Positions 1 through 64,000 of a stretch of 64,000 nt of DNA are shown here, piece after piece. Both the position numbers and the translations under genes were made by a program. Origin of the DNA: an uncultured delta proteobacterium (GTDB lineage: Bacteria > Myxococcota_A > Polyangia > Polyangiales > Polyangiaceae); contig CAWJCS010000006.1 of the NCBI GenBank assembly GCA_963841435.1, forward strand, positions 384,001 to 448,000, given 5' to 3'. The notes beneath the pieces are model-generated. The model saw only the letters and a list, made by a program, of their open reading frames with translations, had not been told where the DNA came from and made no database searches. Position 1 is the first letter of the stretch. Every line of letters begins with the position of its first letter.

Positions 1-647
1 AAGCCGAGCGCCTCGCGGCCGGCGTGATCGACCAGCTCACACCCAGCCGTTTCCGCGGCATTTATCGCAAGATCGCCTCCGATTTGAACGACGGCGTCGA
101 CAAGCAGCTCGCGAAGGGCGGTGGCCCGCGGCGCGGCCCGGCGGATTTCAAGGAGGTGCTCGGCGACCTGCCGGATCAACCTCAGATGAGCGCGTTCAGT
201 CTGCCGGGTGACGGCGCGGCGCCCTCGTCGGCATCCACGCAGGACTCAGGTCCGCTCCCGTCGCCTGCGGGGTCCCAGCCTCAGCGCTCCGCTCCCGGTC
301 GGGTCCTGCCGAGCCCTCCCGGCACGCCGAAGCGTCCTCGCCCCTCGCCGCAGGCGCCGGCCGTCGCGCCCGCTCAGCTCGACGCGACGATGCCCGAGGG
401 AGGGCTCACCGAGTGGGGTAGCGGTCAGCCGGACGAGGAGGAGTGGCGCGCCGTGTTCGCGGATTTCGTCGCGCTAAAGCAGCAGTGCGGCGAGAACGTC
501 GACGGCTTCACCTACGAAAAATTCGAGGTCACGCTCCGCAAGAACCGCGACACGCTCGTGCAACGGCACGGCGCCCGGCGCGTGAGGTTCAGCGTGTACG
601 TCAAGGAAGGCCGGGCCGCCCTCAAGGCGAACCCGATCAAGGAATAA
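1..647 (+). CDS. MXAN_5187-family protein, C-terminal part (5' end lies outside the window)
   Basis: Frame is open from position 3. A Pro-rich linker is followed by FTYEKFEVTLRKNRDTLVQRHGARRVRFSVYVKEGRAALKA, which resembles the myxobacterial MXAN_5187 C-terminal domain. Confidence 0.7.
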   Translation, partial: AERLAAGVIDQLTPSRFRGIYRKIASDLNDGVDKQLAKGGGPRRGPADFKEVLGDLPDQPQMSAFSLPGDGAAPSSASTQDSGPLPSPAGSQPQRSAPGRVLPSPPGTPKRPRPSPQAPAVAPAQLDATMPEGGLTEWGSGQPDEEEWRAVFADFVALKQQCGENVDGFTYEKFEVTLRKNRDTLVQRHGARRVRFSVYVKEGRAALKANPIKE

Positions 648-654
648 CGGCCCA

Positions 655-1617
655 ATGGCGGACCCCCGCATTCACAACGTGCTCATCATCGGCTCGGGCC
701 CGGCCGGGCTCACGGCGGCGATCTACGCGGCCCGCGCGAACCTCGCGCCATTGTGCGTCGAGGGGTTCAACGCCGGAGGGCTCATCCCCGGCGGTCAGCT
801 CATGTTCACTTCCGACGTCGAGAACTACCCGGGCTTCGAGAACGCCGTGAGTGGCCAGGAGCTGATGGGTGCCTTCCGCGCGCAGGCGGAGCGACAGGGT
901 GCCGAGCTCGTCACGGCCGACGTGCAGAAGGTCGATCTGTCGTCGCGACCCTTCAAGGTGTGGGTGGGCGAGGACGAAAACGTGCTTCACCTCGCGAAGA
1001 CGCTCGTCATCGCCACGGGAGCCCGGGCGAACTACCTCGGGCTTCCCAACGAGGAAAAGCTCAAGAACAAGGGCGTGAGCGCGTGCGCCGTGTGCGACGG
1101 AGCGCTGTTCCGGGGCCAGGACGTGGCTGTGGTGGGGGGTGGTGACACGGCCATGGAGGAGGCGTCGTACCTTGCGGGCCTTTGCGGCAAGGTGACGCTG
1201 ATTCATCGTCGCGACGAGTTCCGCGCCTCCAGGGTGATGGCCGACCGCGTGCGCAACAATCCGAAGATCAATCTGCTGTTGAGCCACGCCGTCGAAGACG
1301 TGCTCGACGCGTCCAAGGACCACGTGAGCGCCATTCGCGTGCGCGACCTCAAGACCAGCGAGCTGAAGACGTTGTCGGTCGGTGCGATGTTCGTCGCCAT
1401 CGGCCACACGCCGCTCACCGAGCTCTTCAAGGGACAGCTCGCGACGCACCCGAACGGTTATCTCAAGGTCGAGCCGGGCACGACGCGCACGAGCGTGTCG
1501 GGCGTCTTCGCGGCGGGCGACGTGGCCGACTGGACGTACCGCCAGGCCGTGACGGCAGCCGGCACGGGCTGCATGGCTGCGCTCGACGCCGAGCGCTTCC
1601 TGCAAGCGGAGCATTGA
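655..1617 (+). CDS. trxB: Thioredoxin-disulfide reductase
   Basis: GSGPAG FAD motif, CAVC redox motif, GGGDTAMEEA NADPH motif, C-terminal YRQAVTAAGTGCMAALDAE. Confidence 0.97.
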   Translation: MADPRIHNVLIIGSGPAGLTAAIYAARANLAPLCVEGFNAGGLIPGGQLMFTSDVENYPGFENAVSGQELMGAFRAQAERQGAELVTADVQKVDLSSRPFKVWVGEDENVLHLAKTLVIATGARANYLGLPNEEKLKNKGVSACAVCDGALFRGQDVAVVGGGDTAMEEASYLAGLCGKVTLIHRRDEFRASRVMADRVRNNPKINLLLSHAVEDVLDASKDHVSAIRVRDLKTSELKTLSVGAMFVAIGHTPLTELFKGQLATHPNGYLKVEPGTTRTSVSGVFAAGDVADWTYRQAVTAAGTGCMAALDAERFLQAEH

Positions 1618-1622
1618 GCGCC

Positions 1623-2507
1623 GTGAGCGAGGCGCCGGTTGACCCGCTCGCCGAGCTCACCGAGCTGACCCGCGCTCTCCGCGCCCACGCCGAATGGCTG
1701 CTCGCGACCGGCGCCGCCGGGCTCGAGCGCGCCGCGCCATCGGCCGCGACCGAGCTCAATCGGCCGGATCCCGAGCCGCCTTCGGGCTCGCTTGGACGCG
1801 CGGCCTCGCCACGGCGGCCGAGCCACCCGCCCGCGAGCGCCGCCGCAGCACCGCCCGCGGTCGCGTTCCCTCCAGTCGCCCAGGATCCGTCGCCGCCTCC
1901 GGCGGCCCGCGTGGCGCCGCTGCCGCCCGAGGAGCGCCGTCGTCGCCTCGACGTGCTGGCCGAGACCGTGCGCGGCTGCACGCGCTGCCCGCTCGCACCC
2001 GGTCGCACGCAGACCGTGTTCGCACGCGGTACGGGTGACGCGGGGCTGTGCTTCGTGGGGGAGGGGCCCGGTGCCGACGAGGATGCTCAGGGCTACCCGT
2101 TCGTCGGCAAGGCCGGTCAGCTGCTCGATCGCATGATCGCCGCGATGGGCCTTTTGCGCGACGACGTCTACGTCTGCAACATCGTGAAGTGTCGCCCGCC
2201 GAACAATCGCAAGCCCGAGCCCGAGGAGATGGCGGCGTGCATGCCGTATCTCCGTGAGCAACTCGAGATCGTCGCGCCGCAAGTGATCGTCGCGCTGGGA
2301 GCCACGGCAGTGCAGGGCCTGTTCGGCACGAGCGAGGGCATCACGCGCCTGCGCGGGCGCTGGAAGCTGTACGGCGGTGAGATCCCAGTGATGCCCACGT
2401 TTCACCCCGCGTACCTGCTTCGCAGCCCCGCCGCGAAGAAGGACGTGTGGGACGACCTGCAAGCCGTGCTCCGCCACATGGGTCGCCCGGTCCCCCCGCG
2501 GCGCTGA
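1623..2507 (+). CDS. udg: Uracil-DNA glycosylase, family 4 (4Fe-4S), with Pro-rich N-terminal extension
   Basis: CTRC, GEGPG, PFVGKAGQLL, KCRPPNNR and HPAYLLR motifs. GTG start at 1623, just after trxB. Confidence 0.92.
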   Translation: MSEAPVDPLAELTELTRALRAHAEWLLATGAAGLERAAPSAATELNRPDPEPPSGSLGRAASPRRPSHPPASAAAAPPAVAFPPVAQDPSPPPAARVAPLPPEERRRRLDVLAETVRGCTRCPLAPGRTQTVFARGTGDAGLCFVGEGPGADEDAQGYPFVGKAGQLLDRMIAAMGLLRDDVYVCNIVKCRPPNNRKPEPEEMAACMPYLREQLEIVAPQVIVALGATAVQGLFGTSEGITRLRGRWKLYGGEIPVMPTFHPAYLLRSPAAKKDVWDDLQAVLRHMGRPVPPRR

Positions 2508-2579
2508 GCCCGGCGCCTCGCCGCGCCCTCCGTGCGCTCGACTCGAGAAGGCTCGGGCGGCTCGTGATAGCGTTCTCGC

Positions 2580-3338
2580 GTGCAAATCTCGATTGTGAAT
2601 CGCACGCGGGGTGCCCTCACCGACGAGAAGCTCCTAGAGGTGATCCGCGCGATCAACCGTCAGGTGGAGCGCGACTTCGCTCCCTACTGGGACATGGGAG
2701 CGACGCTCCGGCTCGAGGGCGCCGTCGGGCGCCGCACGCTGAAGCACCTCGCCGAGCTTCGCGGCGACGCCGTAATCTACGTCGAGCAATCGATGCCGAA
2801 GGGCGAATACGACGGGTTCCACGAGGCGAACGCCGCCGGCATTCCTTACGGCGTCGTTCAGGTCGACCTCGCCAAGGAGCTGGAAGAGCCCTGGTCCGTC
2901 ACGCTCTCGCACGAAGTGCTCGAGCTCATCGCCGATCCGCAGTCCAACCTGCTCGTGCCGGGGCCCGAGCCCGGGACGAGGCGTCGCGTGCTCTTCTGGT
3001 ACGAGGTTTGCGATGCCGTGCAGACCGAGACCTACGCCATCGACGGCATCGAGGTCTCGAACTTCGTCCTGCCGCTCTATTTCACCGAGGGCCAGGAGAT
3101 CGGCGGGCGGAACGACTTTCTGGGTCGCCGGCACGACGGCGAGATGTTGCGCTCCTTCGGCGTGAATCCCGGTGGGTACGTCGGGTACCTCGTCCCGAGA
3201 ACGGGCAAGGACCACGTTTACGAGCCCGACGACCTCGCGCGCCGCCGCCGTACCGTAAAGGCGAAGGCCAAACGCACGCGCCGTTCGGCGCGCTACGCCA
3301 AGCTGCTCAAAGCGACGCGCTCGACGCGGCGCTCCTAG
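2580..3338 (+). CDS. Hypothetical protein with SHExxE-xxxDP motif (possible zinc-binding/EXORDIUM-like fold) and basic C-terminal tail
   Basis: Clean high-GC3 ORF containing SHEVLELIADP and WYEVCDAV. TG-a-TAGCGT lies 6 nt upstream of the GTG. Confidence 0.7.
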   Translation: MQISIVNRTRGALTDEKLLEVIRAINRQVERDFAPYWDMGATLRLEGAVGRRTLKHLAELRGDAVIYVEQSMPKGEYDGFHEANAAGIPYGVVQVDLAKELEEPWSVTLSHEVLELIADPQSNLLVPGPEPGTRRRVLFWYEVCDAVQTETYAIDGIEVSNFVLPLYFTEGQEIGGRNDFLGRRHDGEMLRSFGVNPGGYVGYLVPRTGKDHVYEPDDLARRRRTVKAKAKRTRRSARYAKLLKATRSTRRS

Positions 3339-3410
3339 CCTCGCCCCGTCGAACTGGAGCCTGGCTTCCGGCGCCTCGATCCGGGCGGCGGCGGCCTCGG
3401 CCGCGCGGGC

Positions 3411-5285
3411 TCAGAGCCCGATCTCGAACCCGAGCGACGGCTGGATCACGAAGCCGCTCGCCGGCAGCATGTACATGAAGTTCGCGTTGATGAGGATGCC
3501 CATGTTGTCCTTGAACGCAATCATGCCGCCCACGGACGCGGTCGCGAACCCCTGGCCCATCTTCTTCCAGCCGTCGACGGGGACCTGCTTGTAGTACCGG
3601 TAGTTGTAGTAGCCCTTGCCGAATTTACACTGCTGAAAGGGCGTGTATGTCTTCTCCGGGTTCGAGCCCGGCACCGTGTAGCTCAACGCCTGTTCGGGGT
3701 GCGCGTTGAGATCCGCGTTCACGCCGGCGTCGTTGCAGTCGTACTCGGGGATGCTGACCTTGGCGTCAACCTGCGCCATGCCGCCACCGAGCGACACGTA
3801 CGCTCGCAAGAATTTCTTCGTGAGGGGCAAGAACCAGAAGGTGCCGTGCACCTCGAGGTGGAACGGGAGAAAGGCGGTGCCACCCACGCCCTTCGAGTGT
3901 GGCGACGGTTGCCCGCTCCCAGCGACGTAGCCCTTGATCCCCTGGCCAGCCGGCGGGCCACCCCCGAAGGCGTAGCCGACGCGGCCGCCGAGGCTCAGGA
4001 TAGGCAAGAACGCCCGATCGTAGGAGAGCAAGAGGCGCTGCGTCGCGAGCACCATGCCCTGCTGGATACCGTCGCGGTACGGAAACGGGGTGCGCACGAA
4101 GGGCTCGTCGGAAGTCCCCTCGTAAAAGCACGCGTAGTTCTCGTTGGCTTGGCCGAGTGTCGGATCACAGACGTTGTTGCCGCCGACGATCGCGAAATCT
4201 TGCGCGAAGTGCAGGCCGAGCCAGTTCTTCTTGTACGGGCCTGCCGCGCTCGACGTGCCGGCGCCAGCCGGCAGATCGCACTTTCCCGACTTGCAGTAGC
4301 CGGTCGCGCAATCGTCGTTGCTCTCGCAGCTCGGCGCTGTCTCGCAGGTGCCGTCCTGGCAGAGCAGGCCGCATTTGCATTGCACCGAGTTGTCGCACGA
4401 GGCGCCCCAGTCCTTTTCGCCGCGACCTTCGCATTCGGAATTGCCGCTCGAGCAACCGGGAAAGTCCGGAGGGCACTCGCCCGCCGCCTGGCAGCGCGCG
4501 GGAGCTTCCTCGCCGTCGAAGGCCGGAGGCTCTTCCTGGACTCCTTCCGCGAGCTGAAACTCGTTCGGCTGCTGCTTGCTGCCCCAGCTGTCGACCTGCT
4601 CCCCCTGACGGTCCTTGGCCCGCACGTAGACGCGCAGGGTGCCGGCGATGCCCGTCGCCGTGCAGGGAATCGTCGCGCGGAACGCGTCGCCTTTCTTCTG
4701 CATTGCGAGGGTTTTCCAGGTATCGGACCCGAACGACTTGTACTTGACCTCCATGGTCGCGACTTCTTCGTCGCTCTGGCACTGCATGGGGATCGCGCGT
4801 CGCGTTTCGATCTCCGTGACGCTCGGCGTGCAATCCATCCCGCCGCCGCTCGGCGCCGACTCGACGGGCTCGGCTTCCGGCGGCTCCTCCGACGCGACCG
4901 CCGCGCCCCCACCCACGACGGCGGCGAACGTCGCCTGCGTCTCGGGGGTCGCGAGCACCATGTCGAGCTTCACGTTCGGGTCCGCAGCGGCGGCCTTCTG
5001 GAACGCCTCTTTCGCGCCCGGTTGGTTGTTCTTGCCGCTGCCCCGCACGATCCCGACGTACATCCAGGCGCGGCCGAACACCTGGGGGCTACACTTGTCG
5101 CCGCACGCATTGATGGTGCCCAGCAAAACGCCCTCGGCCTTCTCGAAGTCCGTGGCCACGTAGTGCAGGTTGATCGCTTCGTCGATCTTCTTGTTCGCCG
5201 CGTTGTCGCGCGTGTATTGCGCCTTGAGCGGCAAAGCGACGAGAACCAAGCAAGCGATCGAGAGCAACCGGAACAGTCGGTACAA
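3411..5285 (-). CDS. Secreted/outer-membrane multidomain protein (TPR-like N-terminus, Ig-like domain, Cys-rich segment, beta-barrel-like C-terminus)
   Basis: Signal peptide, GGAGG SD, Cys cluster CDNSVQCKCGLLCQDGTC, amphipathic strands ending in GFEIGL. Confidence 0.75.
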   Translation of the reverse strand: MYRLFRLLSIACLVLVALPLKAQYTRDNAANKKIDEAINLHYVATDFEKAEGVLLGTINACGDKCSPQVFGRAWMYVGIVRGSGKNNQPGAKEAFQKAAAADPNVKLDMVLATPETQATFAAVVGGGAAVASEEPPEAEPVESAPSGGGMDCTPSVTEIETRRAIPMQCQSDEEVATMEVKYKSFGSDTWKTLAMQKKGDAFRATIPCTATGIAGTLRVYVRAKDRQGEQVDSWGSKQQPNEFQLAEGVQEEPPAFDGEEAPARCQAAGECPPDFPGCSSGNSECEGRGEKDWGASCDNSVQCKCGLLCQDGTCETAPSCESNDDCATGYCKSGKCDLPAGAGTSSAAGPYKKNWLGLHFAQDFAIVGGNNVCDPTLGQANENYACFYEGTSDEPFVRTPFPYRDGIQQGMVLATQRLLLSYDRAFLPILSLGGRVGYAFGGGPPAGQGIKGYVAGSGQPSPHSKGVGGTAFLPFHLEVHGTFWFLPLTKKFLRAYVSLGGGMAQVDAKVSIPEYDCNDAGVNADLNAHPEQALSYTVPGSNPEKTYTPFQQCKFGKGYYNYRYYKQVPVDGWKKMGQGFATASVGGMIAFKDNMGILINANFMYMLPASGFVIQPSLGFEIGL

Positions 5286-5361
5286 GAGTCCTCCAGAGGG
5301 AGTCGGGGCCGGGCGCGAGCCTAGCGCGACTTTTCGCCCGAGGCTCGTGACGCGGCCGGCA

Positions 5362-6389
<1,028 letters not shown>

Positions 6390-6393
<4 letters not shown>

Positions 6394-6725
6394 CGACCCG
6401 CTCCCCGCCGCGCTTCACGTGAGAGCTGGATGGCCTTGTCCGCGTACTCCTCGCCAATCCCCGCGAGCTCGATCGCGTCGCCGTAGTCTCCTTCGGAGGC
6501 TTCGCTCTGGGCCTTGTCGATGTGCTGCAAGGCGAACCAGTACTCGTAGGGCGCGTACTCTTCGGCGCCGAGCTCGTGTGCTTCCTCGAGCTTGGAGGAC
6601 GCGGAGTTCACCTGGATCGCGTAGAGCGTGTTGCCGCAACCTGTGCTCAAGAACGGCAGCGCCGCGAGAGCCAAGACAGGCAGCACCTGAAAGCGGCGCT
6701 TGCTCGTGGTAGGCGGGGTGGGCAT
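6390..6725 (-). CDS. DUF4398-domain lipoprotein
   Basis: Lipobox STGC and AHELGAEEYAPYEY...A...A...Y helical pattern. Stop overlaps the OmpA-family gene start. Confidence 0.8.
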
Positions 6726-6926
6726 CTTGGGAGCGAACCTAGCGCGTCGCGTTTTCAGCGCGAACGCTAGCAATTCGGCTAAGTTTCCGTCAACCACGGC
6801 GTTCTCTTGGAGCCGGGCGACGCGCGCTTTTTCTCGCCTCGCCACCTCGCTCCCGCGCTTTCCCCCATAATCGAGGGCCGGACCCCACCCTGGAGCGCCC
6901 CGTTTGGCGGTGCCGGGGGCACCCCC

Positions 6927-7571
6927 TCAGATCCGCCGGTACACGCCCACGACCTTGCCGAGGAGCATGGTCGACTTGAAATCGGTCGCCCGGACCAGAA
7001 TTGGGGCCATCTTGGCGTTCGCGGGCTGAAAGCGCACGTAGTCGCGCTCCGGGTAGAAGTACTTCACGGTGGCCTCGTCGCCGATCAGCGCGACGACGAT
7101 GTCGCCTCGCTCGGCCACGGCCTGCTTGCGCACGAAGATGTAGTCGCCGCCCAGGATCCCGGCCTCGATCATCGAATCGCCCGTGACCCGCAGGCCGAAG
7201 ATCTCTCGGCCCCCGCGGATCAGCATGCGGTCGACCCTCACGGTATCGACCACGTTCTCCTCGGCGAGCAGGGGCAGGCCGGCGGCCACCCGACCGAGCA
7301 CGGGGACATCGATAATGTCCTCCTCGGTGAGCGGAGCGCGGGCGCTGACCGGCATGTTGTCTTCCACCAGCTTCAAGGCACGGCTCTTCATGTCCTCGCG
7401 GCGAAGGTAGCCCTTGCGCTCCAGCGCCCGCAGGTGGTCGTTCACCCCGTTGGTCGACCGGATCCCCATGTGCTCGCCGATTTCGCGAAGTGTGGGGGGA
7501 TACCCCCGGTCCTCGATGGACTTTCGAATGAAATCGAGCGTCTGCTCCTGGCGCTGCGTCAGGCCCTGCAT
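6927..7571 (-). CDS. lexA: SOS response repressor LexA
   Basis: LTQRQ...[17 protein letters not shown] cleavage site, GDSM (Ser) and TVK (Lys) catalytic dyad. Confidence 0.97.
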
Positions 7572-7583
7572 GGTTCTCGGGGC

Positions 7584-7612
7584 AGCGTACTGAACGGGTG
7601 TTACGAAGTCAA
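7584..7612 (-). promoter_or_regulatory. Sigma70-type lexA promoter, TTGACT-N17-TACGCT
   Basis: -35 at 7612-7607 and -10 at 7589-7584 on the minus strand, exact 17-nt spacer. Confidence 0.7.
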
Positions 7613-7634
7613 ACTTTCCGTGGCAGACGTTTAG
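7590..7634. promoter_or_regulatory. Two putative LexA (SOS) boxes, 7590-7605 and 7619-7634
   Basis: CGTAAC-ACCC-GTTCAG (minus strand) and CGTGGC-AGAC-GTTTAG (plus strand), inverted relative to each other. The first matches 14 of 17 positions of the M. xanthus box CTRHAMRYBYGTTCAGS. Confidence 0.65.
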
Positions 7635-7750
7635 GTAGGCAAGCTCGCGCGTCGCGGCGAGCCGGCCCCGCGCCCGGTCCACCGACGGCGCCCGCCGTGA
7701 CACCGGTGCGCCAGCCGCGCCCGGGGGGCCTCGCCCATGGGCGTCGCCGC

Positions 7751-8215
7751 TCAGAACTTGCCGCTCACCGAGAGGAACGTGAGCTTGTCGTTCGTCTCGC
7801 GGAGGCGCGTCACGAGCATGCGGACGATGCTCCAGAGCACCTCGTACGCGAGGTCCTTGTGCAAAAAGAGCAGGTCGTCGAAGCCGTCCTTCGCGATCGC
7901 GAGCAGGCGGCAGCGTTCATGGACCCGGGCGTCCGCGGAGCGAGGCGACTCGTCGAGCAGCGCCATTTCACCGAAGACCTGCCCGGGCCCGAGCACGGCG
8001 AGCGCTTCCTCTCCCATGCCGGGCACCTCGCGGCTGATCCGCACCTTGCCTTCGAGGATGAGGTAGAGCTTGTCGCCCGCGTCGCCGTGCTGGAAAATCT
8101 TGGTGCCGAGCGCGTGGGTTTCCTCGGCGGCCACCTTGGCGATGAGCTCGAGCGCCGCGGGCTTGAGCCCCGAGAAGAGGTCGACCCTGGCGAGCTGCTC
8201 CAGGTGGTTTTCCAT
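7751..8215 (-). CDS. Stand-alone cyclic nucleotide-binding domain protein
   Basis: [19 protein letters not shown]...[16 protein letters not shown]. No HTH domain. Confidence 0.9.
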
Positions 8216-8304
8216 CTAAGCTCGAGATGCTATCCCGGAACGCCGGCCTTTCCCAGGCGTTCCCTTGGTGTTCCCTCGTTTTCGAGCGAGGGCCGGTCCT
8301 CGAG

Positions 8305-9172
8305 TCAACGCGTGAACTTGATGACGAAGGGTGGCATGCTGCGCTCTGCAGGGCGACCCATGGTGTCGAGTGGCGGGTCGAACACCTTGGTCTTCGCGCA
8401 GCGCTCTGCCCGCGCGCCGAAGCCGTAGCCCGGCGGGCTCTCGCTGAGCACGACGGCGGACTTCACGCGGCCCGTCGCCGTGATCGTGAGGGCGATCTGC
8501 ACCTTGGCGAGGTTGATGCCCTCTGGATCGGCCGCCGGCGGGAAGCCGCAGCTCTGCCAGTCCACCGAGCCTGGCGGGGGCAACCGCGACCGATCGACGC
8601 TCGGTGCGGGCGGCGCGACGACGCGCGGCGCCGTGCCCGTGCCCGTGGGCGAGGCCTGGGCCGTACGGACGGCCTTCTTGCCGGTGCCGGTGCTCGCCGT
8701 GACTCCGCCTGCGAAGCGCTCGCTGGTGCCGCTCACGAAGCCCTCACCCGTGAGGTCGACGGGCTCGTCGGGGTCGGGCTCGGCCGTGAGCACCTTGCCG
8801 GCTTCGGCGGCGGCGGGAGGGGGCGCGCCCGCGGGGGGCGGGGGCGCGGCGCGAGTTTGCGCGGGGGGCGGCGGCTCTTTTTCCGGCTCCGGCTCGGGGA
8901 CCGGCGGCGGCGGCGCGGGCGGCGTCGAAATCGATGTCCACCTGCGAATGCAGTCGGTCGTGCACGTCCTCACGGACCGAGCGGGCGAGCTCGGCGAGGT
9001 AGGGCAGGGAACGCATGGCCCGCGCCCCGGCCGTGCCGTGCGCGCCGAGCGCGATGGCCAGGCCGATGGTGAGTGCGAGCGGCCCTCGCCGGTCCAGCGC
9101 CAGCACCCGAGCGAGCGGTTCGACGGGGGCGTCGTCGCTCCCCGCTGCCGGGGCCCTGGATGGCGCGTTCAT
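8305..9172 (-). CDS. tonB: Energy transducer TonB (one +1 frameshift near 8928-8930)
   Basis: N-terminal TM with His (IALGAHG) in one frame. Pro-rich linker and TonB C-terminal domain (GRVKSAVVLSESPPGYGFG) in the next frame. Follows exbD. Confidence 0.8.
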
Positions 9173-9178
9173 CGTCGC

Positions 9179-9616
9179 TCAGTGCGGTGCTTCCACCGGC
9201 ACGCCCTCCTGGTTCGGGCTCACGGCAAAAGCAATCTTGGCAATGCCCGCGCGCTTCAAGAGGTCGAGCACGTGGATGACCCGACCGTGCTCCACCTTCT
9301 TGTCCGCGCGGATCACCGCGCGCAGATCCTTGTTGCGATTGTGTGCGGTCTTGGCAAGGCCCGAGATGGCATCGTCGTTGGCGACCTGCTCCGAATCCAC
9401 GCGCGTGCGCCCGTCGAGGCTGAGCTCGACGGAAAAGATCGTCTGCACCGACTCACCGCTCGCCGCCTTCGGCAGATCCATGGGCATGCCTTGCGAGACG
9501 ATGATCTTCGCCGTGACCATGAAGATGATGAGCAGCACCAGCGTCACGTCGACGAGCGGCGTCACGTTGATGCCCGCGATCAAGCCGTCGTCGTCGTTCT
9601 GGTTGCCGCCCGCCAT
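9179..9616 (-). CDS. exbD: Biopolymer transport protein ExbD/TolR
   Basis: INVTPLVDVTLVLLIIFMVT and VIRADKKVEHGRV motifs. Confidence 0.93.
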   Translation of the reverse strand: MAGGNQNDDDGLIAGINVTPLVDVTLVLLIIFMVTAKIIVSQGMPMDLPKAASGESVQTIFSVELSLDGRTRVDSEQVANDDAISGLAKTAHNRNKDLRAVIRADKKVEHGRVIHVLDLLKRAGIAKIAFAVSPNQEGVPVEAPH

Positions 9617-9618
9617 GG

Positions 9619-10305
9619 TCAGTCCTCTTTGTCGCCGCGGGGCGTGCTCTTGGGCTCGCCCACGAGGTAGGAGAGGAGTACGTGGCTCAGCGCGTCGGTG
9701 TTCGCAAGAATGGTCCGCGACGCGCGCTGATAGTAGTTGTACATGGCGACCGCGGGGATCGCGACCGCGAGGCCAACGGCCGTCGCCACGAGCGCCTCGG
9801 CGATGGCCGCCATGACCTCCGTGGGAGCGGAGAAGGCCGCGTCCTTGGCGGCGATGGCCGTCGGCTTCTTGCCGAGCGCCTCGAACGCCTGCACGACGCC
9901 GATGACGGTGCCGAACAGCCCGATGAAGGGGGCGTTGTTGCCGAGCGTGCCGAGGAACGCGAGCCGTCGCTCGAGCTTCATGCGCTGGAGCGCCTGCGCC
10001 CCCTGCATGGCTTCCTCCGCGGCGCGGGCGCCGCGATCGGCCTCGAGCATGCCTGCGACGACCACGGCGGCTTCGGCGCTCGGCGATTGCTCGAGCAGCT
10101 TCTGCGCGCCCTCCATGTCGTCGTTGCGAAGCCGGTCACGCAGGTCGCGTGCGAGGCGCCCGATGTCGTCGCGCAGCGACCAGTAGAACCAACCGCGCTC
10201 GAGCATGATCGCCACCGATATGACGCTCAGGCCGATCAAGAGCCACATGACCCACCCCGCGCCGAAGTTGGTCATCAAGTGTTGGAGCCATTCCACCAGG
10301 TTCAT
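9619..10305 (-). CDS. exbB: MotA/TolQ/ExbB proton channel protein
   Basis: LGTLGNNAPFIGLFGTV and IAEALVATAVGLAVAIPA motifs. Confidence 0.93.
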   Translation of the reverse strand: MNLVEWLQHLMTNFGAGWVMWLLIGLSVISVAIMLERGWFYWSLRDDIGRLARDLRDRLRNDDMEGAQKLLEQSPSAEAAVVVAGMLEADRGARAAEEAMQGAQALQRMKLERRLAFLGTLGNNAPFIGLFGTVIGVVQAFEALGKKPTAIAAKDAAFSAPTEVMAAIAEALVATAVGLAVAIPAVAMYNYYQRASRTILANTDALSHVLLSYLVGEPKSTPRGDKED

Positions 10306-10462
10306 CGTGATCCTCGGGACAGTTGCCGGGTTATCCTTAGGGCCAAGCCCGACCCTTGCCCAGCGGGAAACGGCCCGCTCCTAGCACACCCCGCGGGCTT
10401 GGGCCCCCCGGAGGGGCCGTTTTCCCGTGACGGCAGAGCGGCCGGTTCCCCGGCCCGGTGGC

Positions 10463-11926
10463 TCACAGCTCGTGGGGCATGAGATCGTACGGCGAACGGA
10501 AGAACTGTTGCGGTGAGTACGCCGACAGGCACGACACGCGCCGCATGTAGATGTCCGCGTAGAGCTCCACCTGGAGCCCGAAGCTCGACATCTCGTTCTG
10601 CTCCTTGAGCAGCGAGCCGAAGTAGGGGTGAAATTGAGCCGAGACCCGTTCGGCGCGCGCGTCCGCCTCCGCGAGGTTCCCCCTGAGCTCGGCGCGCACA
10701 CGCTCGAGGGCACGCTTGACCCGCAAGCGCTCCAGATCGTTCTTCTCGCTCGACGCGCGTGTGAGCTCCTTGAAGCGTGCTTGATAGAAGCGCAGCTCGT
10801 CCTCGAGCTCCTCGCGCTGCTCGTCGAGCTCGCGCATGCGCTTCAAATCGAGGCTCGACGATTCGTGTGCGGCGACCTCGTCGCCGAGCTCCTGGATGAT
10901 CATGGCGGTGTACCACGACGTTTCCTTTTTCGAACGCAGGATGTCGCCGTAGATGTGGTCGCCAACGTAAAGGATGCTCGAGCCCGGGACGTCGAGCAGC
11001 CGCTCGAATTCCTCCAGGTTGCCCCCTTCGTAGGCCTTGCCGCGCTCGAGCGCGCCGCGCACTGGGCGTAGCGCGTCGCCGTCGCGCTCCATGAGCGGGC
11101 GGCCGTCCTGGAACCAGCTCGGCTTCTTGGCTGAGCAGATCACGAACTCGAAGAAGTGGCGCCAGCTCGGGTACTCGGGCATCGCCTCGCCGAGCAGGTA
11201 CGTCATCATGAGGTCGGTGTAGCTCCAGGGCGAGTTCGTAAGCAAAAATAGCCGCTTGCCCGCCGAGCGCAGCTTGTGCAGCGTGCGCGCGAGCTCGGCG
11301 TCGCGATCGACGAACTCGTCGAACGCTGCGGTCACGACGCGGTAGACGGTGCCGTCCGCGTGGGCCTCGTCGATCGAGGCGCGCACGTCCTGGAACAGCC
11401 GGTCGTAGTCCACGGTCTCGCCGCGTGCCTCGAGTGCGCTCACGACGGCGGCGTAGCTCGTGACTTCGCTGAGCGCGAAGAGCGTGTCGATCCAATGGTA
11501 GCGCGCGGTGTGCGGCCGAATGCGCTTGTCGTGGTAGAGCGCGGCGAGCTCGTCATGCGGCAGCCGCCTCATGCCGTGGTAGCCGCGGTGCACGACCTTG
11601 TAGCGGTCCATCTTGAGCACGTGGCCGTACTTGCGGTCGACGAGGAGGCCCCGGATGGGAAAGCGGGGATCGTAGGTGAGATCGCGCAGGGTAGCCGGGT
11701 AGCCGCGGCGGATCAGGCGCTCGACGGTGAGCTCGACGCTCAGCGCGTCCATCCTGTCCTGGCGGTAGATCGCCAGGGTGTAGTCCATGTCGAAGCCGAT
11801 CCACTCGATGCCCGACAGACGAAGATCGCGGTTCACGAAGACGCGGTCGGCGCGCGGGATTTTGTTGGGTTGCGACGGCGGCCCCGCGATGCCGTCGAGC
11901 GGGAGCAGAAGCTGGTGGATCGCCAC
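10463..11926 (-). CDS. HAD-IG family (cytosolic purine) 5'-nucleotidase
   Basis: VFVNR, GFDMDYTLAIY, LLTNS and YVGDHIYGDI motifs. Confidence 0.93.
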   Translation of the reverse strand: MAIHQLLLPLDGIAGPPSQPNKIPRADRVFVNRDLRLSGIEWIGFDMDYTLAIYRQDRMDALSVELTVERLIRRGYPATLRDLTYDPRFPIRGLLVDRKYGHVLKMDRYKVVHRGYHGMRRLPHDELAALYHDKRIRPHTARYHWIDTLFALSEVTSYAAVVSALEARGETVDYDRLFQDVRASIDEAHADGTVYRVVTAAFDEFVDRDAELARTLHKLRSAGKRLFLLTNSPWSYTDLMMTYLLGEAMPEYPSWRHFFEFVICSAKKPSWFQDGRPLMERDGDALRPVRGALERGKAYEGGNLEEFERLLDVPGSSILYVGDHIYGDILRSKKETSWYTAMIIQELGDEVAAHESSSLDLKRMRELDEQREELEDELRFYQARFKELTRASSEKNDLERLRVKRALERVRAELRGNLAEADARAERVSAQFHPYFGSLLKEQNEMSSFGLQVELYADIYMRRVSCLSAYSPQQFFRSPYDLMPHEL

Positions 11927-11969
11927 GTGTGCTCGGATCCGGAAAGCTTAGCACCGACCCGACACGAGG

Positions 11970-13046
11970 TCAGAAAGCGGCGCGCGGGACGACACCGTGG
12001 CCCTTCGCGCCGACGTCGAGCGCGAGGCGGGGCCCCGTGGCGTCGTACCCCCCCGCGAACGGGTCCGTCTCGAGGAAGAACGGCGTGTCGAGATCGACGA
12101 ACGCGAAGCCTCCGAGGCCGCCCGCGAGGCACGCCGACATGCCCATGGCGAGGCGCGTCTCGACCATGCCGCCCACCATCAAGCCGAGCCCGGCGGCCCG
12201 GGCGCCGATCGCGATGTCGAGGGCGCCCACGACGCCGCTCTTCATGATCTTCACGTTGACGACATCGGCGGCTTCGCTCCGCACGAGCTGTTCGAGGTCG
12301 GCCAGCGTCCGCACGCTCTCGTCGGCTGCGACGACGGCGCCGGCCTCGCGCACGGCCCGCAAGCTCGCGAGGTCGTCTGCCTCCGTCGGCTGCTCGAACA
12401 GCACGACGCGCTCGCGGAGCGAGCCCAAGGCCCGCAGCATGCGGATGGCCTCTTCGGCGGACAGGCTCGCGTTGGCGTCGAGCACGAAACGCGCTTCGGG
12501 CGCGGCCGCCGCGGCGCAGCGCAGCCGTTCGAGGTCGTGCACGAGCGGCGCGCCGCCCACCTTGAGCTTGAGCGTCGAGAACCCGGCGTCGCGCGCGGCC
12601 GTGGCTTGCGTCGTCGCCTGCTCGGCGCTCCCGGTCGTGAGCGTGATGTCGGTCTCGAGCGCGGGGTCTGCGCCGCCGAAGAAGTGGAATAGCGAGATGC
12701 CCGCGTGGCGAGCGAAGGCGTCGAGCAGCGCCGTCTCGAACGCGCACAGGGCGCTCGGTGTCGCCGCGAGGGCGAGACGGGCCACGCGCGATGCCGCGCG
12801 CCAGCTCTGGAGCTCGAGCCCCACGAGCGAGTGCTCGGCGGCGGCGAGCGCCGCCATGACGGCGTCGCGCGTCTCGCCCGACACCGCGCGAAACGGTGCG
12901 GCCTCGCCGTAGCCCCGCGTGCCGTCCTCGGCGGTCAGCGTGACGAGCACGTTCTCGGCGACCGTTTGCGAGCCCGTGGCGATGCCGAACGCTTCTCGGA
13001 GCTCCACGTCGAAGCGGGTGACCTCGAGCTTCTGGATCCGCGGCAT
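11970..13046 (-). CDS. Dipeptide (L-Ala-D/L-Glu) epimerase, enolase superfamily
   Basis: KLKVG, DAN, EQP, ADES, NVKIMKSG, GGMVET and DLD motifs. Confidence 0.88.
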   Translation of the reverse strand: MPRIQKLEVTRFDVELREAFGIATGSQTVAENVLVTLTAEDGTRGYGEAAPFRAVSGETRDAVMAALAAAEHSLVGLELQSWRAASRVARLALAATPSALCAFETALLDAFARHAGISLFHFFGGADPALETDITLTTGSAEQATTQATAARDAGFSTLKLKVGGAPLVHDLERLRCAAAAAPEARFVLDANASLSAEEAIRMLRALGSLRERVVLFEQPTEADDLASLRAVREAGAVVAADESVRTLADLEQLVRSEAADVVNVKIMKSGVVGALDIAIGARAAGLGLMVGGMVETRLAMGMSACLAGGLGGFAFVDLDTPFFLETDPFAGGYDATGPRLALDVGAKGHGVVPRAAF

Positions 13047-13075
13047 GTCCCGGGTGATGAGGGTACACTCTCCCG

Positions 13076-13783
13076 GTGCGCCCGCTCGCGATTCTGGTCA
13101 CCGGAGACCCGGTCGAAACCGTGGGTCGCCGCCGCGGGCCGTTCGCGGAGCTCTTTCGCGCCGCGCTCGGCGAGGACGGGGCGGGCGAGCTCTTGTCCTT
13201 CGATGCCCGGCGTGGCGAGCTTCCGGCCCCGGGCCAGGTGGCGGCGCTCATCATCACCGGCTCGGCTGCGTCGGTCACCTCGCGCGAGCCGTGGATGGTG
13301 GCCTCCGAGCGGGGGGTCGCCCGGCTCGTCGCCGACGGCGTGCCCACGCTCGGCGTCTGCTTCGGGCACCAGCTGCTCGCCCAGGCGCTCGGCGGCGAGG
13401 TGACTCAGAACCCCCTCGGGCGCGAGATGGGGACGGTCAGCCTGAGCGTAGTCGCCGACGATCCCTGGCTTTCGGGCCTCCCCGAGCGACTCGACACCAA
13501 TATGAGCCATCGCGACTCGGCGCTCAGGCTGCCCGAGGGCGCACGCGTGCTCGGGCGCACCGAGCTCGAGCCGCACGCGCTGGTGCGCTTCGGGGAGCGC
13601 ACCGTCGGCATGCAATTCCACCCCGAGTTCGACGGCGACGTGATGCGCGCCTACATCGAGGCCCGTCGTGAAGTGCTCGCCGTCGAGGGCGTGGCGCCCG
13701 ACGGCCTCGCGGCTCGTGACGCGCCGCTCGCCGTCGAGCTGCTCAGGCGCTTCGTGCGCTCGTTTCGCGACCTTCAGCCGTAA
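13076..13783 (+). CDS. Class I glutamine amidotransferase-like protein
   Basis: IITGS, LGVCFGHQLLAQALGG and QFHPE catalytic triad motifs. Confidence 0.9.
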   Translation: MRPLAILVTGDPVETVGRRRGPFAELFRAALGEDGAGELLSFDARRGELPAPGQVAALIITGSAASVTSREPWMVASERGVARLVADGVPTLGVCFGHQLLAQALGGEVTQNPLGREMGTVSLSVVADDPWLSGLPERLDTNMSHRDSALRLPEGARVLGRTELEPHALVRFGERTVGMQFHPEFDGDVMRAYIEARREVLAVEGVAPDGLAARDAPLAVELLRRFVRSFRDLQP

Positions 13784-13858
13784 ATCGCTTGGCGCCGCGG
13801 GCGTGGGGTCCCTTCGGGCGTTGCGGGGAGGAGGTCTCGACGCTATGAGCCCGCGTCC

Positions 13859-14962
13859 ATGGGCTTCTCCTGCGGCATCGTCGGGCTCCCCAACGTCGGC
13901 AAAAGCACGTTGTTCAATTCGCTTTCGAGCGCCAAGGCCGAGGCGGCAAACTTTCCGTTTTGCACGATCGAGCCGAACGTCGGGGTCGTCACCGTGCCCG
14001 ACCCGCGTGTCGAGGCGCTCGCCAAAGTCTGCGACCCCGAGCGCAAGGTCTACACGACGATCCGCTTCGTCGACATCGCGGGACTCGTGCGCGGCGCGTC
14101 CAAGGGGGAGGGGCTCGGCAACCAGTTCCTTTCCCACATCCGCGAGGTCGACGCCGTCGCGCACGTCGTCCGCTGCTTCACCGACGAGAACGTCGTGCAC
14201 GTCGAGGGGCGCGTCGATCCGGTCGCGGACATCGCCACGATCGACACCGAGCTTTGCCTCAAGGATCTCGACACCGTCAACAAGCGCCTCGACCGCGCCC
14301 GCAAGCAGTCGAAGAGCGGCGACCCAGAGGAACGGCTCGCCGTCGGGCTGTGCGAGCGACTCAGCGCTCACCTCGATCAGGGCAAGCCCGCGCGCTCGTT
14401 CGCACTCGCGGAGTCCGAGCAGGGCATCGTGCGCGAGCTGTCGCTTTTGACGGCCAAGCCCGTCTTTTACGTCGCGAACGTCGACGAGGCGTCGCTCGGC
14501 AAGCTCGAAGAGAACCCACACTACGTGGCGCTCACGGCCTACGCACGCGCCGAGGGCTCGCGCGTCGTGCCGATCTCGGCGGCGCTCGAGGCGCAGATCG
14601 CCGAGCTCGAGCCGCCAGAGCGGCCGGACTTTCTCGCGAGCGCGGGGCTCGAGGAGCCAGGGCTCTTCGCGGTGATTCGCACGGGGTACGAGCTGCTCGG
14701 CCTCATCACCTTCCTCACGGCCGGCAAGCAGGAGGTGCGCGCCTGGACGGTGAGGAAAGGTGCGACAGCGCCGCAGGCCGCCGGTGTCATCCACACCGAC
14801 TTCGAGCGCGGCTTCATCAAGGCCGAGGTCATCCGCTGGGAGGATTACGTGGCGCTCGGGAGCGAGGCCAAGTGCCGAGAAGCCGGAAAGCTTGCCATCG
14901 AGGGGAAGGACTACGTCGTAAAAGACGGCGACGTGATGCACTTTCGCTTCAACGTGAGCTAA
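13859..14962 (+). CDS. ychF: Redox-regulated ATPase YchF
   Basis: GLPNVGKSTLFN, ANFPFCTIEPN, DIAGLVRGASKGEGLGNQFL and a C-terminal TGS domain. Confidence 0.98.
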   Translation: MGFSCGIVGLPNVGKSTLFNSLSSAKAEAANFPFCTIEPNVGVVTVPDPRVEALAKVCDPERKVYTTIRFVDIAGLVRGASKGEGLGNQFLSHIREVDAVAHVVRCFTDENVVHVEGRVDPVADIATIDTELCLKDLDTVNKRLDRARKQSKSGDPEERLAVGLCERLSAHLDQGKPARSFALAESEQGIVRELSLLTAKPVFYVANVDEASLGKLEENPHYVALTAYARAEGSRVVPISAALEAQIAELEPPERPDFLASAGLEEPGLFAVIRTGYELLGLITFLTAGKQEVRAWTVRKGATAPQAAGVIHTDFERGFIKAEVIRWEDYVALGSEAKCREAGKLAIEGKDYVVKDGDVMHFRFNVS

Positions 14963-14978
14963 CCTAAGGGATCGTCCG

Positions 14979-15347
14979 ATGCGGCTCTCGCTGCCCCACG
15001 TCGCTTTTTTCCTCGCGCCTCTCGGCTGTGCCCCTGCCACCAAGGTGGTGCCGCTCCAGCAGCCGAACGCCTACCGCATCGAATGCGTCGAGCCCGGGGG
15101 CTGCCAGCGGAAGGCGGCGGAGACCTGCGGCTCGCGGTTTGCCGTGGTGAGTGAGTGGAAGAGCCCGATTGCGGAGAGCGACCTGCCGGGACCGAACGAA
15201 TACACGGAGCACACCGGCGTGCTCGGTGAGACGCGCGCTTTCCCGCGGCAGTCGACGTTCGCCGAGCCCACGTCGAACGCAGGGCCCACGTTCGAGTCCC
15301 TCGAGCCGATCGGCATGACCGAGCTCGAGGTGGTCTGCTCGCGCTAG
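14979..15347 (+). CDS. Small hypothetical lipoprotein
   Basis: Lipobox PLGC, paired Cys (IEC...GCQRKAAETC...VVC), AAGGG upstream. Confidence 0.6.
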   Translation: MRLSLPHVAFFLAPLGCAPATKVVPLQQPNAYRIECVEPGGCQRKAAETCGSRFAVVSEWKSPIAESDLPGPNEYTEHTGVLGETRAFPRQSTFAEPTSNAGPTFESLEPIGMTELEVVCSR

Positions 15348-15373
15348 TCCTGATCGCGGAGCAGCGCTTCGCG

Positions 15374-15826
15374 TCAGCGAGTGCTCACGGCGTCGAGCCA
15401 CTGCGCGTGGAGGTCGGCGAGGCTCTCGACGGGTACCGGGCCGCCGAACGCGCCCGCGAAGCGCGCCGCCCACACGCTGACGACCAGCACGAGCAGCGCC
15501 GCGAAGGCCGTGGTCGCCGCGCGCCCCGTCCACCAGCCAGGCGGTGGCAAGGCGCGGCCCGGTCCGCGCACGTAGTCGAGCAGCACCTTGCCGAGCGCAC
15601 CCGCGAACAGCGGCACGAGCAACGGCGAGAGCGGATGGTAGTGGAGGGCAGTGCCAAGCTCGCCGTGCAGCATCGCGACCGTCGCGCGCGTGAGCCCGCA
15701 GCCTGGGCACGGCACCCCGAAGAAGAGCGCGGCCGGGCAGAACGGCGGACCGAACGCCGCGAAGAGCGAACCGCAGGCGGCGACCAGCCCGGCGACGAGC
15801 GCCCGCCGTGCCGCCGCGCGTTCCAC
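15374..15826 (-). CDS. DUF2752-domain membrane protein
   Basis: CP...GVPCPGCGLTRA...ALHYHPL signature. GTG start just after the upstream gene. Confidence 0.85.
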   Translation of the reverse strand: MERAAARRALVAGLVAACGSLFAAFGPPFCPAALFFGVPCPGCGLTRATVAMLHGELGTALHYHPLSPLLVPLFAGALGKVLLDYVRGPGRALPPPGWWTGRAATTAFAALLVLVVSVWAARFAGAFGGPVPVESLADLHAQWLDAVSTR

Positions 15827-15828
15827 GG

Positions 15829-17088
15829 CTAGCTCGGCTGTGCGCCGCCGGAGGCCTGCCACATCTCGTTCAGGTCCATGGGCAGGAAGTAGAGCGACAG
15901 GAAGAGGTAGAGGACCGGGTGTGGCACCTGCGGGTTCGGAACGCCGGCCATCTGCTTGGCCTCGAGGATCTTCGGCGGGAGGTTCCACATCTGGATCAGC
16001 CCGAGGATGGGGACGAAAAAGAGGATCGGGTTGATGTCGTCCTTGCCGCGGAACGCCTTGAGCTCGTTCAGCATCCCCCACAGCTGGATGAGCGCGTACA
16101 CGAAGCAGAGCATGCCGACGACGAGCACCATCACGGGGTTGCGCGTCTTGCCGACGGGGCCGCGCCCGCCGGCAGGCACGGGGACGAGCGGACCGCCCGG
16201 TGCGCCGGGATAGGGCGCGGGCGCACCGTAACCACCGCCGGGGGCGGCCGGGGGGCCGTAGCCCTGCTGGCCTTGCGGTTGCCCGTAGCCCCCGGGCTGC
16301 CCGTAGGCTCCGGGTTGACCGTAGCCCTGCTGCTGACCGGGTGGAGGAGCGAAGCCCCCCGGACCCGGCTGCTGCTGCCCGTAACCAACACCTGGTGGCG
16401 GGAAGCCATGTTGGTGCTGCTGGTGGTGCTGTTGTTCAGGGGGCTGCCCGTAGCCGCCACCTGGCGGCGGTCCGTATCCTGGCGGGCCGCCCGGAGGTGG
16501 GCCGAAGCCGCCCGCAGGATTGGGTGAGCCACCTGGAGGGCCGCCGTAGGGCCCGCCGCCCTGGCCGTAGGGATTGAACCCGACACCCGCAGGGTCGGCG
16601 ACCATCGTACCGCCGAGCGGATTGACGCCACCCGGAGGCGGGCCAGCGGGCGGGGATCCGGGTGAGGGCGGCGCACCCATGGGAGGCAGGGGTGCACCCA
16701 TGGGTGCTGGAGGGGCACCGGGAGGTGGGCCGGCCGCGGGCGGCGGCGCGCCGAACTGGGGCGGCGGGGCGGGCGAACCAGGCGGCGGAGCGTGCGCGCC
16801 CATCGATGGCGGAGCGACGCCCAGCATCGTGCCCTTCATGGCCGGACGACCTGGGCCCCCCGGAGCTGGCCCCGCGGCCGGAGCTGCGGGTGGTTGAGCG
16901 GGCGGCGGCGCGCCAGCGCCAGGCGGCGCCGCAGGGGCACCGGGCGGACGATTGATGCCCGCGGGGGCGTTCATCATCAGCATGGTCCCCTTGAACTTGG
17001 GGGCCGCTGCGCCCTTTAGGTTGAACCCACACTTTTTGCAGGTCGTCGCCGCGTTGTCATTCTCAGTGCCACAGTTCGGGCAAAACAC
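15829..17088 (-). CDS. Zinc-ribbon + Pro/Gly/Gln-rich linker + C-terminal membrane domain (DUF4234-like)
   Basis: MFCPNCG...CKKCG, long PG/GYGQ low-complexity region, GKTRNP followed by hydrophobic segments. Confidence 0.8.
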   Translation of the reverse strand: MFCPNCGTENDNAATTCKKCGFNLKGAAAPKFKGTMLMMNAPAGINRPPGAPAAPPGAGAPPPAQPPAAPAAGPAPGGPGRPAMKGTMLGVAPPSMGAHAPPPGSPAPPPQFGAPPPAAGPPPGAPPAPMGAPLPPMGAPPSPGSPPAGPPPGGVNPLGGTMVADPAGVGFNPYGQGGGPYGGPPGGSPNPAGGFGPPPGGPPGYGPPPGGGYGQPPEQQHHQQHQHGFPPPGVGYGQQQPGPGGFAPPPGQQQGYGQPGAYGQPGGYGQPQGQQGYGPPAAPGGGYGAPAPYPGAPGGPLVPVPAGGRGPVGKTRNPVMVLVVGMLCFVYALIQLWGMLNELKAFRGKDDINPILFFVPILGLIQMWNLPPKILEAKQMAGVPNPQVPHPVLYLFLSLYFLPMDLNEMWQASGGAQPS

Positions 17089-17130
17089 ACCGCACCTCCG
17101 CGAGGTTTGCTCGGCATCGAGCGGGTCCCT

Positions 17131-17159
17131 ACCCTAGAGCGCCCCCCGACGTACTACAA
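17131..17159 (-). promoter_or_regulatory. Possible sigma70 promoter for the zinc-ribbon gene, TTGTAG-N17-TAGGGT
   Basis: Exact 17-nt spacer. Divergent from the nuoE promoter. Confidence 0.45.
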
Positions 17160-17196
17160 GCGGGTTCATTCGAAGTGAGCTTGGCGAGGGGCGAGC

Positions 17197-17225
17197 TTGA
17201 CACCGAGCTTTGCGCTCACTACGTT
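17197..17225 (+). promoter_or_regulatory. Sigma70 promoter for the nuo operon, TTGACA-N17-TACGTT
   Basis: Perfect -35 hexamer and 17-nt spacer, about 100 nt upstream of nuoE. Confidence 0.7.
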
Positions 17226-17328
17226 CGCGTCGCCGAAAACCCGCCGCTCTTCCCACCTTCTCTCGCTCCGCGCCCGCGATGGACCGACCCGCGTTTCGCA
17301 GAGCCCATTCCACAGTCCGGAAACACCC

Positions 17329-17821
17329 ATGGCTTTTTCGCTCACCGCCGAGCAAAACCGCCAACTCGAACGGATCCTCGCGCGCTATCCGAACAAGATG
17401 GCCGCGTGCATCCCCGTGCTTCACCTCTGCCAGGAGGCGAACGAGAACTGGGTGTCGGACGAGGTGATCGAGTTCGTGTCGAAGCGGCTCGACCTGAGCC
17501 CGGCGCACGTGACAGGGCGTCGTCACGTTCTACACGCTGTTCAACCAGAGCCGCCGTCGGCAAGCACCAGGTCTGGGTCTGCCGCACGCTCTCCTGCGCG
17601 CTTGCGCGGCAGCGAGGCGATCCTCATGCACTGCGAGAAGCGGCTCGGCTGTCCACGCCGGCGAGACCAGCAAGGACGGCAAGGTCACGCTGCGCACCGC
17701 CGAGTGTCTCGCCTCGTGCGGCACGGCGCCGATGATGCAGGTCGACAAGCGCTACCACGAGAATCTGACCATCGAGAAGGTGGACCGGCATCCTCGACGC
17801 GCTCACCCGGCTGAGCGAGCG

Positions 17822-17828
<7 letters not shown>
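17329..17828 (+). CDS. nuoE: NADH-quinone oxidoreductase subunit E (several frameshifts; end approximate)
   Basis: RYPNKMAACIPVLHLCQ, VTFYTLF, VCRTLSC and ECLASCGTAPMMQV recovered across frames. Confidence 0.9.
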
Positions 17829-19171
<1,343 letters not shown>

Positions 19172-19175
<4 letters not shown>

Positions 19176-19798
19176 TGCAGGTCGGAAACCTCTTCTTCTT
19201 GCTGATGGCGGCCACGAGCCTCGCCGGGGCGCTCGGTACCGTGGCGGCGCGGAACCCCATCCGCTGCGCCGTGGGCCTGCTGGTCACGATCGTCGGGCAT
19301 CGCCGGGCTTGTTCCTGCGGCTCAACGCGCAGTTTCTCGCGGCCATCCAGCTCATCGTCTACGCGGGCGCCGTCGTCGTGCTGTTCGTCTTCGTCATCAT
19401 GCTGCTCGGTCCCGACGCGGGCGCCGCAGCCGGCGGCATCCCGAAGACGCGGCTCTCGCGCGTGTTCGCCGGGCTCCTCGTTTCGGCGTCGTTGCCGTGG
19501 GCGGCGGTCGTGCTCACGGCGCGCGTGAGCACGCCCACGCCGTTCGGCCCGGTCGGCGCCGGAGCACGGCAGCGTCGAGCTCGTCGGGCGCGAGCTTTTC
19601 ACGAGCGCCATCGTTCCGTTCGAGCTCTCGACGGCGCTGCTCATCGTGGCCGTCGTGGGCGCCATCGCCGTCGCTCGCGCGCATCAGGGCGAGAAGCGAA
19701 AGGTGCCGCCGAGCAAGCTCGCCCCGCCGCAGCGCCTGTTCCACGGGCCGCTGCTCCCGCGGGACGCCGGGCGCCCGCTCGGCAAGGAGAGCGCGTGA
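19172..19798 (+). CDS. nuoJ: NADH-quinone oxidoreductase subunit J (frameshifted)
   Basis: [36 protein letters not shown] and [18 protein letters not shown]. Confidence 0.9.
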
Positions 19799-20118
19799 TG
19801 GCCGAGGTCGGACTGTTGGTGGAGCACTACGTCGCGGCTCGCGGGCGATCCTGTTCACGCTCGGCGCGATCGGCTTTCTGGTGCGGCGCAACGTGCTCGT
19901 GCAGCTCATGAGCATCGAGCTGATGCTGAACGCCGTGAACCTCGCGCTCGTCGCGTTCAACCGCCAGTCACACGGGCGACATGCACGGTCAGATGTTCGC
20001 CTTCTTCATCATCGCCGTCGCCGCGGCCGAAGCTGCGGTCGGCCTCGCCATCGTGCTCGCCTTTTACCGCTTGAAGTCCACCGTCATGAGCGACGAGGGA
20101 GACCAGCTCAAGCTCTGA
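19798..20118 (+). CDS. nuoK: NADH-quinone oxidoreductase subunit K (frameshifted)
   Basis: [20 protein letters not shown] and [23 protein letters not shown]. Confidence 0.92.
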
Positions 20119-20139
20119 TCTCGAGCTCCGAAAGACGCC

Positions 20140-22680
20140 ATGCAGTCGCTCACCGCCTTGTTTCCCGCACACGACTGCGACGCTCCTCGCGTTCATCGTG
20201 CTCTTGCCGCTGGTCGGCGCCATCGTGAACGGCGTGTTCGGCAAGCGGCTCGGCCGCGAAGCCGTGACCCTCATGGGCCTCACGAGCATTGCGCTGCCTT
20301 GTTCTCGTGAGCCTCGTCGCCTTCGTCATGCTCGGGGGCGCCGCAGGCGGCGCAGGCAGCCCCGCGCGCCTCAGCTGGACGGGCTGGGAGTGGCTGCAGC
20401 TCTCGCTCGTGGGTGGCGGTACCTTCTCGGTCTCGGTCGGGCTCATGCTCGACGCGCTGAGCGGCGACGATGGCGCTCGTCGTCACGGGCGTCGGCTTTC
20501 TCATCCACCTCTACTCCTCGAAGTACATGGAGGAGGATCCCGGCTACCACCGCTTCTTCACGTACCTGAACCTCTTCATCTTCTCGATGCTGGTGCTGAT
20601 CCTCGGCGACAGCTTGCCGGTGCTGTTCGTCGGGTGGGAGGGCGTGGGGCTCTGCAGCTACCTGCTCATCGGCTTCTGGTTCGACGACGAAAAGAACGCT
20701 GCGGCGGGCAAGAAGGCCTTCATCGCCAACCGCGTCGGCGACTTCGGGCTGCTCGTCGCCATGGGGCTGCTCGTCTACTACGTCGGCTCGCTCGACTGGG
20801 TGGGCATCGAGCGCGGGCGCTCGCAACAGACCTCATCGCAGCCGCATGGCGATCTGTCCAGTCGACTGCCCGGCTCTTCGGCATGAGCGCGCCGATCTAC
20901 GCCTACCGCGGCCACGCTCGTCGGCCTTGCGCTGTTCCTCGGCTGCGCCGGCAAGAGCGCGCAGATCCCGCTCTACGTGTGGCTACCGGACGCCATGGCC
21001 GGCCCCACGCCGGTGAGCGCGCTCATCCACGCCGCCACGATGGTGACGGCCGGCGTCTACCTCGTCTGCCGCATGTCGTTCATCTTCGTGCTGAGCCCGG
21101 CGGCGATGTTCACGGTCGCGCTCATCGGAGCGCTCACCGCGCGTCTTCGCGGCTACCATCGCGTTCGCTCAAAACGACATCAAGAAGGTGCTCGCCTACT
21201 CCACGGTGAGCCAGCTCGGCTACATGTTCCTCGGCGTGGGCGTCGGGGCATTCACGGCCGGGTTCTTCCACGTCATCACCCACGCCTTCTTCAAGGCCTG
21301 CCTCTTCCTCGGCGCCGGCTCGGTCATTCACGCGATGCACGCCCGCATCCACGACGCGGACGCCTCGCAGGACATGCGCCACATGGGCGGACTGCGGCGC
21401 TACCTGCCGATCACGTTCTGGACGTTCGCGGCGGCCTGTGCGGCCATCGTCGGCTTCCCGCTCACGAGCGGCTTCTTCTCGAAGGACGCCATCCTCCTCA
21501 GCGCGTTCACGAGCTCGGTGAAGGTGGAGCACGAGCGAATTCCGCTCGCGCGCGGCGGCACGTTCGATCTCTTCCTGTGGCCGAGCTGGGGCGGCGAGCT
21601 GCTCTACGGGCTCGGGCTGGCGGGCGCCGTGATGACGGCGTTCTACATGACGCGCCTTTTCATCGGCATCTTCTTCGGCGAATTTCCGCGGCTGGAAGAT
21701 CGTGAGAAGTGGCAGCCGCCAGCCCACGAGCACGGCCACGACGACCACGCTCACGAGCAGCCCGGCCCGGGGCTCAAAGGTCCGACGCCCCACGAGTCGC
21801 CGTGGCAGATGTGGGTGCCGCTCGCGATCCTCGGCGGTCTCTCGCTCGTCGCGGGCCTCTTGAACGCGCACCTGCTCGACATCCACGCGTTCGACCACTT
21901 CCTCGAGCCGGTGTTCGCGAAGGCCGCCGAAAGCGTGCACAAAAGCGAGGAGATCGCGGACGCCCCGTTCCTGGTGGCCGCCGTCGCGGCCTTCGCTCTC
22001 GGGTCGGGCAGCGCGTACTGGGTTTACGTCACGCGGCAGGGTGAGCCGGCGCGGGCGTTCACGGAGCGCTCGCCCGGCCTGTATGCGCTCGTGCGCGACA
22101 AGTGGCGCATCGACGAGCTCTACGAGGAAACGGTGATCGGCGCGGTGGACTCGCTGGCGGACATCGCCAAGGGATTCGACAAATGGGTGGTGGACGGCAT
22201 CATCGCCCGGCTCACTGCGTTCGTGGTGTCCGCGGCCGGCGGCATGCTGCGGGTGCTCCAGACCGGCAAGGTCCAAGCGTATGCCTTCGCGATGGTCGTG
22301 GGGCTCGCAGGGGTCGGCTGGTTCTTCTTCGCGCCACACGCCGAGGCCAGGGTGACGTCCGACGACGAGAAGGGCTCCTACGTCGTCGCACTCGCGCCGG
22401 GCCCCGGCTACGCCTACCGCTGGGACGCCGACGGTGACGGCAAGTGGGACGACCGTGAGCGCTTCAGCGGCAAACGCGAGCTCAAGTTCGATCTGGCCGT
22501 CGCCGAAGAGAAGAAGGTGCGCTTCGAGGTGCGCAACGTCTTCGGCCAGACCACCGAACGCACGCTCTCGATCGCGCGCCCGAAACCCGACCTCTCGGGG
22601 GCGGACCCGCAGGCCCAGCGCCTCGGTGGTGACCAGGGCGGGCAGCCACCCAAGGCCGCGCCGCCCGGCGGGAGGGCGCC

Positions 22681-22684
<4 letters not shown>
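20140..22684 (+). CDS. nuoL: NADH-quinone oxidoreductase subunit L (frameshifted 5' half; extra C-terminal domain)
   Basis: [68 protein letters not shown] and [10 protein letters not shown]. Confidence 0.93.
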
Positions 22685-24530
<1,846 letters not shown>

Positions 24531-24534
<4 letters not shown>

Positions 24535-26075
24535 ATCCTCTGATCGCGATCGCGCCGCTGCTCGTCGTCGGCGTCGGGGCTCTGCTCATGATGCTCGCCG
24601 AGGCCTTCGGGCGACCCGTCCTGGTCGAGGGCGCGACGGGCGGCGTCGTCGATGCGGGCGAGGGCCGCGCGGGTGAGCTGGCGCTCGGCGCTTCCGTGGC
24701 GCTCTTCGCGGGCGCCATCGTGAGCATCGCGCTGTGGTGGGTGGGCCCCGAGCACCTGCCGGGCGCGGCCTCGCTCGCGCCGTACCTCATCATCGATCGC
24801 TTCTCGCTGTTCTTCTCCTTCACGCTCTGCCTGGGCGGCGGGCTCGCGTCGCTGCTCGCCGGCGGCTACCTGCCGGAGCACCGGCTCGATCGCGGCGAGT
24901 TCTTCCCCCTGATTCTGCTTTCCACGGTGGGCGCGATGGCGCTCGCCGCGGCGGGCGACCTGCTCACGCTGTTCGTCGCCCTCGAGACGATGTCGCTCGG
25001 CGCTTACTCGATGATTGGCCTGCGTCGCGGCAGCCTGCGCGCGACCGAAGCCGCGCTGAAGTACTTCTTGCTCGGCAGCTTCGCCGCGGCGCTCATGCTC
25101 TTCGGCGGGGCCCTGCTCTACGGCGCGACCGGCCACACCGATCTCGCCGGCATCGGCGTCGCCGTCGCGGAGAAGGCCGCCACCGTGGGTGGCAGCGGGA
25201 CGCTCGCCCTCGCCGTCGCGGGCCTGTGCCTCATGCTCGTGGGGCTCGCCTTCAAGGTGAGCGCCGTGCCGTTCCACATGTGGACGCCGGACGCTTACGA
25301 GGGCGCGCCCACGCCCACGACGACCTTCATGGCCGTCGCCGTGAAGAGCGCCGCTTTCGCCGTGCTGCTGCGCGTCCTGCTCGTGACGTTCGACGCCCCC
25401 GAGCTCAGGAGCTGGGGCGCGGGCTGGCCGCCCGTGATCGGCACGCTCTCGCTGCTGTCGATGACCGTCGCGAACCTCGTCGCGGGGCGACAGCAGTCGG
25501 TCAAGCGCATGCTCGCGTACTCGTCGATCGCGCATGCCGGCTACGCCTTGGTGGGCGTCGTCGCCGCGGGTGAGAACCCCGCTGCGGCAGCGAGCGTCCT
25601 TTACTACCTGCTCGCCTACACGGTCTCGACCGCCGGCGCCTTCGGCGCGCTCATCCTCTGTGGCAGCCGCGGCAAAGAGGCCGTCTCGTACGCCGACCTC
25701 GCGGGCATCGGCAAGCGTCACCCGGCGGTGGCGCTCGCGCTTTCGCTGTTCCTTCTTTCCCTCATGGGCGCCCCGCCGACGGCCGGCTTCTTCGGAAAAC
25801 TGTACGTCTTTAGCGCCGCCGTCGAGGCCAAGGCTTACGTTCTGCTGATCGTGGGCCTTTTGAACAGCGCGCTCGGCGCCTATTACTATCTCCGCGTGCT
25901 CGTCTACATGTACATGCGCGAGCCCGAGCCCGGCGCGCCCGTCGCGACGCCCATGCGCTCCGGTTACGTGACCGTGGCGCTCGCGCTCGCGGCGTGTTTC
26001 GTGCTCGCGCTCGGCCTCTTGCCCGGCACGTCGCTCGACGCGGCGGCTGCGGCCGTGCTTCAAAGCAAGCCATGA
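24531..26075 (+). CDS. nuoN: NADH-quinone oxidoreductase subunit N
   Basis: EAALKYFLLGS, FKVSAVPFHMWTPDAYEGAP and KRMLAYSSIAHAGY. Confidence 0.96.
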
Positions 26076-27109
26076 TCTCCGCGCTGCTTCGCTCCTCGAC
26101 CCGGCAGACCCGGCGAGCAGCGACGCGTCGCATCGCGTGCGTCGGGGCGCTCGCTGCCTGTACCTGGTCGCTCGGCGGCTGCTCGCGCGACAAGCGTCCC
26201 GCTCCCGGGCCAGGCGCCTCGGCGTCTGCGGCCTTGGCTCCTCCGAGCGCATCGACCCCGGCCTTGCCCGCGCCCGTTGCGTCCGGGCTGCCGGACGCCG
26301 CGCTCGTGAGCAGCATCGTCAATCCCAACGCCGACGCAGCGTACGCGGGGCCGGCGGGCACGGTTCGCGGCCGCGTCGTTTCGGTCGGCGATCCCGCGCC
26401 CGAGCAGCCGGAGGTGCTTCGCACGATTCCCGACAAGTGCGCGGCCGGCAAGGCGGCGTATGGGCGACTGTTCCGCGAGGGGCCCGGGCACGGGCTCGCC
26501 GACGTGCTCGTCGCCGTCACGGGGTATCGCGGCTACGTGCCGGCGGCAGCGTCTGCTCAGCGCCTGACCGCCAAGGGCTGCTTCTTCGGCACGCGCACCC
26601 TCGCGCTCACCTACGGCCAGCGCATCGAGGTCGTGAGCGGCGACATGGAGCCGTACGTCCCCGAGTTGCTCGGCGAGCACGGCCAGCCGCAGCTCGTCGC
26701 GACGCCGGGCGGCACCGCCGTCAGCGCGCTCTACCCGACGCGCGTCGGCCGGTACCAGCTGGTCGACAACCTGAAGCTCTTCATGACGGCCGAGGTGCTC
26801 GTGCTCAAGTACGCGACGCACGCGGTCACCGACGCAGAGGGGCGCTTCGCGATTCCGAACGTGCCCGCGGGCGCCGTCATCGTGTCGGCCTTGCTGCCCG
26901 CGACGGGTGCGACGGCAACGCAATCGGTGACGGTCGAGGGCGGCAAGCCGACCGAGGAGATCGCGTTCGAGCTGCGCTTCGATGCGGCCGACTACGCGCG
27001 TCGGGGTACGGCGCAGAACGCCGGCGCCCCGGCCAGCTCGACGAGCGCCGCCGGCAAGCACCCTGCGGCCTCTGGTCGCACGGCACCGACGCCCGCGCCG
27101 AGCCGCTGA
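26072..27109 (+). CDS. Lipoprotein with carboxypeptidase-regulatory-like (transthyretin/Ig-like) domains
   Basis: ATGA overlap with the nuoN stop, lipobox LGGC, GTVRGRV...AVTDAEGRFAIPNVPAG pattern. Confidence 0.75.
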   Translation: MISALLRSSTRQTRRAATRRIACVGALAACTWSLGGCSRDKRPAPGPGASASAALAPPSASTPALPAPVASGLPDAALVSSIVNPNADAAYAGPAGTVRGRVVSVGDPAPEQPEVLRTIPDKCAAGKAAYGRLFREGPGHGLADVLVAVTGYRGYVPAAASAQRLTAKGCFFGTRTLALTYGQRIEVVSGDMEPYVPELLGEHGQPQLVATPGGTAVSALYPTRVGRYQLVDNLKLFMTAEVLVLKYATHAVTDAEGRFAIPNVPAGAVIVSALLPATGATATQSVTVEGGKPTEEIAFELRFDAADYARRGTAQNAGAPASSTSAAGKHPAASGRTAPTPAPSR

Positions 27110-27292
27110 CACGGATATCGACCGGGCGGGGGCGCGGCGCCCCGCTCACGCGCGCTCCGACGCGGACGGGTGGGACGCGACACAAACCTGGGACTGAAAG
27201 CGCGTCTCGAGCGACACCACATTGTCCCCGGGCGCTTGTCGCGAGCTTCTTGCGGCTAAGGCGCAATTTGAAAGGGTCACGGGAAGAAGAGC

Positions 27293-30128
27293 ATGCGTCG
27301 CAAAACCCTCGAGTGCGGCCGGACACCGTTTACTGCTACCTTGATCGATGTGGTGGCGTCCGTCGCGCATCAGGGTTCGGGGACACTGCTGCCGCGAGCC
27401 TGCGCGCTTCTCGTAGTAGTGCTCCTCGGCGTCGCGTGTAGCTCGAAGTCGCCCGGCGACGACGACGACACGGGCGCGCGCGGCGGCCAGGGCGGTACGA
27501 CGGCGGGCCTCGGTGGCACTTCGGGTAGCTCGGGCGCTGCCGCGGGTCTCGGCGGCGCCGGCAACGCGGGCACGGCGGGAGCCGCCGCGTGCGCCGTCGG
27601 TCAGCAGAGTTGCAGCGGCGCTTGCGTCACGACGTCCTCCGACTCCCAGCATTGCGGCACGTGCGAGAACGTCTGCCCCAGCGGCACGTCGTGTCAGGGC
27701 GGCACTTGCCAGGCGGTGTGCGGCATGGGTCAGGCCGCGTGTGGGGGCGCCTGCAAGACCATCGTGAGCGACCCGCAGAACTGCGGCGCTTGCGCTAGCG
27801 CCTGCGCCGCGGGACAGGTGTGCGCGCTCGGCGCGTGCGCGGCCGACTGCGGCGCGCTCCAACCTTGCGACGGTGCCTCCGGAACCGAATGCGCCGACGT
27901 GATGACCAATCCGAGTCATTGCGGCGGTTGCAACGCTCGGTGCGGTCCGGGTCTCTCGTGCGTCGGCGGGTTCTGCGTGCTCGATAACTGCCCCGCGGGG
28001 CAGAGCGCCTGCGGCGGAGCGTGCGTCAACTTGACCGCCAGCGCCACGAGCTGTGGCACGTGCGGCAATGCTTGCCCCGCGGGTACACCGTGCATCCAAG
28101 GGTTCTGCGGCTGCCCGGCAGGGCAGACGCTCTGTGCGGGCGCTTGCGTCGACACGCTGTCGAGCGCTGCGAACTGCGGCGCGTGCGGAGCGGCGTGCCC
28201 TGTGGGCCAGGTGTGCCAGACCGGGCAGTGCCAGACGGGCTGCTCCGGCGGCCTGACGCTTTGCAGCGGCAGTTGCGTTGACACCCAGGCTTCCACGGCG
28301 AATTGCGGCACGTGCGGCATGGCCTGCCCCGCGGCGCAAAACTGCGTCGGCGGCACGTGCCAGTGCCCGAATGGCGGCACGCTGTGCGGCGGCACGTGCG
28401 TCAACGCGATGACGGACTCGATGCACTGCGGCACGTGCGAGACCACGTGCTCGACGGAGCAGCGCTGCATCTCCGGCATGTGCTCGTGCCCGATGGGCCT
28501 CACGGCGTGCAACGCCGCCTGCGTCGATACGCAGACGAGCGTCGACAATTGCGGCGGCTGCATGCAGCCCTGCACGGGCGGGGCCACCTGCTTGGCTGGC
28601 GCGTGCCAGTGCCCCACCGGGCAGGTCGCCTGCGCCGGAGCGTGCGTCGATGTCGCCATGAGCGACACCAACTGCGGCGCCTGCGGGATGGCCTGCGCCA
28701 CCGGCCAGGCTTGCCTGGGAGGCACGTGTACCGGCGCGGGCGGCGTCGGGGCCGACGGCTGCACGGGCGGCCTCGCCCACAACCTCACCGTGAGCCACAT
28801 CGACGCGTTCCAGACCGTCCGAGTCGGCATCATGGATAACGGCTCCGAGATTGCCGTGGCAGCCCGCAACACCGACGTCGTGGCCGGGCGCGACACGCTG
28901 TTCCGCGTGTTCGTGAAGCCGGGGTCGGGCTTCACGGCGCGCCAGATCTCGGCGCGGGTCACCGTCGTGAACGACTCGACGAGCGACGAGTACTACGCGA
29001 AAAAGACCGTGAGCGGTGCGAGCTCCGAGAGCGACACCGCGAGCACGTTCCAGGTCACGGTGCCAAAGGACAAGATCGCCGCCGCGACGCAATACCACGT
29101 CGAGCTCGTGGAGTGCGGCACCGTCCCGATGGACGCGGTGACCTCGCCGCGCTTCCCCCTGAGCGGCGAAGCAAATCTCGGTGTGCGCAGCACGGGCGGC
29201 CTGAAGGTGCGCGTCGTGCCGATCCTCTGCAACACGCGCACACCCGACACGAGCGAAGCGGGGCTCGCCCCTTACCAGGCGCTGCTCGAGGCCATGTACC
29301 CGATCACCGGCGCCGAGCTCTCCGTCGCCACGCAGATCTCGGCAAACTACCCCGTGGACTGGAACTCGACGCTCGACGCAGTGCGCGCCAAACGCCAGCA
29401 GGACGCACCCGCCGCCGACATTTATTACTACGGCATGCTCATGCCCAACGACACGTTCCAGCAGTTTTGCGGCAACGGCTGCACGGCGGGCATCGGCTTC
29501 GTCACCTCGCAGAGCGACGCGTCGCGCCGCGTCGCCATGGGGATCGGTTTCCCTGGCAGCCAGTTCGACGGGCACGATGGCCCACGAGGTCGGACACAAC
29601 CACGGGCGCAACCACGCCCCCTGCGTGCCGCAGGGTGGCTCGATCAGCGGCGTCGACAACAATTACCCGTACTCCGGCGGCAACATCGGCGTGTGGGGTT
29701 ACGATCCGAGCAAGCAGTCGCTCATCAACCCCAACGGTGTCACCGACATCATGGGGTACTGCAATACCAAGTGGATCAGCGACTACACGTACGACGGTCT
29801 CGTCAATCGCGTCGCGGCCGTCAACGGCGCGATGGATGCGTACGTGAACCCCGACGTGCTCGATCGCTTTCGCGTGCTCTTGCTCGACGCGTTCGGGCCG
29901 CGCTGGGGCATTCCCATCGACGAGCTCGTGCCGCCGGCGGGCACCGCCGAGGTGGCGGAAATGCTCGACGCCGGCGACAACACGCTCGAATACGCGCTCG
30001 TCTACCGGACGGAGGTCTCGGAAATCGACGCGTACTCCATCATGGTACCCGAGCCGCGCCGCGGCTGGGTTTCGGTGCGGCTCGCGGGCGAAAAGCCCCT
30101 GAAATTCGCGTCCGCCGCGCACCCGTGA
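27293..30128 (+). CDS. Lipoprotein: nine Cys-rich (MXAN_6577-like) repeats + metzincin-type metallopeptidase (M66-like); one +1 frameshift near 29570
   Basis: Lipobox GVAC. Removing one G at 29570-29572 joins GIGFPGSQFD to GTMAHEVGHNHGRNH (HExxHxxGxxH). Met-turn DIMGY follows. True start may be about 60 nt downstream. Confidence 0.82.
27590..28732 (+). repeat. Nine tandem 8-Cys repeats of about 41-47 aa (C..G...C.G.CV......CG.C...C.....C..G.C)
   Basis: Counted directly in the translation. Confidence 0.85.
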
Positions 30129-30132
30129 GGCC

Positions 30133-30149
30133 CGCCCGGGGGCCGGGCG
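30133..30149. terminator. Hairpin between convergent genes
   Basis: CGCCCGG-GGG-CCGGGCG, no U-tract. Confidence 0.4.
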
Positions 30150-30150
30150 A

Positions 30151-31284
30151 TCAACGTATCGTTGACCCGCTGACGCTGATCGGCGTGTCGTCGTGGGCGG
30201 AGATCTGCGGGTACTTCGGGTACCAGCTGCCGCCGACATTGTTCTCGATGACCGAATCCTGGATGACCACGTTGCCGCTGTGGTCGTTGCTCACGAAGAA
30301 GATGGCGCTTCCGAAGGCGTTGACCTCGTTGTGCTCGAGGCGGGAGCCGCAGACCGACAGCGTCATCGTGTTGCCATCGTTGTAGATGGCGCCGCCCGAC
30401 CCGCCTCCCGTCGTGCCGCTCGAGGCCGGGTTGCCGCCGTTTCCGACGGCATGGTTGTACGAGAACAGGCTGTTGATGATCGTCCACGAGACGCCGATGC
30501 TGCTGATGCCCCCACCGTTCGAGCAGCGACCGCCGAGCTCATCGCTGCCGCCGAAGGTGCTGTTGACGACGTACACGGGTTGACCCTGATACTGGCTGAA
30601 GACGCGCACGGCAGCGCCACCGAGGTCGGGCCCCGTGTCGGCGCAGACGTTGTTGAAGAACCGCGTGTTGACCAGCTTGAAGCGGCCGCCGCGTACCCAG
30701 ATCGCGCCGCCGCCGTCGTACTCGGTCTCGCTCTTGGAGCTCGCGTCTAGGAACGTGAGATTTTGGACCGTGAGCTCCGGGGTTGCCTGGTCCTGGCAGT
30801 GGCTCGTCGTGAAGTGCTGCGTCTCGTCGCAGGTGTTCATGTAGAGGATGCGGTGGTTGCCGGCGCCGCTCAGCGTCACCTTGCCGGCGCCGTCGATGAC
30901 GACCTTCTCGCTCGCGTCGTTGAAGATCTTGGCCGTGCGGTCCAGGGTGATGACCACGGGATCGGCGCCGCAATCGAACGTGATGACGCCGCCCGCCGCG
31001 ACGGCGCTCACGAAGGCGTCCGAGGTGCAGCTCGCGGGCGTGCCGTCGCCGACCACGTGGTCGGGCGTGGAGGAGTCCTCGAGGCCGGCTGGCAGAGGGA
31101 TGGGACAGGCGCCCTCCGCGTTGCCGGCGGGAGGCCCGTCGTTCGGGTTGGTGAGTGGATTGTCGACCTCGACGTTGCCCACGGGGGCCGGGGAGGGGTC
31201 CTCGCCACCACACCCAAAGAGGGCGAGCGCCGCCACCCCGACGCCGAGCCTCGATGCACCTGAGCTTTGCCTGATTCCGCCCAT
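30151..31284 (-). CDS. Lipoprotein with right-handed beta-helix (polymorphic membrane protein/pectin-lyase-like GGAI repeats)
   Basis: Lipobox LFGC, GGGAIW, GGAAV, GGGIS and GGAIY repeats alternating with F.NN motifs. Confidence 0.8.
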   Translation of the reverse strand: MGGIRQSSGASRLGVGVAALALFGCGGEDPSPAPVGNVEVDNPLTNPNDGPPAGNAEGACPIPLPAGLEDSSTPDHVVGDGTPASCTSDAFVSAVAAGGVITFDCGADPVVITLDRTAKIFNDASEKVVIDGAGKVTLSGAGNHRILYMNTCDETQHFTTSHCQDQATPELTVQNLTFLDASSKSETEYDGGGAIWVRGGRFKLVNTRFFNNVCADTGPDLGGAAVRVFSQYQGQPVYVVNSTFGGSDELGGRCSNGGGISSIGVSWTIINSLFSYNHAVGNGGNPASSGTTGGGSGGAIYNDGNTMTLSVCGSRLEHNEVNAFGSAIFFVSNDHSGNVVIQDSVIENNVGGSWYPKYPQISAHDDTPISVSGSTIR

Positions 31285-31358
31285 GAAAGCCTTTTACCAC
31301 CTTCCGGGCTCGGCCGGCTCTGGGTGATGGGGAGGCAATTGGCACGCGGTGCGCGCGG

Positions 31359-31380
31359 CGGGGCGACCCGAGTCGCCCCG
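31359..31380 (-). terminator. Probable terminator hairpin downstream of galK
   Basis: Perfect 9-bp stem CGGGGCGAC/GTCGCCCCG with a 4-nt loop, 8 nt past the stop codon. Confidence 0.5.
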
Positions 31381-31388
31381 GGTCGAAA

Positions 31389-32573
31389 TCAGGCGAGGGC
31401 CGTGCTCTCGACGCGGACGCCGTCGCCGGCCTCCGTGACGATGATGAGCGGCTCGTTGCCGAAGCGGGCCGCGAAGCCCGCGCGCAGCGTGGCGGCGACG
31501 CGCGAAACCTTCTCGGTTTTGACGAGCGCGATCACCGAGCCTCCGAAGCCGCCGCCCGTCATGCGGGCGCCGAGCACGCCGTCCTCGCGGCGTGCGGCGT
31601 CTGCGACGTAGTCGAGCTCGGGGCAGCTCACCTCGTAGTCGTCGCGCAGCGAAGCATGCGAGCCGTTCATCAAGCGTCCGAGCCCGGGAAGATGCGAGTG
31701 CCGGAGCGCGTCGACGGCGGCGCTCGTGCGCGCATTTTCGCGAACCACGTGACGCACGCGCTTAGCGAGGGTCTCCGGTAGCACCGAGAGGGCGCGCTCG
31801 AGGTCGTTGACGCCCACGTCGCGTAGGCTTTCGATGGCGTGGCCCGCGCGCTGCAGCAGCTCGACGGCCTCCTGGCATTCGGCGCGACGGCGATTGTAGC
31901 CCGAACCGGCGTGCGCGTGGCGCACCTGTGTGTCGAAGCACACGATTTTCGCGCCAAGGTCCGGGATCTTGACCTCGGTCACGTCGAGCGAGCGGCAGTC
32001 GATGAGCAAGGCGTGCCCGGCCTTGCCGAGCGCGCCCACGAGCTGGTCCATCACACCGCAGCGTACGCCCACGTACTCGTTTTCGGCGGCGTGAGCCGCG
32101 AGCGCGAGGTCCTTGGGCGCCATCGCGTGGCCCGAAAGCGAGCAGAGCGCCATTCCGACGGCGAGCTCGAGCGCCGCCGACGAGGAGAGGCCCGCGCCCG
32201 GCGGTACCTCCGAGCTCACCATCAGATCAGCGCCGCCGACGGGGATGCCGCGTGCCACGAGCGCGCGTGCCGTTCCCTCGACGTAGTCGAGCCATTTTCC
32301 GCGGCGGGCGGGGGCGTCGTCGAGCGAGAACTGCCGCTCCTTGCGCAGCGCCTGCGAGTACGCGCGAATCACTCGATCGCTGCGCGGCGCCGCGGCGATG
32401 CGCGTGCGCTCGCGGATCGCGATGGGAAGCACGAAGCCGAGGTTGTAGTCGGTGTGCTCACCGACGAGGTTCACGCGACCCGGAGCCGAAAAGAGCCGCG
32501 GGCTCTTGCCATAGCGCTGTGTGAACGCTTGGCTGAGGGCATTGAGCCTTGCCTGCCCGCTCGGTTCGCTCAA
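31389..32573 (-). CDS. galK: Galactokinase
   Basis: APGRVNLVGEHTDYN, GAGLSSSAALE, CGVMDQ and GARMTGGGFGGS. TTG start is 7 nt after TACGAT. Confidence 0.95.
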   Translation of the reverse strand: MSEPSGQARLNALSQAFTQRYGKSPRLFSAPGRVNLVGEHTDYNLGFVLPIAIRERTRIAAAPRSDRVIRAYSQALRKERQFSLDDAPARRGKWLDYVEGTARALVARGIPVGGADLMVSSEVPPGAGLSSSAALELAVGMALCSLSGHAMAPKDLALAAHAAENEYVGVRCGVMDQLVGALGKAGHALLIDCRSLDVTEVKIPDLGAKIVCFDTQVRHAHAGSGYNRRRAECQEAVELLQRAGHAIESLRDVGVNDLERALSVLPETLAKRVRHVVRENARTSAAVDALRHSHLPGLGRLMNGSHASLRDDYEVSCPELDYVADAARREDGVLGARMTGGGFGGSVIALVKTEKVSRVAATLRAGFAARFGNEPLIIVTEAGDGVRVESTALA

Positions 32574-32602
32574 GTTGGCGATCGTAGCCGAGAACCAGCT
32601 GC

Positions 32603-33586
32603 TCAGCGAGTCGAGCCCGACGGCGCGGGCGCAAAGGCCCCTGCGGCTTCGCTTCCGACGCGGCGGGCGAGCAGCGCCGTGAGGAGCGAAAGAGCGCCCC
32701 GCGAGGGCGGCGACGGTGCGTCGTCGAGCATCGGCAAGAGCTCCGTGTAGCTCTGCTCGTCGCCCAATAGATCCGCGGCGCACAGGCCCGCGACCCACGC
32801 GTCGGCGTCGTTCGGATCGGCGCGTAGCGTGGCGCGCGCCTCGGCGAGCGCGAGCTTCGGCGCGCGCGGCAGCGCGTAGAGCGCGAGCGCGGCGCCGTGG
32901 AGGTGCCGCGCGATCCCCGCGTGGCGCATGGCGTCCAGGTCGCCGCTTTCGAGCGCTTGGTCGAGGTCCCGAGCGCCCGGATCGTCGAGCGCGTCGAGCG
33001 CGTGGCGCGCCCGCTTTTCGCGCTGCTCGTCGCGGTGCGCCCGCGCGGAGCGGAGCAGCAGGCGCCAGGCGTCGCGCGAGGAAGGTTCGAACGCGATGCG
33101 CGCTTCGAGCCAGAGCCAGGCCTCGGCGCCGCGACCGCTCTCGAACAACAGGCTTGCCATGGTCTCCGTGGTCGCGAGGTTCAGCGGGTCGAGGCGCGCG
33201 GCTCGCTCGGCCGCCGCCAGCGCCTCGCGGGCACGACCGAGCGCCGCGAGGCAGCGCGCCCTACCGAGATAGGCCGGCGCGAAGCGCGGATCACGCTTCA
33301 GCGCGTCGTCGAAGGCGAACAGCCCGCTCGCGTCGCGGGCCGCGGTGCGGCCCCCGCCGCAGGTAAGCTCGCCGAGGCGCGTGAGAATTTCCGGGCTCGC
33401 CGGATCGGCGTCGAGAGCGCGGCGCAGCTCCGCGACGGCAGCGCCGTGATTGCCGGCGCGCGCGAGCAGGTCCGCCTTGACGTACGACGCGTAGGCGCCG
33501 GGTGCGATGGCACGCCCCTCGAAGCTCTCGCCGTCGACGACGCGCTCGACGTGCGCGCCCGTGCACGCCGTCGCCACGAGCAGCAA
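32603..33586 (-). CDS. TPR-repeat lipoprotein (start uncertain)
   Basis: Lipobox-like ATAC, TPR patterns (RALDADP, ALKRDPRFAPAYLGRA, AARLDP). Directly follows hisC. Confidence 0.7.
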   Translation of the reverse strand: MLLVATACTGAHVERVVDGESFEGRAIAPGAYASYVKADLLARAGNHGAAVAELRRALDADPASPEILTRLGELTCGGGRTAARDASGLFAFDDALKRDPRFAPAYLGRARCLAALGRAREALAAAERAARLDPLNLATTETMASLLFESGRGAEAWLWLEARIAFEPSSRDAWRLLLRSARAHRDEQREKRARHALDALDDPGARDLDQALESGDLDAMRHAGIARHLHGAALALYALPRAPKLALAEARATLRADPNDADAWVAGLCAADLLGDEQSYTELLPMLDDAPSPPSRGALSLLTALLARRVGSEAAGAFAPAPSGSTR

Positions 33587-33624
33587 AAAGGCCGCCGCCG
33601 CACGAGCCTGGGCCGGCCTCGTGC

Positions 33625-34707
33625 TCAGAGGATCTCGCGGAGACACTTCAAGAGCTCGTCGTTTTGCGCGGGCGTGCCGATCGTCGTGCGGAGCTGCTCC
33701 TTGAGACGGCCACCGCTCCCGTGGAAGCTTCGCACGAGCACCCCGCGCTTGCGCAGCTCCTCGAAGACCTCGGAGGCGGGTCGTGGCGTCTTCAGCCACA
33801 AGAAATTCGCCTGGCTCGGGGTCACCACGGCGCCGAGCGCATCGAGCGCCTCGGCGACACGTGCGCGCTCCCGCTTGACGGTCGCGACGACGTTGCCCAC
33901 CTCGTCCCAGAGCTCTCGGAGCACGGTCGTGGCGAGCACCTGCGACGGCGTGCCGAGGTTGTAGGGGAGCCGCATCTTGTCGAGCTCGGCGACGAGCTTG
34001 CGATGCCCCACGAGCCATCCCACGCGCAGCGCCGCGAAGCCCACCTTGGAGAGCGTGCGCAGGACGACCACGTTCTCGTGCCGGCGATACAGGTCGAGCG
34101 CGCTCTTCTCGGCGTAGTCCACGTACGCTTCGTCGAGCACGAACAGCGAGCCAGGCGCAGCCTCGACGAGCCGCTCGAGGCGTTCGGCGGGCACGACGGT
34201 CCCCGTGGGATTGTTCGGGCTCGCGATGAACACGACGTGCGGCGGCGTGAACTCGAGCGCGCGTCGCATGGGCTCCTCGGCGAGCTCCCAGTTGGCGTCG
34301 AGCGGCACCTCGATGACGCGCTGACCGCGTAGGCGCGCCGTCATGCGATACATCACGAAGCTCGGCGTCACGGTGAGCACGGTCGGCGGATCCGAGCTCT
34401 TCGAGGTCCGGGAGACGGCGCTCACGATGAGGGCGATGACCTCGTCGCTGCCGACGCCGACCAGAACCTCCTCCGGCGCGACCTCGAGCCGAGCGGCGAC
34501 GGCCGCGCGCAGCTCCGTTGCCGTTGCGTCGGGGTAGCGCTCGAAAGCAATCTCGGCAAAGGCCCGGCCGAACAGCTCGCGGACGCGCTGCGAGAACAGC
34601 CCAGGCGCCTCGTTGGCGTCCAGGCGCACGGCGTAGGAGCCGGAGTCCGGCTGGTACGACTTGAAATCGGCGAGCTCGGGCCGGAGCAGGGAGAGCGGAC
34701 CGGACAT
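33625..34707 (-). CDS. hisC: Histidinol-phosphate aminotransferase
   Basis: LDANE, RYPD, GSDEVI, SPNNPTG, DEAY and RTLSK..FAALRVG. Confidence 0.92.
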   Translation of the reverse strand: MSGPLSLLRPELADFKSYQPDSGSYAVRLDANEAPGLFSQRVRELFGRAFAEIAFERYPDATATELRAAVAARLEVAPEEVLVGVGSDEVIALIVSAVSRTSKSSDPPTVLTVTPSFVMYRMTARLRGQRVIEVPLDANWELAEEPMRRALEFTPPHVVFIASPNNPTGTVVPAERLERLVEAAPGSLFVLDEAYVDYAEKSALDLYRRHENVVVLRTLSKVGFAALRVGWLVGHRKLVAELDKMRLPYNLGTPSQVLATTVLRELWDEVGNVVATVKRERARVAEALDALGAVVTPSQANFLWLKTPRPASEVFEELRKRGVLVRSFHGSGGRLKEQLRTTIGTPAQNDELLKCLREIL

Positions 34708-34775
34708 CAGGGTTTTGAAGTATCAGAGCGGGCCTTGGGACGCACGCGGGCGGGCGTGGTAGCTCGGCGGGCGCC

Positions 34776-35750
34776 GTGCCGTTCTCGGATGTCCTCGCTC
34801 AGGAGCCGGCCGTGGCCACGCTCAAACGTGCCCTCGCGACGGGCCGGGTGCACCACGCCTACCGCTTCCAGGGGCCGCCCGGCGTCGGCAAGGAGCTCAC
34901 GGCGCTCGCGCTCGCCCAGGCGCTGCTTTGCGAGCGAGGGGGCGAGGACGGGTGCGGCTCGTGCAGCGCCTGCCACCGCGCGGTCACCTTCACCGACGAC
35001 GAGCCGCGTGTGCCCCTGCACCCCGACGTCGTTCTCCTCGGCAAGGGGCTCTACCGCTCGGTGCTCGGCAGCGGGTCGGCCGAGACGAGCGGCATCGGCA
35101 TCGAGCAGGTGCGAAGGCTCGTGCTCGAGCGCGTGAGCTACGGCTCGCACGAGGGGCGCGCGCTCGTGTTCCTCGTGCGCGACGCCGACGAGATCACGCC
35201 CCAGGCCGCCAACGCGCTGCTCAAGACCCTCGAGGAGCCCCAGGGGCGCACCCATTTCGTGCTGCTCACGGCCCGCCCCAACCGCCTGCTCGACACCATC
35301 GCGTCACGCACGCTCGCGGTCCGCTTCGCGCCGCTGCCAGACGACGTCGTCGCTACGATCCTCGGCAAACACGGGCTCGACCCGGCGGTGGCACCGCTCG
35401 CACAGGGCAGCGCTTCGCTCGCGATTGAGCTCGCGGACCCCGACGCCAAGCGCGAGCGCGAGGAGTTCTCGAACGCCGCGCTCGCCGCCGTCTCGGCGAG
35501 CGACCTCACGCTGGCCGTCAAGCTCGCGGAGAGCCAGAAGAAGGATCGCGAGGGCTTGCGCGCCATGCTCGCTTTTTTCTCACAGGAGCTGGCGCGCGAG
35601 GCGCGGCAGAAGATCGCCGACGACCCGGCGCTCGCCGAGCGGCGCGCCTACGAGCACGGGGCGGTGCTCTCAACGCTGACCGCGCTCGAACGCAACGTGC
35701 AGCCCGCGCTGGCGCTCGAGGCCATGATCGTCAGGCTCCGAGGGCGCTGA
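34776..35750 (+). CDS. holB: DNA polymerase III subunit delta'
   Basis: HHAYRFQGPPGVGK, CGSCSAC, HPDV and AANALLKTLEEP. Confidence 0.9.
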   Translation: MPFSDVLAQEPAVATLKRALATGRVHHAYRFQGPPGVGKELTALALAQALLCERGGEDGCGSCSACHRAVTFTDDEPRVPLHPDVVLLGKGLYRSVLGSGSAETSGIGIEQVRRLVLERVSYGSHEGRALVFLVRDADEITPQAANALLKTLEEPQGRTHFVLLTARPNRLLDTIASRTLAVRFAPLPDDVVATILGKHGLDPAVAPLAQGSASLAIELADPDAKREREEFSNAALAAVSASDLTLAVKLAESQKKDREGLRAMLAFFSQELAREARQKIADDPALAERRAYEHGAVLSTLTALERNVQPALALEAMIVRLRGR

Positions 35751-36381
35751 GTCGCACCGAAAATGCGGCGGCGAGGCGGCTCACGTCGTCGAGTGCGCCG
35801 CTCGCCGGGACGAGCGCGCCGATCATGGCGACGAGATCGACCAGCCGACCGACCTCGGAGAGAGCGTCCGGCCCGATGCCGCCGATGGCGACGAGCGGTA
35901 CCCCTGCCGCTCGCGCCCGCTCGGCCGCGCGCGCGAGCCCGTCGAGCCCGACGGTCGGCTCGGGACGCGCCTTCGACGCCGTGGCAAACACCGGACCGAA
36001 CGCGACGTAGGCGGGGCCGAGCGCGAGCGCCGCCTCGAGCTCCGCTTCATCGTGCGTCGAGACGCCGATCTTCAGCCGCCCGGCGAGCTTCTGCGCGTCC
36101 GCGAGCGGTAGGTCGCTCTGTCCGAGGTGGACGCCGTCCGCCTCCGCGAGCAGCGCGAGATCCGGCCGGTCGTTGGCGAACAGCTCCGTGCCGCTCCGCA
36201 AGGTGAGTGGACGGAGCGCGCGGAGGAGCGTCAGGGTATCGCGTGCTCCGAGCGATTTCGCGCGGAGCTGAAGGGCTGCTGGCCTCGCCTCGAGCACACG
36301 CTCGGCGAACGCCACTGGATCGAGGCCGCGCCCCGCGAGCACGTCGACGTCGACGATGGGGTAGAGGCGCGGGGCAGGCAC
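35731..36381 (-). CDS. thiE: Thiamine-phosphate synthase
   Basis: LQLRAK, NDRPDLA, GVHLGQSDL, GVSTH, GPVFATASK and VAIGGI. Overlaps the holB 3' end by 20 nt. Confidence 0.93.
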   Translation of the reverse strand: MPAPRLYPIVDVDVLAGRGLDPVAFAERVLEARPAALQLRAKSLGARDTLTLLRALRPLTLRSGTELFANDRPDLALLAEADGVHLGQSDLPLADAQKLAGRLKIGVSTHDEAELEAALALGPAYVAFGPVFATASKARPEPTVGLDGLARAAERARAAGVPLVAIGGIGPDALSEVGRLVDLVAMIGALVPASGALDDVSRLAAAFSVRLSALGA

Positions 36382-36443
36382 GAGGCGCGCCGACCATAGC
36401 GCGCATTTGGGCGACGTTTGGACTGTGCTACGCCGGAGCGCGC

Positions 36444-37865
36444 ATGAAGGCTCGTTCCTGGCTGCTCCCGGGCGTCGTCCTGTCGTTGTCGCTCTCGCGC
36501 TGCGGTGGCGCGCCGCCGCCCCCGGCCAACGAGCCCCTGCCCGAGCTTGCAGCCGCACCCGAGGCCGCGCTCGAGGCCGCCGCCGGCGCCCCGGGCGACG
36601 ATGCGTCCGTCGCCGAGGAGCGCCACCCGAATCCGGACCTCGTGAAGAAGGCGCTCGAGCGCAGCGCCGCCGACGCGCCGGACGCGGCGCCGCACGGGCT
36701 ACGGTTCGAGGTCGTCGAGAACGGCCCGGCGTCGGGCTGGGCGATGGCGGTCGTCAATCGTGGCACGGAGACGCTCCGCGTGGATTTCGATCCTGGCCTC
36801 CTCACGCTCGAGGTCCTCCCACCGGGTGATCCGAAGGCCAAGCGTCGCGTGAAGCCGAAGCCCCGCATCTGCCGGCTGCCGGGCGAGCTCGGCCGCGGCG
36901 GTGACGCGCGACGCTTCTCCGTCGTGCTCGACCCCGGCGAGGGGATCGTCGAGGCCTTCGAGCCGTTGCTCTATTGTTTGCCCGAGGGGGGCGTGTCGCC
37001 CTTCGTCGCGGGCGCAGAGGTGCGCGCCCGGTTCGGTTTCGCGCCGAAGACGCGTGTCGTCTGGCGGGGCGGGCGCCACGAGGTGCCCCTGGAGGAACAG
37101 CCGCCTCCCTTCGTTGCACGGGTGCTCAAGCACCACCGCCATCACCACCACGATCGCGACCACGGAGGCGACGACGCCGAAGCCGAGGCAAAAAAGGCCG
37201 ATGCCGCGGACAGCGCCGATGCCGGCCAGCCGCAGGCCGACGCAAGCCCGCCGGCGCCGCCCGAAAGCGACGCCGATCCGGACGACGACGCCGACGATGA
37301 AGCCGTCGACGAAAGCGCAGCCGCCGTCCCCATCAAAGAGCTTCGCGGTACTCCGTTCGAGCTCGGTGCCGACTACACGACCGAGAAGGCGGAGCCGGCC
37401 AAGGGGCTCGAGCTCGCCTTGACGCGCGGGTCGGACGCGCTCGACGTGATGCACGCCACGGCCACCGCGACGATCAAGAATCACGACTCAATCGCGCGCC
37501 GCATCTACGTGCGGCGTGAGCTACTGACCTTCCAGGTGTCGGGCCCCGACGGCCGCACGTTGTGCGCGCCCGAGCCCGACGACCGCGCACCCGATCGCCA
37601 GGCGTTCACGTACTTGCGAGCTGGCGGCTCCATCAGCCTCACGAGCAGGCTCGTCGAGCTGTGCCCGATGGACACTTTCGCGCGACCCGGGCTCTACGTC
37701 CTCGAGGCACAGCTCGACGCATTCGCAAAAGGTGACGAGTTCGGATACGACGCGTTCGTCGGGCGCCTCGTGTCGGACCGCACCGTCGTCGTGCGCATCC
37801 GCTCCGGCAGCCTGCCGTTCCCGGGGCCACGGGTGCTCGAGCGGGTTCGCGTGGGCGCGCCGTAG
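36444..37865 (+). CDS. Hypothetical exported protein: two related beta-sandwich-like halves joined by a His-rich/acidic linker
   Basis: Signal/lipobox-like N-terminus, KHHRHHHHDRDH, DADPDDDADDE. Confidence 0.7.
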   Translation: MKARSWLLPGVVLSLSLSRCGGAPPPPANEPLPELAAAPEAALEAAAGAPGDDASVAEERHPNPDLVKKALERSAADAPDAAPHGLRFEVVENGPASGWAMAVVNRGTETLRVDFDPGLLTLEVLPPGDPKAKRRVKPKPRICRLPGELGRGGDARRFSVVLDPGEGIVEAFEPLLYCLPEGGVSPFVAGAEVRARFGFAPKTRVVWRGGRHEVPLEEQPPPFVARVLKHHRHHHHDRDHGGDDAEAEAKKADAADSADAGQPQADASPPAPPESDADPDDDADDEAVDESAAAVPIKELRGTPFELGADYTTEKAEPAKGLELALTRGSDALDVMHATATATIKNHDSIARRIYVRRELLTFQVSGPDGRTLCAPEPDDRAPDRQAFTYLRAGGSISLTSRLVELCPMDTFARPGLYVLEAQLDAFAKGDEFGYDAFVGRLVSDRTVVVRIRSGSLPFPGPRVLERVRVGAP

Positions 37866-37997
37866 CTGGATTTTTACAGGCAGGGTTCGACCGGGACCGG
37901 TTCCAGGAGCCGGAGACGCCGGGGCGCCTCCAAAGCCCTTTTTGCGCGCCGCTTCGCCTTGTGTGGGGCCCTTCCCGATGTAACCCTTGGATGCAGC

Positions 37998-40130
37998 ATG
38001 AAGCGGCTTTTCTGGTTGGTGGTTGGGGTTCTTTCAATTTTGGCGTTGAGCTGGGGGTGCTCGCCGAAAAACCTGGGCGACGACGACGACAGCACCTCGG
38101 GGCGGGGCTCCGGGGGCAGCAGTGGCTCGAGCGCCACCGGGGGCACGTCGGGCAGCGGCGTCGGCGGTAGCACGCCGGGGTGCGCGGCCAACCTCACGTC
38201 CTGCAACGGCGCTTGCGTCGACCTCGCGACGGACTCGACGCACTGCGGCTCGTGCACCAACGCGTGTGGCGTCGGGCAGTCGTGCTCGACCGGAGCGTGC
38301 GCCTGCACGGTCGGCTACTCGCCGTGTCCCACGGGCTGCGTGAACACCGCGACCGATCCGCAGAACTGCGGAGCCTGCGGGACCGTGTGCCAGGCCGCCA
38401 CGCCGTTCTGCGGCACGACGGGCTGCACGGCGTCGTGCGCAGCACCCACGGTTCAGTGCGGCAACAGCTGCGTGAACACGACCAGCGATCTGGCGAATTG
38501 CGGCGCCTGCAACAACGCGTGCGGCGGCGGCCAGAGCTGCGTGAACAGCGCGTGCGCGTGCGCCGCGGGTACGGAGATGTGCGCTGCGACCGGAACCTGC
38601 GTCGTGGCTGGCAGTTGCCCCGTCGGCGCGGGCGGCGCGAGCGGCGCGGGCGGCACGGCGGGCCTCGGCGGCGGCGCGGGCCTCGGCGGCTCGGGCGCGA
38701 CGAGCGGCGCGGGCGGCACGAGCGGCGCAGGCGGCACGAGCGGCGCAGGCGGCAGCGCGGGCGCGGTCGGTGCCGATCCGCCCGGCTACTGGCGTTACAA
38801 CGACTGGCACGGCTGCACCTGGACCGGCATCGACACGGTGACGGGCACGACCACCACCAACATGCCGCAGGACTTCACGGCGCACGTTGACGGCACCGGG
38901 TACTGCGTCTCCGGCAGCGTGCACTCCGACTACGACGCCGTCGCGCTCATGGGCTTCAACCTCGGGGAGGCCGTCGACGGCACGCCGAACCAGTGCGCCT
39001 ACGACCCGGCATCGGCGACGGAGATGGGCCCGCCCGGCGTCCAGCTCACGGGCACCGGCATCGCCATCAACTTCACGAAGAGCACGGCGGCGACGCTGCG
39101 CATCCAGATCCAAGGTCCGGACGGCGCCACCGACGCGAACAACCGCTGGTGCTACACGATCACGCCCGCCGCGGGCCCGGTGTTTGCGCCGTTCAGCGGC
39201 TTCAACACCAAGTGCTGGGACAACACGGGCACCGCCTACAACAACGAGCCCATCTCCGCCGTCGTGTTCCTCGTGCCCGGCACGATGGGCGCGACGACCG
39301 CGTTCAACTACTGCATCACGGGCTTCGACACGGGCGCCGCCGCAACCGACGCGCCCACCTGGGGCACGGGCAACACCGGTCCGCTCACGGGCACGATCGG
39401 CGGCCCGGGCGGCATGAACCTGGATTTCCAGCGCGTGAAGGTGAGCAAGGGCGGCAAGAGCTACATCATCCAGAACAACAACTGGGGTAACCCGAACGGC
39501 AGCGACCAGACGCTTTCCTACAGCGACAACAGCTTCAAGGTCGTGAGCAGCTCGGGCAGCGGCAGCAGTGCGCCCGCCTCCTTCCCGTCGATTTACATCG
39601 GCGCGAACGGCGACACGCAGAGCGGCACGTATTCGACCACCTCGGACGATCACCTACCGAAACAGGTGAGCGGTATCACCAGTCTGATGACGACGTTCCG
39701 CCACACGGCGACGAGCGGCCAGCTGAACGCAACGTACGACATCTGGTTCGCGGCCTCGCCACCCAGCGCTCGCTACGACGATGCCATCTCGGGCTTCGTC
39801 ATGCTGTGGTTCTACGATCCGTCGAACTTCCAGCCGATCGGCAGCCCCGGCCCCACGGTGACGATCGGCGGAAAGTCTTGGGTCGTGTGGTCGGGTCCGC
39901 GCGGCGGCAGCGGCACGAACTCCGGTGCGCCGGTGATCTCCTACGTTGCCACCTCGACCATGACGAGCTGGCAGAACTTCGACCTCAAGCCGTTTTTCAC
40001 GGATGCCGGCTCGCGCGGCATCAATCAGAGCTGGTACCTGACGGACATCTTCGCCGGGTTCGAGATCTGGCAAGGCAGCGACGGCGTGGGCAAGGAAGTC
40101 CAGGAGTTCACGGCGGTCGTCGCGCCGTGA
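37998..40130 (+). CDS. Lipoprotein: Cys-rich repeats + putative CBM-like domain + GH12-fold domain
   Basis: Lipobox SWGC, three 8-Cys repeats, GH12 motifs YIIQNNNWG, FPSIY, NATYDIW, QPIGS and WYL...AGFEIW. Confidence 0.85.
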   Translation: MKRLFWLVVGVLSILALSWGCSPKNLGDDDDSTSGRGSGGSSGSSATGGTSGSGVGGSTPGCAANLTSCNGACVDLATDSTHCGSCTNACGVGQSCSTGACACTVGYSPCPTGCVNTATDPQNCGACGTVCQAATPFCGTTGCTASCAAPTVQCGNSCVNTTSDLANCGACNNACGGGQSCVNSACACAAGTEMCAATGTCVVAGSCPVGAGGASGAGGTAGLGGGAGLGGSGATSGAGGTSGAGGTSGAGGSAGAVGADPPGYWRYNDWHGCTWTGIDTVTGTTTTNMPQDFTAHVDGTGYCVSGSVHSDYDAVALMGFNLGEAVDGTPNQCAYDPASATEMGPPGVQLTGTGIAINFTKSTAATLRIQIQGPDGATDANNRWCYTITPAAGPVFAPFSGFNTKCWDNTGTAYNNEPISAVVFLVPGTMGATTAFNYCITGFDTGAAATDAPTWGTGNTGPLTGTIGGPGGMNLDFQRVKVSKGGKSYIIQNNNWGNPNGSDQTLSYSDNSFKVVSSSGSGSSAPASFPSIYIGANGDTQSGTYSTTSDDHLPKQVSGITSLMTTFRHTATSGQLNATYDIWFAASPPSARYDDAISGFVMLWFYDPSNFQPIGSPGPTVTIGGKSWVVWSGPRGGSGTNSGAPVISYVATSTMTSWQNFDLKPFFTDAGSRGINQSWYLTDIFAGFEIWQGSDGVGKEVQEFTAVVAP
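38700..38753 (+). repeat. 3 x 18-bp tandem repeat ACGAGCGGCGCRGGCGGC (TSGAGG linker)
   Basis: Seen directly. In frame, inside a Gly-rich linker. Confidence 0.85.
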
Positions 40131-40163
40131 GGCCCGGAACGGCGGCGCTCGGTACGCCCCCGT

Positions 40164-41351
40164 TCAGCGCTCGGATGCGGGCGGGGGGCCGAGCCGAGGA
40201 GACGGCGTGGCCTTCGAGCCCGAGCCGAGCTCCTCGAGATTGGCGAGCGCCCGCGGGTCCGTCGGATCGAGCGCCAGGGCCTTCTTGAAGGCCTGCTCGG
40301 CCAGGGCACGCTCGCCCTTCTTTGCGCGCGCCGTGCCCAGGTTGATGTAGGCCGCGCCGAGCTTGGGGTCAGCCTTGATGGCACGCGTGGCCTCTTCGAC
40401 GGCGGCGTCGAGGTTTCCGGCGAGCTCGAGCGCGTGCGCGAGGTTCGAGCGGTAGGTGGCGCGCCCGGGGTCGAGCTCGACGGCGCGGGTGAGCTCGCGG
40501 ACGGCGCGCTCGATGCGGCCCTGGGTGAGGCAGAGCGTGCCGAGATCGGAGTGAGTCCGCCCGTCGTCGGGCGCGAGCCTCACCGCCTCGAGGAACGCGG
40601 ATTCTGCCTCACCGAGTCGGCCGAGCAGCAGGTACGCCGTGCCGAGGTTCGTGAACGTTTCGGAAGAACCGGGGTCGAGCTTGGTGGCGTGCGTCAGCGG
40701 CGCGAGCGCCCTAGCGCTCTGCCCGGTGGCGACGAAGCCGACCCCGAGCGCCGTCACGGCGTCCAGGTCGTTCGGCCCGAGGGCGACGGCGCGCTCGAGC
40801 GCCGAAAGCCCCTCGTCGGTGCGCCCTAGCGCTACGAGCACTTTGCCGCGCTCGCGAAAAGCCGGCTCGAAGTCCGGGTCGATCGCGAGCGCGCGGTCGA
40901 GGGTTGCGACGAGCGCCGCGAGCTTCTTGTCGCCCTGCATCGCGAACGGCGCGAGCGACACGTCGGGCGCGGCGAGGGCCGCGCGCGCCAGCCCGACGAG
41001 CGGCGCCGGATCGTTCGGGGCAAGCTTTTGGGCGCGCGCGTAGTGCGCCTTGGCGGCTTTGGCGTCGTCGGCGTCAATCGCGGCGTCGCCGGCGTCGAGC
41101 TCGCGGTCGGCGGGCGTGCCGTCGTGGCGGGCGAGACCCGACGGGGCGGGGGTGGGCGGCGGCGCGGGGGGCGCCGGCGGAGCGCTCGGCGCGGGCGGCG
41201 GAGCCGCTGTGGCCGTGTCTGCCGCGGGGGCAGCGGGTGGCGCCGGCGAAATCGCGGTCCCAGCGCTCGGCGGGCCCTTCGGGGCGGGCGTCGCCGAGCA
41301 CCCCGCGGCAGCGAGCGCCGCGGCAGCGAGCGCGCACCGATCAAGCCGCAT
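40164..41351 (-). CDS. TPR-repeat lipoprotein
   Basis: Lipobox AAGC, Pro-rich linker, about eight TPR units (e.g. [13 protein letters not shown]...ALALDP). Start overlaps the spoVR-family gene end. Confidence 0.85.
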
Positions 41352-42910
41352 CTTGCTTCGAGCCGTGCTCTTTGCCGTCGTAGCGGAGCAGGGTCTTTTT
41401 GCCGTCGACCAGCGTCGAGACGCACACGGGCCGGCGCCAGACGCGCACGAGCGCCGCAAGCGCTTCCTTGGCGTAGTCGGCGCGCAAATCGACGCCGCGG
41501 TGATCGTGCACGAGCAAGAGCTCGCCGCGATTGTCGTAGTTCGCGTCCTCGACGAAGACGAAGGGATTGCCGAAGTTCGTGAGCTGGGCGAGAAGCTTCT
41601 CCTTCACCTCGCGAAATTCGCGCGAGTCGATCTCGAAGCGCTCGTTGCGATTCGACCAATCGAAGGAAAAGAGCTGGTGCTCGATGGCGAAGTCCTCGGT
41701 CAAGAACTCGTCGATGAAGGTCACGTCGTTGTAGAGCGAGCGCACCTCGAAGATCTTGTTCTTGCCGAGGCCGAGCCGCAGGTCCCAGTGGCGCTTCTCG
41801 TCGAGGTCGTCGCAATCTTCCCATTCCTGGCCGAACTGGCCCTCGATCCCAGCGCTCCTCGATGTCGCGAAACAGCTGGACGCCGAGCTTGTAGGGGTTC
41901 AGGCGCTTACCGCTCGTCGCCATGACGCCCGCGTTGTTCTCGGCGTAGTCGATGATTTCGCTCCAGTCGCACACTTCGCCCGTCATCATCTTGGAGTGCC
42001 AGTACGAGGCCCAGCCCTCGTTCATGATCTTGGTCTGCATCTGCGGGGCGAAGTAGTACGCCTCCTCACGCACGATGCTGAGGATCGTCGCGCTCCCAGC
42101 GTTCGAGCGGCGCGTGCTCGATCAGGAACAGGAGCACGTCGCGCTCACGGCTCGGCCGGGTGCCGCCTCTTCTTGCGGTCGCGCGTCTCCTCGATCTTCT
42201 TCCGCTGCTCCTCGATGTACTCCTCGGGGTTGATGAACTCCTCCATGTAGTCCTTCGCGCGTAGGCGCGGGACCTCGACGGCGGCGGGCTCGTCCTCGAG
42301 CGCTTCCTCGCGCCGGCGCACGACGAAGCGCGACCATGGATCGATGAGGTTCTCGAGGGACAGGCAGACGTCGATGAACTCCTCGACCTGCTCGATGCCG
42401 TAGCGATCGACGATGCGGCGCACGGCCGAGCCGTGGTTCGCCATCTTGTCGATCCAGCGGCGGTTGGGGTCGTAGTCGGGGCCGCGCCGGCGCACCGGGT
42501 CGGTGATCGGCTCGCCGGCGTCGAGGTCGGTGGAGCGGAAGGAGAAGTTGTTCTTGAAGAAATCGACGTGGCCGAGCACGTGGCACATCACGAGCTTCTG
42601 ATCGGTGAGGCAGTTGCCTTCGAGCAGGTACGCGAAGGAGGGGTTGTTGTTGATGACCATCTCGTAGATCTTCGAGAGGCCGTACTCGTGGCTCTTGCGA
42701 GCCGCTCGAACTCCATGCCGAAGCGCCAGTGCGGGTAGCGGGTCGGGAAGCCGCCGTAGGCCGCGACCTCGTTCATCTGGTCGTAGCTCGAGCATCTCGA
42801 AGACGATCGGGAAGAAGTCGAGCCCGTGACGGCGGCCGATGGCCTCGATCTTCTCCTGCTCGACGCAGCAGGTAGCGCGGTAGATCGGTGCGTGTCGCGA
42901 ACTGCGGCAT
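41341..42910 (-). CDS. spoVR: SpoVR/YcgB family protein (several frameshifts)
   Basis: [55 protein letters not shown] and NPYKLG across frames. Confidence 0.9.
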
Positions 42911-44025
42911 TCACTTACCCTTGCCGAGGAAATCCTTGATGCTGGTGACGATCGCGTCTCGGTCGCGAATCTCGCTGGTGAGCACTCGCTCGTCCTGGGC
43001 GAAGTGCTCGCGCAGGTCCTTGATGAACTGACCGGAGCCGTACGGGCTCTCGACCTGGCCGTAGGCGAACATGTTCACGCGCGGCAAGATTTCCTGCTTC
43101 AGGAGCTCGATGCAGAGCAGCGTGTCGTCCATCGACCAGTTGTCGCCGTCGGAGAAGTGGAACGGGTAGATGTTCCATTCCTCGCGTCGGGTAGTGCTGG
43201 TCGATGAGCTGGGCGCACAGCTTGTAGGCGCTGGAAATCATGGTGCCGCCCGACTCGCGCGTGCGGAAGAAGGTGTCGCGGTCCACCTCGCGCGCCACGG
43301 CGTCGTGGATGATGTAGCGGGCTTCGAGGCCCTTGTACTGACGCCGGAGCCAGGCATCGATCCAGAAGCACTCGATGCGGACGATCTCCTTCTGCTCGTC
43401 GCCCATCGAGCCCGAAACGTCCATCATGTAGATGATGACGGCGTTGGCGACGGGCTCGACGTCCTCTTTCCAGGAGCGGAAGCGCCTGTCCTCGCTGCTG
43501 GGGAACGATGACGGGGTTGTTCGGGTCGTAGGCGCCGCTCGCGATCGCGCGCCGCAGCGCTTCCTTGTACGTGCGCTTGAAGTGCCGCAGCGACTCCGGC
43601 CCGACGCGCCGGATGCCCGTGTAGCGATCCTTGGCGCGCGACGATGCGGCTCTTGCCCTTGTTCTCGATCGCGGAAGCTCGAGCTCTTCGCCGAGGATGT
43701 CGGCGAGCTCGTCGAGCGTCACGTCGACCTCGAGGACGTGCTCGCCGGCGTCCTGCCCCGCCTGACCCTGCCCGTCCTCGGCCTCCTCGCCCTGCCCACC
43801 GACCGAGTCGCCGACCTCGCCGTCGCCCTGGCCCACGCCGCCGCGCTGCTGGTCGCCGTAGACGAAACGTGGGATGTCAATCTGGGGAAGGGGGATGCTG
43901 ACGATGTCCTTGCCCTTGCGGCCGATGAGCTCGCCCTGGGAGATGTAGCGGCGTAGGTTTTGCCGGATCTTCCCCCGCACGATGGCCCGGAAACGTGAAT
44001 GATCCTGATCGACTTTCAGGGACAT
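42911..44025 (-). CDS. yeaH: YeaH/YhbH (DUF444) vWA-like protein (several frameshifts)
   Basis: [37 protein letters not shown] and [11 protein letters not shown] across frames. Confidence 0.9.
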
Positions 44026-44182
44026 CCGGTTACAAGCATGGCACATCCGAGCGCCCCCGGGGCGGGCGTTTCCGGCGAGCACGGAGCGCTCGACGGGCGC
44101 GTGGCTCGTTCGTGTCACCGGCGGGCGCCGCTTTTCGCGCGGAGCATCGACGGGGGGCCGTGTTTTTGTTAGAAGCCGCGAC

Positions 44183-44752
44183 GTGACGACCAAGCACCGC
44201 TTGCTTCGATTCCGCTGTACTGGCTGCGGCAATTGCTGCAAAGACCCCCTCTTGCCGCTCACGGACGCGGACGCGAAGCGTATCGTGGCGCGCACGGGGG
44301 AGCCACCAGAGACGTTCCTTCGCTGGGTGGACCGCCACGGTATCGAGATGGGCGACGAGCCCGAGGGTTTCGTCTCGCTGCGCCAGGGCAAGCGCGTGAT
44401 GGTGCTCCGGCACGGGCGTAACGGCTGCCACTTCCTCGGCTCCGACAATCGCTGCACCATTTATTCGAGCAGGCCGCTCGGCTGCCGCATCTTCCCGTTC
44501 GACCCGACCTTCAACAAGAAGGACGGTAAGCTCCGCCATCTGACGCTCATTCAGGCCACGGACTGCAAGTACGAGCTCGACGGCAAAAATGACGTTGACG
44601 ACATGCGCGCGCTGCACCAGCGCTACGAGGCAGCGACCGAGGCTTACCAGGACAAGATCGCGCAGTTCAACAAGCAGCAGGCTGCTCGCAAGCGCAGCGG
44701 CAAGCGTCCGGGCACGGCGCGAAAGTTCCTGGAGTTTCTGGGGCTCACGTGA
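44183..44752 (+). CDS. YkgJ family cysteine-cluster (CxxCxxCC) protein
   Basis: [14 protein letters not shown] and [16 protein letters not shown]. Confidence 0.88.
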
Positions 44753-45285
44753 CGGCCGGGCCGCCGAGCCATCTCGTGCTCACGGCGGTCGGCCCCGACC
44801 GACCCGGGCTAGTGAACGCCATCTCCGCGGTCGTCCACGATGCGGGCGGGAGCCTGCAGGACAGCCGCATGGCAATCCTCGGGGGCGAATTCGCGCTGCT
44901 GTTGCTCGTTGCCGGGCCAGAGTCGGCGATCGTCGCGCTCGAAGGGGCGCTGCCGCGCGTCGAGGGCGAGCTCGGTTTGAAGCTGCTCGCCAAGCGGACC
45001 CACACCGAGGAGCGCCACGACTACCTGCCGTACTCGCTCCGCGTGACCGGCATCGATCGGCCCGGCATCGTGCGCGTCGTGAGCGAGCGCCTCGCACGCC
45101 GCGGCGTCAACGTGGCGTCGCTCGAATCGCGCGTGACGTTCGCGCCGCTCAGCGGGACGCCGCTGTTCTCCCTCGAGGCCGAGCTGCAGGTGCCGTCGGC
45201 GACCGCGCTCGCCGAGCTGCGCCGTGAGGTCGGTGCGCTGTCCGACGACGAGAACCTCGACGTGACCCTCGAAGCGACGCGCTGA
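44749..45285 (+). CDS. gcvR: Tandem ACT-domain protein (GcvR-like)
   Basis: Two ACT domains (GPDRPGLV...DSRM; GIDRPGIV). Confidence 0.82.
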   Translation: MTAGPPSHLVLTAVGPDRPGLVNAISAVVHDAGGSLQDSRMAILGGEFALLLLVAGPESAIVALEGALPRVEGELGLKLLAKRTHTEERHDYLPYSLRVTGIDRPGIVRVVSERLARRGVNVASLESRVTFAPLSGTPLFSLEAELQVPSATALAELRREVGALSDDENLDVTLEATR

Positions 45286-45289
45286 GGTC

Positions 45290-45410
45290 GCGGGCCCGGC
45301 GCTCGGGTCGGCGCGGCCTCGACGCGCTCCGCCAGGTCTTCGAAGCCGCGCATGCAGCCCGGCCCGCACACGCTCGCGACGCCGAAGCTTGCCGTCACCG
45401 GGATGCTCCG
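45290..45410 (-). pseudogene. Possible remnant of a GGDEF-domain C-terminus
   Basis: IPVTASFGVA...FEDLAERVEAA resembles the end of diguanylate cyclase domains. No GGDEF core upstream. Confidence 0.45.
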
Positions 45411-45618
45411 GCGTCTTCTCCGTGGCTGCCGTGGGTAGGGCCATGAGGGGCTCTATCGGCAAGAGCGGCCCCCCCTCGGCCAGCGTTGAGCCCCGAGCGT
45501 CGCAATTTGCCTCGATCGGGTAGGACTGGTTCCGCGAAGCTCCGTCACTTCCACTCGAGGCGGGCTGTCGGGCCACCATTCCCCGCGCGAAAGGCGAGAT
45601 TGGGGCTATCCCGCTCGA

Positions 45619-48600
45619 TCAGGGCGCCGGCGCAGCCTCGCTAGCGGGTCGCGGCCGGCCCCAGGCGAAGCGCAGGTACAGAGACGGCAAAACGAACAGG
45701 TTCAGCAACGTGGAGCTCACGAGGCCACCCAGGATCACGAGCGCCATGGGGTGCTCGATCTCGTGACCGGGCCGCGCGCCGGCCACCACGAGGGGGACGA
45801 GCGCGAGCGCCGTCGTGAGCGCCGTCATCAAGATGGGCGCGAGGCGCTCCTCGGCACCCCGAAGGACGAGCTCGCGGCCAAAGCCGACCCCCTCGACGTC
45901 CTCGAGGTGCTTGAAGTGGCTGACCAGCATGATGCCGTTGCGCGCCGCGATGCCGAGCACGGTGACGAAGCCAATCAGTGTGCCGAGCGAAAGGGTCCCG
46001 CCAGACAGGGCTGCCGCCGCTACTCCGCCGACGAGCGCGAACGGGAGCGTCGCGAAAGCGAGCAGCGCGAGGCGTAGCCTACCGAGCGCGGTCAGGAGCA
46101 CCACGAAGATCGCAACCGCCGCGCCGGCCACCAGCAGGCGCATGCGAGCCGTCGCCTCGCCGAGCTCGCGATGCTCGCCCAAGAGCTCCGCGTGGTAGCC
46201 GCGCGGAAACGCGATGCCCCCGAGCTTTGCCTCGATCTCCTTGGCCACGCTGCCGAGGTCGCGGCCGCGAACGTTGCAGCTCACGTCGAGGCGCCGTGAG
46301 GACGCCTCGCGCTTGATGGTGCCGGGGCCGCCGCCGAGCCGTACGCGCGCGACGTCGCGCAAGCGGACCGCGCCACCGCTGGGAGTATCGACCAAGAGGT
46401 TCGAAAGCGCGGTGACGTCGCTCTGCCAGCGCCCCTCACCCCGGACCACTATGTCGAACACGCGTTGGCCTTCGACGATTTCTCCGACCTTGTGGCCCTT
46501 CACGAACGTCGCCGCCTGGTGGCGGATCGCGTACGGAGTCAGCCCGAAGCGCTGGGCCGCCGGGAGATCCACGTCGATCTCGAGCTGCGGGATGGGGGCG
46601 AGCGGCTCGACCTTGAGGTCGGCCACGCCGGGGATGTCGCTCAACAGGCCGCGCACGCGGGTGGCCTCGGTGCCGAGCGTGTCGAGCTCGGGGCCGAACA
46701 CTCTGACGACCAGGGAAGCACTGCTGCCCGAGAGCACCTCCTTGATGCGCTCGCGCAGGTACGTGAGAACGTCGCGGTAAAGCCCGGGGTAGCCGTCGAC
46801 GACCTCCTGAATGCGAGCCAGCGTTCCGTCGTAGTCGGCCTGGGCGTCGACGCTGATCCAGAGCTCGGTGAAGTTGATGCCGACGACCTCGTCGGCGACC
46901 TCGGCGCGCCCGATGTGAGAGCCGAAGTTTCGCACCCCGGGGATGGCGCGTAGCTCCTTGCTCGCGCGCTCGGTGATGCGCACCATCGCCGGGTGCGAGA
47001 TGCCCGGCTTTTCGACCCAGTGCATGAGAAAGTCGCGCTCTTTGAAATCCGGCAGCAGCGAGCTTCCGAGGAACGGGACGATCGCCGCCGCTCCGGCGGT
47101 CAGCGCTGAAAGGCCGCCGAGCGCGCTCCGCGGCCGGTCGAGCAGGCGGGGCAGCAGACGGCGGTAGCGCGCGGCGAGCCAGGCGAGCACCGGGCTCCGC
47201 CGGCTCGCTCTCGGGCGCCGGAGCAGCAAGAAGCACAGCACGGGCGTGACGGTCAGGGCCACGAGGAGCGACGCGGACACGGCGACGATGTACGAGAGTG
47301 CCAGCGGCCGGAAAAACGCCCCCGAGAGACCCTCCATCATGAACACGGGGACGAAGGCGAGCACCACGATGAGGGTCGCGTAGACGATCGAGCCTCGAAT
47401 TTCGAGTGACGCGTCGACCACGATGCGAAACGCCGACCGCTCCCGATCCTCGGGGGACGCGAGCTTGAGGCGCCGGATGATGTTTTCCACGTCGATGATG
47501 GCGTCATCCACGACCTCGCCGAGCGCGAGCACGAGACCTGCGAGCACCATCGTATTGATGGTCTCTCCTCGCCACCTCAGCACGAGCCCAGCGGCCAAGA
47601 GCGAGAGGGGAATCGCGACGGCGCTGACGAGCGCCGTGCGCCAGTCGTAAAGAAAGAGCAGGAGCACGAGAATGACGAGGGCGCAGCCGAGCCACATCGC
47701 CGTGCTCAGGTTGTCGATCGATTCTTCGATGAACGTCGCGGGACGAAAGATGGTCGAATCCACGTCGACGCCGCGCAGCGCAGGGCGCAAGGCGGTGAGG
47801 GCCTTCTCGACCTCGCGCGTCAGCTCGAGCGTGTTACCCCAGGGTTGCTTCTCGACGATGAGCAGGAGCCCCGGCCCATCGTTGATCACGGCGTCGCCGA
47901 TGAGCGGCTGGTGCCCCTCGGTCACGCGGGCGATGTCTCCGAGGCGCAAAGGAGCACCCTCCGCCCGCGGAACCACGACGTCCGAAAGCGACGCCACGTC
48001 GTGGACGGCGGGGAGGTGCAAGACGTTCAGTCGCTGATTGGGGGTTTCGACGAAGCCGCCGCTGCTCGGGCGCGTCGCCTCGCCGGCCGCGCTCAGCACC
48101 TGGTCGAGCGTGACGCCGTGCGCGGCCAGGCGCTCGGGCTCGACCAGGACCTGCAGCTCGCGGTCGCGCTGGCCCCAGATCGCGACGTTGGCGACGCCGG
48201 GCACCGCCAGCAGCCGCGGGCGAACCGTCCAGCGCGCGAGCGTCGAGAGCTCGATGAGGCTCATCTGCTTGGACGAGAGGCCGATCTTCATCGCGCGGCT
48301 CGTCGACGACATCGGCGAGAGGATCACCGGAGGGCGCGCCACCTCGGGCAGATCCGACCTGCGCGAGCTGGACGCGTTCCTGCACGACCTGGCGCGAGCG
48401 CAAAAGGTCGGTGCCTCGCGGAAAGAAGAGCTCGATCGAGGAGAGGCCCGGGACGGACTTCGAGCGCACCTTCGTGACCCACGGCGTCCCGGACAGCGCG
48501 TCCTCGAGCGGCACGCTCACGAGCGTCTCCACCTCGAGCGCCGAAAGGCCGGGGGCCTCGGTCTGGACCTCGACCCGGGGCGGGGCAAACTCGGGGAACA

Positions 48601-48709
48601 CGTCGAGCGGCGCTCCGCGTAGCCCGAAATAGCCGAAGATCAAGAGCGCGGCGGCGCAGGCGACGACGAGGACGCGCCCCCTGAGCGCCGAGGCCACGAG
48701 CCAGCGCAT
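45619..48709 (-). CDS. CusA/CzcA-family RND efflux permease (one frameshift near 48355)
   Basis: [45 protein letters not shown] and [12 protein letters not shown]-terminus and remainder lie in different frames. Confidence 0.92.
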
Positions 48710-48731
48710 CAAGTGCCCACCTCGCCGACGT

Positions 48732-49925
48732 TCACTTGCCGGCTCCGAACTCGGTACCGAAAAGCTCCGCGACGCCGGCCGTGACCACGCGCGCACCTTC
48801 GGAGGGGCCACGGTTCAGCACCGCAAGCCCTTCGTGAACCCGCTCGAGCTCGACCCGAACGCGCTCGAACTCGTGGGCCGCTCGCTCGACGTAAACCCAC
48901 GCGCCGCCGAGCACGTCGTAGACGATCGCCGAGTAGGGCACGACGTGGCGCTCTTCGCCCCGTCCGAGCAAAGGCAGCCTGAGCGCCACGCGCTGCCCCG
49001 GAGAGAACTTCATCTTTGCGTTGTCGATCTCGTAAAACAAGCGCGCCGTGGCCGTGTTGGCGTCGCCGAGCGCGGGCGCCGGCACCGGCACGGCGGAGAC
49101 GGGCGCCGGGCCCACCGTCCCGCCGAGCGACGTGAGCGCCGCGGACGCGCCGCGATCCACGCGCTCGAGGTCGCCGACGTAAACGGGGACTTCGACCCAG
49201 AGGTGGTCGAGCTCGGCCACCTCGAACAGCGGAGCCCCTGCATTGACGCTCTGCCCGCCCGTCGCGTGCAAGCGGACGAGCACGCCATCCTGGGGCGCTT
49301 TCAGGGCCAGGCTCACGTCCGAGGTGAGCGGGCTGCCGCCGCGCAATTGATCGAGGCGCGTCTGCGCGGCCTCGAGCTCCGCGTTGGCCATGCTGCTTTC
49401 CGCCTGCCTCGTTTCGAGGGCGGGCTGGTCACCAGCGCCCTCTTTGCCGAGCTCGGTGAGCCGCTCGACCTGGCGTGAAGCCGTCGTGGCGCGCGTGCGG
49501 GCAAGCTCAACGTCGCGGCGCGCCTCGGCTTGGAGGTTTCGATGCGGCGCGACCAGCGGCAAGAGCCGGAAGACGACCTGGCCGGCCTTCAATGCCGCGC
49601 CGGGCATCGGCGAGCTCGCCCCACGCTGCCCGGCGGACAGCACGCCGGCGACAGGCGCCTGGATGACGCTCGATCGCCCCGGGCGGGCGATGAGGTCGCC
49701 CACGGCCGCGAGGGTCTCCGGCAGCTTTCGGCGTTCGACCGGAGCGGTTTGAAGGCCGAGACGCGCAACCTGTTGTGCCTCGAGCTTGAGCCACGAAAGC
49801 TTGCTCTCGACGGGGCTGGGCTTTTTCGGCGGGCTGGCCGCGGCCGTGTCCTTGTCGCCGCGACACGCCACGAGCCCGAGCGCGAGCGCGCAAAATACCA
49901 GTAGTTCTCGGCTACATCGCAGCAT
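48732..49925 (-). CDS. RND periplasmic adaptor (membrane fusion protein), lipoprotein
   Basis: Lipobox LVAC, IQAPVAG and LKAPQDG lipoyl halves, VPYSAIVYD..G..WVY. Confidence 0.9.
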   Translation of the reverse strand: MLRCSRELLVFCALALGLVACRGDKDTAAASPPKKPSPVESKLSWLKLEAQQVARLGLQTAPVERRKLPETLAAVGDLIARPGRSSVIQAPVAGVLSAGQRGASSPMPGAALKAGQVVFRLLPLVAPHRNLQAEARRDVELARTRATTASRQVERLTELGKEGAGDQPALETRQAESSMANAELEAAQTRLDQLRGGSPLTSDVSLALKAPQDGVLVRLHATGGQSVNAGAPLFEVAELDHLWVEVPVYVGDLERVDRGASAALTSLGGTVGPAPVSAVPVPAPALGDANTATARLFYEIDNAKMKFSPGQRVALRLPLLGRGEERHVVPYSAIVYDVLGGAWVYVERAAHEFERVRVELERVHEGLAVLNRGPSEGARVVTAGVAELFGTEFGAGK

Positions 49926-51237
49926 CGAAGTCCTTTCCGACCGCCCGCGACAGATCCGCGAGGGCACGTCGTGCCTGGGCGTCGAGCTCGGCTTCGCGGC
50001 CTTCGGCCTCGACGAGCCGGCGTGTCGCGTCGAGCACGGCGAGGTGGTTGGTCGCGCCAAGCTCGAACGCGCGCTCCGCGAGCGCGACGTTCTGCTCGCG
50101 CGGCTCGCGGACGAGGCGGGGCCAGCGCTCGAGCGCATCGAGTGCTTGAAGCGCGCCCGTCCGCGCGCGCTTCACCTCCCAGTTGACGCGCTGGCGAACC
50201 TCGAGGTAAGCGTAGCCCGCACGCTCGACCTCGGCGCGGGCGTGCATCCGCCCGGCCCCATTCCAGTTGAACAAGGGCAAGGTGACGCTCACGCCCGGCC
50301 CCATCTCGAAACCTTCGGTGCCCTTCTGGTTGGCGTCGAGCACGGCGCTCAGCTGGAACACCTCGGCCGTGGCGAGCCCGGCGCGTCGCCCGGCCGCTTC
50401 CAGGCGCAGCTCGGCAGCCCGCAGCTCCGGGCGTGCCGCGCGGGCGAGCCGCAACAGCTCGGGCTCGTCCGGCAGCCGCGCCGGCATCGGCGCGACCGAA
50501 AGCGGAACCGAACGCGCTGGCGCGAACGAAAGCACGTACTCGAGCCGCTGCCGCGCGAGCACGACGTCATGCTCCCGCTGATCGGCGTCGAGCGCCGCGG
50601 CGGCCGCGTCGGTGCGGATCCCGCGCGCCTCGAGCTCGTTGATCGCGTTGGCCGCGAGACGCACGTCCGCGATGTGGGCGATGCGCGTCCACACTTTGCG
50701 TGCCTTGTCGCCGAGGGCTCGGCGGCGTTCGGCCTCGACAGTACCGATGAAAGCGAGCCGCGCCGCGTGGGCGACGCCGAGACCTTCCTCGACGAGGTCT
50801 TCGGCGACACTTTCGACGTTCAGCTTGGCGATGGCCACTCGCCCGGGCCGCTTCCAGAGAAAGCTGATGTCCCAGCTCGCGGTGAGCTCGAGCTGCTTGG
50901 GTCCGAGCGGAAAGAGCAGCGAGAGCACGGGGTTTGGCAGTGCGCCGGCGGCTTCGAGCTCGGCGAGCGAGAACCCGAGGGTCGCAAGGCTCGCCTGAAA
51001 GCCGGGGTTGTTGAAAAGTGCAATCGCAACGGCTTCGTGAGTGGAAAGGCCGTCGGCGACGCGCACCGACTTCGGAAGGTTGCCGCCTTCTCCCGGGCGT
51101 GAGCGCGGGCTCGAACCGACGCGGTCACGCAAGGACGCGCCGACGTCGGCACGGTCGCGGGGACTCTGCGGTGAGCAAGCCAGCGCAGCGGCGGCTAGAC
51201 CGTAGGCAAATAGGTTGGAAACGCGAGGGCGTCCCAC
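49912..51237 (-). CDS. TolC-family outer membrane efflux protein
   Basis: Lipobox ALAC, EAVAIALFNNP, LPNP, ARPEL and VTLPLFNWN. Confidence 0.88.
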   Translation of the reverse strand: MGRPRVSNLFAYGLAAAALACSPQSPRDRADVGASLRDRVGSSPRSRPGEGGNLPKSVRVADGLSTHEAVAIALFNNPGFQASLATLGFSLAELEAAGALPNPVLSLLFPLGPKQLELTASWDISFLWKRPGRVAIAKLNVESVAEDLVEEGLGVAHAARLAFIGTVEAERRRALGDKARKVWTRIAHIADVRLAANAINELEARGIRTDAAAAALDADQREHDVVLARQRLEYVLSFAPARSVPLSVAPMPARLPDEPELLRLARAARPELRAAELRLEAAGRRAGLATAEVFQLSAVLDANQKGTEGFEMGPGVSVTLPLFNWNGAGRMHARAEVERAGYAYLEVRQRVNWEVKRARTGALQALDALERWPRLVREPREQNVALAERAFELGATNHLAVLDATRRLVEAEGREAELDAQARRALADLSRAVGKDFDAAM

Positions 51238-51302
51238 TCTCGGTCGACTAACCCGAGGGACCCGCCCGCCGCAACGGAAACCGGTGTTGTCCGCTTGGAG
51301 AA

Positions 51303-52139
51303 TCAGTCCTCGTTGCGCGCCCCGTCGTTTTCGTCATGGCCGTCGCCGTCGCCGTCGCCGCAGCCGCCGACCTCCTCGGGGGCGTTGTGTTCCGCGATCG
51401 CCATCGGACTCTCTGCGTCAACGGTATTTTCTGGGCCCTGGTCAACACAGGCCACCCCCGTCACGGAATCGACGCCGTTGTCGCATTCGCCGTCCCCGCT
51501 CGCGACGTCCGGCTCGTTCGTGCAAGGGGCCCCGCTGCCCATGATCGTGCCGTTCACGCATTCACCCGGGTTGCCGTCAGCGTGCTCTCCGTCGGCGCCG
51601 CCCCAATCGCCTGCCTCACAATGCATGTCACCGTCGTCGTCGATGCACGGCTCGCCGGAGCCTTGGACGACACCGTTGACGCACTCGCCCACCTCGCCCT
51701 CGCCGCCGGCTCCTCCAGCCCCCACGCCATTCGTGCTCGAAATGAGGAGCATGCTCACGGGAGCGGATGGGAAATGACGGACATGGCCCAGCGAGACCCT
51801 GACATTTCGTGAGGTGACCGCGAAGGTGGTGTCGAGGGTGCCGCTCGTTCGTGGGAAGACGATCGGCTCGCTCGCGCCGTCGAGCACGACCTGAAGACGG
51901 TAGGCGTGGCCACTCGCGAGAGGCAGCCGGAAGCCGCCGTCGGGAGTGACTTCGGAGGTCGTCACGGAACCCGCGTCCGAGAGGCCTTCCACGGCCGAGG
52001 GTGCGGTCGGAAACGAGTCGAGGACCAGGGTCCCTGCCACCGTGGAATCGGTGCCTCCCGAAACGTCCTTGCCACAGCCGAATGTCAAAACCAGCGCCCC
52101 GCTCATGAGAAGCGCGCTTCCAACGTTCTTGAGGGTCAT
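51303..52139 (-). CDS. Hypothetical lipoprotein with three GECxNG...GxxC repeats and acidic tail
   Basis: Lipobox TFGC, AAGGA SD, first gene of the efflux transcription unit. Confidence 0.8.
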   Translation of the reverse strand: MTLKNVGSALLMSGALVLTFGCGKDVSGGTDSTVAGTLVLDSFPTAPSAVEGLSDAGSVTTSEVTPDGGFRLPLASGHAYRLQVVLDGASEPIVFPRTSGTLDTTFAVTSRNVRVSLGHVRHFPSAPVSMLLISSTNGVGAGGAGGEGEVGECVNGVVQGSGEPCIDDDGDMHCEAGDWGGADGEHADGNPGECVNGTIMGSGAPCTNEPDVASGDGECDNGVDSVTGVACVDQGPENTVDAESPMAIAEHNAPEEVGGCGDGDGDGHDENDGARNED

Positions 52140-52172
52140 CGCCGTGTCCTTTGCTTCGATCGCCTGCCCTCA

Positions 52173-52199
52173 TTGGCCCCCGCGAAGCGGAACCTTCAC
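52173..52199 (-). promoter_or_regulatory. Putative ECF-sigma promoter 1 (GTGAAGGTTCC-N10-GGCCAA), efflux unit
   Basis: Same motif and spacing as at 52305 and 54751. Confidence 0.7.
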
Positions 52200-52304
52200 C
52201 TTCCGCATGATCTCTTGCCAGGGCTCGAGGCACCATTCGGCAAGGAGCCTGGGCGCTCGACCGAAGGCATCGGTCCTCGTCTAGGGGCGGAAAGATCGTC
52301 GTTC

Positions 52305-52331
52305 GTGAAGGTTCCCGGGGTGAGCGGCCAA
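52305..52331 (+). promoter_or_regulatory. Putative ECF-sigma promoter 2 (GTGAAGGTTCC-N10-GGCCAA), lipoprotein/Rieske unit
   Basis: 11-bp perfect inverted copy of 52189-52199, with the same GGCCAA at the same distance. Confidence 0.7.
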
Positions 52332-52348
52332 ATCCGTGCGACGAAAAA

Positions 52349-52915
52349 ATGCCACGCAGTCCCATTTCGAAGGCAACGCCCAGCGCGGTCTCCGTGCTCC
52401 TATGCGTGGGGGGTCTCATTTCGGGCTGTGGGAGCAAGGGAATTACTCCGGACGGCCGAAACGGCTCAGGCACGGCGACCGGAACCATCGGCGGGCGGGC
52501 TTACGACGCAGTCGCGGATGCGCGTTGGATTGGCGCTCCCGACGACCCCGTCAATACCCGCGTCATCTACGTCTTCGACAAGCTCGTGAGCTGCGATGCC
52601 TTGAGCGACACCGGCTGGGACGAGGCCGTGACCGATCGGACCCAGTCGCTCGAAATGAAGCTCATCGGCAAGGTCGCCGGAACGTACCCGATCGCACCGA
52701 GTGGGCGGCCTGCGACGGGCGAGGCGACCGCAAATTATACACTCACGTCCACGAGCGCGACCCCTGCGGAAATGTCGGCAAGCGGCGGCGGCGTGACGGT
52801 CGACCAGTTCCTGGACCGAGCGGCTGCCGATGGATCTTTCGATCTGACTTTTCCGGACGGCTCCGTCTCGGGCACCTTTCATGCGACCTTTTGCGCCACC
52901 GGCCACGAGCCCTGA
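52349..52915 (+). CDS. Hypothetical lipoprotein (beta-rich)
   Basis: Lipobox ISGC, C-terminal GSFDLTFPDGSVSGTFHATFC. Confidence 0.75.
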   Translation: MPRSPISKATPSAVSVLLCVGGLISGCGSKGITPDGRNGSGTATGTIGGRAYDAVADARWIGAPDDPVNTRVIYVFDKLVSCDALSDTGWDEAVTDRTQSLEMKLIGKVAGTYPIAPSGRPATGEATANYTLTSTSATPAEMSASGGGVTVDQFLDRAAADGSFDLTFPDGSVSGTFHATFCATGHEP

Positions 52916-52925
52916 GCGAGTCCAC

Positions 52926-54161
52926 GTGCCTGAGCGCTGCATCACCAAGTCGGCTCTCGTCGGACTACTCGTGGCAACCGTCGGGTGCGGCCAGGCGAAC
53001 AGCGGGACGCCTTCGGTGTCCCCAATGGCCGCGTGCCCTCGAAACGGTGTTGTCGTGGCCGAGGCGCGAGACGTTGAGCGTGACGCCGAGGGCGTTTCCT
53101 ACTCGGTGTTCGGGGAATATCCGACTCGCGAGGCCGACTGGGTGCGCGCCGGCGCCGTGCTCGGGCTTCTCGAGGACGTTTGGGCGACCACGACGAAGAA
53201 GTGCTCCGCGCTTCCAAGCGAAACGACCGATGCGATCGATGCCGCGCTTTCCACCCTGGACACCGCGATTCCCGCCCAGGATCAGCAAAGCGCCGCGTAC
53301 GCCGGAAACGACGTCCACCTCGCGATGACGGGCCTATTTCAGTACTTCAACCCAGAAACGCCCGTCGAGATCGTGCGCATGGACGCCACGTTCCTGCGGG
53401 CCGGCATCGACGCACACTTCGGGGATTGGTCGGCGTATGCGGATGACCTCGCGTCCCTGCAGACCGATTGGGCCGCCCTGAAAGCGGCGGCCGAAGCGAA
53501 GGCCCCCACGTGCCATCGTGTGGCGGGCACTGAGTCCGTGGTCGGTGACGTCGACGACACGTTGGCCGCGATGGGCGGCGCTGGGGGCTCGGACGCCGTC
53601 ACCATCGAGAGGGAAGCCGATGCTGGCTTGCTCGAGGTGGACATCCTGGAGTTGTTGTTCGACTGCCCGGTGGATGGTGTGGCACCGAGCTCCGGGCTCG
53701 GCTCCCAGTGCTCCGCGAAAAACGACTGCCAAAGCGGCGAAGTTTGTGATCTTGCCAACGCCGGCGGGCGGTGTGCTCCCGACCCCACGAGCACCAACGT
53801 CGGTGCCTCCTGTGCCACCACGATCGACTGCGGCAACGATCCTCGCGACGCTTGCAACAACGAGGCGGGCGACGGCTATCCGGGCGGGTACTGCACCATG
53901 GAGCCGTGCAACGACGTTCAGGTGTGCTCCCCCGGCGCGACGTGCGTTTCGCAACCTTTCGAAACACCCGCGTGCATGCAGAGCTGCACGACGGACAGCG
54001 ACTGCCGCGTCGGCGAGGGCTACGTCTGCCAGCTGTTTCCGAGCTCGCCGCCGAGCGGCTTCGGGCCTTCGGATCACGCCTGCTCTTTCCCTTGCGGGAA
54101 GGACGAAGATTGTACGACGCCGCTGAAATGCGGCGTCCCCTCCGGGAAGTGCGTGCCCTGA
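52926..54161 (+). CDS. Hypothetical lipoprotein: duplicated acidic helical domain + Cys-rich C-terminus
   Basis: Lipobox TVGC, two DW...W helical repeats, C-terminal PGGYC...C and CTTDSDCR Cys-rich modules. Confidence 0.8.
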   Translation: MPERCITKSALVGLLVATVGCGQANSGTPSVSPMAACPRNGVVVAEARDVERDAEGVSYSVFGEYPTREADWVRAGAVLGLLEDVWATTTKKCSALPSETTDAIDAALSTLDTAIPAQDQQSAAYAGNDVHLAMTGLFQYFNPETPVEIVRMDATFLRAGIDAHFGDWSAYADDLASLQTDWAALKAAAEAKAPTCHRVAGTESVVGDVDDTLAAMGGAGGSDAVTIEREADAGLLEVDILELLFDCPVDGVAPSSGLGSQCSAKNDCQSGEVCDLANAGGRCAPDPTSTNVGASCATTIDCGNDPRDACNNEAGDGYPGGYCTMEPCNDVQVCSPGATCVSQPFETPACMQSCTTDSDCRVGEGYVCQLFPSSPPSGFGPSDHACSFPCGKDEDCTTPLKCGVPSGKCVP

Positions 54162-54163
54162 AG

Positions 54164-54718
54164 TTGACGTTGGAGCTCTTCGGTCTTTCTCGCCGGTCGC
54201 TGCTGCTTGGGGTCGCCGCCTGCACGGCCTGCGGTGCGCAGCCACCATCGGGGCCCGAGCCCGATTGCGTCGCACCATCCGCGGGCGAAGCGCTGCCGTA
54301 CTGCTTGCTGTCCGTCGAACGAGTCCGCGTCCTCGGCGGTGCCAAACTTGCCGTCGGTGAGGCGACGCTTTGGAACGTCAACGACGCGACGGCGGTCATT
54401 TTGGCGCGAGACGAGCTGGGACTCTTTGCACGCTCTGCGATATGCCCGCATGCTTGTTGCGTGGTGGCACTTTGTACCAATGTTTCCTGCGGAACCCTCA
54501 CGCCCTCCCCGGGAGCGTGCGGCTCCTCTGGCGTCGTCCGGCCCGATCCGGCCGGTGGGATCATCTGCCCCTGTCACGGCTCGATGTTCCGGCTCTCCGA
54601 TGGAGCGGTTCTCAGCGGCCCGGCTCGATCGGCCCTTCGCGCGTACCAGGCAACCGTGGACGAAGCCGACGCCTGGGTCGACACGGGGACCATCGTTGAT
54701 CCCCAAACCCGCGCCTGA
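54164..54718 (+). CDS. Rieske [2Fe-2S] domain protein with twin-arginine-like signal
   Basis: SRRSLL, box I CPHACC, box II CPCHGSMF, GAVLSGPA..AL. Confidence 0.88.
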   Translation: MTLELFGLSRRSLLLGVAACTACGAQPPSGPEPDCVAPSAGEALPYCLLSVERVRVLGGAKLAVGEATLWNVNDATAVILARDELGLFARSAICPHACCVVALCTNVSCGTLTPSPGACGSSGVVRPDPAGGIICPCHGSMFRLSDGAVLSGPARSALRAYQATVDEADAWVDTGTIVDPQTRA

Positions 54719-54750
54719 CCGGGGTCTTCGTGCCGATCGTGCCCGGAAAA

Positions 54751-54776
54751 TGAAGGCTCCGCGGCGATGCGGCCAA
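54751..54776 (+). promoter_or_regulatory. Putative ECF-sigma promoter 3 (TGAAGGCTCC-N10-GGCCAA), upstream of the sigma's own operon
   Basis: Third copy of the motif with identical spacing, at the position expected for autoregulation. Confidence 0.7.
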
Positions 54777-54896
54777 AAGGAGGCCAGGGACCGACAATCG
54801 TGGAGTCTACCCAACTTAGCGACTCGCACCGGTACCAGTCCGATCCGGACTTCGCACCACCCCACTGGGGCCCCGCCGCGGGCACACGCCTTCCTC

Positions 54897-55805
54897 GTGA
54901 CGTCGCTGCTCGTCCTACTCGGTGGGCCCGCCCGCGCTTCCGATTTGAAGGCGTGTACCGAGGCGCGCGTGCAGATACAGGGAACCATCGGCGGCGCTTG
55001 GGAAACGGCGCTCGAGCAAGCGTGCAGAGACCTGGCGCGCCAGAGCGATGCGGACCCCGGTGTCACCGTGAGAGTTTCGGCTGACGACGGCGGCATGATG
55101 CTGGAAGCCGCATTGTCCGATGGGCGCGTCGCCGTGCGCCATCTGACACACCCCGACGAGGTGGCGCTGACCCTCGAAGCCGTCACCAGGGTCCCCCGTC
55201 GCGACGAGCCACCCGCGCAACCGCGCGAGCGCGCGCCCGCCATGCCGCCGGCCGAAACGAAACCACCCCCTGCACCCGAGGTCGCGCATCCCGCCTCCGG
55301 TCCTTCTGTCGAGGTCGGGATGACCACGATGGGCCGCCTCGCCCTACCGGGGTACGGGGCTTTGGGAGGCGAAATGTGGGCGCAGCTCCAGGTGTCCGAA
55401 TGGAGCGTCGCTCTTGCCGCACGCTGGGATGGTCTGGTCCTCCCATTCGGGGAGACCCTGGCGGGGTTCGAAATGGACAGCGTTGGCGCCGGCTTTCTCG
55501 TCGGGCGGCGAGCCCGCCTCGCACCCGCGTTACGCCTCGACGCTGGCGTTACGACGGTCCTTCTCGTCAACGCCCAGAGCGTGCAGGCGCCCGACGGAGA
55601 GCACGCAGGTCAGCAGACCGATCTGCGCCTCGGCGCGTTCGGGCGCGCGCACCTCGGGGGTTCGGCCGTGCGCCTTGCCCTGTCGGTTGAGGCCGAATTT
55701 TCCCCCAGCCGGGTGAGACGGCGCCCGAGGATCGACGCGATGCTGCCGCCACTGCCAACGTATGGCTTTGGGCTCGGATTGGGCGCATCCTGGAGCGGAC
55801 CATGA
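54897..55805 (+). CDS. Hypothetical exported protein with C-terminal beta-barrel-like region (start uncertain)
   Basis: Hydrophobic N-terminus ending PARA, small domain with a Cys pair, Pro linker, amphipathic strands ending FGLGLGASW. Stop overlaps the sigma start. Confidence 0.7.
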   Translation: MTSLLVLLGGPARASDLKACTEARVQIQGTIGGAWETALEQACRDLARQSDADPGVTVRVSADDGGMMLEAALSDGRVAVRHLTHPDEVALTLEAVTRVPRRDEPPAQPRERAPAMPPAETKPPPAPEVAHPASGPSVEVGMTTMGRLALPGYGALGGEMWAQLQVSEWSVALAARWDGLVLPFGETLAGFEMDSVGAGFLVGRRARLAPALRLDAGVTTVLLVNAQSVQAPDGEHAGQQTDLRLGAFGRAHLGGSAVRLALSVEAEFSPSRVRRRPRIDAMLPPLPTYGFGLGLGASWSGP

Positions 55806-56359
55806 TCCGCGGCGCGGGGTTGGACGTGAGCAAGGGGAGGACGCCGGATGATGCGGGCGAGCTGAAGCGCATCACCCAGGGCGACCTCGGCGGGTTGGGT
55901 GAGCTCTATGATCGGCATGCCCGAAGCCTCTATGCATTCGTACGTGCCGCTGCGCCCGAGGAGGACGCGGAGGACATCGTGCACAACACATTCTTGAGAC
56001 TCTTGGCCGTTGCGGGTTCCTACCGGGGTACGGGTGACGCGCGCGCATGGTTGTTCGGCATCGCCGCTCGGGTGATGCGCGAGCGGCGCCGCTCTTTCGC
56101 GAGGTTTGCGCGGGCGGTGGGTCGCTTCGCGGCCGAGCCCCAACCCTCCTCGGAGCCGCCACCGGCGGACGGCATGGACATCGAGCGCGGCCTCCGAAGG
56201 CTGACGGAGAGCAAGCGAATCGTCCTGGTGTTGGCAGAGGTCGAAGGCTTCACGTGCCCCGAGATTGCCGCCATCCTCGAGGTACCGATTGGCACCGTTT
56301 GGACTCGCCTGCACCATGCCCGGCGCGAGATCCGGCGCTTCGGGGGAGGCGACTCGTGA
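55802..56359 (+). CDS. ECF RNA polymerase sigma factor
   Basis: LGELYDRH, DAEDIVHNTFL, AWLFGIA and EIAAILEVPIGTVWTRLHHARR. Confidence 0.93.
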   Translation: MIRGAGLDVSKGRTPDDAGELKRITQGDLGGLGELYDRHARSLYAFVRAAAPEEDAEDIVHNTFLRLLAVAGSYRGTGDARAWLFGIAARVMRERRRSFARFARAVGRFAAEPQPSSEPPPADGMDIERGLRRLTESKRIVLVLAEVEGFTCPEIAAILEVPIGTVWTRLHHARREIRRFGGGDS

Positions 56360-57342
56360 CGCATTCACCGTGCGCGCGAAAGTGGGAGGTGGAAGCCGCG
56401 CGGGACGGTCGGCTCGGCAACGGTGAGCTCGAAGCGTTCGAGAGGCACCGGGCGCGCTGCAGCGCGTGTGGCCAAGAAGCCGGTTGACTGGATGAGCTAC
56501 GACGTACGCTCTCGTCGGCGCGCCCGGCGGGCCTCGACGATGTGACGCATGAACGATTGAAGCGCCGTGTGCTCGACGACGCGAACCGCTCCCTGACGCA
56601 ACCAGCCGAACGGAGGCCTCACCTTTTGGGCATTCTAGCTGCGTCGCTGCTCTTGGCCGGCGGCACTGCGGCCGTCTACTTCGTCTGGAACTCGGCCTTC
56701 CCGCCGCCGTATGCCGTGGAGGCCTCGGCGGGGACTCGCTGGGACGAGCACCTCGCCTCCGGCGTGCACCGAATGCGGCTCGAGGAGGGGACGCTGTCGA
56801 TCCACGTGGCACGCTCGGCCGGTGAGCCGCGTCTCATTGTCGAGGTTCCGGATGGGGAGATCCGGGATATTGGGACGCGCTTCACCGTTACCGTGGCGGA
56901 TGGGAGGACGCGAGCCATCCGGGTTCAGGAAGGCGCCGTCGAATTCCTTCGGCGTCATGGGTCGCTCGTCGAGGTGAAGGCCGGCGCGGCTTGGCTCGGC
57001 GCTGCTCCCGAGGCACCGGTTACGCCATCCGCGAGCGGTGAGATCGCTGCGCCGAATACTGCGCCACCAGAACGTTCCGCTCGGCAGGGCGGTGCAACGA
57101 CGGCAACCAAAGAAACGCCGCAGCGGCCGCGGGGCGGCGCACCGTCCGAGAGTACAGGTAAAAGTAGCCCGAGCGAGGTATCGCAGAACGACGACCATAC
57201 CGGGGAAGACCTTCAGTATCTCCACGTGCTCGCCCTCGTGAGAGAGGGGCGAGTGGAGGAAGCACGCCTTGCAGCCCAGGACTACCTGCGGCGCTTTCCG
57301 CACGGCTTTCGCCGCATCGAAGTCGAAGAGGTGGCCCGGTGA
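56356..57342 (+). pseudogene. Anti-sigma factor (zinc-finger HxxxCxxC + TM + FecR-like + TPR-like end) interrupted by in-frame TGA at 56485-56487
   Basis: HRARCSAC, then TGA, then the same frame continues LDELRRTL... into a TM, the FecR motif DIGTRFTV...VQEGAV and YLRRFPHG. Confidence 0.78.
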
Positions 57343-58103
57343 CCGACACCAGGAACCGCGTTCCGCGCGTCGTGTTCGCGTATTGGGTAATCAAGGTTGC
57401 GTCGACGACGCTCGGCGAGACGGGCGCGGACATGTTCTCGATGAAGCTCGGTCTCGGCTACGGCACGACGATCTTGCTGTTTCTCGGGTTGTTCGTGATC
57501 CTGCTCGGCATGAAGCTCGCGCTGGGGCGCTACACGCCTTCGTCGTATTGGGCGGTATTTACGGCCTCGGCGATCCTGGGCACGGCGCTCTCGGACTTCA
57601 TCGATCGCACCCTGGGGCTCGGTTACGCTGTAGGTGCCGCGTTTCTGCTGGTCTCGTTGCTCGGAACCCTGGGCATCTGGCGCGCGAAGGAGCGCTCGCT
57701 GTCGGTCGAGCGCATCGAGACTCCGGTCGCGGAGCGCTACTATTGGCTGGCCTTCCTGATCGCGAACACGCTGGGGACGGCAGCGGGAGACTACCTGTCC
57801 GACGATCTCGAGCTGGGATTCCTACAGAGCGCGCTACTCATCGCAGGGCTCTTGGTGCTCACGGCACTCGCGCACTATCTGACGAAGATCTCGGGTGTGC
57901 TCCTTTTCTGGATCGCGTTCGTGCTCACGCGTCCGTTCGGCGCCACCTTCGGTGACCTCTTGACGAAGTCCACCCAACAGGGCGGGTTGGACCTCGGCAC
58001 CTTCGGCGCGTCGGCCGCTTTTGCTGCGCTCATGGCGGTGGCGCTCTGGCGGGAGTCCCGCCTGGAAGCAGGACGGGGCTCGTCGGAGCCGAGCGAATAC
58101 TGA
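57339..58103 (+). CDS. COG4705 (DUF347 repeat) membrane protein
   Basis: VP.V...YWVIKVASTTLGETGADM, GTALSD, NTLGTAAGDYL and FWIAFVLTRPFGATFGDLLTK. Confidence 0.9.
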   Translation: MTDTRNRVPRVVFAYWVIKVASTTLGETGADMFSMKLGLGYGTTILLFLGLFVILLGMKLALGRYTPSSYWAVFTASAILGTALSDFIDRTLGLGYAVGAAFLLVSLLGTLGIWRAKERSLSVERIETPVAERYYWLAFLIANTLGTAAGDYLSDDLELGFLQSALLIAGLLVLTALAHYLTKISGVLLFWIAFVLTRPFGATFGDLLTKSTQQGGLDLGTFGASAAFAALMAVALWRESRLEAGRGSSEPSEY

Positions 58104-58111
58104 CCCCTCGT

Positions 58112-58744
58112 TCAGCAAAACGCGGTCGCGTCGGCTGGGCCGCGAAGGAACGCGAGCCGCACGGCTGCTCGCCGAATCGAGCGCGGTCGGGCTCTCGGCG
58201 ACGCTCGAGCCAGGCTCCTCCGCGGACCCGCTTGGTGCTCGCCGATACGCGCGGTGCCCGGGCCGCGCTCGCGCTCATGTCCGACGACCGCGTGCGGCTC
58301 GTGCTGGCGCGAGTGGGCGACGCGCCGCTCGAGGTGACGTTCGAGCGCCGTCAATCCGATTCTGAGGTCGGAGGCGCTGCAGCTCGCGTCGATGCCCGGC
58401 GATAGCTGTCGCACCTGGTCGCACTCGTCGGCGAGCCGCGAGCCGAGCACTCCGAACCCGTACGAGAAGTACAAGCCGACCGTCCACGGCACGAAGCGTA
58501 CGCCCACGTCCACCCAAATCGGCACTTGTCCTTTGAACACGTCGCCGAGCCCCGCCGTGGCGGTTTCGCGCACCTTGCCGAACGGAAACCCGAAGCCGCT
58601 GCGAAGCCCTGCCGCGAAGTGCGGGTCGGAGCTCGGTGGCGCGGTCGCTTCCTCATCGGGCTCGGGCTCCGACTTTTCGAAGGTGCGCGGCCGAGGCTTG
58701 GGCGCCGAGTGAGCGACCGCCACCGAGCCCACGAGAAAGACCAT
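58112..58744 (-). pseudogene. Truncated outer-membrane beta-barrel-like gene
   Basis: Barrel-like strands (GLRSGFGFPFG, QVPIWVDVGVR, VGLYFSYGFG, CSASDLRIGL) end abruptly near 58350 and run into unrelated sequence. Confidence 0.55.
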
Positions 58745-58884
58745 GCACCGGCACCCAACGCCGCTCGAACCCTCTGCATGACCCCTCGATGATGCCACGA
58801 TCCTCACGAGGCTCCTGGCGCTTTTTTACGCTCTTTACGGGCGATGGTTCGAAAGTCCCACGCCGCGCTGAAGCTGGCGTCGCC

Positions 58885-60957
58885 CTACCAGTCCGAGATG
58901 GTGACGCCCGTGCCGATCAAGAGGGTGAGGGAGAGCGGCACCGCGGCGGTGGCGAAGCGCGGGAATCCGGGCTTTCTCGACGCGTAGTAGGAGGCCACGC
59001 CACCGGCGACGCCACCGAGGAGCGAGACGGGCAGCGCTATCAAGAGCGCGCCCCAGTCGCCTCGGGCGCTCATCACCACGAGCGCGAAGCTCCCGACCGT
59101 TCCGCCGACGATGCCCGTGCTGAGCGCGATCACCCGCCCGGCTTCGTCGTTGCGCGTCGCGTAGGCGAGCGCGCCGATCCCCCCGACGACGGCGGTCGTG
59201 ATCCCGAGATTTCTGAGGAGGCGAGGGTGCTCGCGCGCGCGAAGCCAGCCTCTTTCTCGTTGGGAAGAGGTCTCGTCGCAGGCTTCGGCGACGCCGTCCG
59301 GAATCGGTGGAGCGCAAGCCGCTCGATGAAGCTCGTCGTAACCCGACGCCTTGGCGTCTTCCGCGTCGGTCAAAAGCGGTCCGGCGTAGCGACGCAGATC
59401 CTCGCGCGCGTCGAAGAGGGGCGCGACCCACGGGTTGACCTGAGCGCCCCCCGGGCTCTTTTCGAGACCGTACCGGGCGAGCGCGCGGCTCGCATGCCCG
59501 CCGCGGGCAGCGGCAAGCACCGGTACGAATCCTGCCGCAGCGTGACAGAGGTCGCGGCTCCACCCTGGACGCAAGACGCCTCGGCGATCCAGCTGCGCGA
59601 TCAGGCGCTCGCCCCACACGGGGGCAAGCGAGCATAGGGTCCACGCCGCCACCTCCTCGACGTCCGTGGCACCGGGCCCCGTGCGTTGGGCGAGAGCGTC
59701 CAGATGAACTTGGAGCTCCGGGGGCAAGCGTCCCTGCTGCTCGAGCCAATCCTGGCAGGGCCCGCGGCCGAAGCTACCGCCCGAAAGCGCCAGCAGATGG
59801 CTCTGGATGAAGTCCTGATCGGGATGCTCGCTCGCGAGCACGGTGCGAACGTGCTCCATCGCGGCGTCGCAGGGAGTCTTGGGTCGCGTTCCATCGAACG
59901 ACAGCACGAAGAGATGCGCGACGTCCTCAAAAAAAGACTGGTAGGCGACGACGGCATCGCCGCGCCGCGCGACTTGGGCCACGCCGGGCTTCAGGGCATA
60001 GGGGTTCGAAGTGACTCGAACGACACCGCGAACAACGTCCCACAGCACGGCGCCGTACGGCTCGAACAGCACGAACTGTCGCTCGCTCAGCCGCACCGCC
60101 GCGCTGAACTCGCGATGTTCTGGAAACGCGATCCGGCGCGCCTCTACTTTCGGGCCGAGCAGCCAGGCCTCGTTTCGCTCCGTTCGGTCGGGAGCTTGTC
60201 CGCGCGTGAAGAGCAGTGCCCGATTGCCGTAGGCGAATGCCGAGCGAATGTCTTGCTGCGCAAAGGCCATGCTGAGTACCCAGCGGCCGGTCTCGAGGTC
60301 GAGGATGCGTAGCGCCATCCTCGACTCCCCTTTGCGTGCGGACCGCCGCTCACCCACGATCATCGCTCGCCCGCGCCCAAGGTCCGTCACCTTCCAGACG
60401 CAGGAGCCGTCAGCGTCAACCGTGCGCTTTCGAAAGGTGCGCGTGGCGCCGTCGAACACCAAGAGCTCGTTGCACCGGAGGCCCCCGGCCGGTCCGGTAA
60501 AAATCGCCCGGCCGCCGGACACGGCAACCGCGCTGAGGCCTCGGAGATCGAGAGGCGCATCGAGGGGCTCCATGGCGCCCGTGTCGGGATCAATCAAAGC
60601 CGGCTCTCGTGTGAGGACCTTGCCGGAGTCGAGCGGGATCGGACCGTTCCAGCGTTCGCGCGGCACCGTGGTCGGCCGGCGCTCGCCCGTGAGCGGGTCG
60701 ACGATGTCGCACGGCGCGTCCGACTTCGGGCAGGCGACTGCCCGTCCGTCGGCAAGGAAGAAGACCCAGCCCGTATCCGCCGTCACGGCTTCGCTCAGAC
60801 GCCAGTGCGGCTCACCCTGTGCTGCCGCCGTGGCCGGCCAGAGGAAAAGGAGACCGACGACGGCCCCGAGTCGCCTCATCAATCGCGCCAGGCGCGCCCG
60901 GTCGAGCAAGGGTGCGGTCGTCCCAGGGACGACGGCAGGCCACCGACACCTTCCCAT
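58885..60957 (-). CDS. Exported kelch/beta-propeller-like protein with helical and C-terminal multi-TM regions
   Basis: Signal-like LLFLWPATAAA (alternative start 60879), repeated LxDG-like and DPxTG blades, C-terminal hydrophobic Gly-rich helices. Confidence 0.7.
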   Translation of the reverse strand: MGRCRWPAVVPGTTAPLLDRARLARLMRRLGAVVGLLFLWPATAAAQGEPHWRLSEAVTADTGWVFFLADGRAVACPKSDAPCDIVDPLTGERRPTTVPRERWNGPIPLDSGKVLTREPALIDPDTGAMEPLDAPLDLRGLSAVAVSGGRAIFTGPAGGLRCNELLVFDGATRTFRKRTVDADGSCVWKVTDLGRGRAMIVGERRSARKGESRMALRILDLETGRWVLSMAFAQQDIRSAFAYGNRALLFTRGQAPDRTERNEAWLLGPKVEARRIAFPEHREFSAAVRLSERQFVLFEPYGAVLWDVVRGVVRVTSNPYALKPGVAQVARRGDAVVAYQSFFEDVAHLFVLSFDGTRPKTPCDAAMEHVRTVLASEHPDQDFIQSHLLALSGGSFGRGPCQDWLEQQGRLPPELQVHLDALAQRTGPGATDVEEVAAWTLCSLAPVWGERLIAQLDRRGVLRPGWSRDLCHAAAGFVPVLAAARGGHASRALARYGLEKSPGGAQVNPWVAPLFDAREDLRRYAGPLLTDAEDAKASGYDELHRAACAPPIPDGVAEACDETSSQRERGWLRAREHPRLLRNLGITTAVVGGIGALAYATRNDEAGRVIALSTGIVGGTVGSFALVVMSARGDWGALLIALPVSLLGGVAGGVASYYASRKPGFPRFATAAVPLSLTLLIGTGVTISDW

Positions 60958-61097
60958 GGGGCGAAGTGTAGCGGTTCATCGGCGTTCATGCTGAACGACG
61001 CTCGCACGAGGAAAATCGAAGCCCCCGGGAAATCCCGGGGGCGCCGTGCCGCCAAGGGGTGCCTGCCGGCGGGCGGGCGGGGTGATATACCGGCTTC

Positions 61098-62525
61098 GTG
61101 ACTGATTACGAGCCTGTCATCGGGTTGGAGGTGCACGCGCAGCTGCTCACGAAGAGCAAGCTCTTCTGCTCGTGCTCGACGAATTTCGGCGCGCCGCCGA
61201 ACGCCAACGTGTGCCCGGTGTGCCTGGGGTTGCCGGGGTCGTTGCCGGTCATCAACGAGGACGCCGTGCGCATGGCCGTGCGCGCCGCGCTCGCGCTCGA
61301 CTGCACGATCCACAACCGCAGCATCTTCGCGCGAAAGAACTATTTCTATCCCGACCTTCCCAAGGGCTATCAGATTAGCCAGTACGAGGAGCCGTTTTCG
61401 ACGGACGGCGTGCTCGACATCGACGTCGATGGCGTGTCGAAGCGCGTCGGCATCGTGCGCGTGCACATGGAGGAGGACGCCGGCAAGAACGTGCACGGCG
61501 TGGGCGGCGATTCGCTCGTCGATCTGAACCGCGCGGGCGTGCCGCTCGTGGAGATCGTGGGCGCGCCCGATTTGCGCTCGAGCGCCGAGGCGGCGGCCTA
61601 TTTGCGGGCGCTGCGCGACATTTTGGTGTTCATCGGCGTGAACGACGGCAACCTCGAGGAGGGAAGCTTTCGCTGTGATGCCAACGTTTCGCTCAGGCCG
61701 CGTGGGCAGAAGGAGTTCGGCACGCGCTGCGAGCTCAAGAACATCAATTCGTTCCGCTTCGTGCAGCGCGCCATCGACGCCGAGATCGTCCGGCAGACGG
61801 CCGTGCTCGATGCCGGCGGCAAGATCGCCCAGGAAACGCGCAGCTTCGACCCTGACACGAGCCTCACGAAGACGCTGCGCTCGAAGGAAGAGGCGCACGA
61901 CTACCGATATTTCCCCGAGCCCGACTTGCCGCCGCTCGGTCTCGACGACGCGTTCGTGAGCGAGCAAAAGGGAGCGCTCGGGGAGTTGCCCGTCGCGATG
62001 CGGCAGCGTTACGTCGAGGCGCTGAAGCTGCCGCCCGCCGCGGCCGTCACGCTGACGCAGCATCCGGGCTACGCGCGCTTTTTCGAGGCGACGGTGAACG
62101 TCTTTTCCGAGCCCGTGAAAGTCGCGAACTTTTTCGTCAACGAGGTGCTGCGCGGTGCGAAGGTGCACGGTCTCGACGCGACGTTCAGCGTGACGCCCGC
62201 GCAGGTGGCGGAGCTGCTTTCGCTGGTCGAAAAGGGCGACATCAGCGGCAAACAGGCCAAAGAAGTGTTCTCGGCGATCGAGGGCACGCAAATGCTCCCG
62301 GGCAAGGTGGTCGCCGAGCGCGGGCTCAAGGTCGTTTCCGACAGCGGCGCGATCCAGGCCGCCTGCGAGCGCGTGCTCGGGGCCTTTCCCGATCAGGTGG
62401 CGAGCATCAAGGCCGGCAAGAAGGGCGTGCTCGGCTTCTTGGTGGGCCAGGTGATGAAGGAAACCAAGGGCCAAGCCAACCCCAAGCTCGTGAGCGAGAT
62501 GCTCGAGAAGCTCACGGCGAGCTGA
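61098..62525 (+). CDS. gatB: Asp/Glu-tRNA amidotransferase subunit B
   Basis: VIGLEVHAQL, RKNYFYPDLPKGYQISQ, EGSFRCDANVS and KEEAHDYRYFPEPDL. Confidence 0.98.
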   Translation: MTDYEPVIGLEVHAQLLTKSKLFCSCSTNFGAPPNANVCPVCLGLPGSLPVINEDAVRMAVRAALALDCTIHNRSIFARKNYFYPDLPKGYQISQYEEPFSTDGVLDIDVDGVSKRVGIVRVHMEEDAGKNVHGVGGDSLVDLNRAGVPLVEIVGAPDLRSSAEAAAYLRALRDILVFIGVNDGNLEEGSFRCDANVSLRPRGQKEFGTRCELKNINSFRFVQRAIDAEIVRQTAVLDAGGKIAQETRSFDPDTSLTKTLRSKEEAHDYRYFPEPDLPPLGLDDAFVSEQKGALGELPVAMRQRYVEALKLPPAAAVTLTQHPGYARFFEATVNVFSEPVKVANFFVNEVLRGAKVHGLDATFSVTPAQVAELLSLVEKGDISGKQAKEVFSAIEGTQMLPGKVVAERGLKVVSDSGAIQAACERVLGAFPDQVASIKAGKKGVLGFLVGQVMKETKGQANPKLVSEMLEKLTAS

Positions 62526-62619
62526 TTTGAACCAAGCTCGCGAAGCCGAACCCGCCGCACGTTCTCGCCCCTTGGAAGAACAGATCCCGCCTCGCCCCGA
62601 GCGGCCATACCCTGATTCA

Positions 62620-62628
62620 TGCTAAAAT
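62620..62628 (+). promoter_or_regulatory. Extended -10 element (TG-c-TAAAAT), 7 nt upstream of the hemB ATG
   Basis: No SD present. Geometry fits a leaderless transcript. Confidence 0.55.
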
Positions 62629-62635
62629 AGACTTC

Positions 62636-63604
62636 ATGCTTTCCCGTCCCCGCCGCAACCGCCGCACGGCCGGGATGCGCGCGCTCGTGCGCGAGAACGA
62701 GCTTTCGCCGGCGCGGCTCGTGTGGCCGCTGTTCGTGCAAGACGGGGAGGGGAAGCGCACGCCGATCGGCGCCATGCCGGGGCAGGCGCGGCTCAGCATC
62801 GATCTTTTGGTGGAGACGGCAACGGAGGCGTTTCGCTACGGCGTGCCCGCGGTGGCGCTGTTTCCCGCGCTGCCGGACACCCAGAAGGATCCGCGCGGCT
62901 CCGAGAGCGCGAATTTGTCGGGGCTTTTGCCGCGCGCCGTGCGGGCGCTCAAGTCGGCGCTGCCCGAGCTTTTGGTGATCACGGACGTGGCGCTCGATCC
63001 GTATTCGTCCGACGGGCACGACGGCGTGCTCGTCGACGGCCTCATCGACAACGATCAGACGTTGCCCATCCTCGCCGAGATGGCCGTGACGCAGGCCAAG
63101 GCTGGGGCCGACATCGTGGCGCCGTCGGACATGATGGACGGGCGCGTCGGTGTGATCCGCAAGGCGCTCGACGAAGAGGGCTTCACCGACGTCGCCATCT
63201 GTAGCTACTGCTGCAAGTACGCGTCGGCGTTCTACGGGCCGTTTCGCGAGGCGCTCGATTCGGCGCCGCGCTCGGGCGACAAGAAGACGTACCAGCTCGA
63301 CCCCGGGAACCTGCGCGACTGCGCTCGCGAGATCGCGCTCGACGAGGCCGAGGGCGCCGACTGGCTGCTCGTGAAGCCAGGGCTGCCGTACGCCGACGTG
63401 ATCCGCTACGTGCGCGACCGGACGAGCCTGCCCGTCGCCGCCTACCACGTGAGCGGCGAGTACTCGATGCTCAAGGCCGCCGCCGAGAAGGGTTACATCG
63501 ACTACGACCGCTGCCTGCTGGAGAGCCTGATGTGCTTCCGGCGCGCGGGAGCCGACATCGTGTTCACGTACGCCGCGCTCGAAGCGGCAAAGCTGCTCGC
63601 CTAG
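62636..63604 (+). CDS. hemB: Porphobilinogen synthase (delta-aminolevulinate dehydratase)
   Basis: RPRRNR, DVALDPYSSDGHDG, APSDMMDGRV, VKPG and AYHVSGEYSM. Confidence 0.97.
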   Translation: MLSRPRRNRRTAGMRALVRENELSPARLVWPLFVQDGEGKRTPIGAMPGQARLSIDLLVETATEAFRYGVPAVALFPALPDTQKDPRGSESANLSGLLPRAVRALKSALPELLVITDVALDPYSSDGHDGVLVDGLIDNDQTLPILAEMAVTQAKAGADIVAPSDMMDGRVGVIRKALDEEGFTDVAICSYCCKYASAFYGPFREALDSAPRSGDKKTYQLDPGNLRDCAREIALDEAEGADWLLVKPGLPYADVIRYVRDRTSLPVAAYHVSGEYSMLKAAAEKGYIDYDRCLLESLMCFRRAGADIVFTYAALEAAKLLA

Positions 63605-63621
63605 GCACGGGCCCGCGTCGC

Positions 63622-64000
63622 TCAGCCGAAGTCGACGCGGGCCGCATGCCGGCGGAGCAGCCGCTCCGTGTCGGGTTCGAGCCGGAACGCGCGCAAGAAA
63701 TTTTCGACCGAGTAGCCGCTCTGTCGCTCGCGGATGCGCGCGACGTACGCACGGGCCTCGTCGTTTCTTTGGGCGAGGGCGAGGCATTCGACGGCGATGG
63801 CGAGGATGTGCAGGTGCGCGTTCGGGCGCTCGGTGGCCTTGACGGCCCAGCGGGCCGCCTCGTCGAGCTCGCCGAGGCGCACGTGCGCGAGGGCACGCGA
63901 CGCGAGCATCGCAAACTGCAGGGGGTCGAAGGGGCTGAGCTGGCGCGAGTAGTTCGTGGCGTCGATCGCCGCGCGGGGGTCGCCGGACTGGGCGTGGACG
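63622..64000 (-). CDS. C-terminal TPR region of a TolB-like/transcriptional-regulator-type protein (5' end outside the window)
   Basis: Frame is open from the window end: SRQLSPFDPLQFAMLASRALAH...AARWAVKATERPNAH. Confidence 0.65.
   Translation of the reverse strand, partial: VHAQSGDPRAAIDATNYSRQLSPFDPLQFAMLASRALAHVRLGELDEAARWAVKATERPNAHLHILAIAVECLALAQRNDEARAYVARIRERQSGYSVENFLRAFRLEPDTERLLRRHAARVDFG

Follow-up and report, generated by a model that had tools for sequence, protein, structure and literature searches.

In FecI/FecR/FecA systems an ECF sigma factor, a single-pass anti-sigma factor with a periplasmic FecR domain and the gene for an outer-membrane partner make up one unit. A different arrangement is found in Dma1/Das1 of Bacteroides (PMC10927553); in the available part of that account, Dma1 is one polypeptide reaching across both membranes, and its occurrence is given as restricted to Bacteroidota. 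In the Polyangiaceae, group ECF267 (PMC7826278) comprises ECF sigma factors of Sorangium and Chondromyces with a FecR-like, TPR-bearing anti-sigma at position +1, no TonB-dependent receptor and one to three protein kinases nearby. The accessible portion of this classification gives no conserved promoter for it, nor for the other Polyangiaceae/Myxococcales groups ECF210 and ECF216. Our literature search found no dedicated study of ECF267 beyond the classification paper, and nothing on FecR/ECF cell-surface signaling in myxobacteria.

The stretch of 64,000 nucleotides analysed here (the window), which comes from an uncultured delta proteobacterium, contains a unit that, like those of the FecI/FecR/FecA type (ECF239-243), pairs an ECF sigma factor, a FecR-domain single-pass anti-sigma and an outer-membrane partner gene. 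The sigma factor (55802..56359, plus strand), a member of what we term clade A, has PF04542 and PF08281 above cut-off, scores 57.2 bits with TIGR02937 (cut-off 42.9) and consists of regions 2 and 4 only; its 185 aa fall in the range of about 180-200 aa expected of an ECF (group 4) protein. It is preceded on the same strand by the gene for a secreted barrel protein (54897..55805, 5' start uncertain), in which an N-terminal alpha/beta domain and a Pro-rich linker lead to an 8-stranded barrel of the OmpA/OmpX type; its predicted structure has a mean pLDDT of 91 and matches Ail, OmpA and NspA at E values of about 1e-6. It is followed by the anti-sigma gene (56356..57342, plus), encoding an HxxxCxxC zinc finger, one TM helix, a FecR domain (PF04773, 3.6e-7) and a helical, TPR-like end, and by a DUF347 membrane protein gene (57339..58103, plus; PF03988, 3.2e-57). 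The helical C-terminus of the anti-sigma is conserved, and a YfiO match, below cut-off, was seen in one clade-B homologue only.

An earlier note on this DNA had proposed that three copies of a bipartite motif, all intergenic and each oriented toward its genes, form the promoter of the resident sigma, and both positions and placement were borne out. P1 (TGAAGG-N14-GGCCAA; 52173..52198, minus) faces lipoprotein A, P2 (52306..52331, plus) faces lipoprotein B, and P3 (54751..54776, plus) heads the barrel-sigma-anti-sigma-DUF347 operon and would be autoregulatory. P1 and P2 stand back to back with 108 bases between their -35 boxes. Transcription is predicted to start 8-10 bases past GGCCAA, i.e. 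near 52165, 52340 and 54786, respectively. A scan of the window allowing up to two mismatches gave no match beyond these three, and 100 shuffled windows gave on average 0.05 matches and at most one, never three. The genome-wide scan that the earlier note had suggested (7,783,927 bases, gaps of 8-12) returned only these three as exact matches; the count stayed at three with one mismatch in either box, and one mismatch in each box added a single site, C2:779734. With a matrix built from 39 non-window sites, P2, P3 and P1 took genome ranks 1, 2 and 3 at 28.1, 25.0 and 24.1 bits, the next site scoring 18.6. A sigma-70 consensus scan of positions 45000-59000 found 0 promoter-like sites, and the GC profile showed no clear island.

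On the P2 side, the predicted transcript would carry the genes of lipoprotein B (52349..52915, plus; 188 aa, no Pfam family, present at 11/29 clade-A loci), lipoprotein C (52926..54161, plus) and an exported Rieske [2Fe-2S] protein (54164..54718, plus, start approximate; PF00355, 2.7e-7). Lipoprotein C is made up of tandem four-helix bundles and Cys-rich repeats. It had no Foldseek match at E<=0.001, and its best VIA Z of 13.1 (NasR) lies inside the range generic for helical bundles; the best ESM Atlas scores, 0.87 for lipoprotein C and 0.81 for lipoprotein A, serve as leads only. The minus-strand copy had been described as pointing toward an efflux unit. Its first gene is instead lipoprotein A (51303..52139, minus; 278 aa, no Pfam family, acidic Gly/Cys-rich tail), and the efflux genes begin 65 bases behind it, where read-through could reach them. 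These encode a TolC-type outer-membrane protein (49912..51237, minus; PF02321, 4.7e-24), an RND periplasmic adaptor (48732..49925, minus; TIGR01730 above cut-off) and an RND permease (45619..48709, minus) whose best model is the CusA/CzcA heavy-metal type. In this assembly a frameshift near 48350 interrupts the permease, and the 907-aa part after it scored 545 bits with TIGR00914, against a cut-off of 701. No terminator was found between lipoprotein A and TolC, nor between the Rieske gene and P3. An RND pump lies near the sigma in three relatives, and in all of these (3/3) the pump genes lack a motif in front of them. The claim that the motif ties the three units into one system is supported overall, with the pump, which is not conserved in clade A, presumably joining solely by read-through behind lipoprotein A.

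Comparison with relatives defined the conserved core as TGAAGG-N14-GGYCAA, which may also be written TGAAGG-N13-(C)GGYCAA. The longer -35 box of the earlier note, TGAAGGYTCC, was over-fitted and is rejected: TGAAGG held, and the YTCC tail is kept in 1/39 sites of relatives, the exact pattern occurring in 2/401 genomes of the order, the source genome included. Upstream of orthologous sigmas, where the note had also proposed to look, the core is present at 21/28 clade-A loci (29 sites) and at 0/30 loci of the sister clade B; with spacings of 10-19 other than 14 the count was 0-1. Among the seven clade-A loci without an exact core, two have less than 700 bases upstream, three carry the copy in place but with one mismatch, and two have none. 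An unbiased search for spaced pairs in the 2.2 kb that precede clade-A sigmas, with the window omitted, ranked GAAGG-15-GCCAA top, at 16/26 loci against 0.12 expected. By our own gene caller, 38/39 non-window sites are intergenic, and the first gene behind them is lipoprotein A (13, the commonest), the barrel (8), lipoprotein B (3), the sigma (2), DUF347 (1) or another gene (12). Lipoprotein A itself is found near 18/29 clade-A and 0/30 clade-B loci. In Labilithrix luteola DSM 27648 the motif precedes an operon of the lipoprotein A, barrel and sigma genes. In whole genomes with a clade-A sigma the motif occurred in 24/25, with 55 sites against 8 for the reversed control; the search pattern, like the matrix, derives from the same loci and is to that extent circular, whereas the pair search and the held-out test described below are free of circularity. 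Of 25 distal genome matches examined, 14 overlap called genes and are probably due to chance.

The region 4.2 residues of the sigma are consistent with the -35 box. Region 4.2 reads G164-T-V-W167-T168-R-L-H-H172, and in Dataset S3 of Todor 2020 a Trp at the position of RpoE Arg171 prefers -31G (0.92) and a Thr at Ser172 prefers -34G (0.74), in agreement with Trp167/Thr168 and the G bases of T-G-A-A-G-G. The residues that split the clades, 66, 90 and 94, correspond to RpoE K56, N80 and N84; Todor 2020 counts K56 and N84 among the determinants of the -10 box and refers to N80 as contacting -11. On a tentative -10 register, with GYCAA aligned in the RpoE-like manner, the spacer seems one base below Todor's 16-18. 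Footprinting, the clade-specific distribution, the held-out test, the fit of region 4.2 and the absence of a second clade-A sigma from the genome all support the claim of a cognate promoter. Taken together, the three copies are very probably -35/-10 promoters read by the resident sigma and driving the three local units, as judged from sequence comparison. Region 4.2 would recognise TGAAGG, and region 2 (C)GGYCAA, 14 bases further on. The membrane anti-sigma would free the sigma, probably on a cue relayed through the co-encoded small outer-membrane barrel, and the freed sigma would transcribe its own operon in a positive feedback as well as lipoprotein A with, by read-through, the pump on one side and lipoproteins B and C with the Rieske protein on the other.

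What cue this might be can be said only tentatively, our best guess being divalent-metal or envelope stress. A somewhat less probable reading, which concerns the signal and leaves the promoter as it is, holds that the regulon responds to envelope-lipid or phosphate stress and that the pump is a passenger. The genes behind the motif in relatives lend it weight, since they include PAP2 phosphatases, a phosphoesterase, a metallophosphoesterase-like protein, glycosyltransferases, a VTT/YdjC protein, a CDP-alcohol phosphatidyltransferase, FadL and an inositol-phosphate-synthase operon. However, the available part of one report (PMC4531530) places DUF347 together with UppP in lead-induced operons, so that phosphatases are also compatible with metal precipitation. 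DUF347 occurs at 5/29 clade-A loci, and this, CusA/CzcA as the best model of the permease and the acidic, Cys-rich tail of lipoprotein A all speak against the lipid or phosphate reading.

The anti-sigma gene has an in-frame TGA at codon 44 (56485-56487), within GTTGAC. If this stop and the RND frameshift were real, the promoter would be genuine and the circuit broken in the source strain, with an unregulated sigma and a dead pump. We consider this unlikely, the stop probably being a motif-linked assembly error. The ratio of GTTGAC to GTCGAC is 0.544 in this genome against 0.159 in relatives (3.4-fold; 0.59-1.08 for the other 15 contexts), and Asn stands opposite a homologue's Asp in 17/59 GTC-AAC codons against 38/553 other AAC codons. 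Six junctions of further assembly frameshifts were seen in 101 kb, and every other anti-sigma gene read stays open at the stop position. Nevertheless, a real lesion draws some support from the rarity of such stops (0 in-frame in 101 kb of genome aligned to relatives), from in-frame stops at GTTGAC not being enriched genome-wide (2/4692), and from the sole available reads having no coverage of the stop. Among sequencing runs, no RNA run containing this DNA was listed, and one soil DNA run (share 0.09) gave contigs 99-100% identical to the source genome where aligned; exact-match scanning of metagenomes over the stop gave 0 matches, and a search for an independent identical anti-sigma protein found none.

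Another sigma of the same genome could also read the promoters, partly or mainly, by cross-talk. The sequence GTVWTRLH occurs in 3/65 sigma-like ORFs of the genome, namely the resident sigma, the only one of clade A, and two paralogues at C3:988029 and C5:475250, which share its -35 helix. The TGAAGG box is common to both clades, and some clade-B sites reach 23.6 bits on the clade-A matrix. Both paralogues, however, belong to clade B and have Arg94, and clade-B sigmas retain the TGAAGG box with GYGAA as their -10 box. On the clade-B matrix the window sites score merely 10.6-13.9 bits, against a training range of 19.8-34.8, and in genomes whose sigma found here is of clade B the motif is at chance level (6/26 genomes, 6 sites against 10 in the control). 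In held-out metagenome loci (35/80 usable), Glu94 sigmas had three C-type sites and no G-type site, with three having none; Arg94 sigmas had 16 G-type sites, one locus with both, no C-only locus and 12 with none. The C/G switch thus tracks Glu/Arg at the RpoE Asn84 position with no pure counter-example, the one Arg94 locus with a C-type site being a point for cross-talk; the contrast between the clades amounts to about one evolutionary split, so these covariation counts are not independent. In the ECF11 background of the Todor data, -13C is favoured by many residues besides Glu, and Arg is weakly selective. We regard reading by a paralogue as very unlikely. The sister sigmas would share a -35 box and be kept separate by the -10 box. 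A search for the promoters of paralogues further removed, whose -35 helices differ, yielded nothing consistent.

It is still more improbable that a DNA-binding activator or repressor travelling with the locus uses the motif as its site. A conserved bipartite site can be something other than a promoter, but this one is asymmetric and always faces genes, its spacer is constant in length and free in sequence, pairs of copies stand back to back, and its bases covary with sigma residues; the only recurring regulator families at clade-A loci, both named by eye, are a sigma-54 activator (6/29) and a histidine-kinase-like protein (7/29). A chance repeat and the end of a repeat element were both rejected as accounts of the copies.

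Autoregulatory ECF promoters as such are ordinary elements. We did not find this motif in print: GGCCAA is absent from the consulted part of the classification supplement (PMC7826278), and TGAAGG from the Todor supplements other than Datasets S1 and S2, the promoter collection, which may contain it. A precise promoter makes regulons predictable for a family of at least 651 close sequences. More broadly, with a likelihood that we place a little short of even, the locus may represent an undescribed, expanded family of Polyangiaceae trans-envelope switches (small beta-barrel, zinc-finger/FecR anti-sigma, sigma), whose paralogues have one -35 box in common and would be kept from cross-talk by a -10 code of one or two bases, which a few residues of region 2 specify (Glu94-CCAA, Arg94-CGAA, with variants GGA and GAGAA). 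In clade A, sensing of a cue from the envelope or from metals would go through the barrel and involve no TonB receptor, and clade B would run TonB receptors. Related soil myxobacteria do have a family of such sigma switches, with one signal half common and one differing, so that target genes become predictable. The clean C/G switch lends itself to a natural test of cross-talk avoidance among paralogous ECFs, sister-clade pairs are a source of orthogonal sigma-promoter pairs, and the promoter could act as a read-out for the idea that a small barrel substitutes for a TonB receptor.

The resident sigma is best read as an unclassified Polyangiaceae ECF with a cognate, autoregulatory promoter, and comparison with known systems, made against the available parts of the published descriptions, places it as follows. 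The ECF253 promoter (TTTGAAGGG / CGTCTAA) has a similar -35 box, and differs in -10 box, taxa and gene context. As with CnrH (ECF291) and CorE/CorE2 (ECF238), a local ECF regulon would include metal-efflux genes. A CorE-type metal sigma is rejected, since the resident sigma has no Cys-rich C-terminal extension; it has a single Cys (152), and TGAAGG in place of the AAC -35 motif used in searches for CorE-type sigmas. The conserved link of CnrH to an efflux operon is unmatched in clade A, where the pump is not conserved. ECF267, compared by description only, is the nearest group: both are Polyangiaceae ECFs with a FecR-like anti-sigma at +1 (PF04773, 3.6e-7), and clade A lacks the TonB-dependent receptor family (0/29 loci, against 25/30 in clade B). 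Two described features fail, as a kinase motif lies within 9 kb at only 1/29 clade-A loci, many of which end at contig ends, and the clade-A promoter is strongly conserved, although the published negative may reflect small group size. The window locus adds a zinc finger and a small barrel gene, neither mentioned for ECF267 in the portion available. With Dma1/Das1 it would share a TonB-independent link from outer membrane to ECF sigma, but its barrel and anti-sigma are separate genes in putative contact rather than a single polypeptide. Unlike FecI/FecR/FecA, clade A has an 8-stranded barrel in the place of the TonB receptor, and its anti-sigma carries a zinc finger.

Three window copies of TGAAGGYTCC-N10-GGCCAA (P1 to P3) had been proposed in an earlier note as the cognate promoter of the resident ECF sigma (55802-56359, plus strand), and their positions, intergenic location and gene-facing direction were all borne out. 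A chance repeat is excluded by the shuffle mean of 0.05 copies, and a scan of the 7.78-Mb genome gave no copies beyond these three, even when one mismatch was allowed in either box, and one extra site once each box was allowed a mismatch. P1 (52198, minus) points at lipoprotein A (51303-52139, minus). It had been read as directed at the efflux unit; those genes (TolC, adaptor and RND permease, minus strand, the best permease model being CusA/CzcA) do lie downstream, but lipoprotein A comes first and TolC follows after 65 bases. P2 (52306, plus) faces lipoprotein B (52349-52915), the helical/Cys-rich lipoprotein C (52926-54161) and a Rieske protein. The lipoprotein labels are by-eye signal-peptide-plus-Cys patterns, and no Pfam match was found for any of the three. 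P3 (54751, plus), 32 bases past the Rieske stop, faces genes for a secreted protein, the sigma, an anti-sigma (HxxxCxxC, one TM helix and a FecR domain) and a DUF347 protein. In the predicted fold of the secreted protein (pLDDT 91), a proline linker joins an N-terminal alpha/beta domain to an 8-stranded barrel, with resemblance to OmpA, Ail and NspA (E about 1e-6). Near the uncertain 5' end of its gene (54800-54899), a start at the in-frame GTG of 54897 would leave a short signal peptide; another GTG, at 54800, lies in a different frame, perhaps through a further indel error.

Sigma relatives at E<=1e-40 were found in at least 52 of 383 family genomes, with the window's genome counted and eight candidates scored per genome; the named loci with the closest sigmas were Labilithrix luteola and Polyangiaceae/Myxococcota bins. 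Regions of up to 20 kb were taken around 55 of 58 sigma matches, leaving out the window's own and the Labilithrix matches and no others; two loci were added, one a further paralogue from the window's own genome and one that has the motif but no sigma. The sigma tree (n=59) separated clade A (29, window included) from clade B (30) with support 100/98. In an unbiased search that excluded the window, the top spaced 5-mer pair upstream of clade-A sigmas was GAAGG-15-GCCAA, at 16 of 26 loci against 0.12 expected. As TGAAGG-N14-GGYCAA the motif does recur upstream of orthologous sigmas (29 sites, 21 of 28 clade-A loci), and at none of the 30 clade-B loci; TGAAGG-N15-GYGAA gave 33 sites at 23 of 30 clade-B loci and two sites in clade A, and alternative spacings of either core gave 0-2. 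Among the seven clade-A loci lacking the exact core, two were cut within 700 bases, three carried a one-mismatch copy in place and two had none.

The consensus of 39 relatives' sites, chosen by pattern after dropping one coding site in locus L130 and CGAAGG sites outside L130 and L140, was TGAAGG-N13-CGGYCAA. The YTCC extension of the -35 box first described was kept in only 1 of these 39. By a simple gene caller 38 of the 39 are intergenic, heading mostly the genes headed in the window, and back-to-back pairs also occur at loci L100, L112 and L098. Because a matrix from the 39 sites ranks the window copies 1-3 in their genome, 5.5 bits ahead of the fourth, the sequence evidence indicates that the regulon there is local. 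In L130 and L140 the clade-A sigmas have GTVGSRLHH in place of GTVWTRLHH, and the autoregulatory site starts CGAAGG. Across 401 genomes the original exact pattern has a single further copy, which belongs to another family (L146, G215:C51:6044-6069), sits on a contig with no sigma of the resident kind and is probably due to chance.

In whole genomes the refined pattern matched 24 of 25 clade-A genomes (55 sites against 8 for the control), a partly circular test as about 29 of these sites were training sites. Where the sigma found here was of clade B, it matched 6 of 26 genomes (6 sites against 10). A held-out set was drawn from 80 metagenome loci, of which 35 were non-redundant with at least 1250 bases upstream, using a pattern neutral at the base of the -10 box that switches between C and G. 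Sigmas with Glu at residue 94 had C-type sites at three loci, G-type at none and neither at three; those with Arg94 had G-type at 16, both at one and neither at 12, four of the last carrying a degenerate TGAAGG...GAA upstream with the same spacing. Region 4.2 and the -35 box are common to both clades, and the sigmas differ at residues 66, 90 and 94, aligned to RpoE K56, N80 and N84, a contrast that represents few independent lineage events. The GTVWTRLH helix occurs in 3 of 65 sigma-like ORFs of the window's genome, of which only the resident sigma belongs to clade A.

According to measurements by Todor et al. 2020 (PMC7776599), -31G is the base preferred with Trp at Arg171 (0.92), and -34G the one preferred with Thr at Ser172 (0.74). 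With W167 and T168 mapped onto these residues through the spacing in their Table S1, both preferences agree with T-35 G-34 A A G-31 G-30. The -10 box appears to fit the specificity data more weakly. In the same source the summed preference for -13C with Glu at Asn84 is 0.74, and Arg at that position leans slightly to -13G (0.34). This agrees with the C/G switch if the switching base is -13, but in the ECF11 background C is favoured by many residues, not Glu alone. Pyrimidine-purine steps peak 8 bases past the motif in clade B (27/36) and weakly at 8-9 bases in clade A (9/39 and 14/39), and this favours the other register.

TonB-dependent receptors stand at 25 of 30 clade-B loci, and clade B, unlike clade A, appears to drive them. 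The clade-B promoter, often in two copies per locus (L109-L144, e.g. L118:4154-6697), precedes the barrel gene and a TonB-dependent receptor that is fused to TonB_C and weakly similar to MxcH. At the own-genome clade-B paralogue locus (L114, G000:C3:988000-991200) the promoter site is degenerate, and several frameshifts occur. A back-to-back TGAAGG-N14-GGYGGA pair, a further -10 variant, accompanies a more distant paralogue that shares the -35 helix (L001, 956-985; L106 is from this record too). In an Arg94 subgroup (L256, L258, L269 and L266), whose members may be close kin, GGAGAA or GGAGAG follows a TGAAGG that lies about 1000 bases ahead of the sigma, a candidate for another.

Across 29 clade-A loci, lipoprotein A was present in 18, B in 11, C in 7, and the Rieske and DUF347 proteins in 5 each, so that the conserved regulon members would be exported lipoproteins without assigned function. 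The claim that the motif ties all three units into one system holds less well for the pump: as RND pumps adjoin the sigma in three relatives but behind no motif, we infer only a local membership. The 25 distal matches examined included 11 between genes, 10 of them gene-facing, the genes faced including PAP2, phosphoesterase, metallophosphoesterase-like, di-haem peroxidase, glycosyltransferase and a GMC oxidoreductase/GH3/inositol-1-phosphate synthase operon, among others. This operon lies directly behind the motif in one genome (L185:1154-5915), and L097 and L110 have homologues of it close to the sigma. DUF347 is reported from lead-induced operons with UppP, and a role in metal export has been proposed for it (PMC4531530). 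Our tentative reading of the signal is divalent-metal/envelope stress; lipid or phosphate stress is only slightly less likely.

Codon 44 of the anti-sigma gene is an in-frame TGA (56485-56487), at a place where homologues are open. The ratio of the stop-bearing hexamer GTTGAC to GTCGAC is 3.4 times that in relatives, 15 other contexts showing no such excess, and replacement of a homologue's Asp by Asn is about four times commoner in GTC-AAC codons than in other AAC codons. The assembly also shows a deficit of GTCGAC and GACGTC and a surplus of sequences that differ from them by one base. This suggests motif-linked miscalls, and would agree with the G-to-A bias at methylation motifs described for nanopore data in a preprint (bioRxiv 10.64898/2026.01.14.699587) if this assembly was made from such data. 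Against an error, GTTGAC in-frame stops show no genome-wide enrichment (2/4692), and the site is covered by no read; an assembly error is nevertheless very probably the explanation. Frameshifts also affect the RND permease (about 48350) and spoVR/yeaH-like genes, named by eye (about 40800-44500). Two relatives' anti-sigmas (L093:106-780 and L095:1137-1811) lack the FecR domain but retain the zinc finger, the TM helix and the helices of the C-terminus.

In its workings the resident system resembles an autoregulated ECF whose anti-sigma spans the envelope. FecIRA differs from it in requiring a TonB receptor. By the available descriptions, Dma1 differs in being a single polypeptide and CorE in its Cys tail. 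The closest described group is ECF267; since its kinase context and non-conserved promoter, as published, do not apply here, and the comparison was by description and not by group HMM score, we made no assignment to it. The motif was not found in the literature searched, which took in the Todor supplements other than Datasets S1-S2 and part of the classification supplement. The present analysis adds the probable promoter and a -10 code that differs between the clades.
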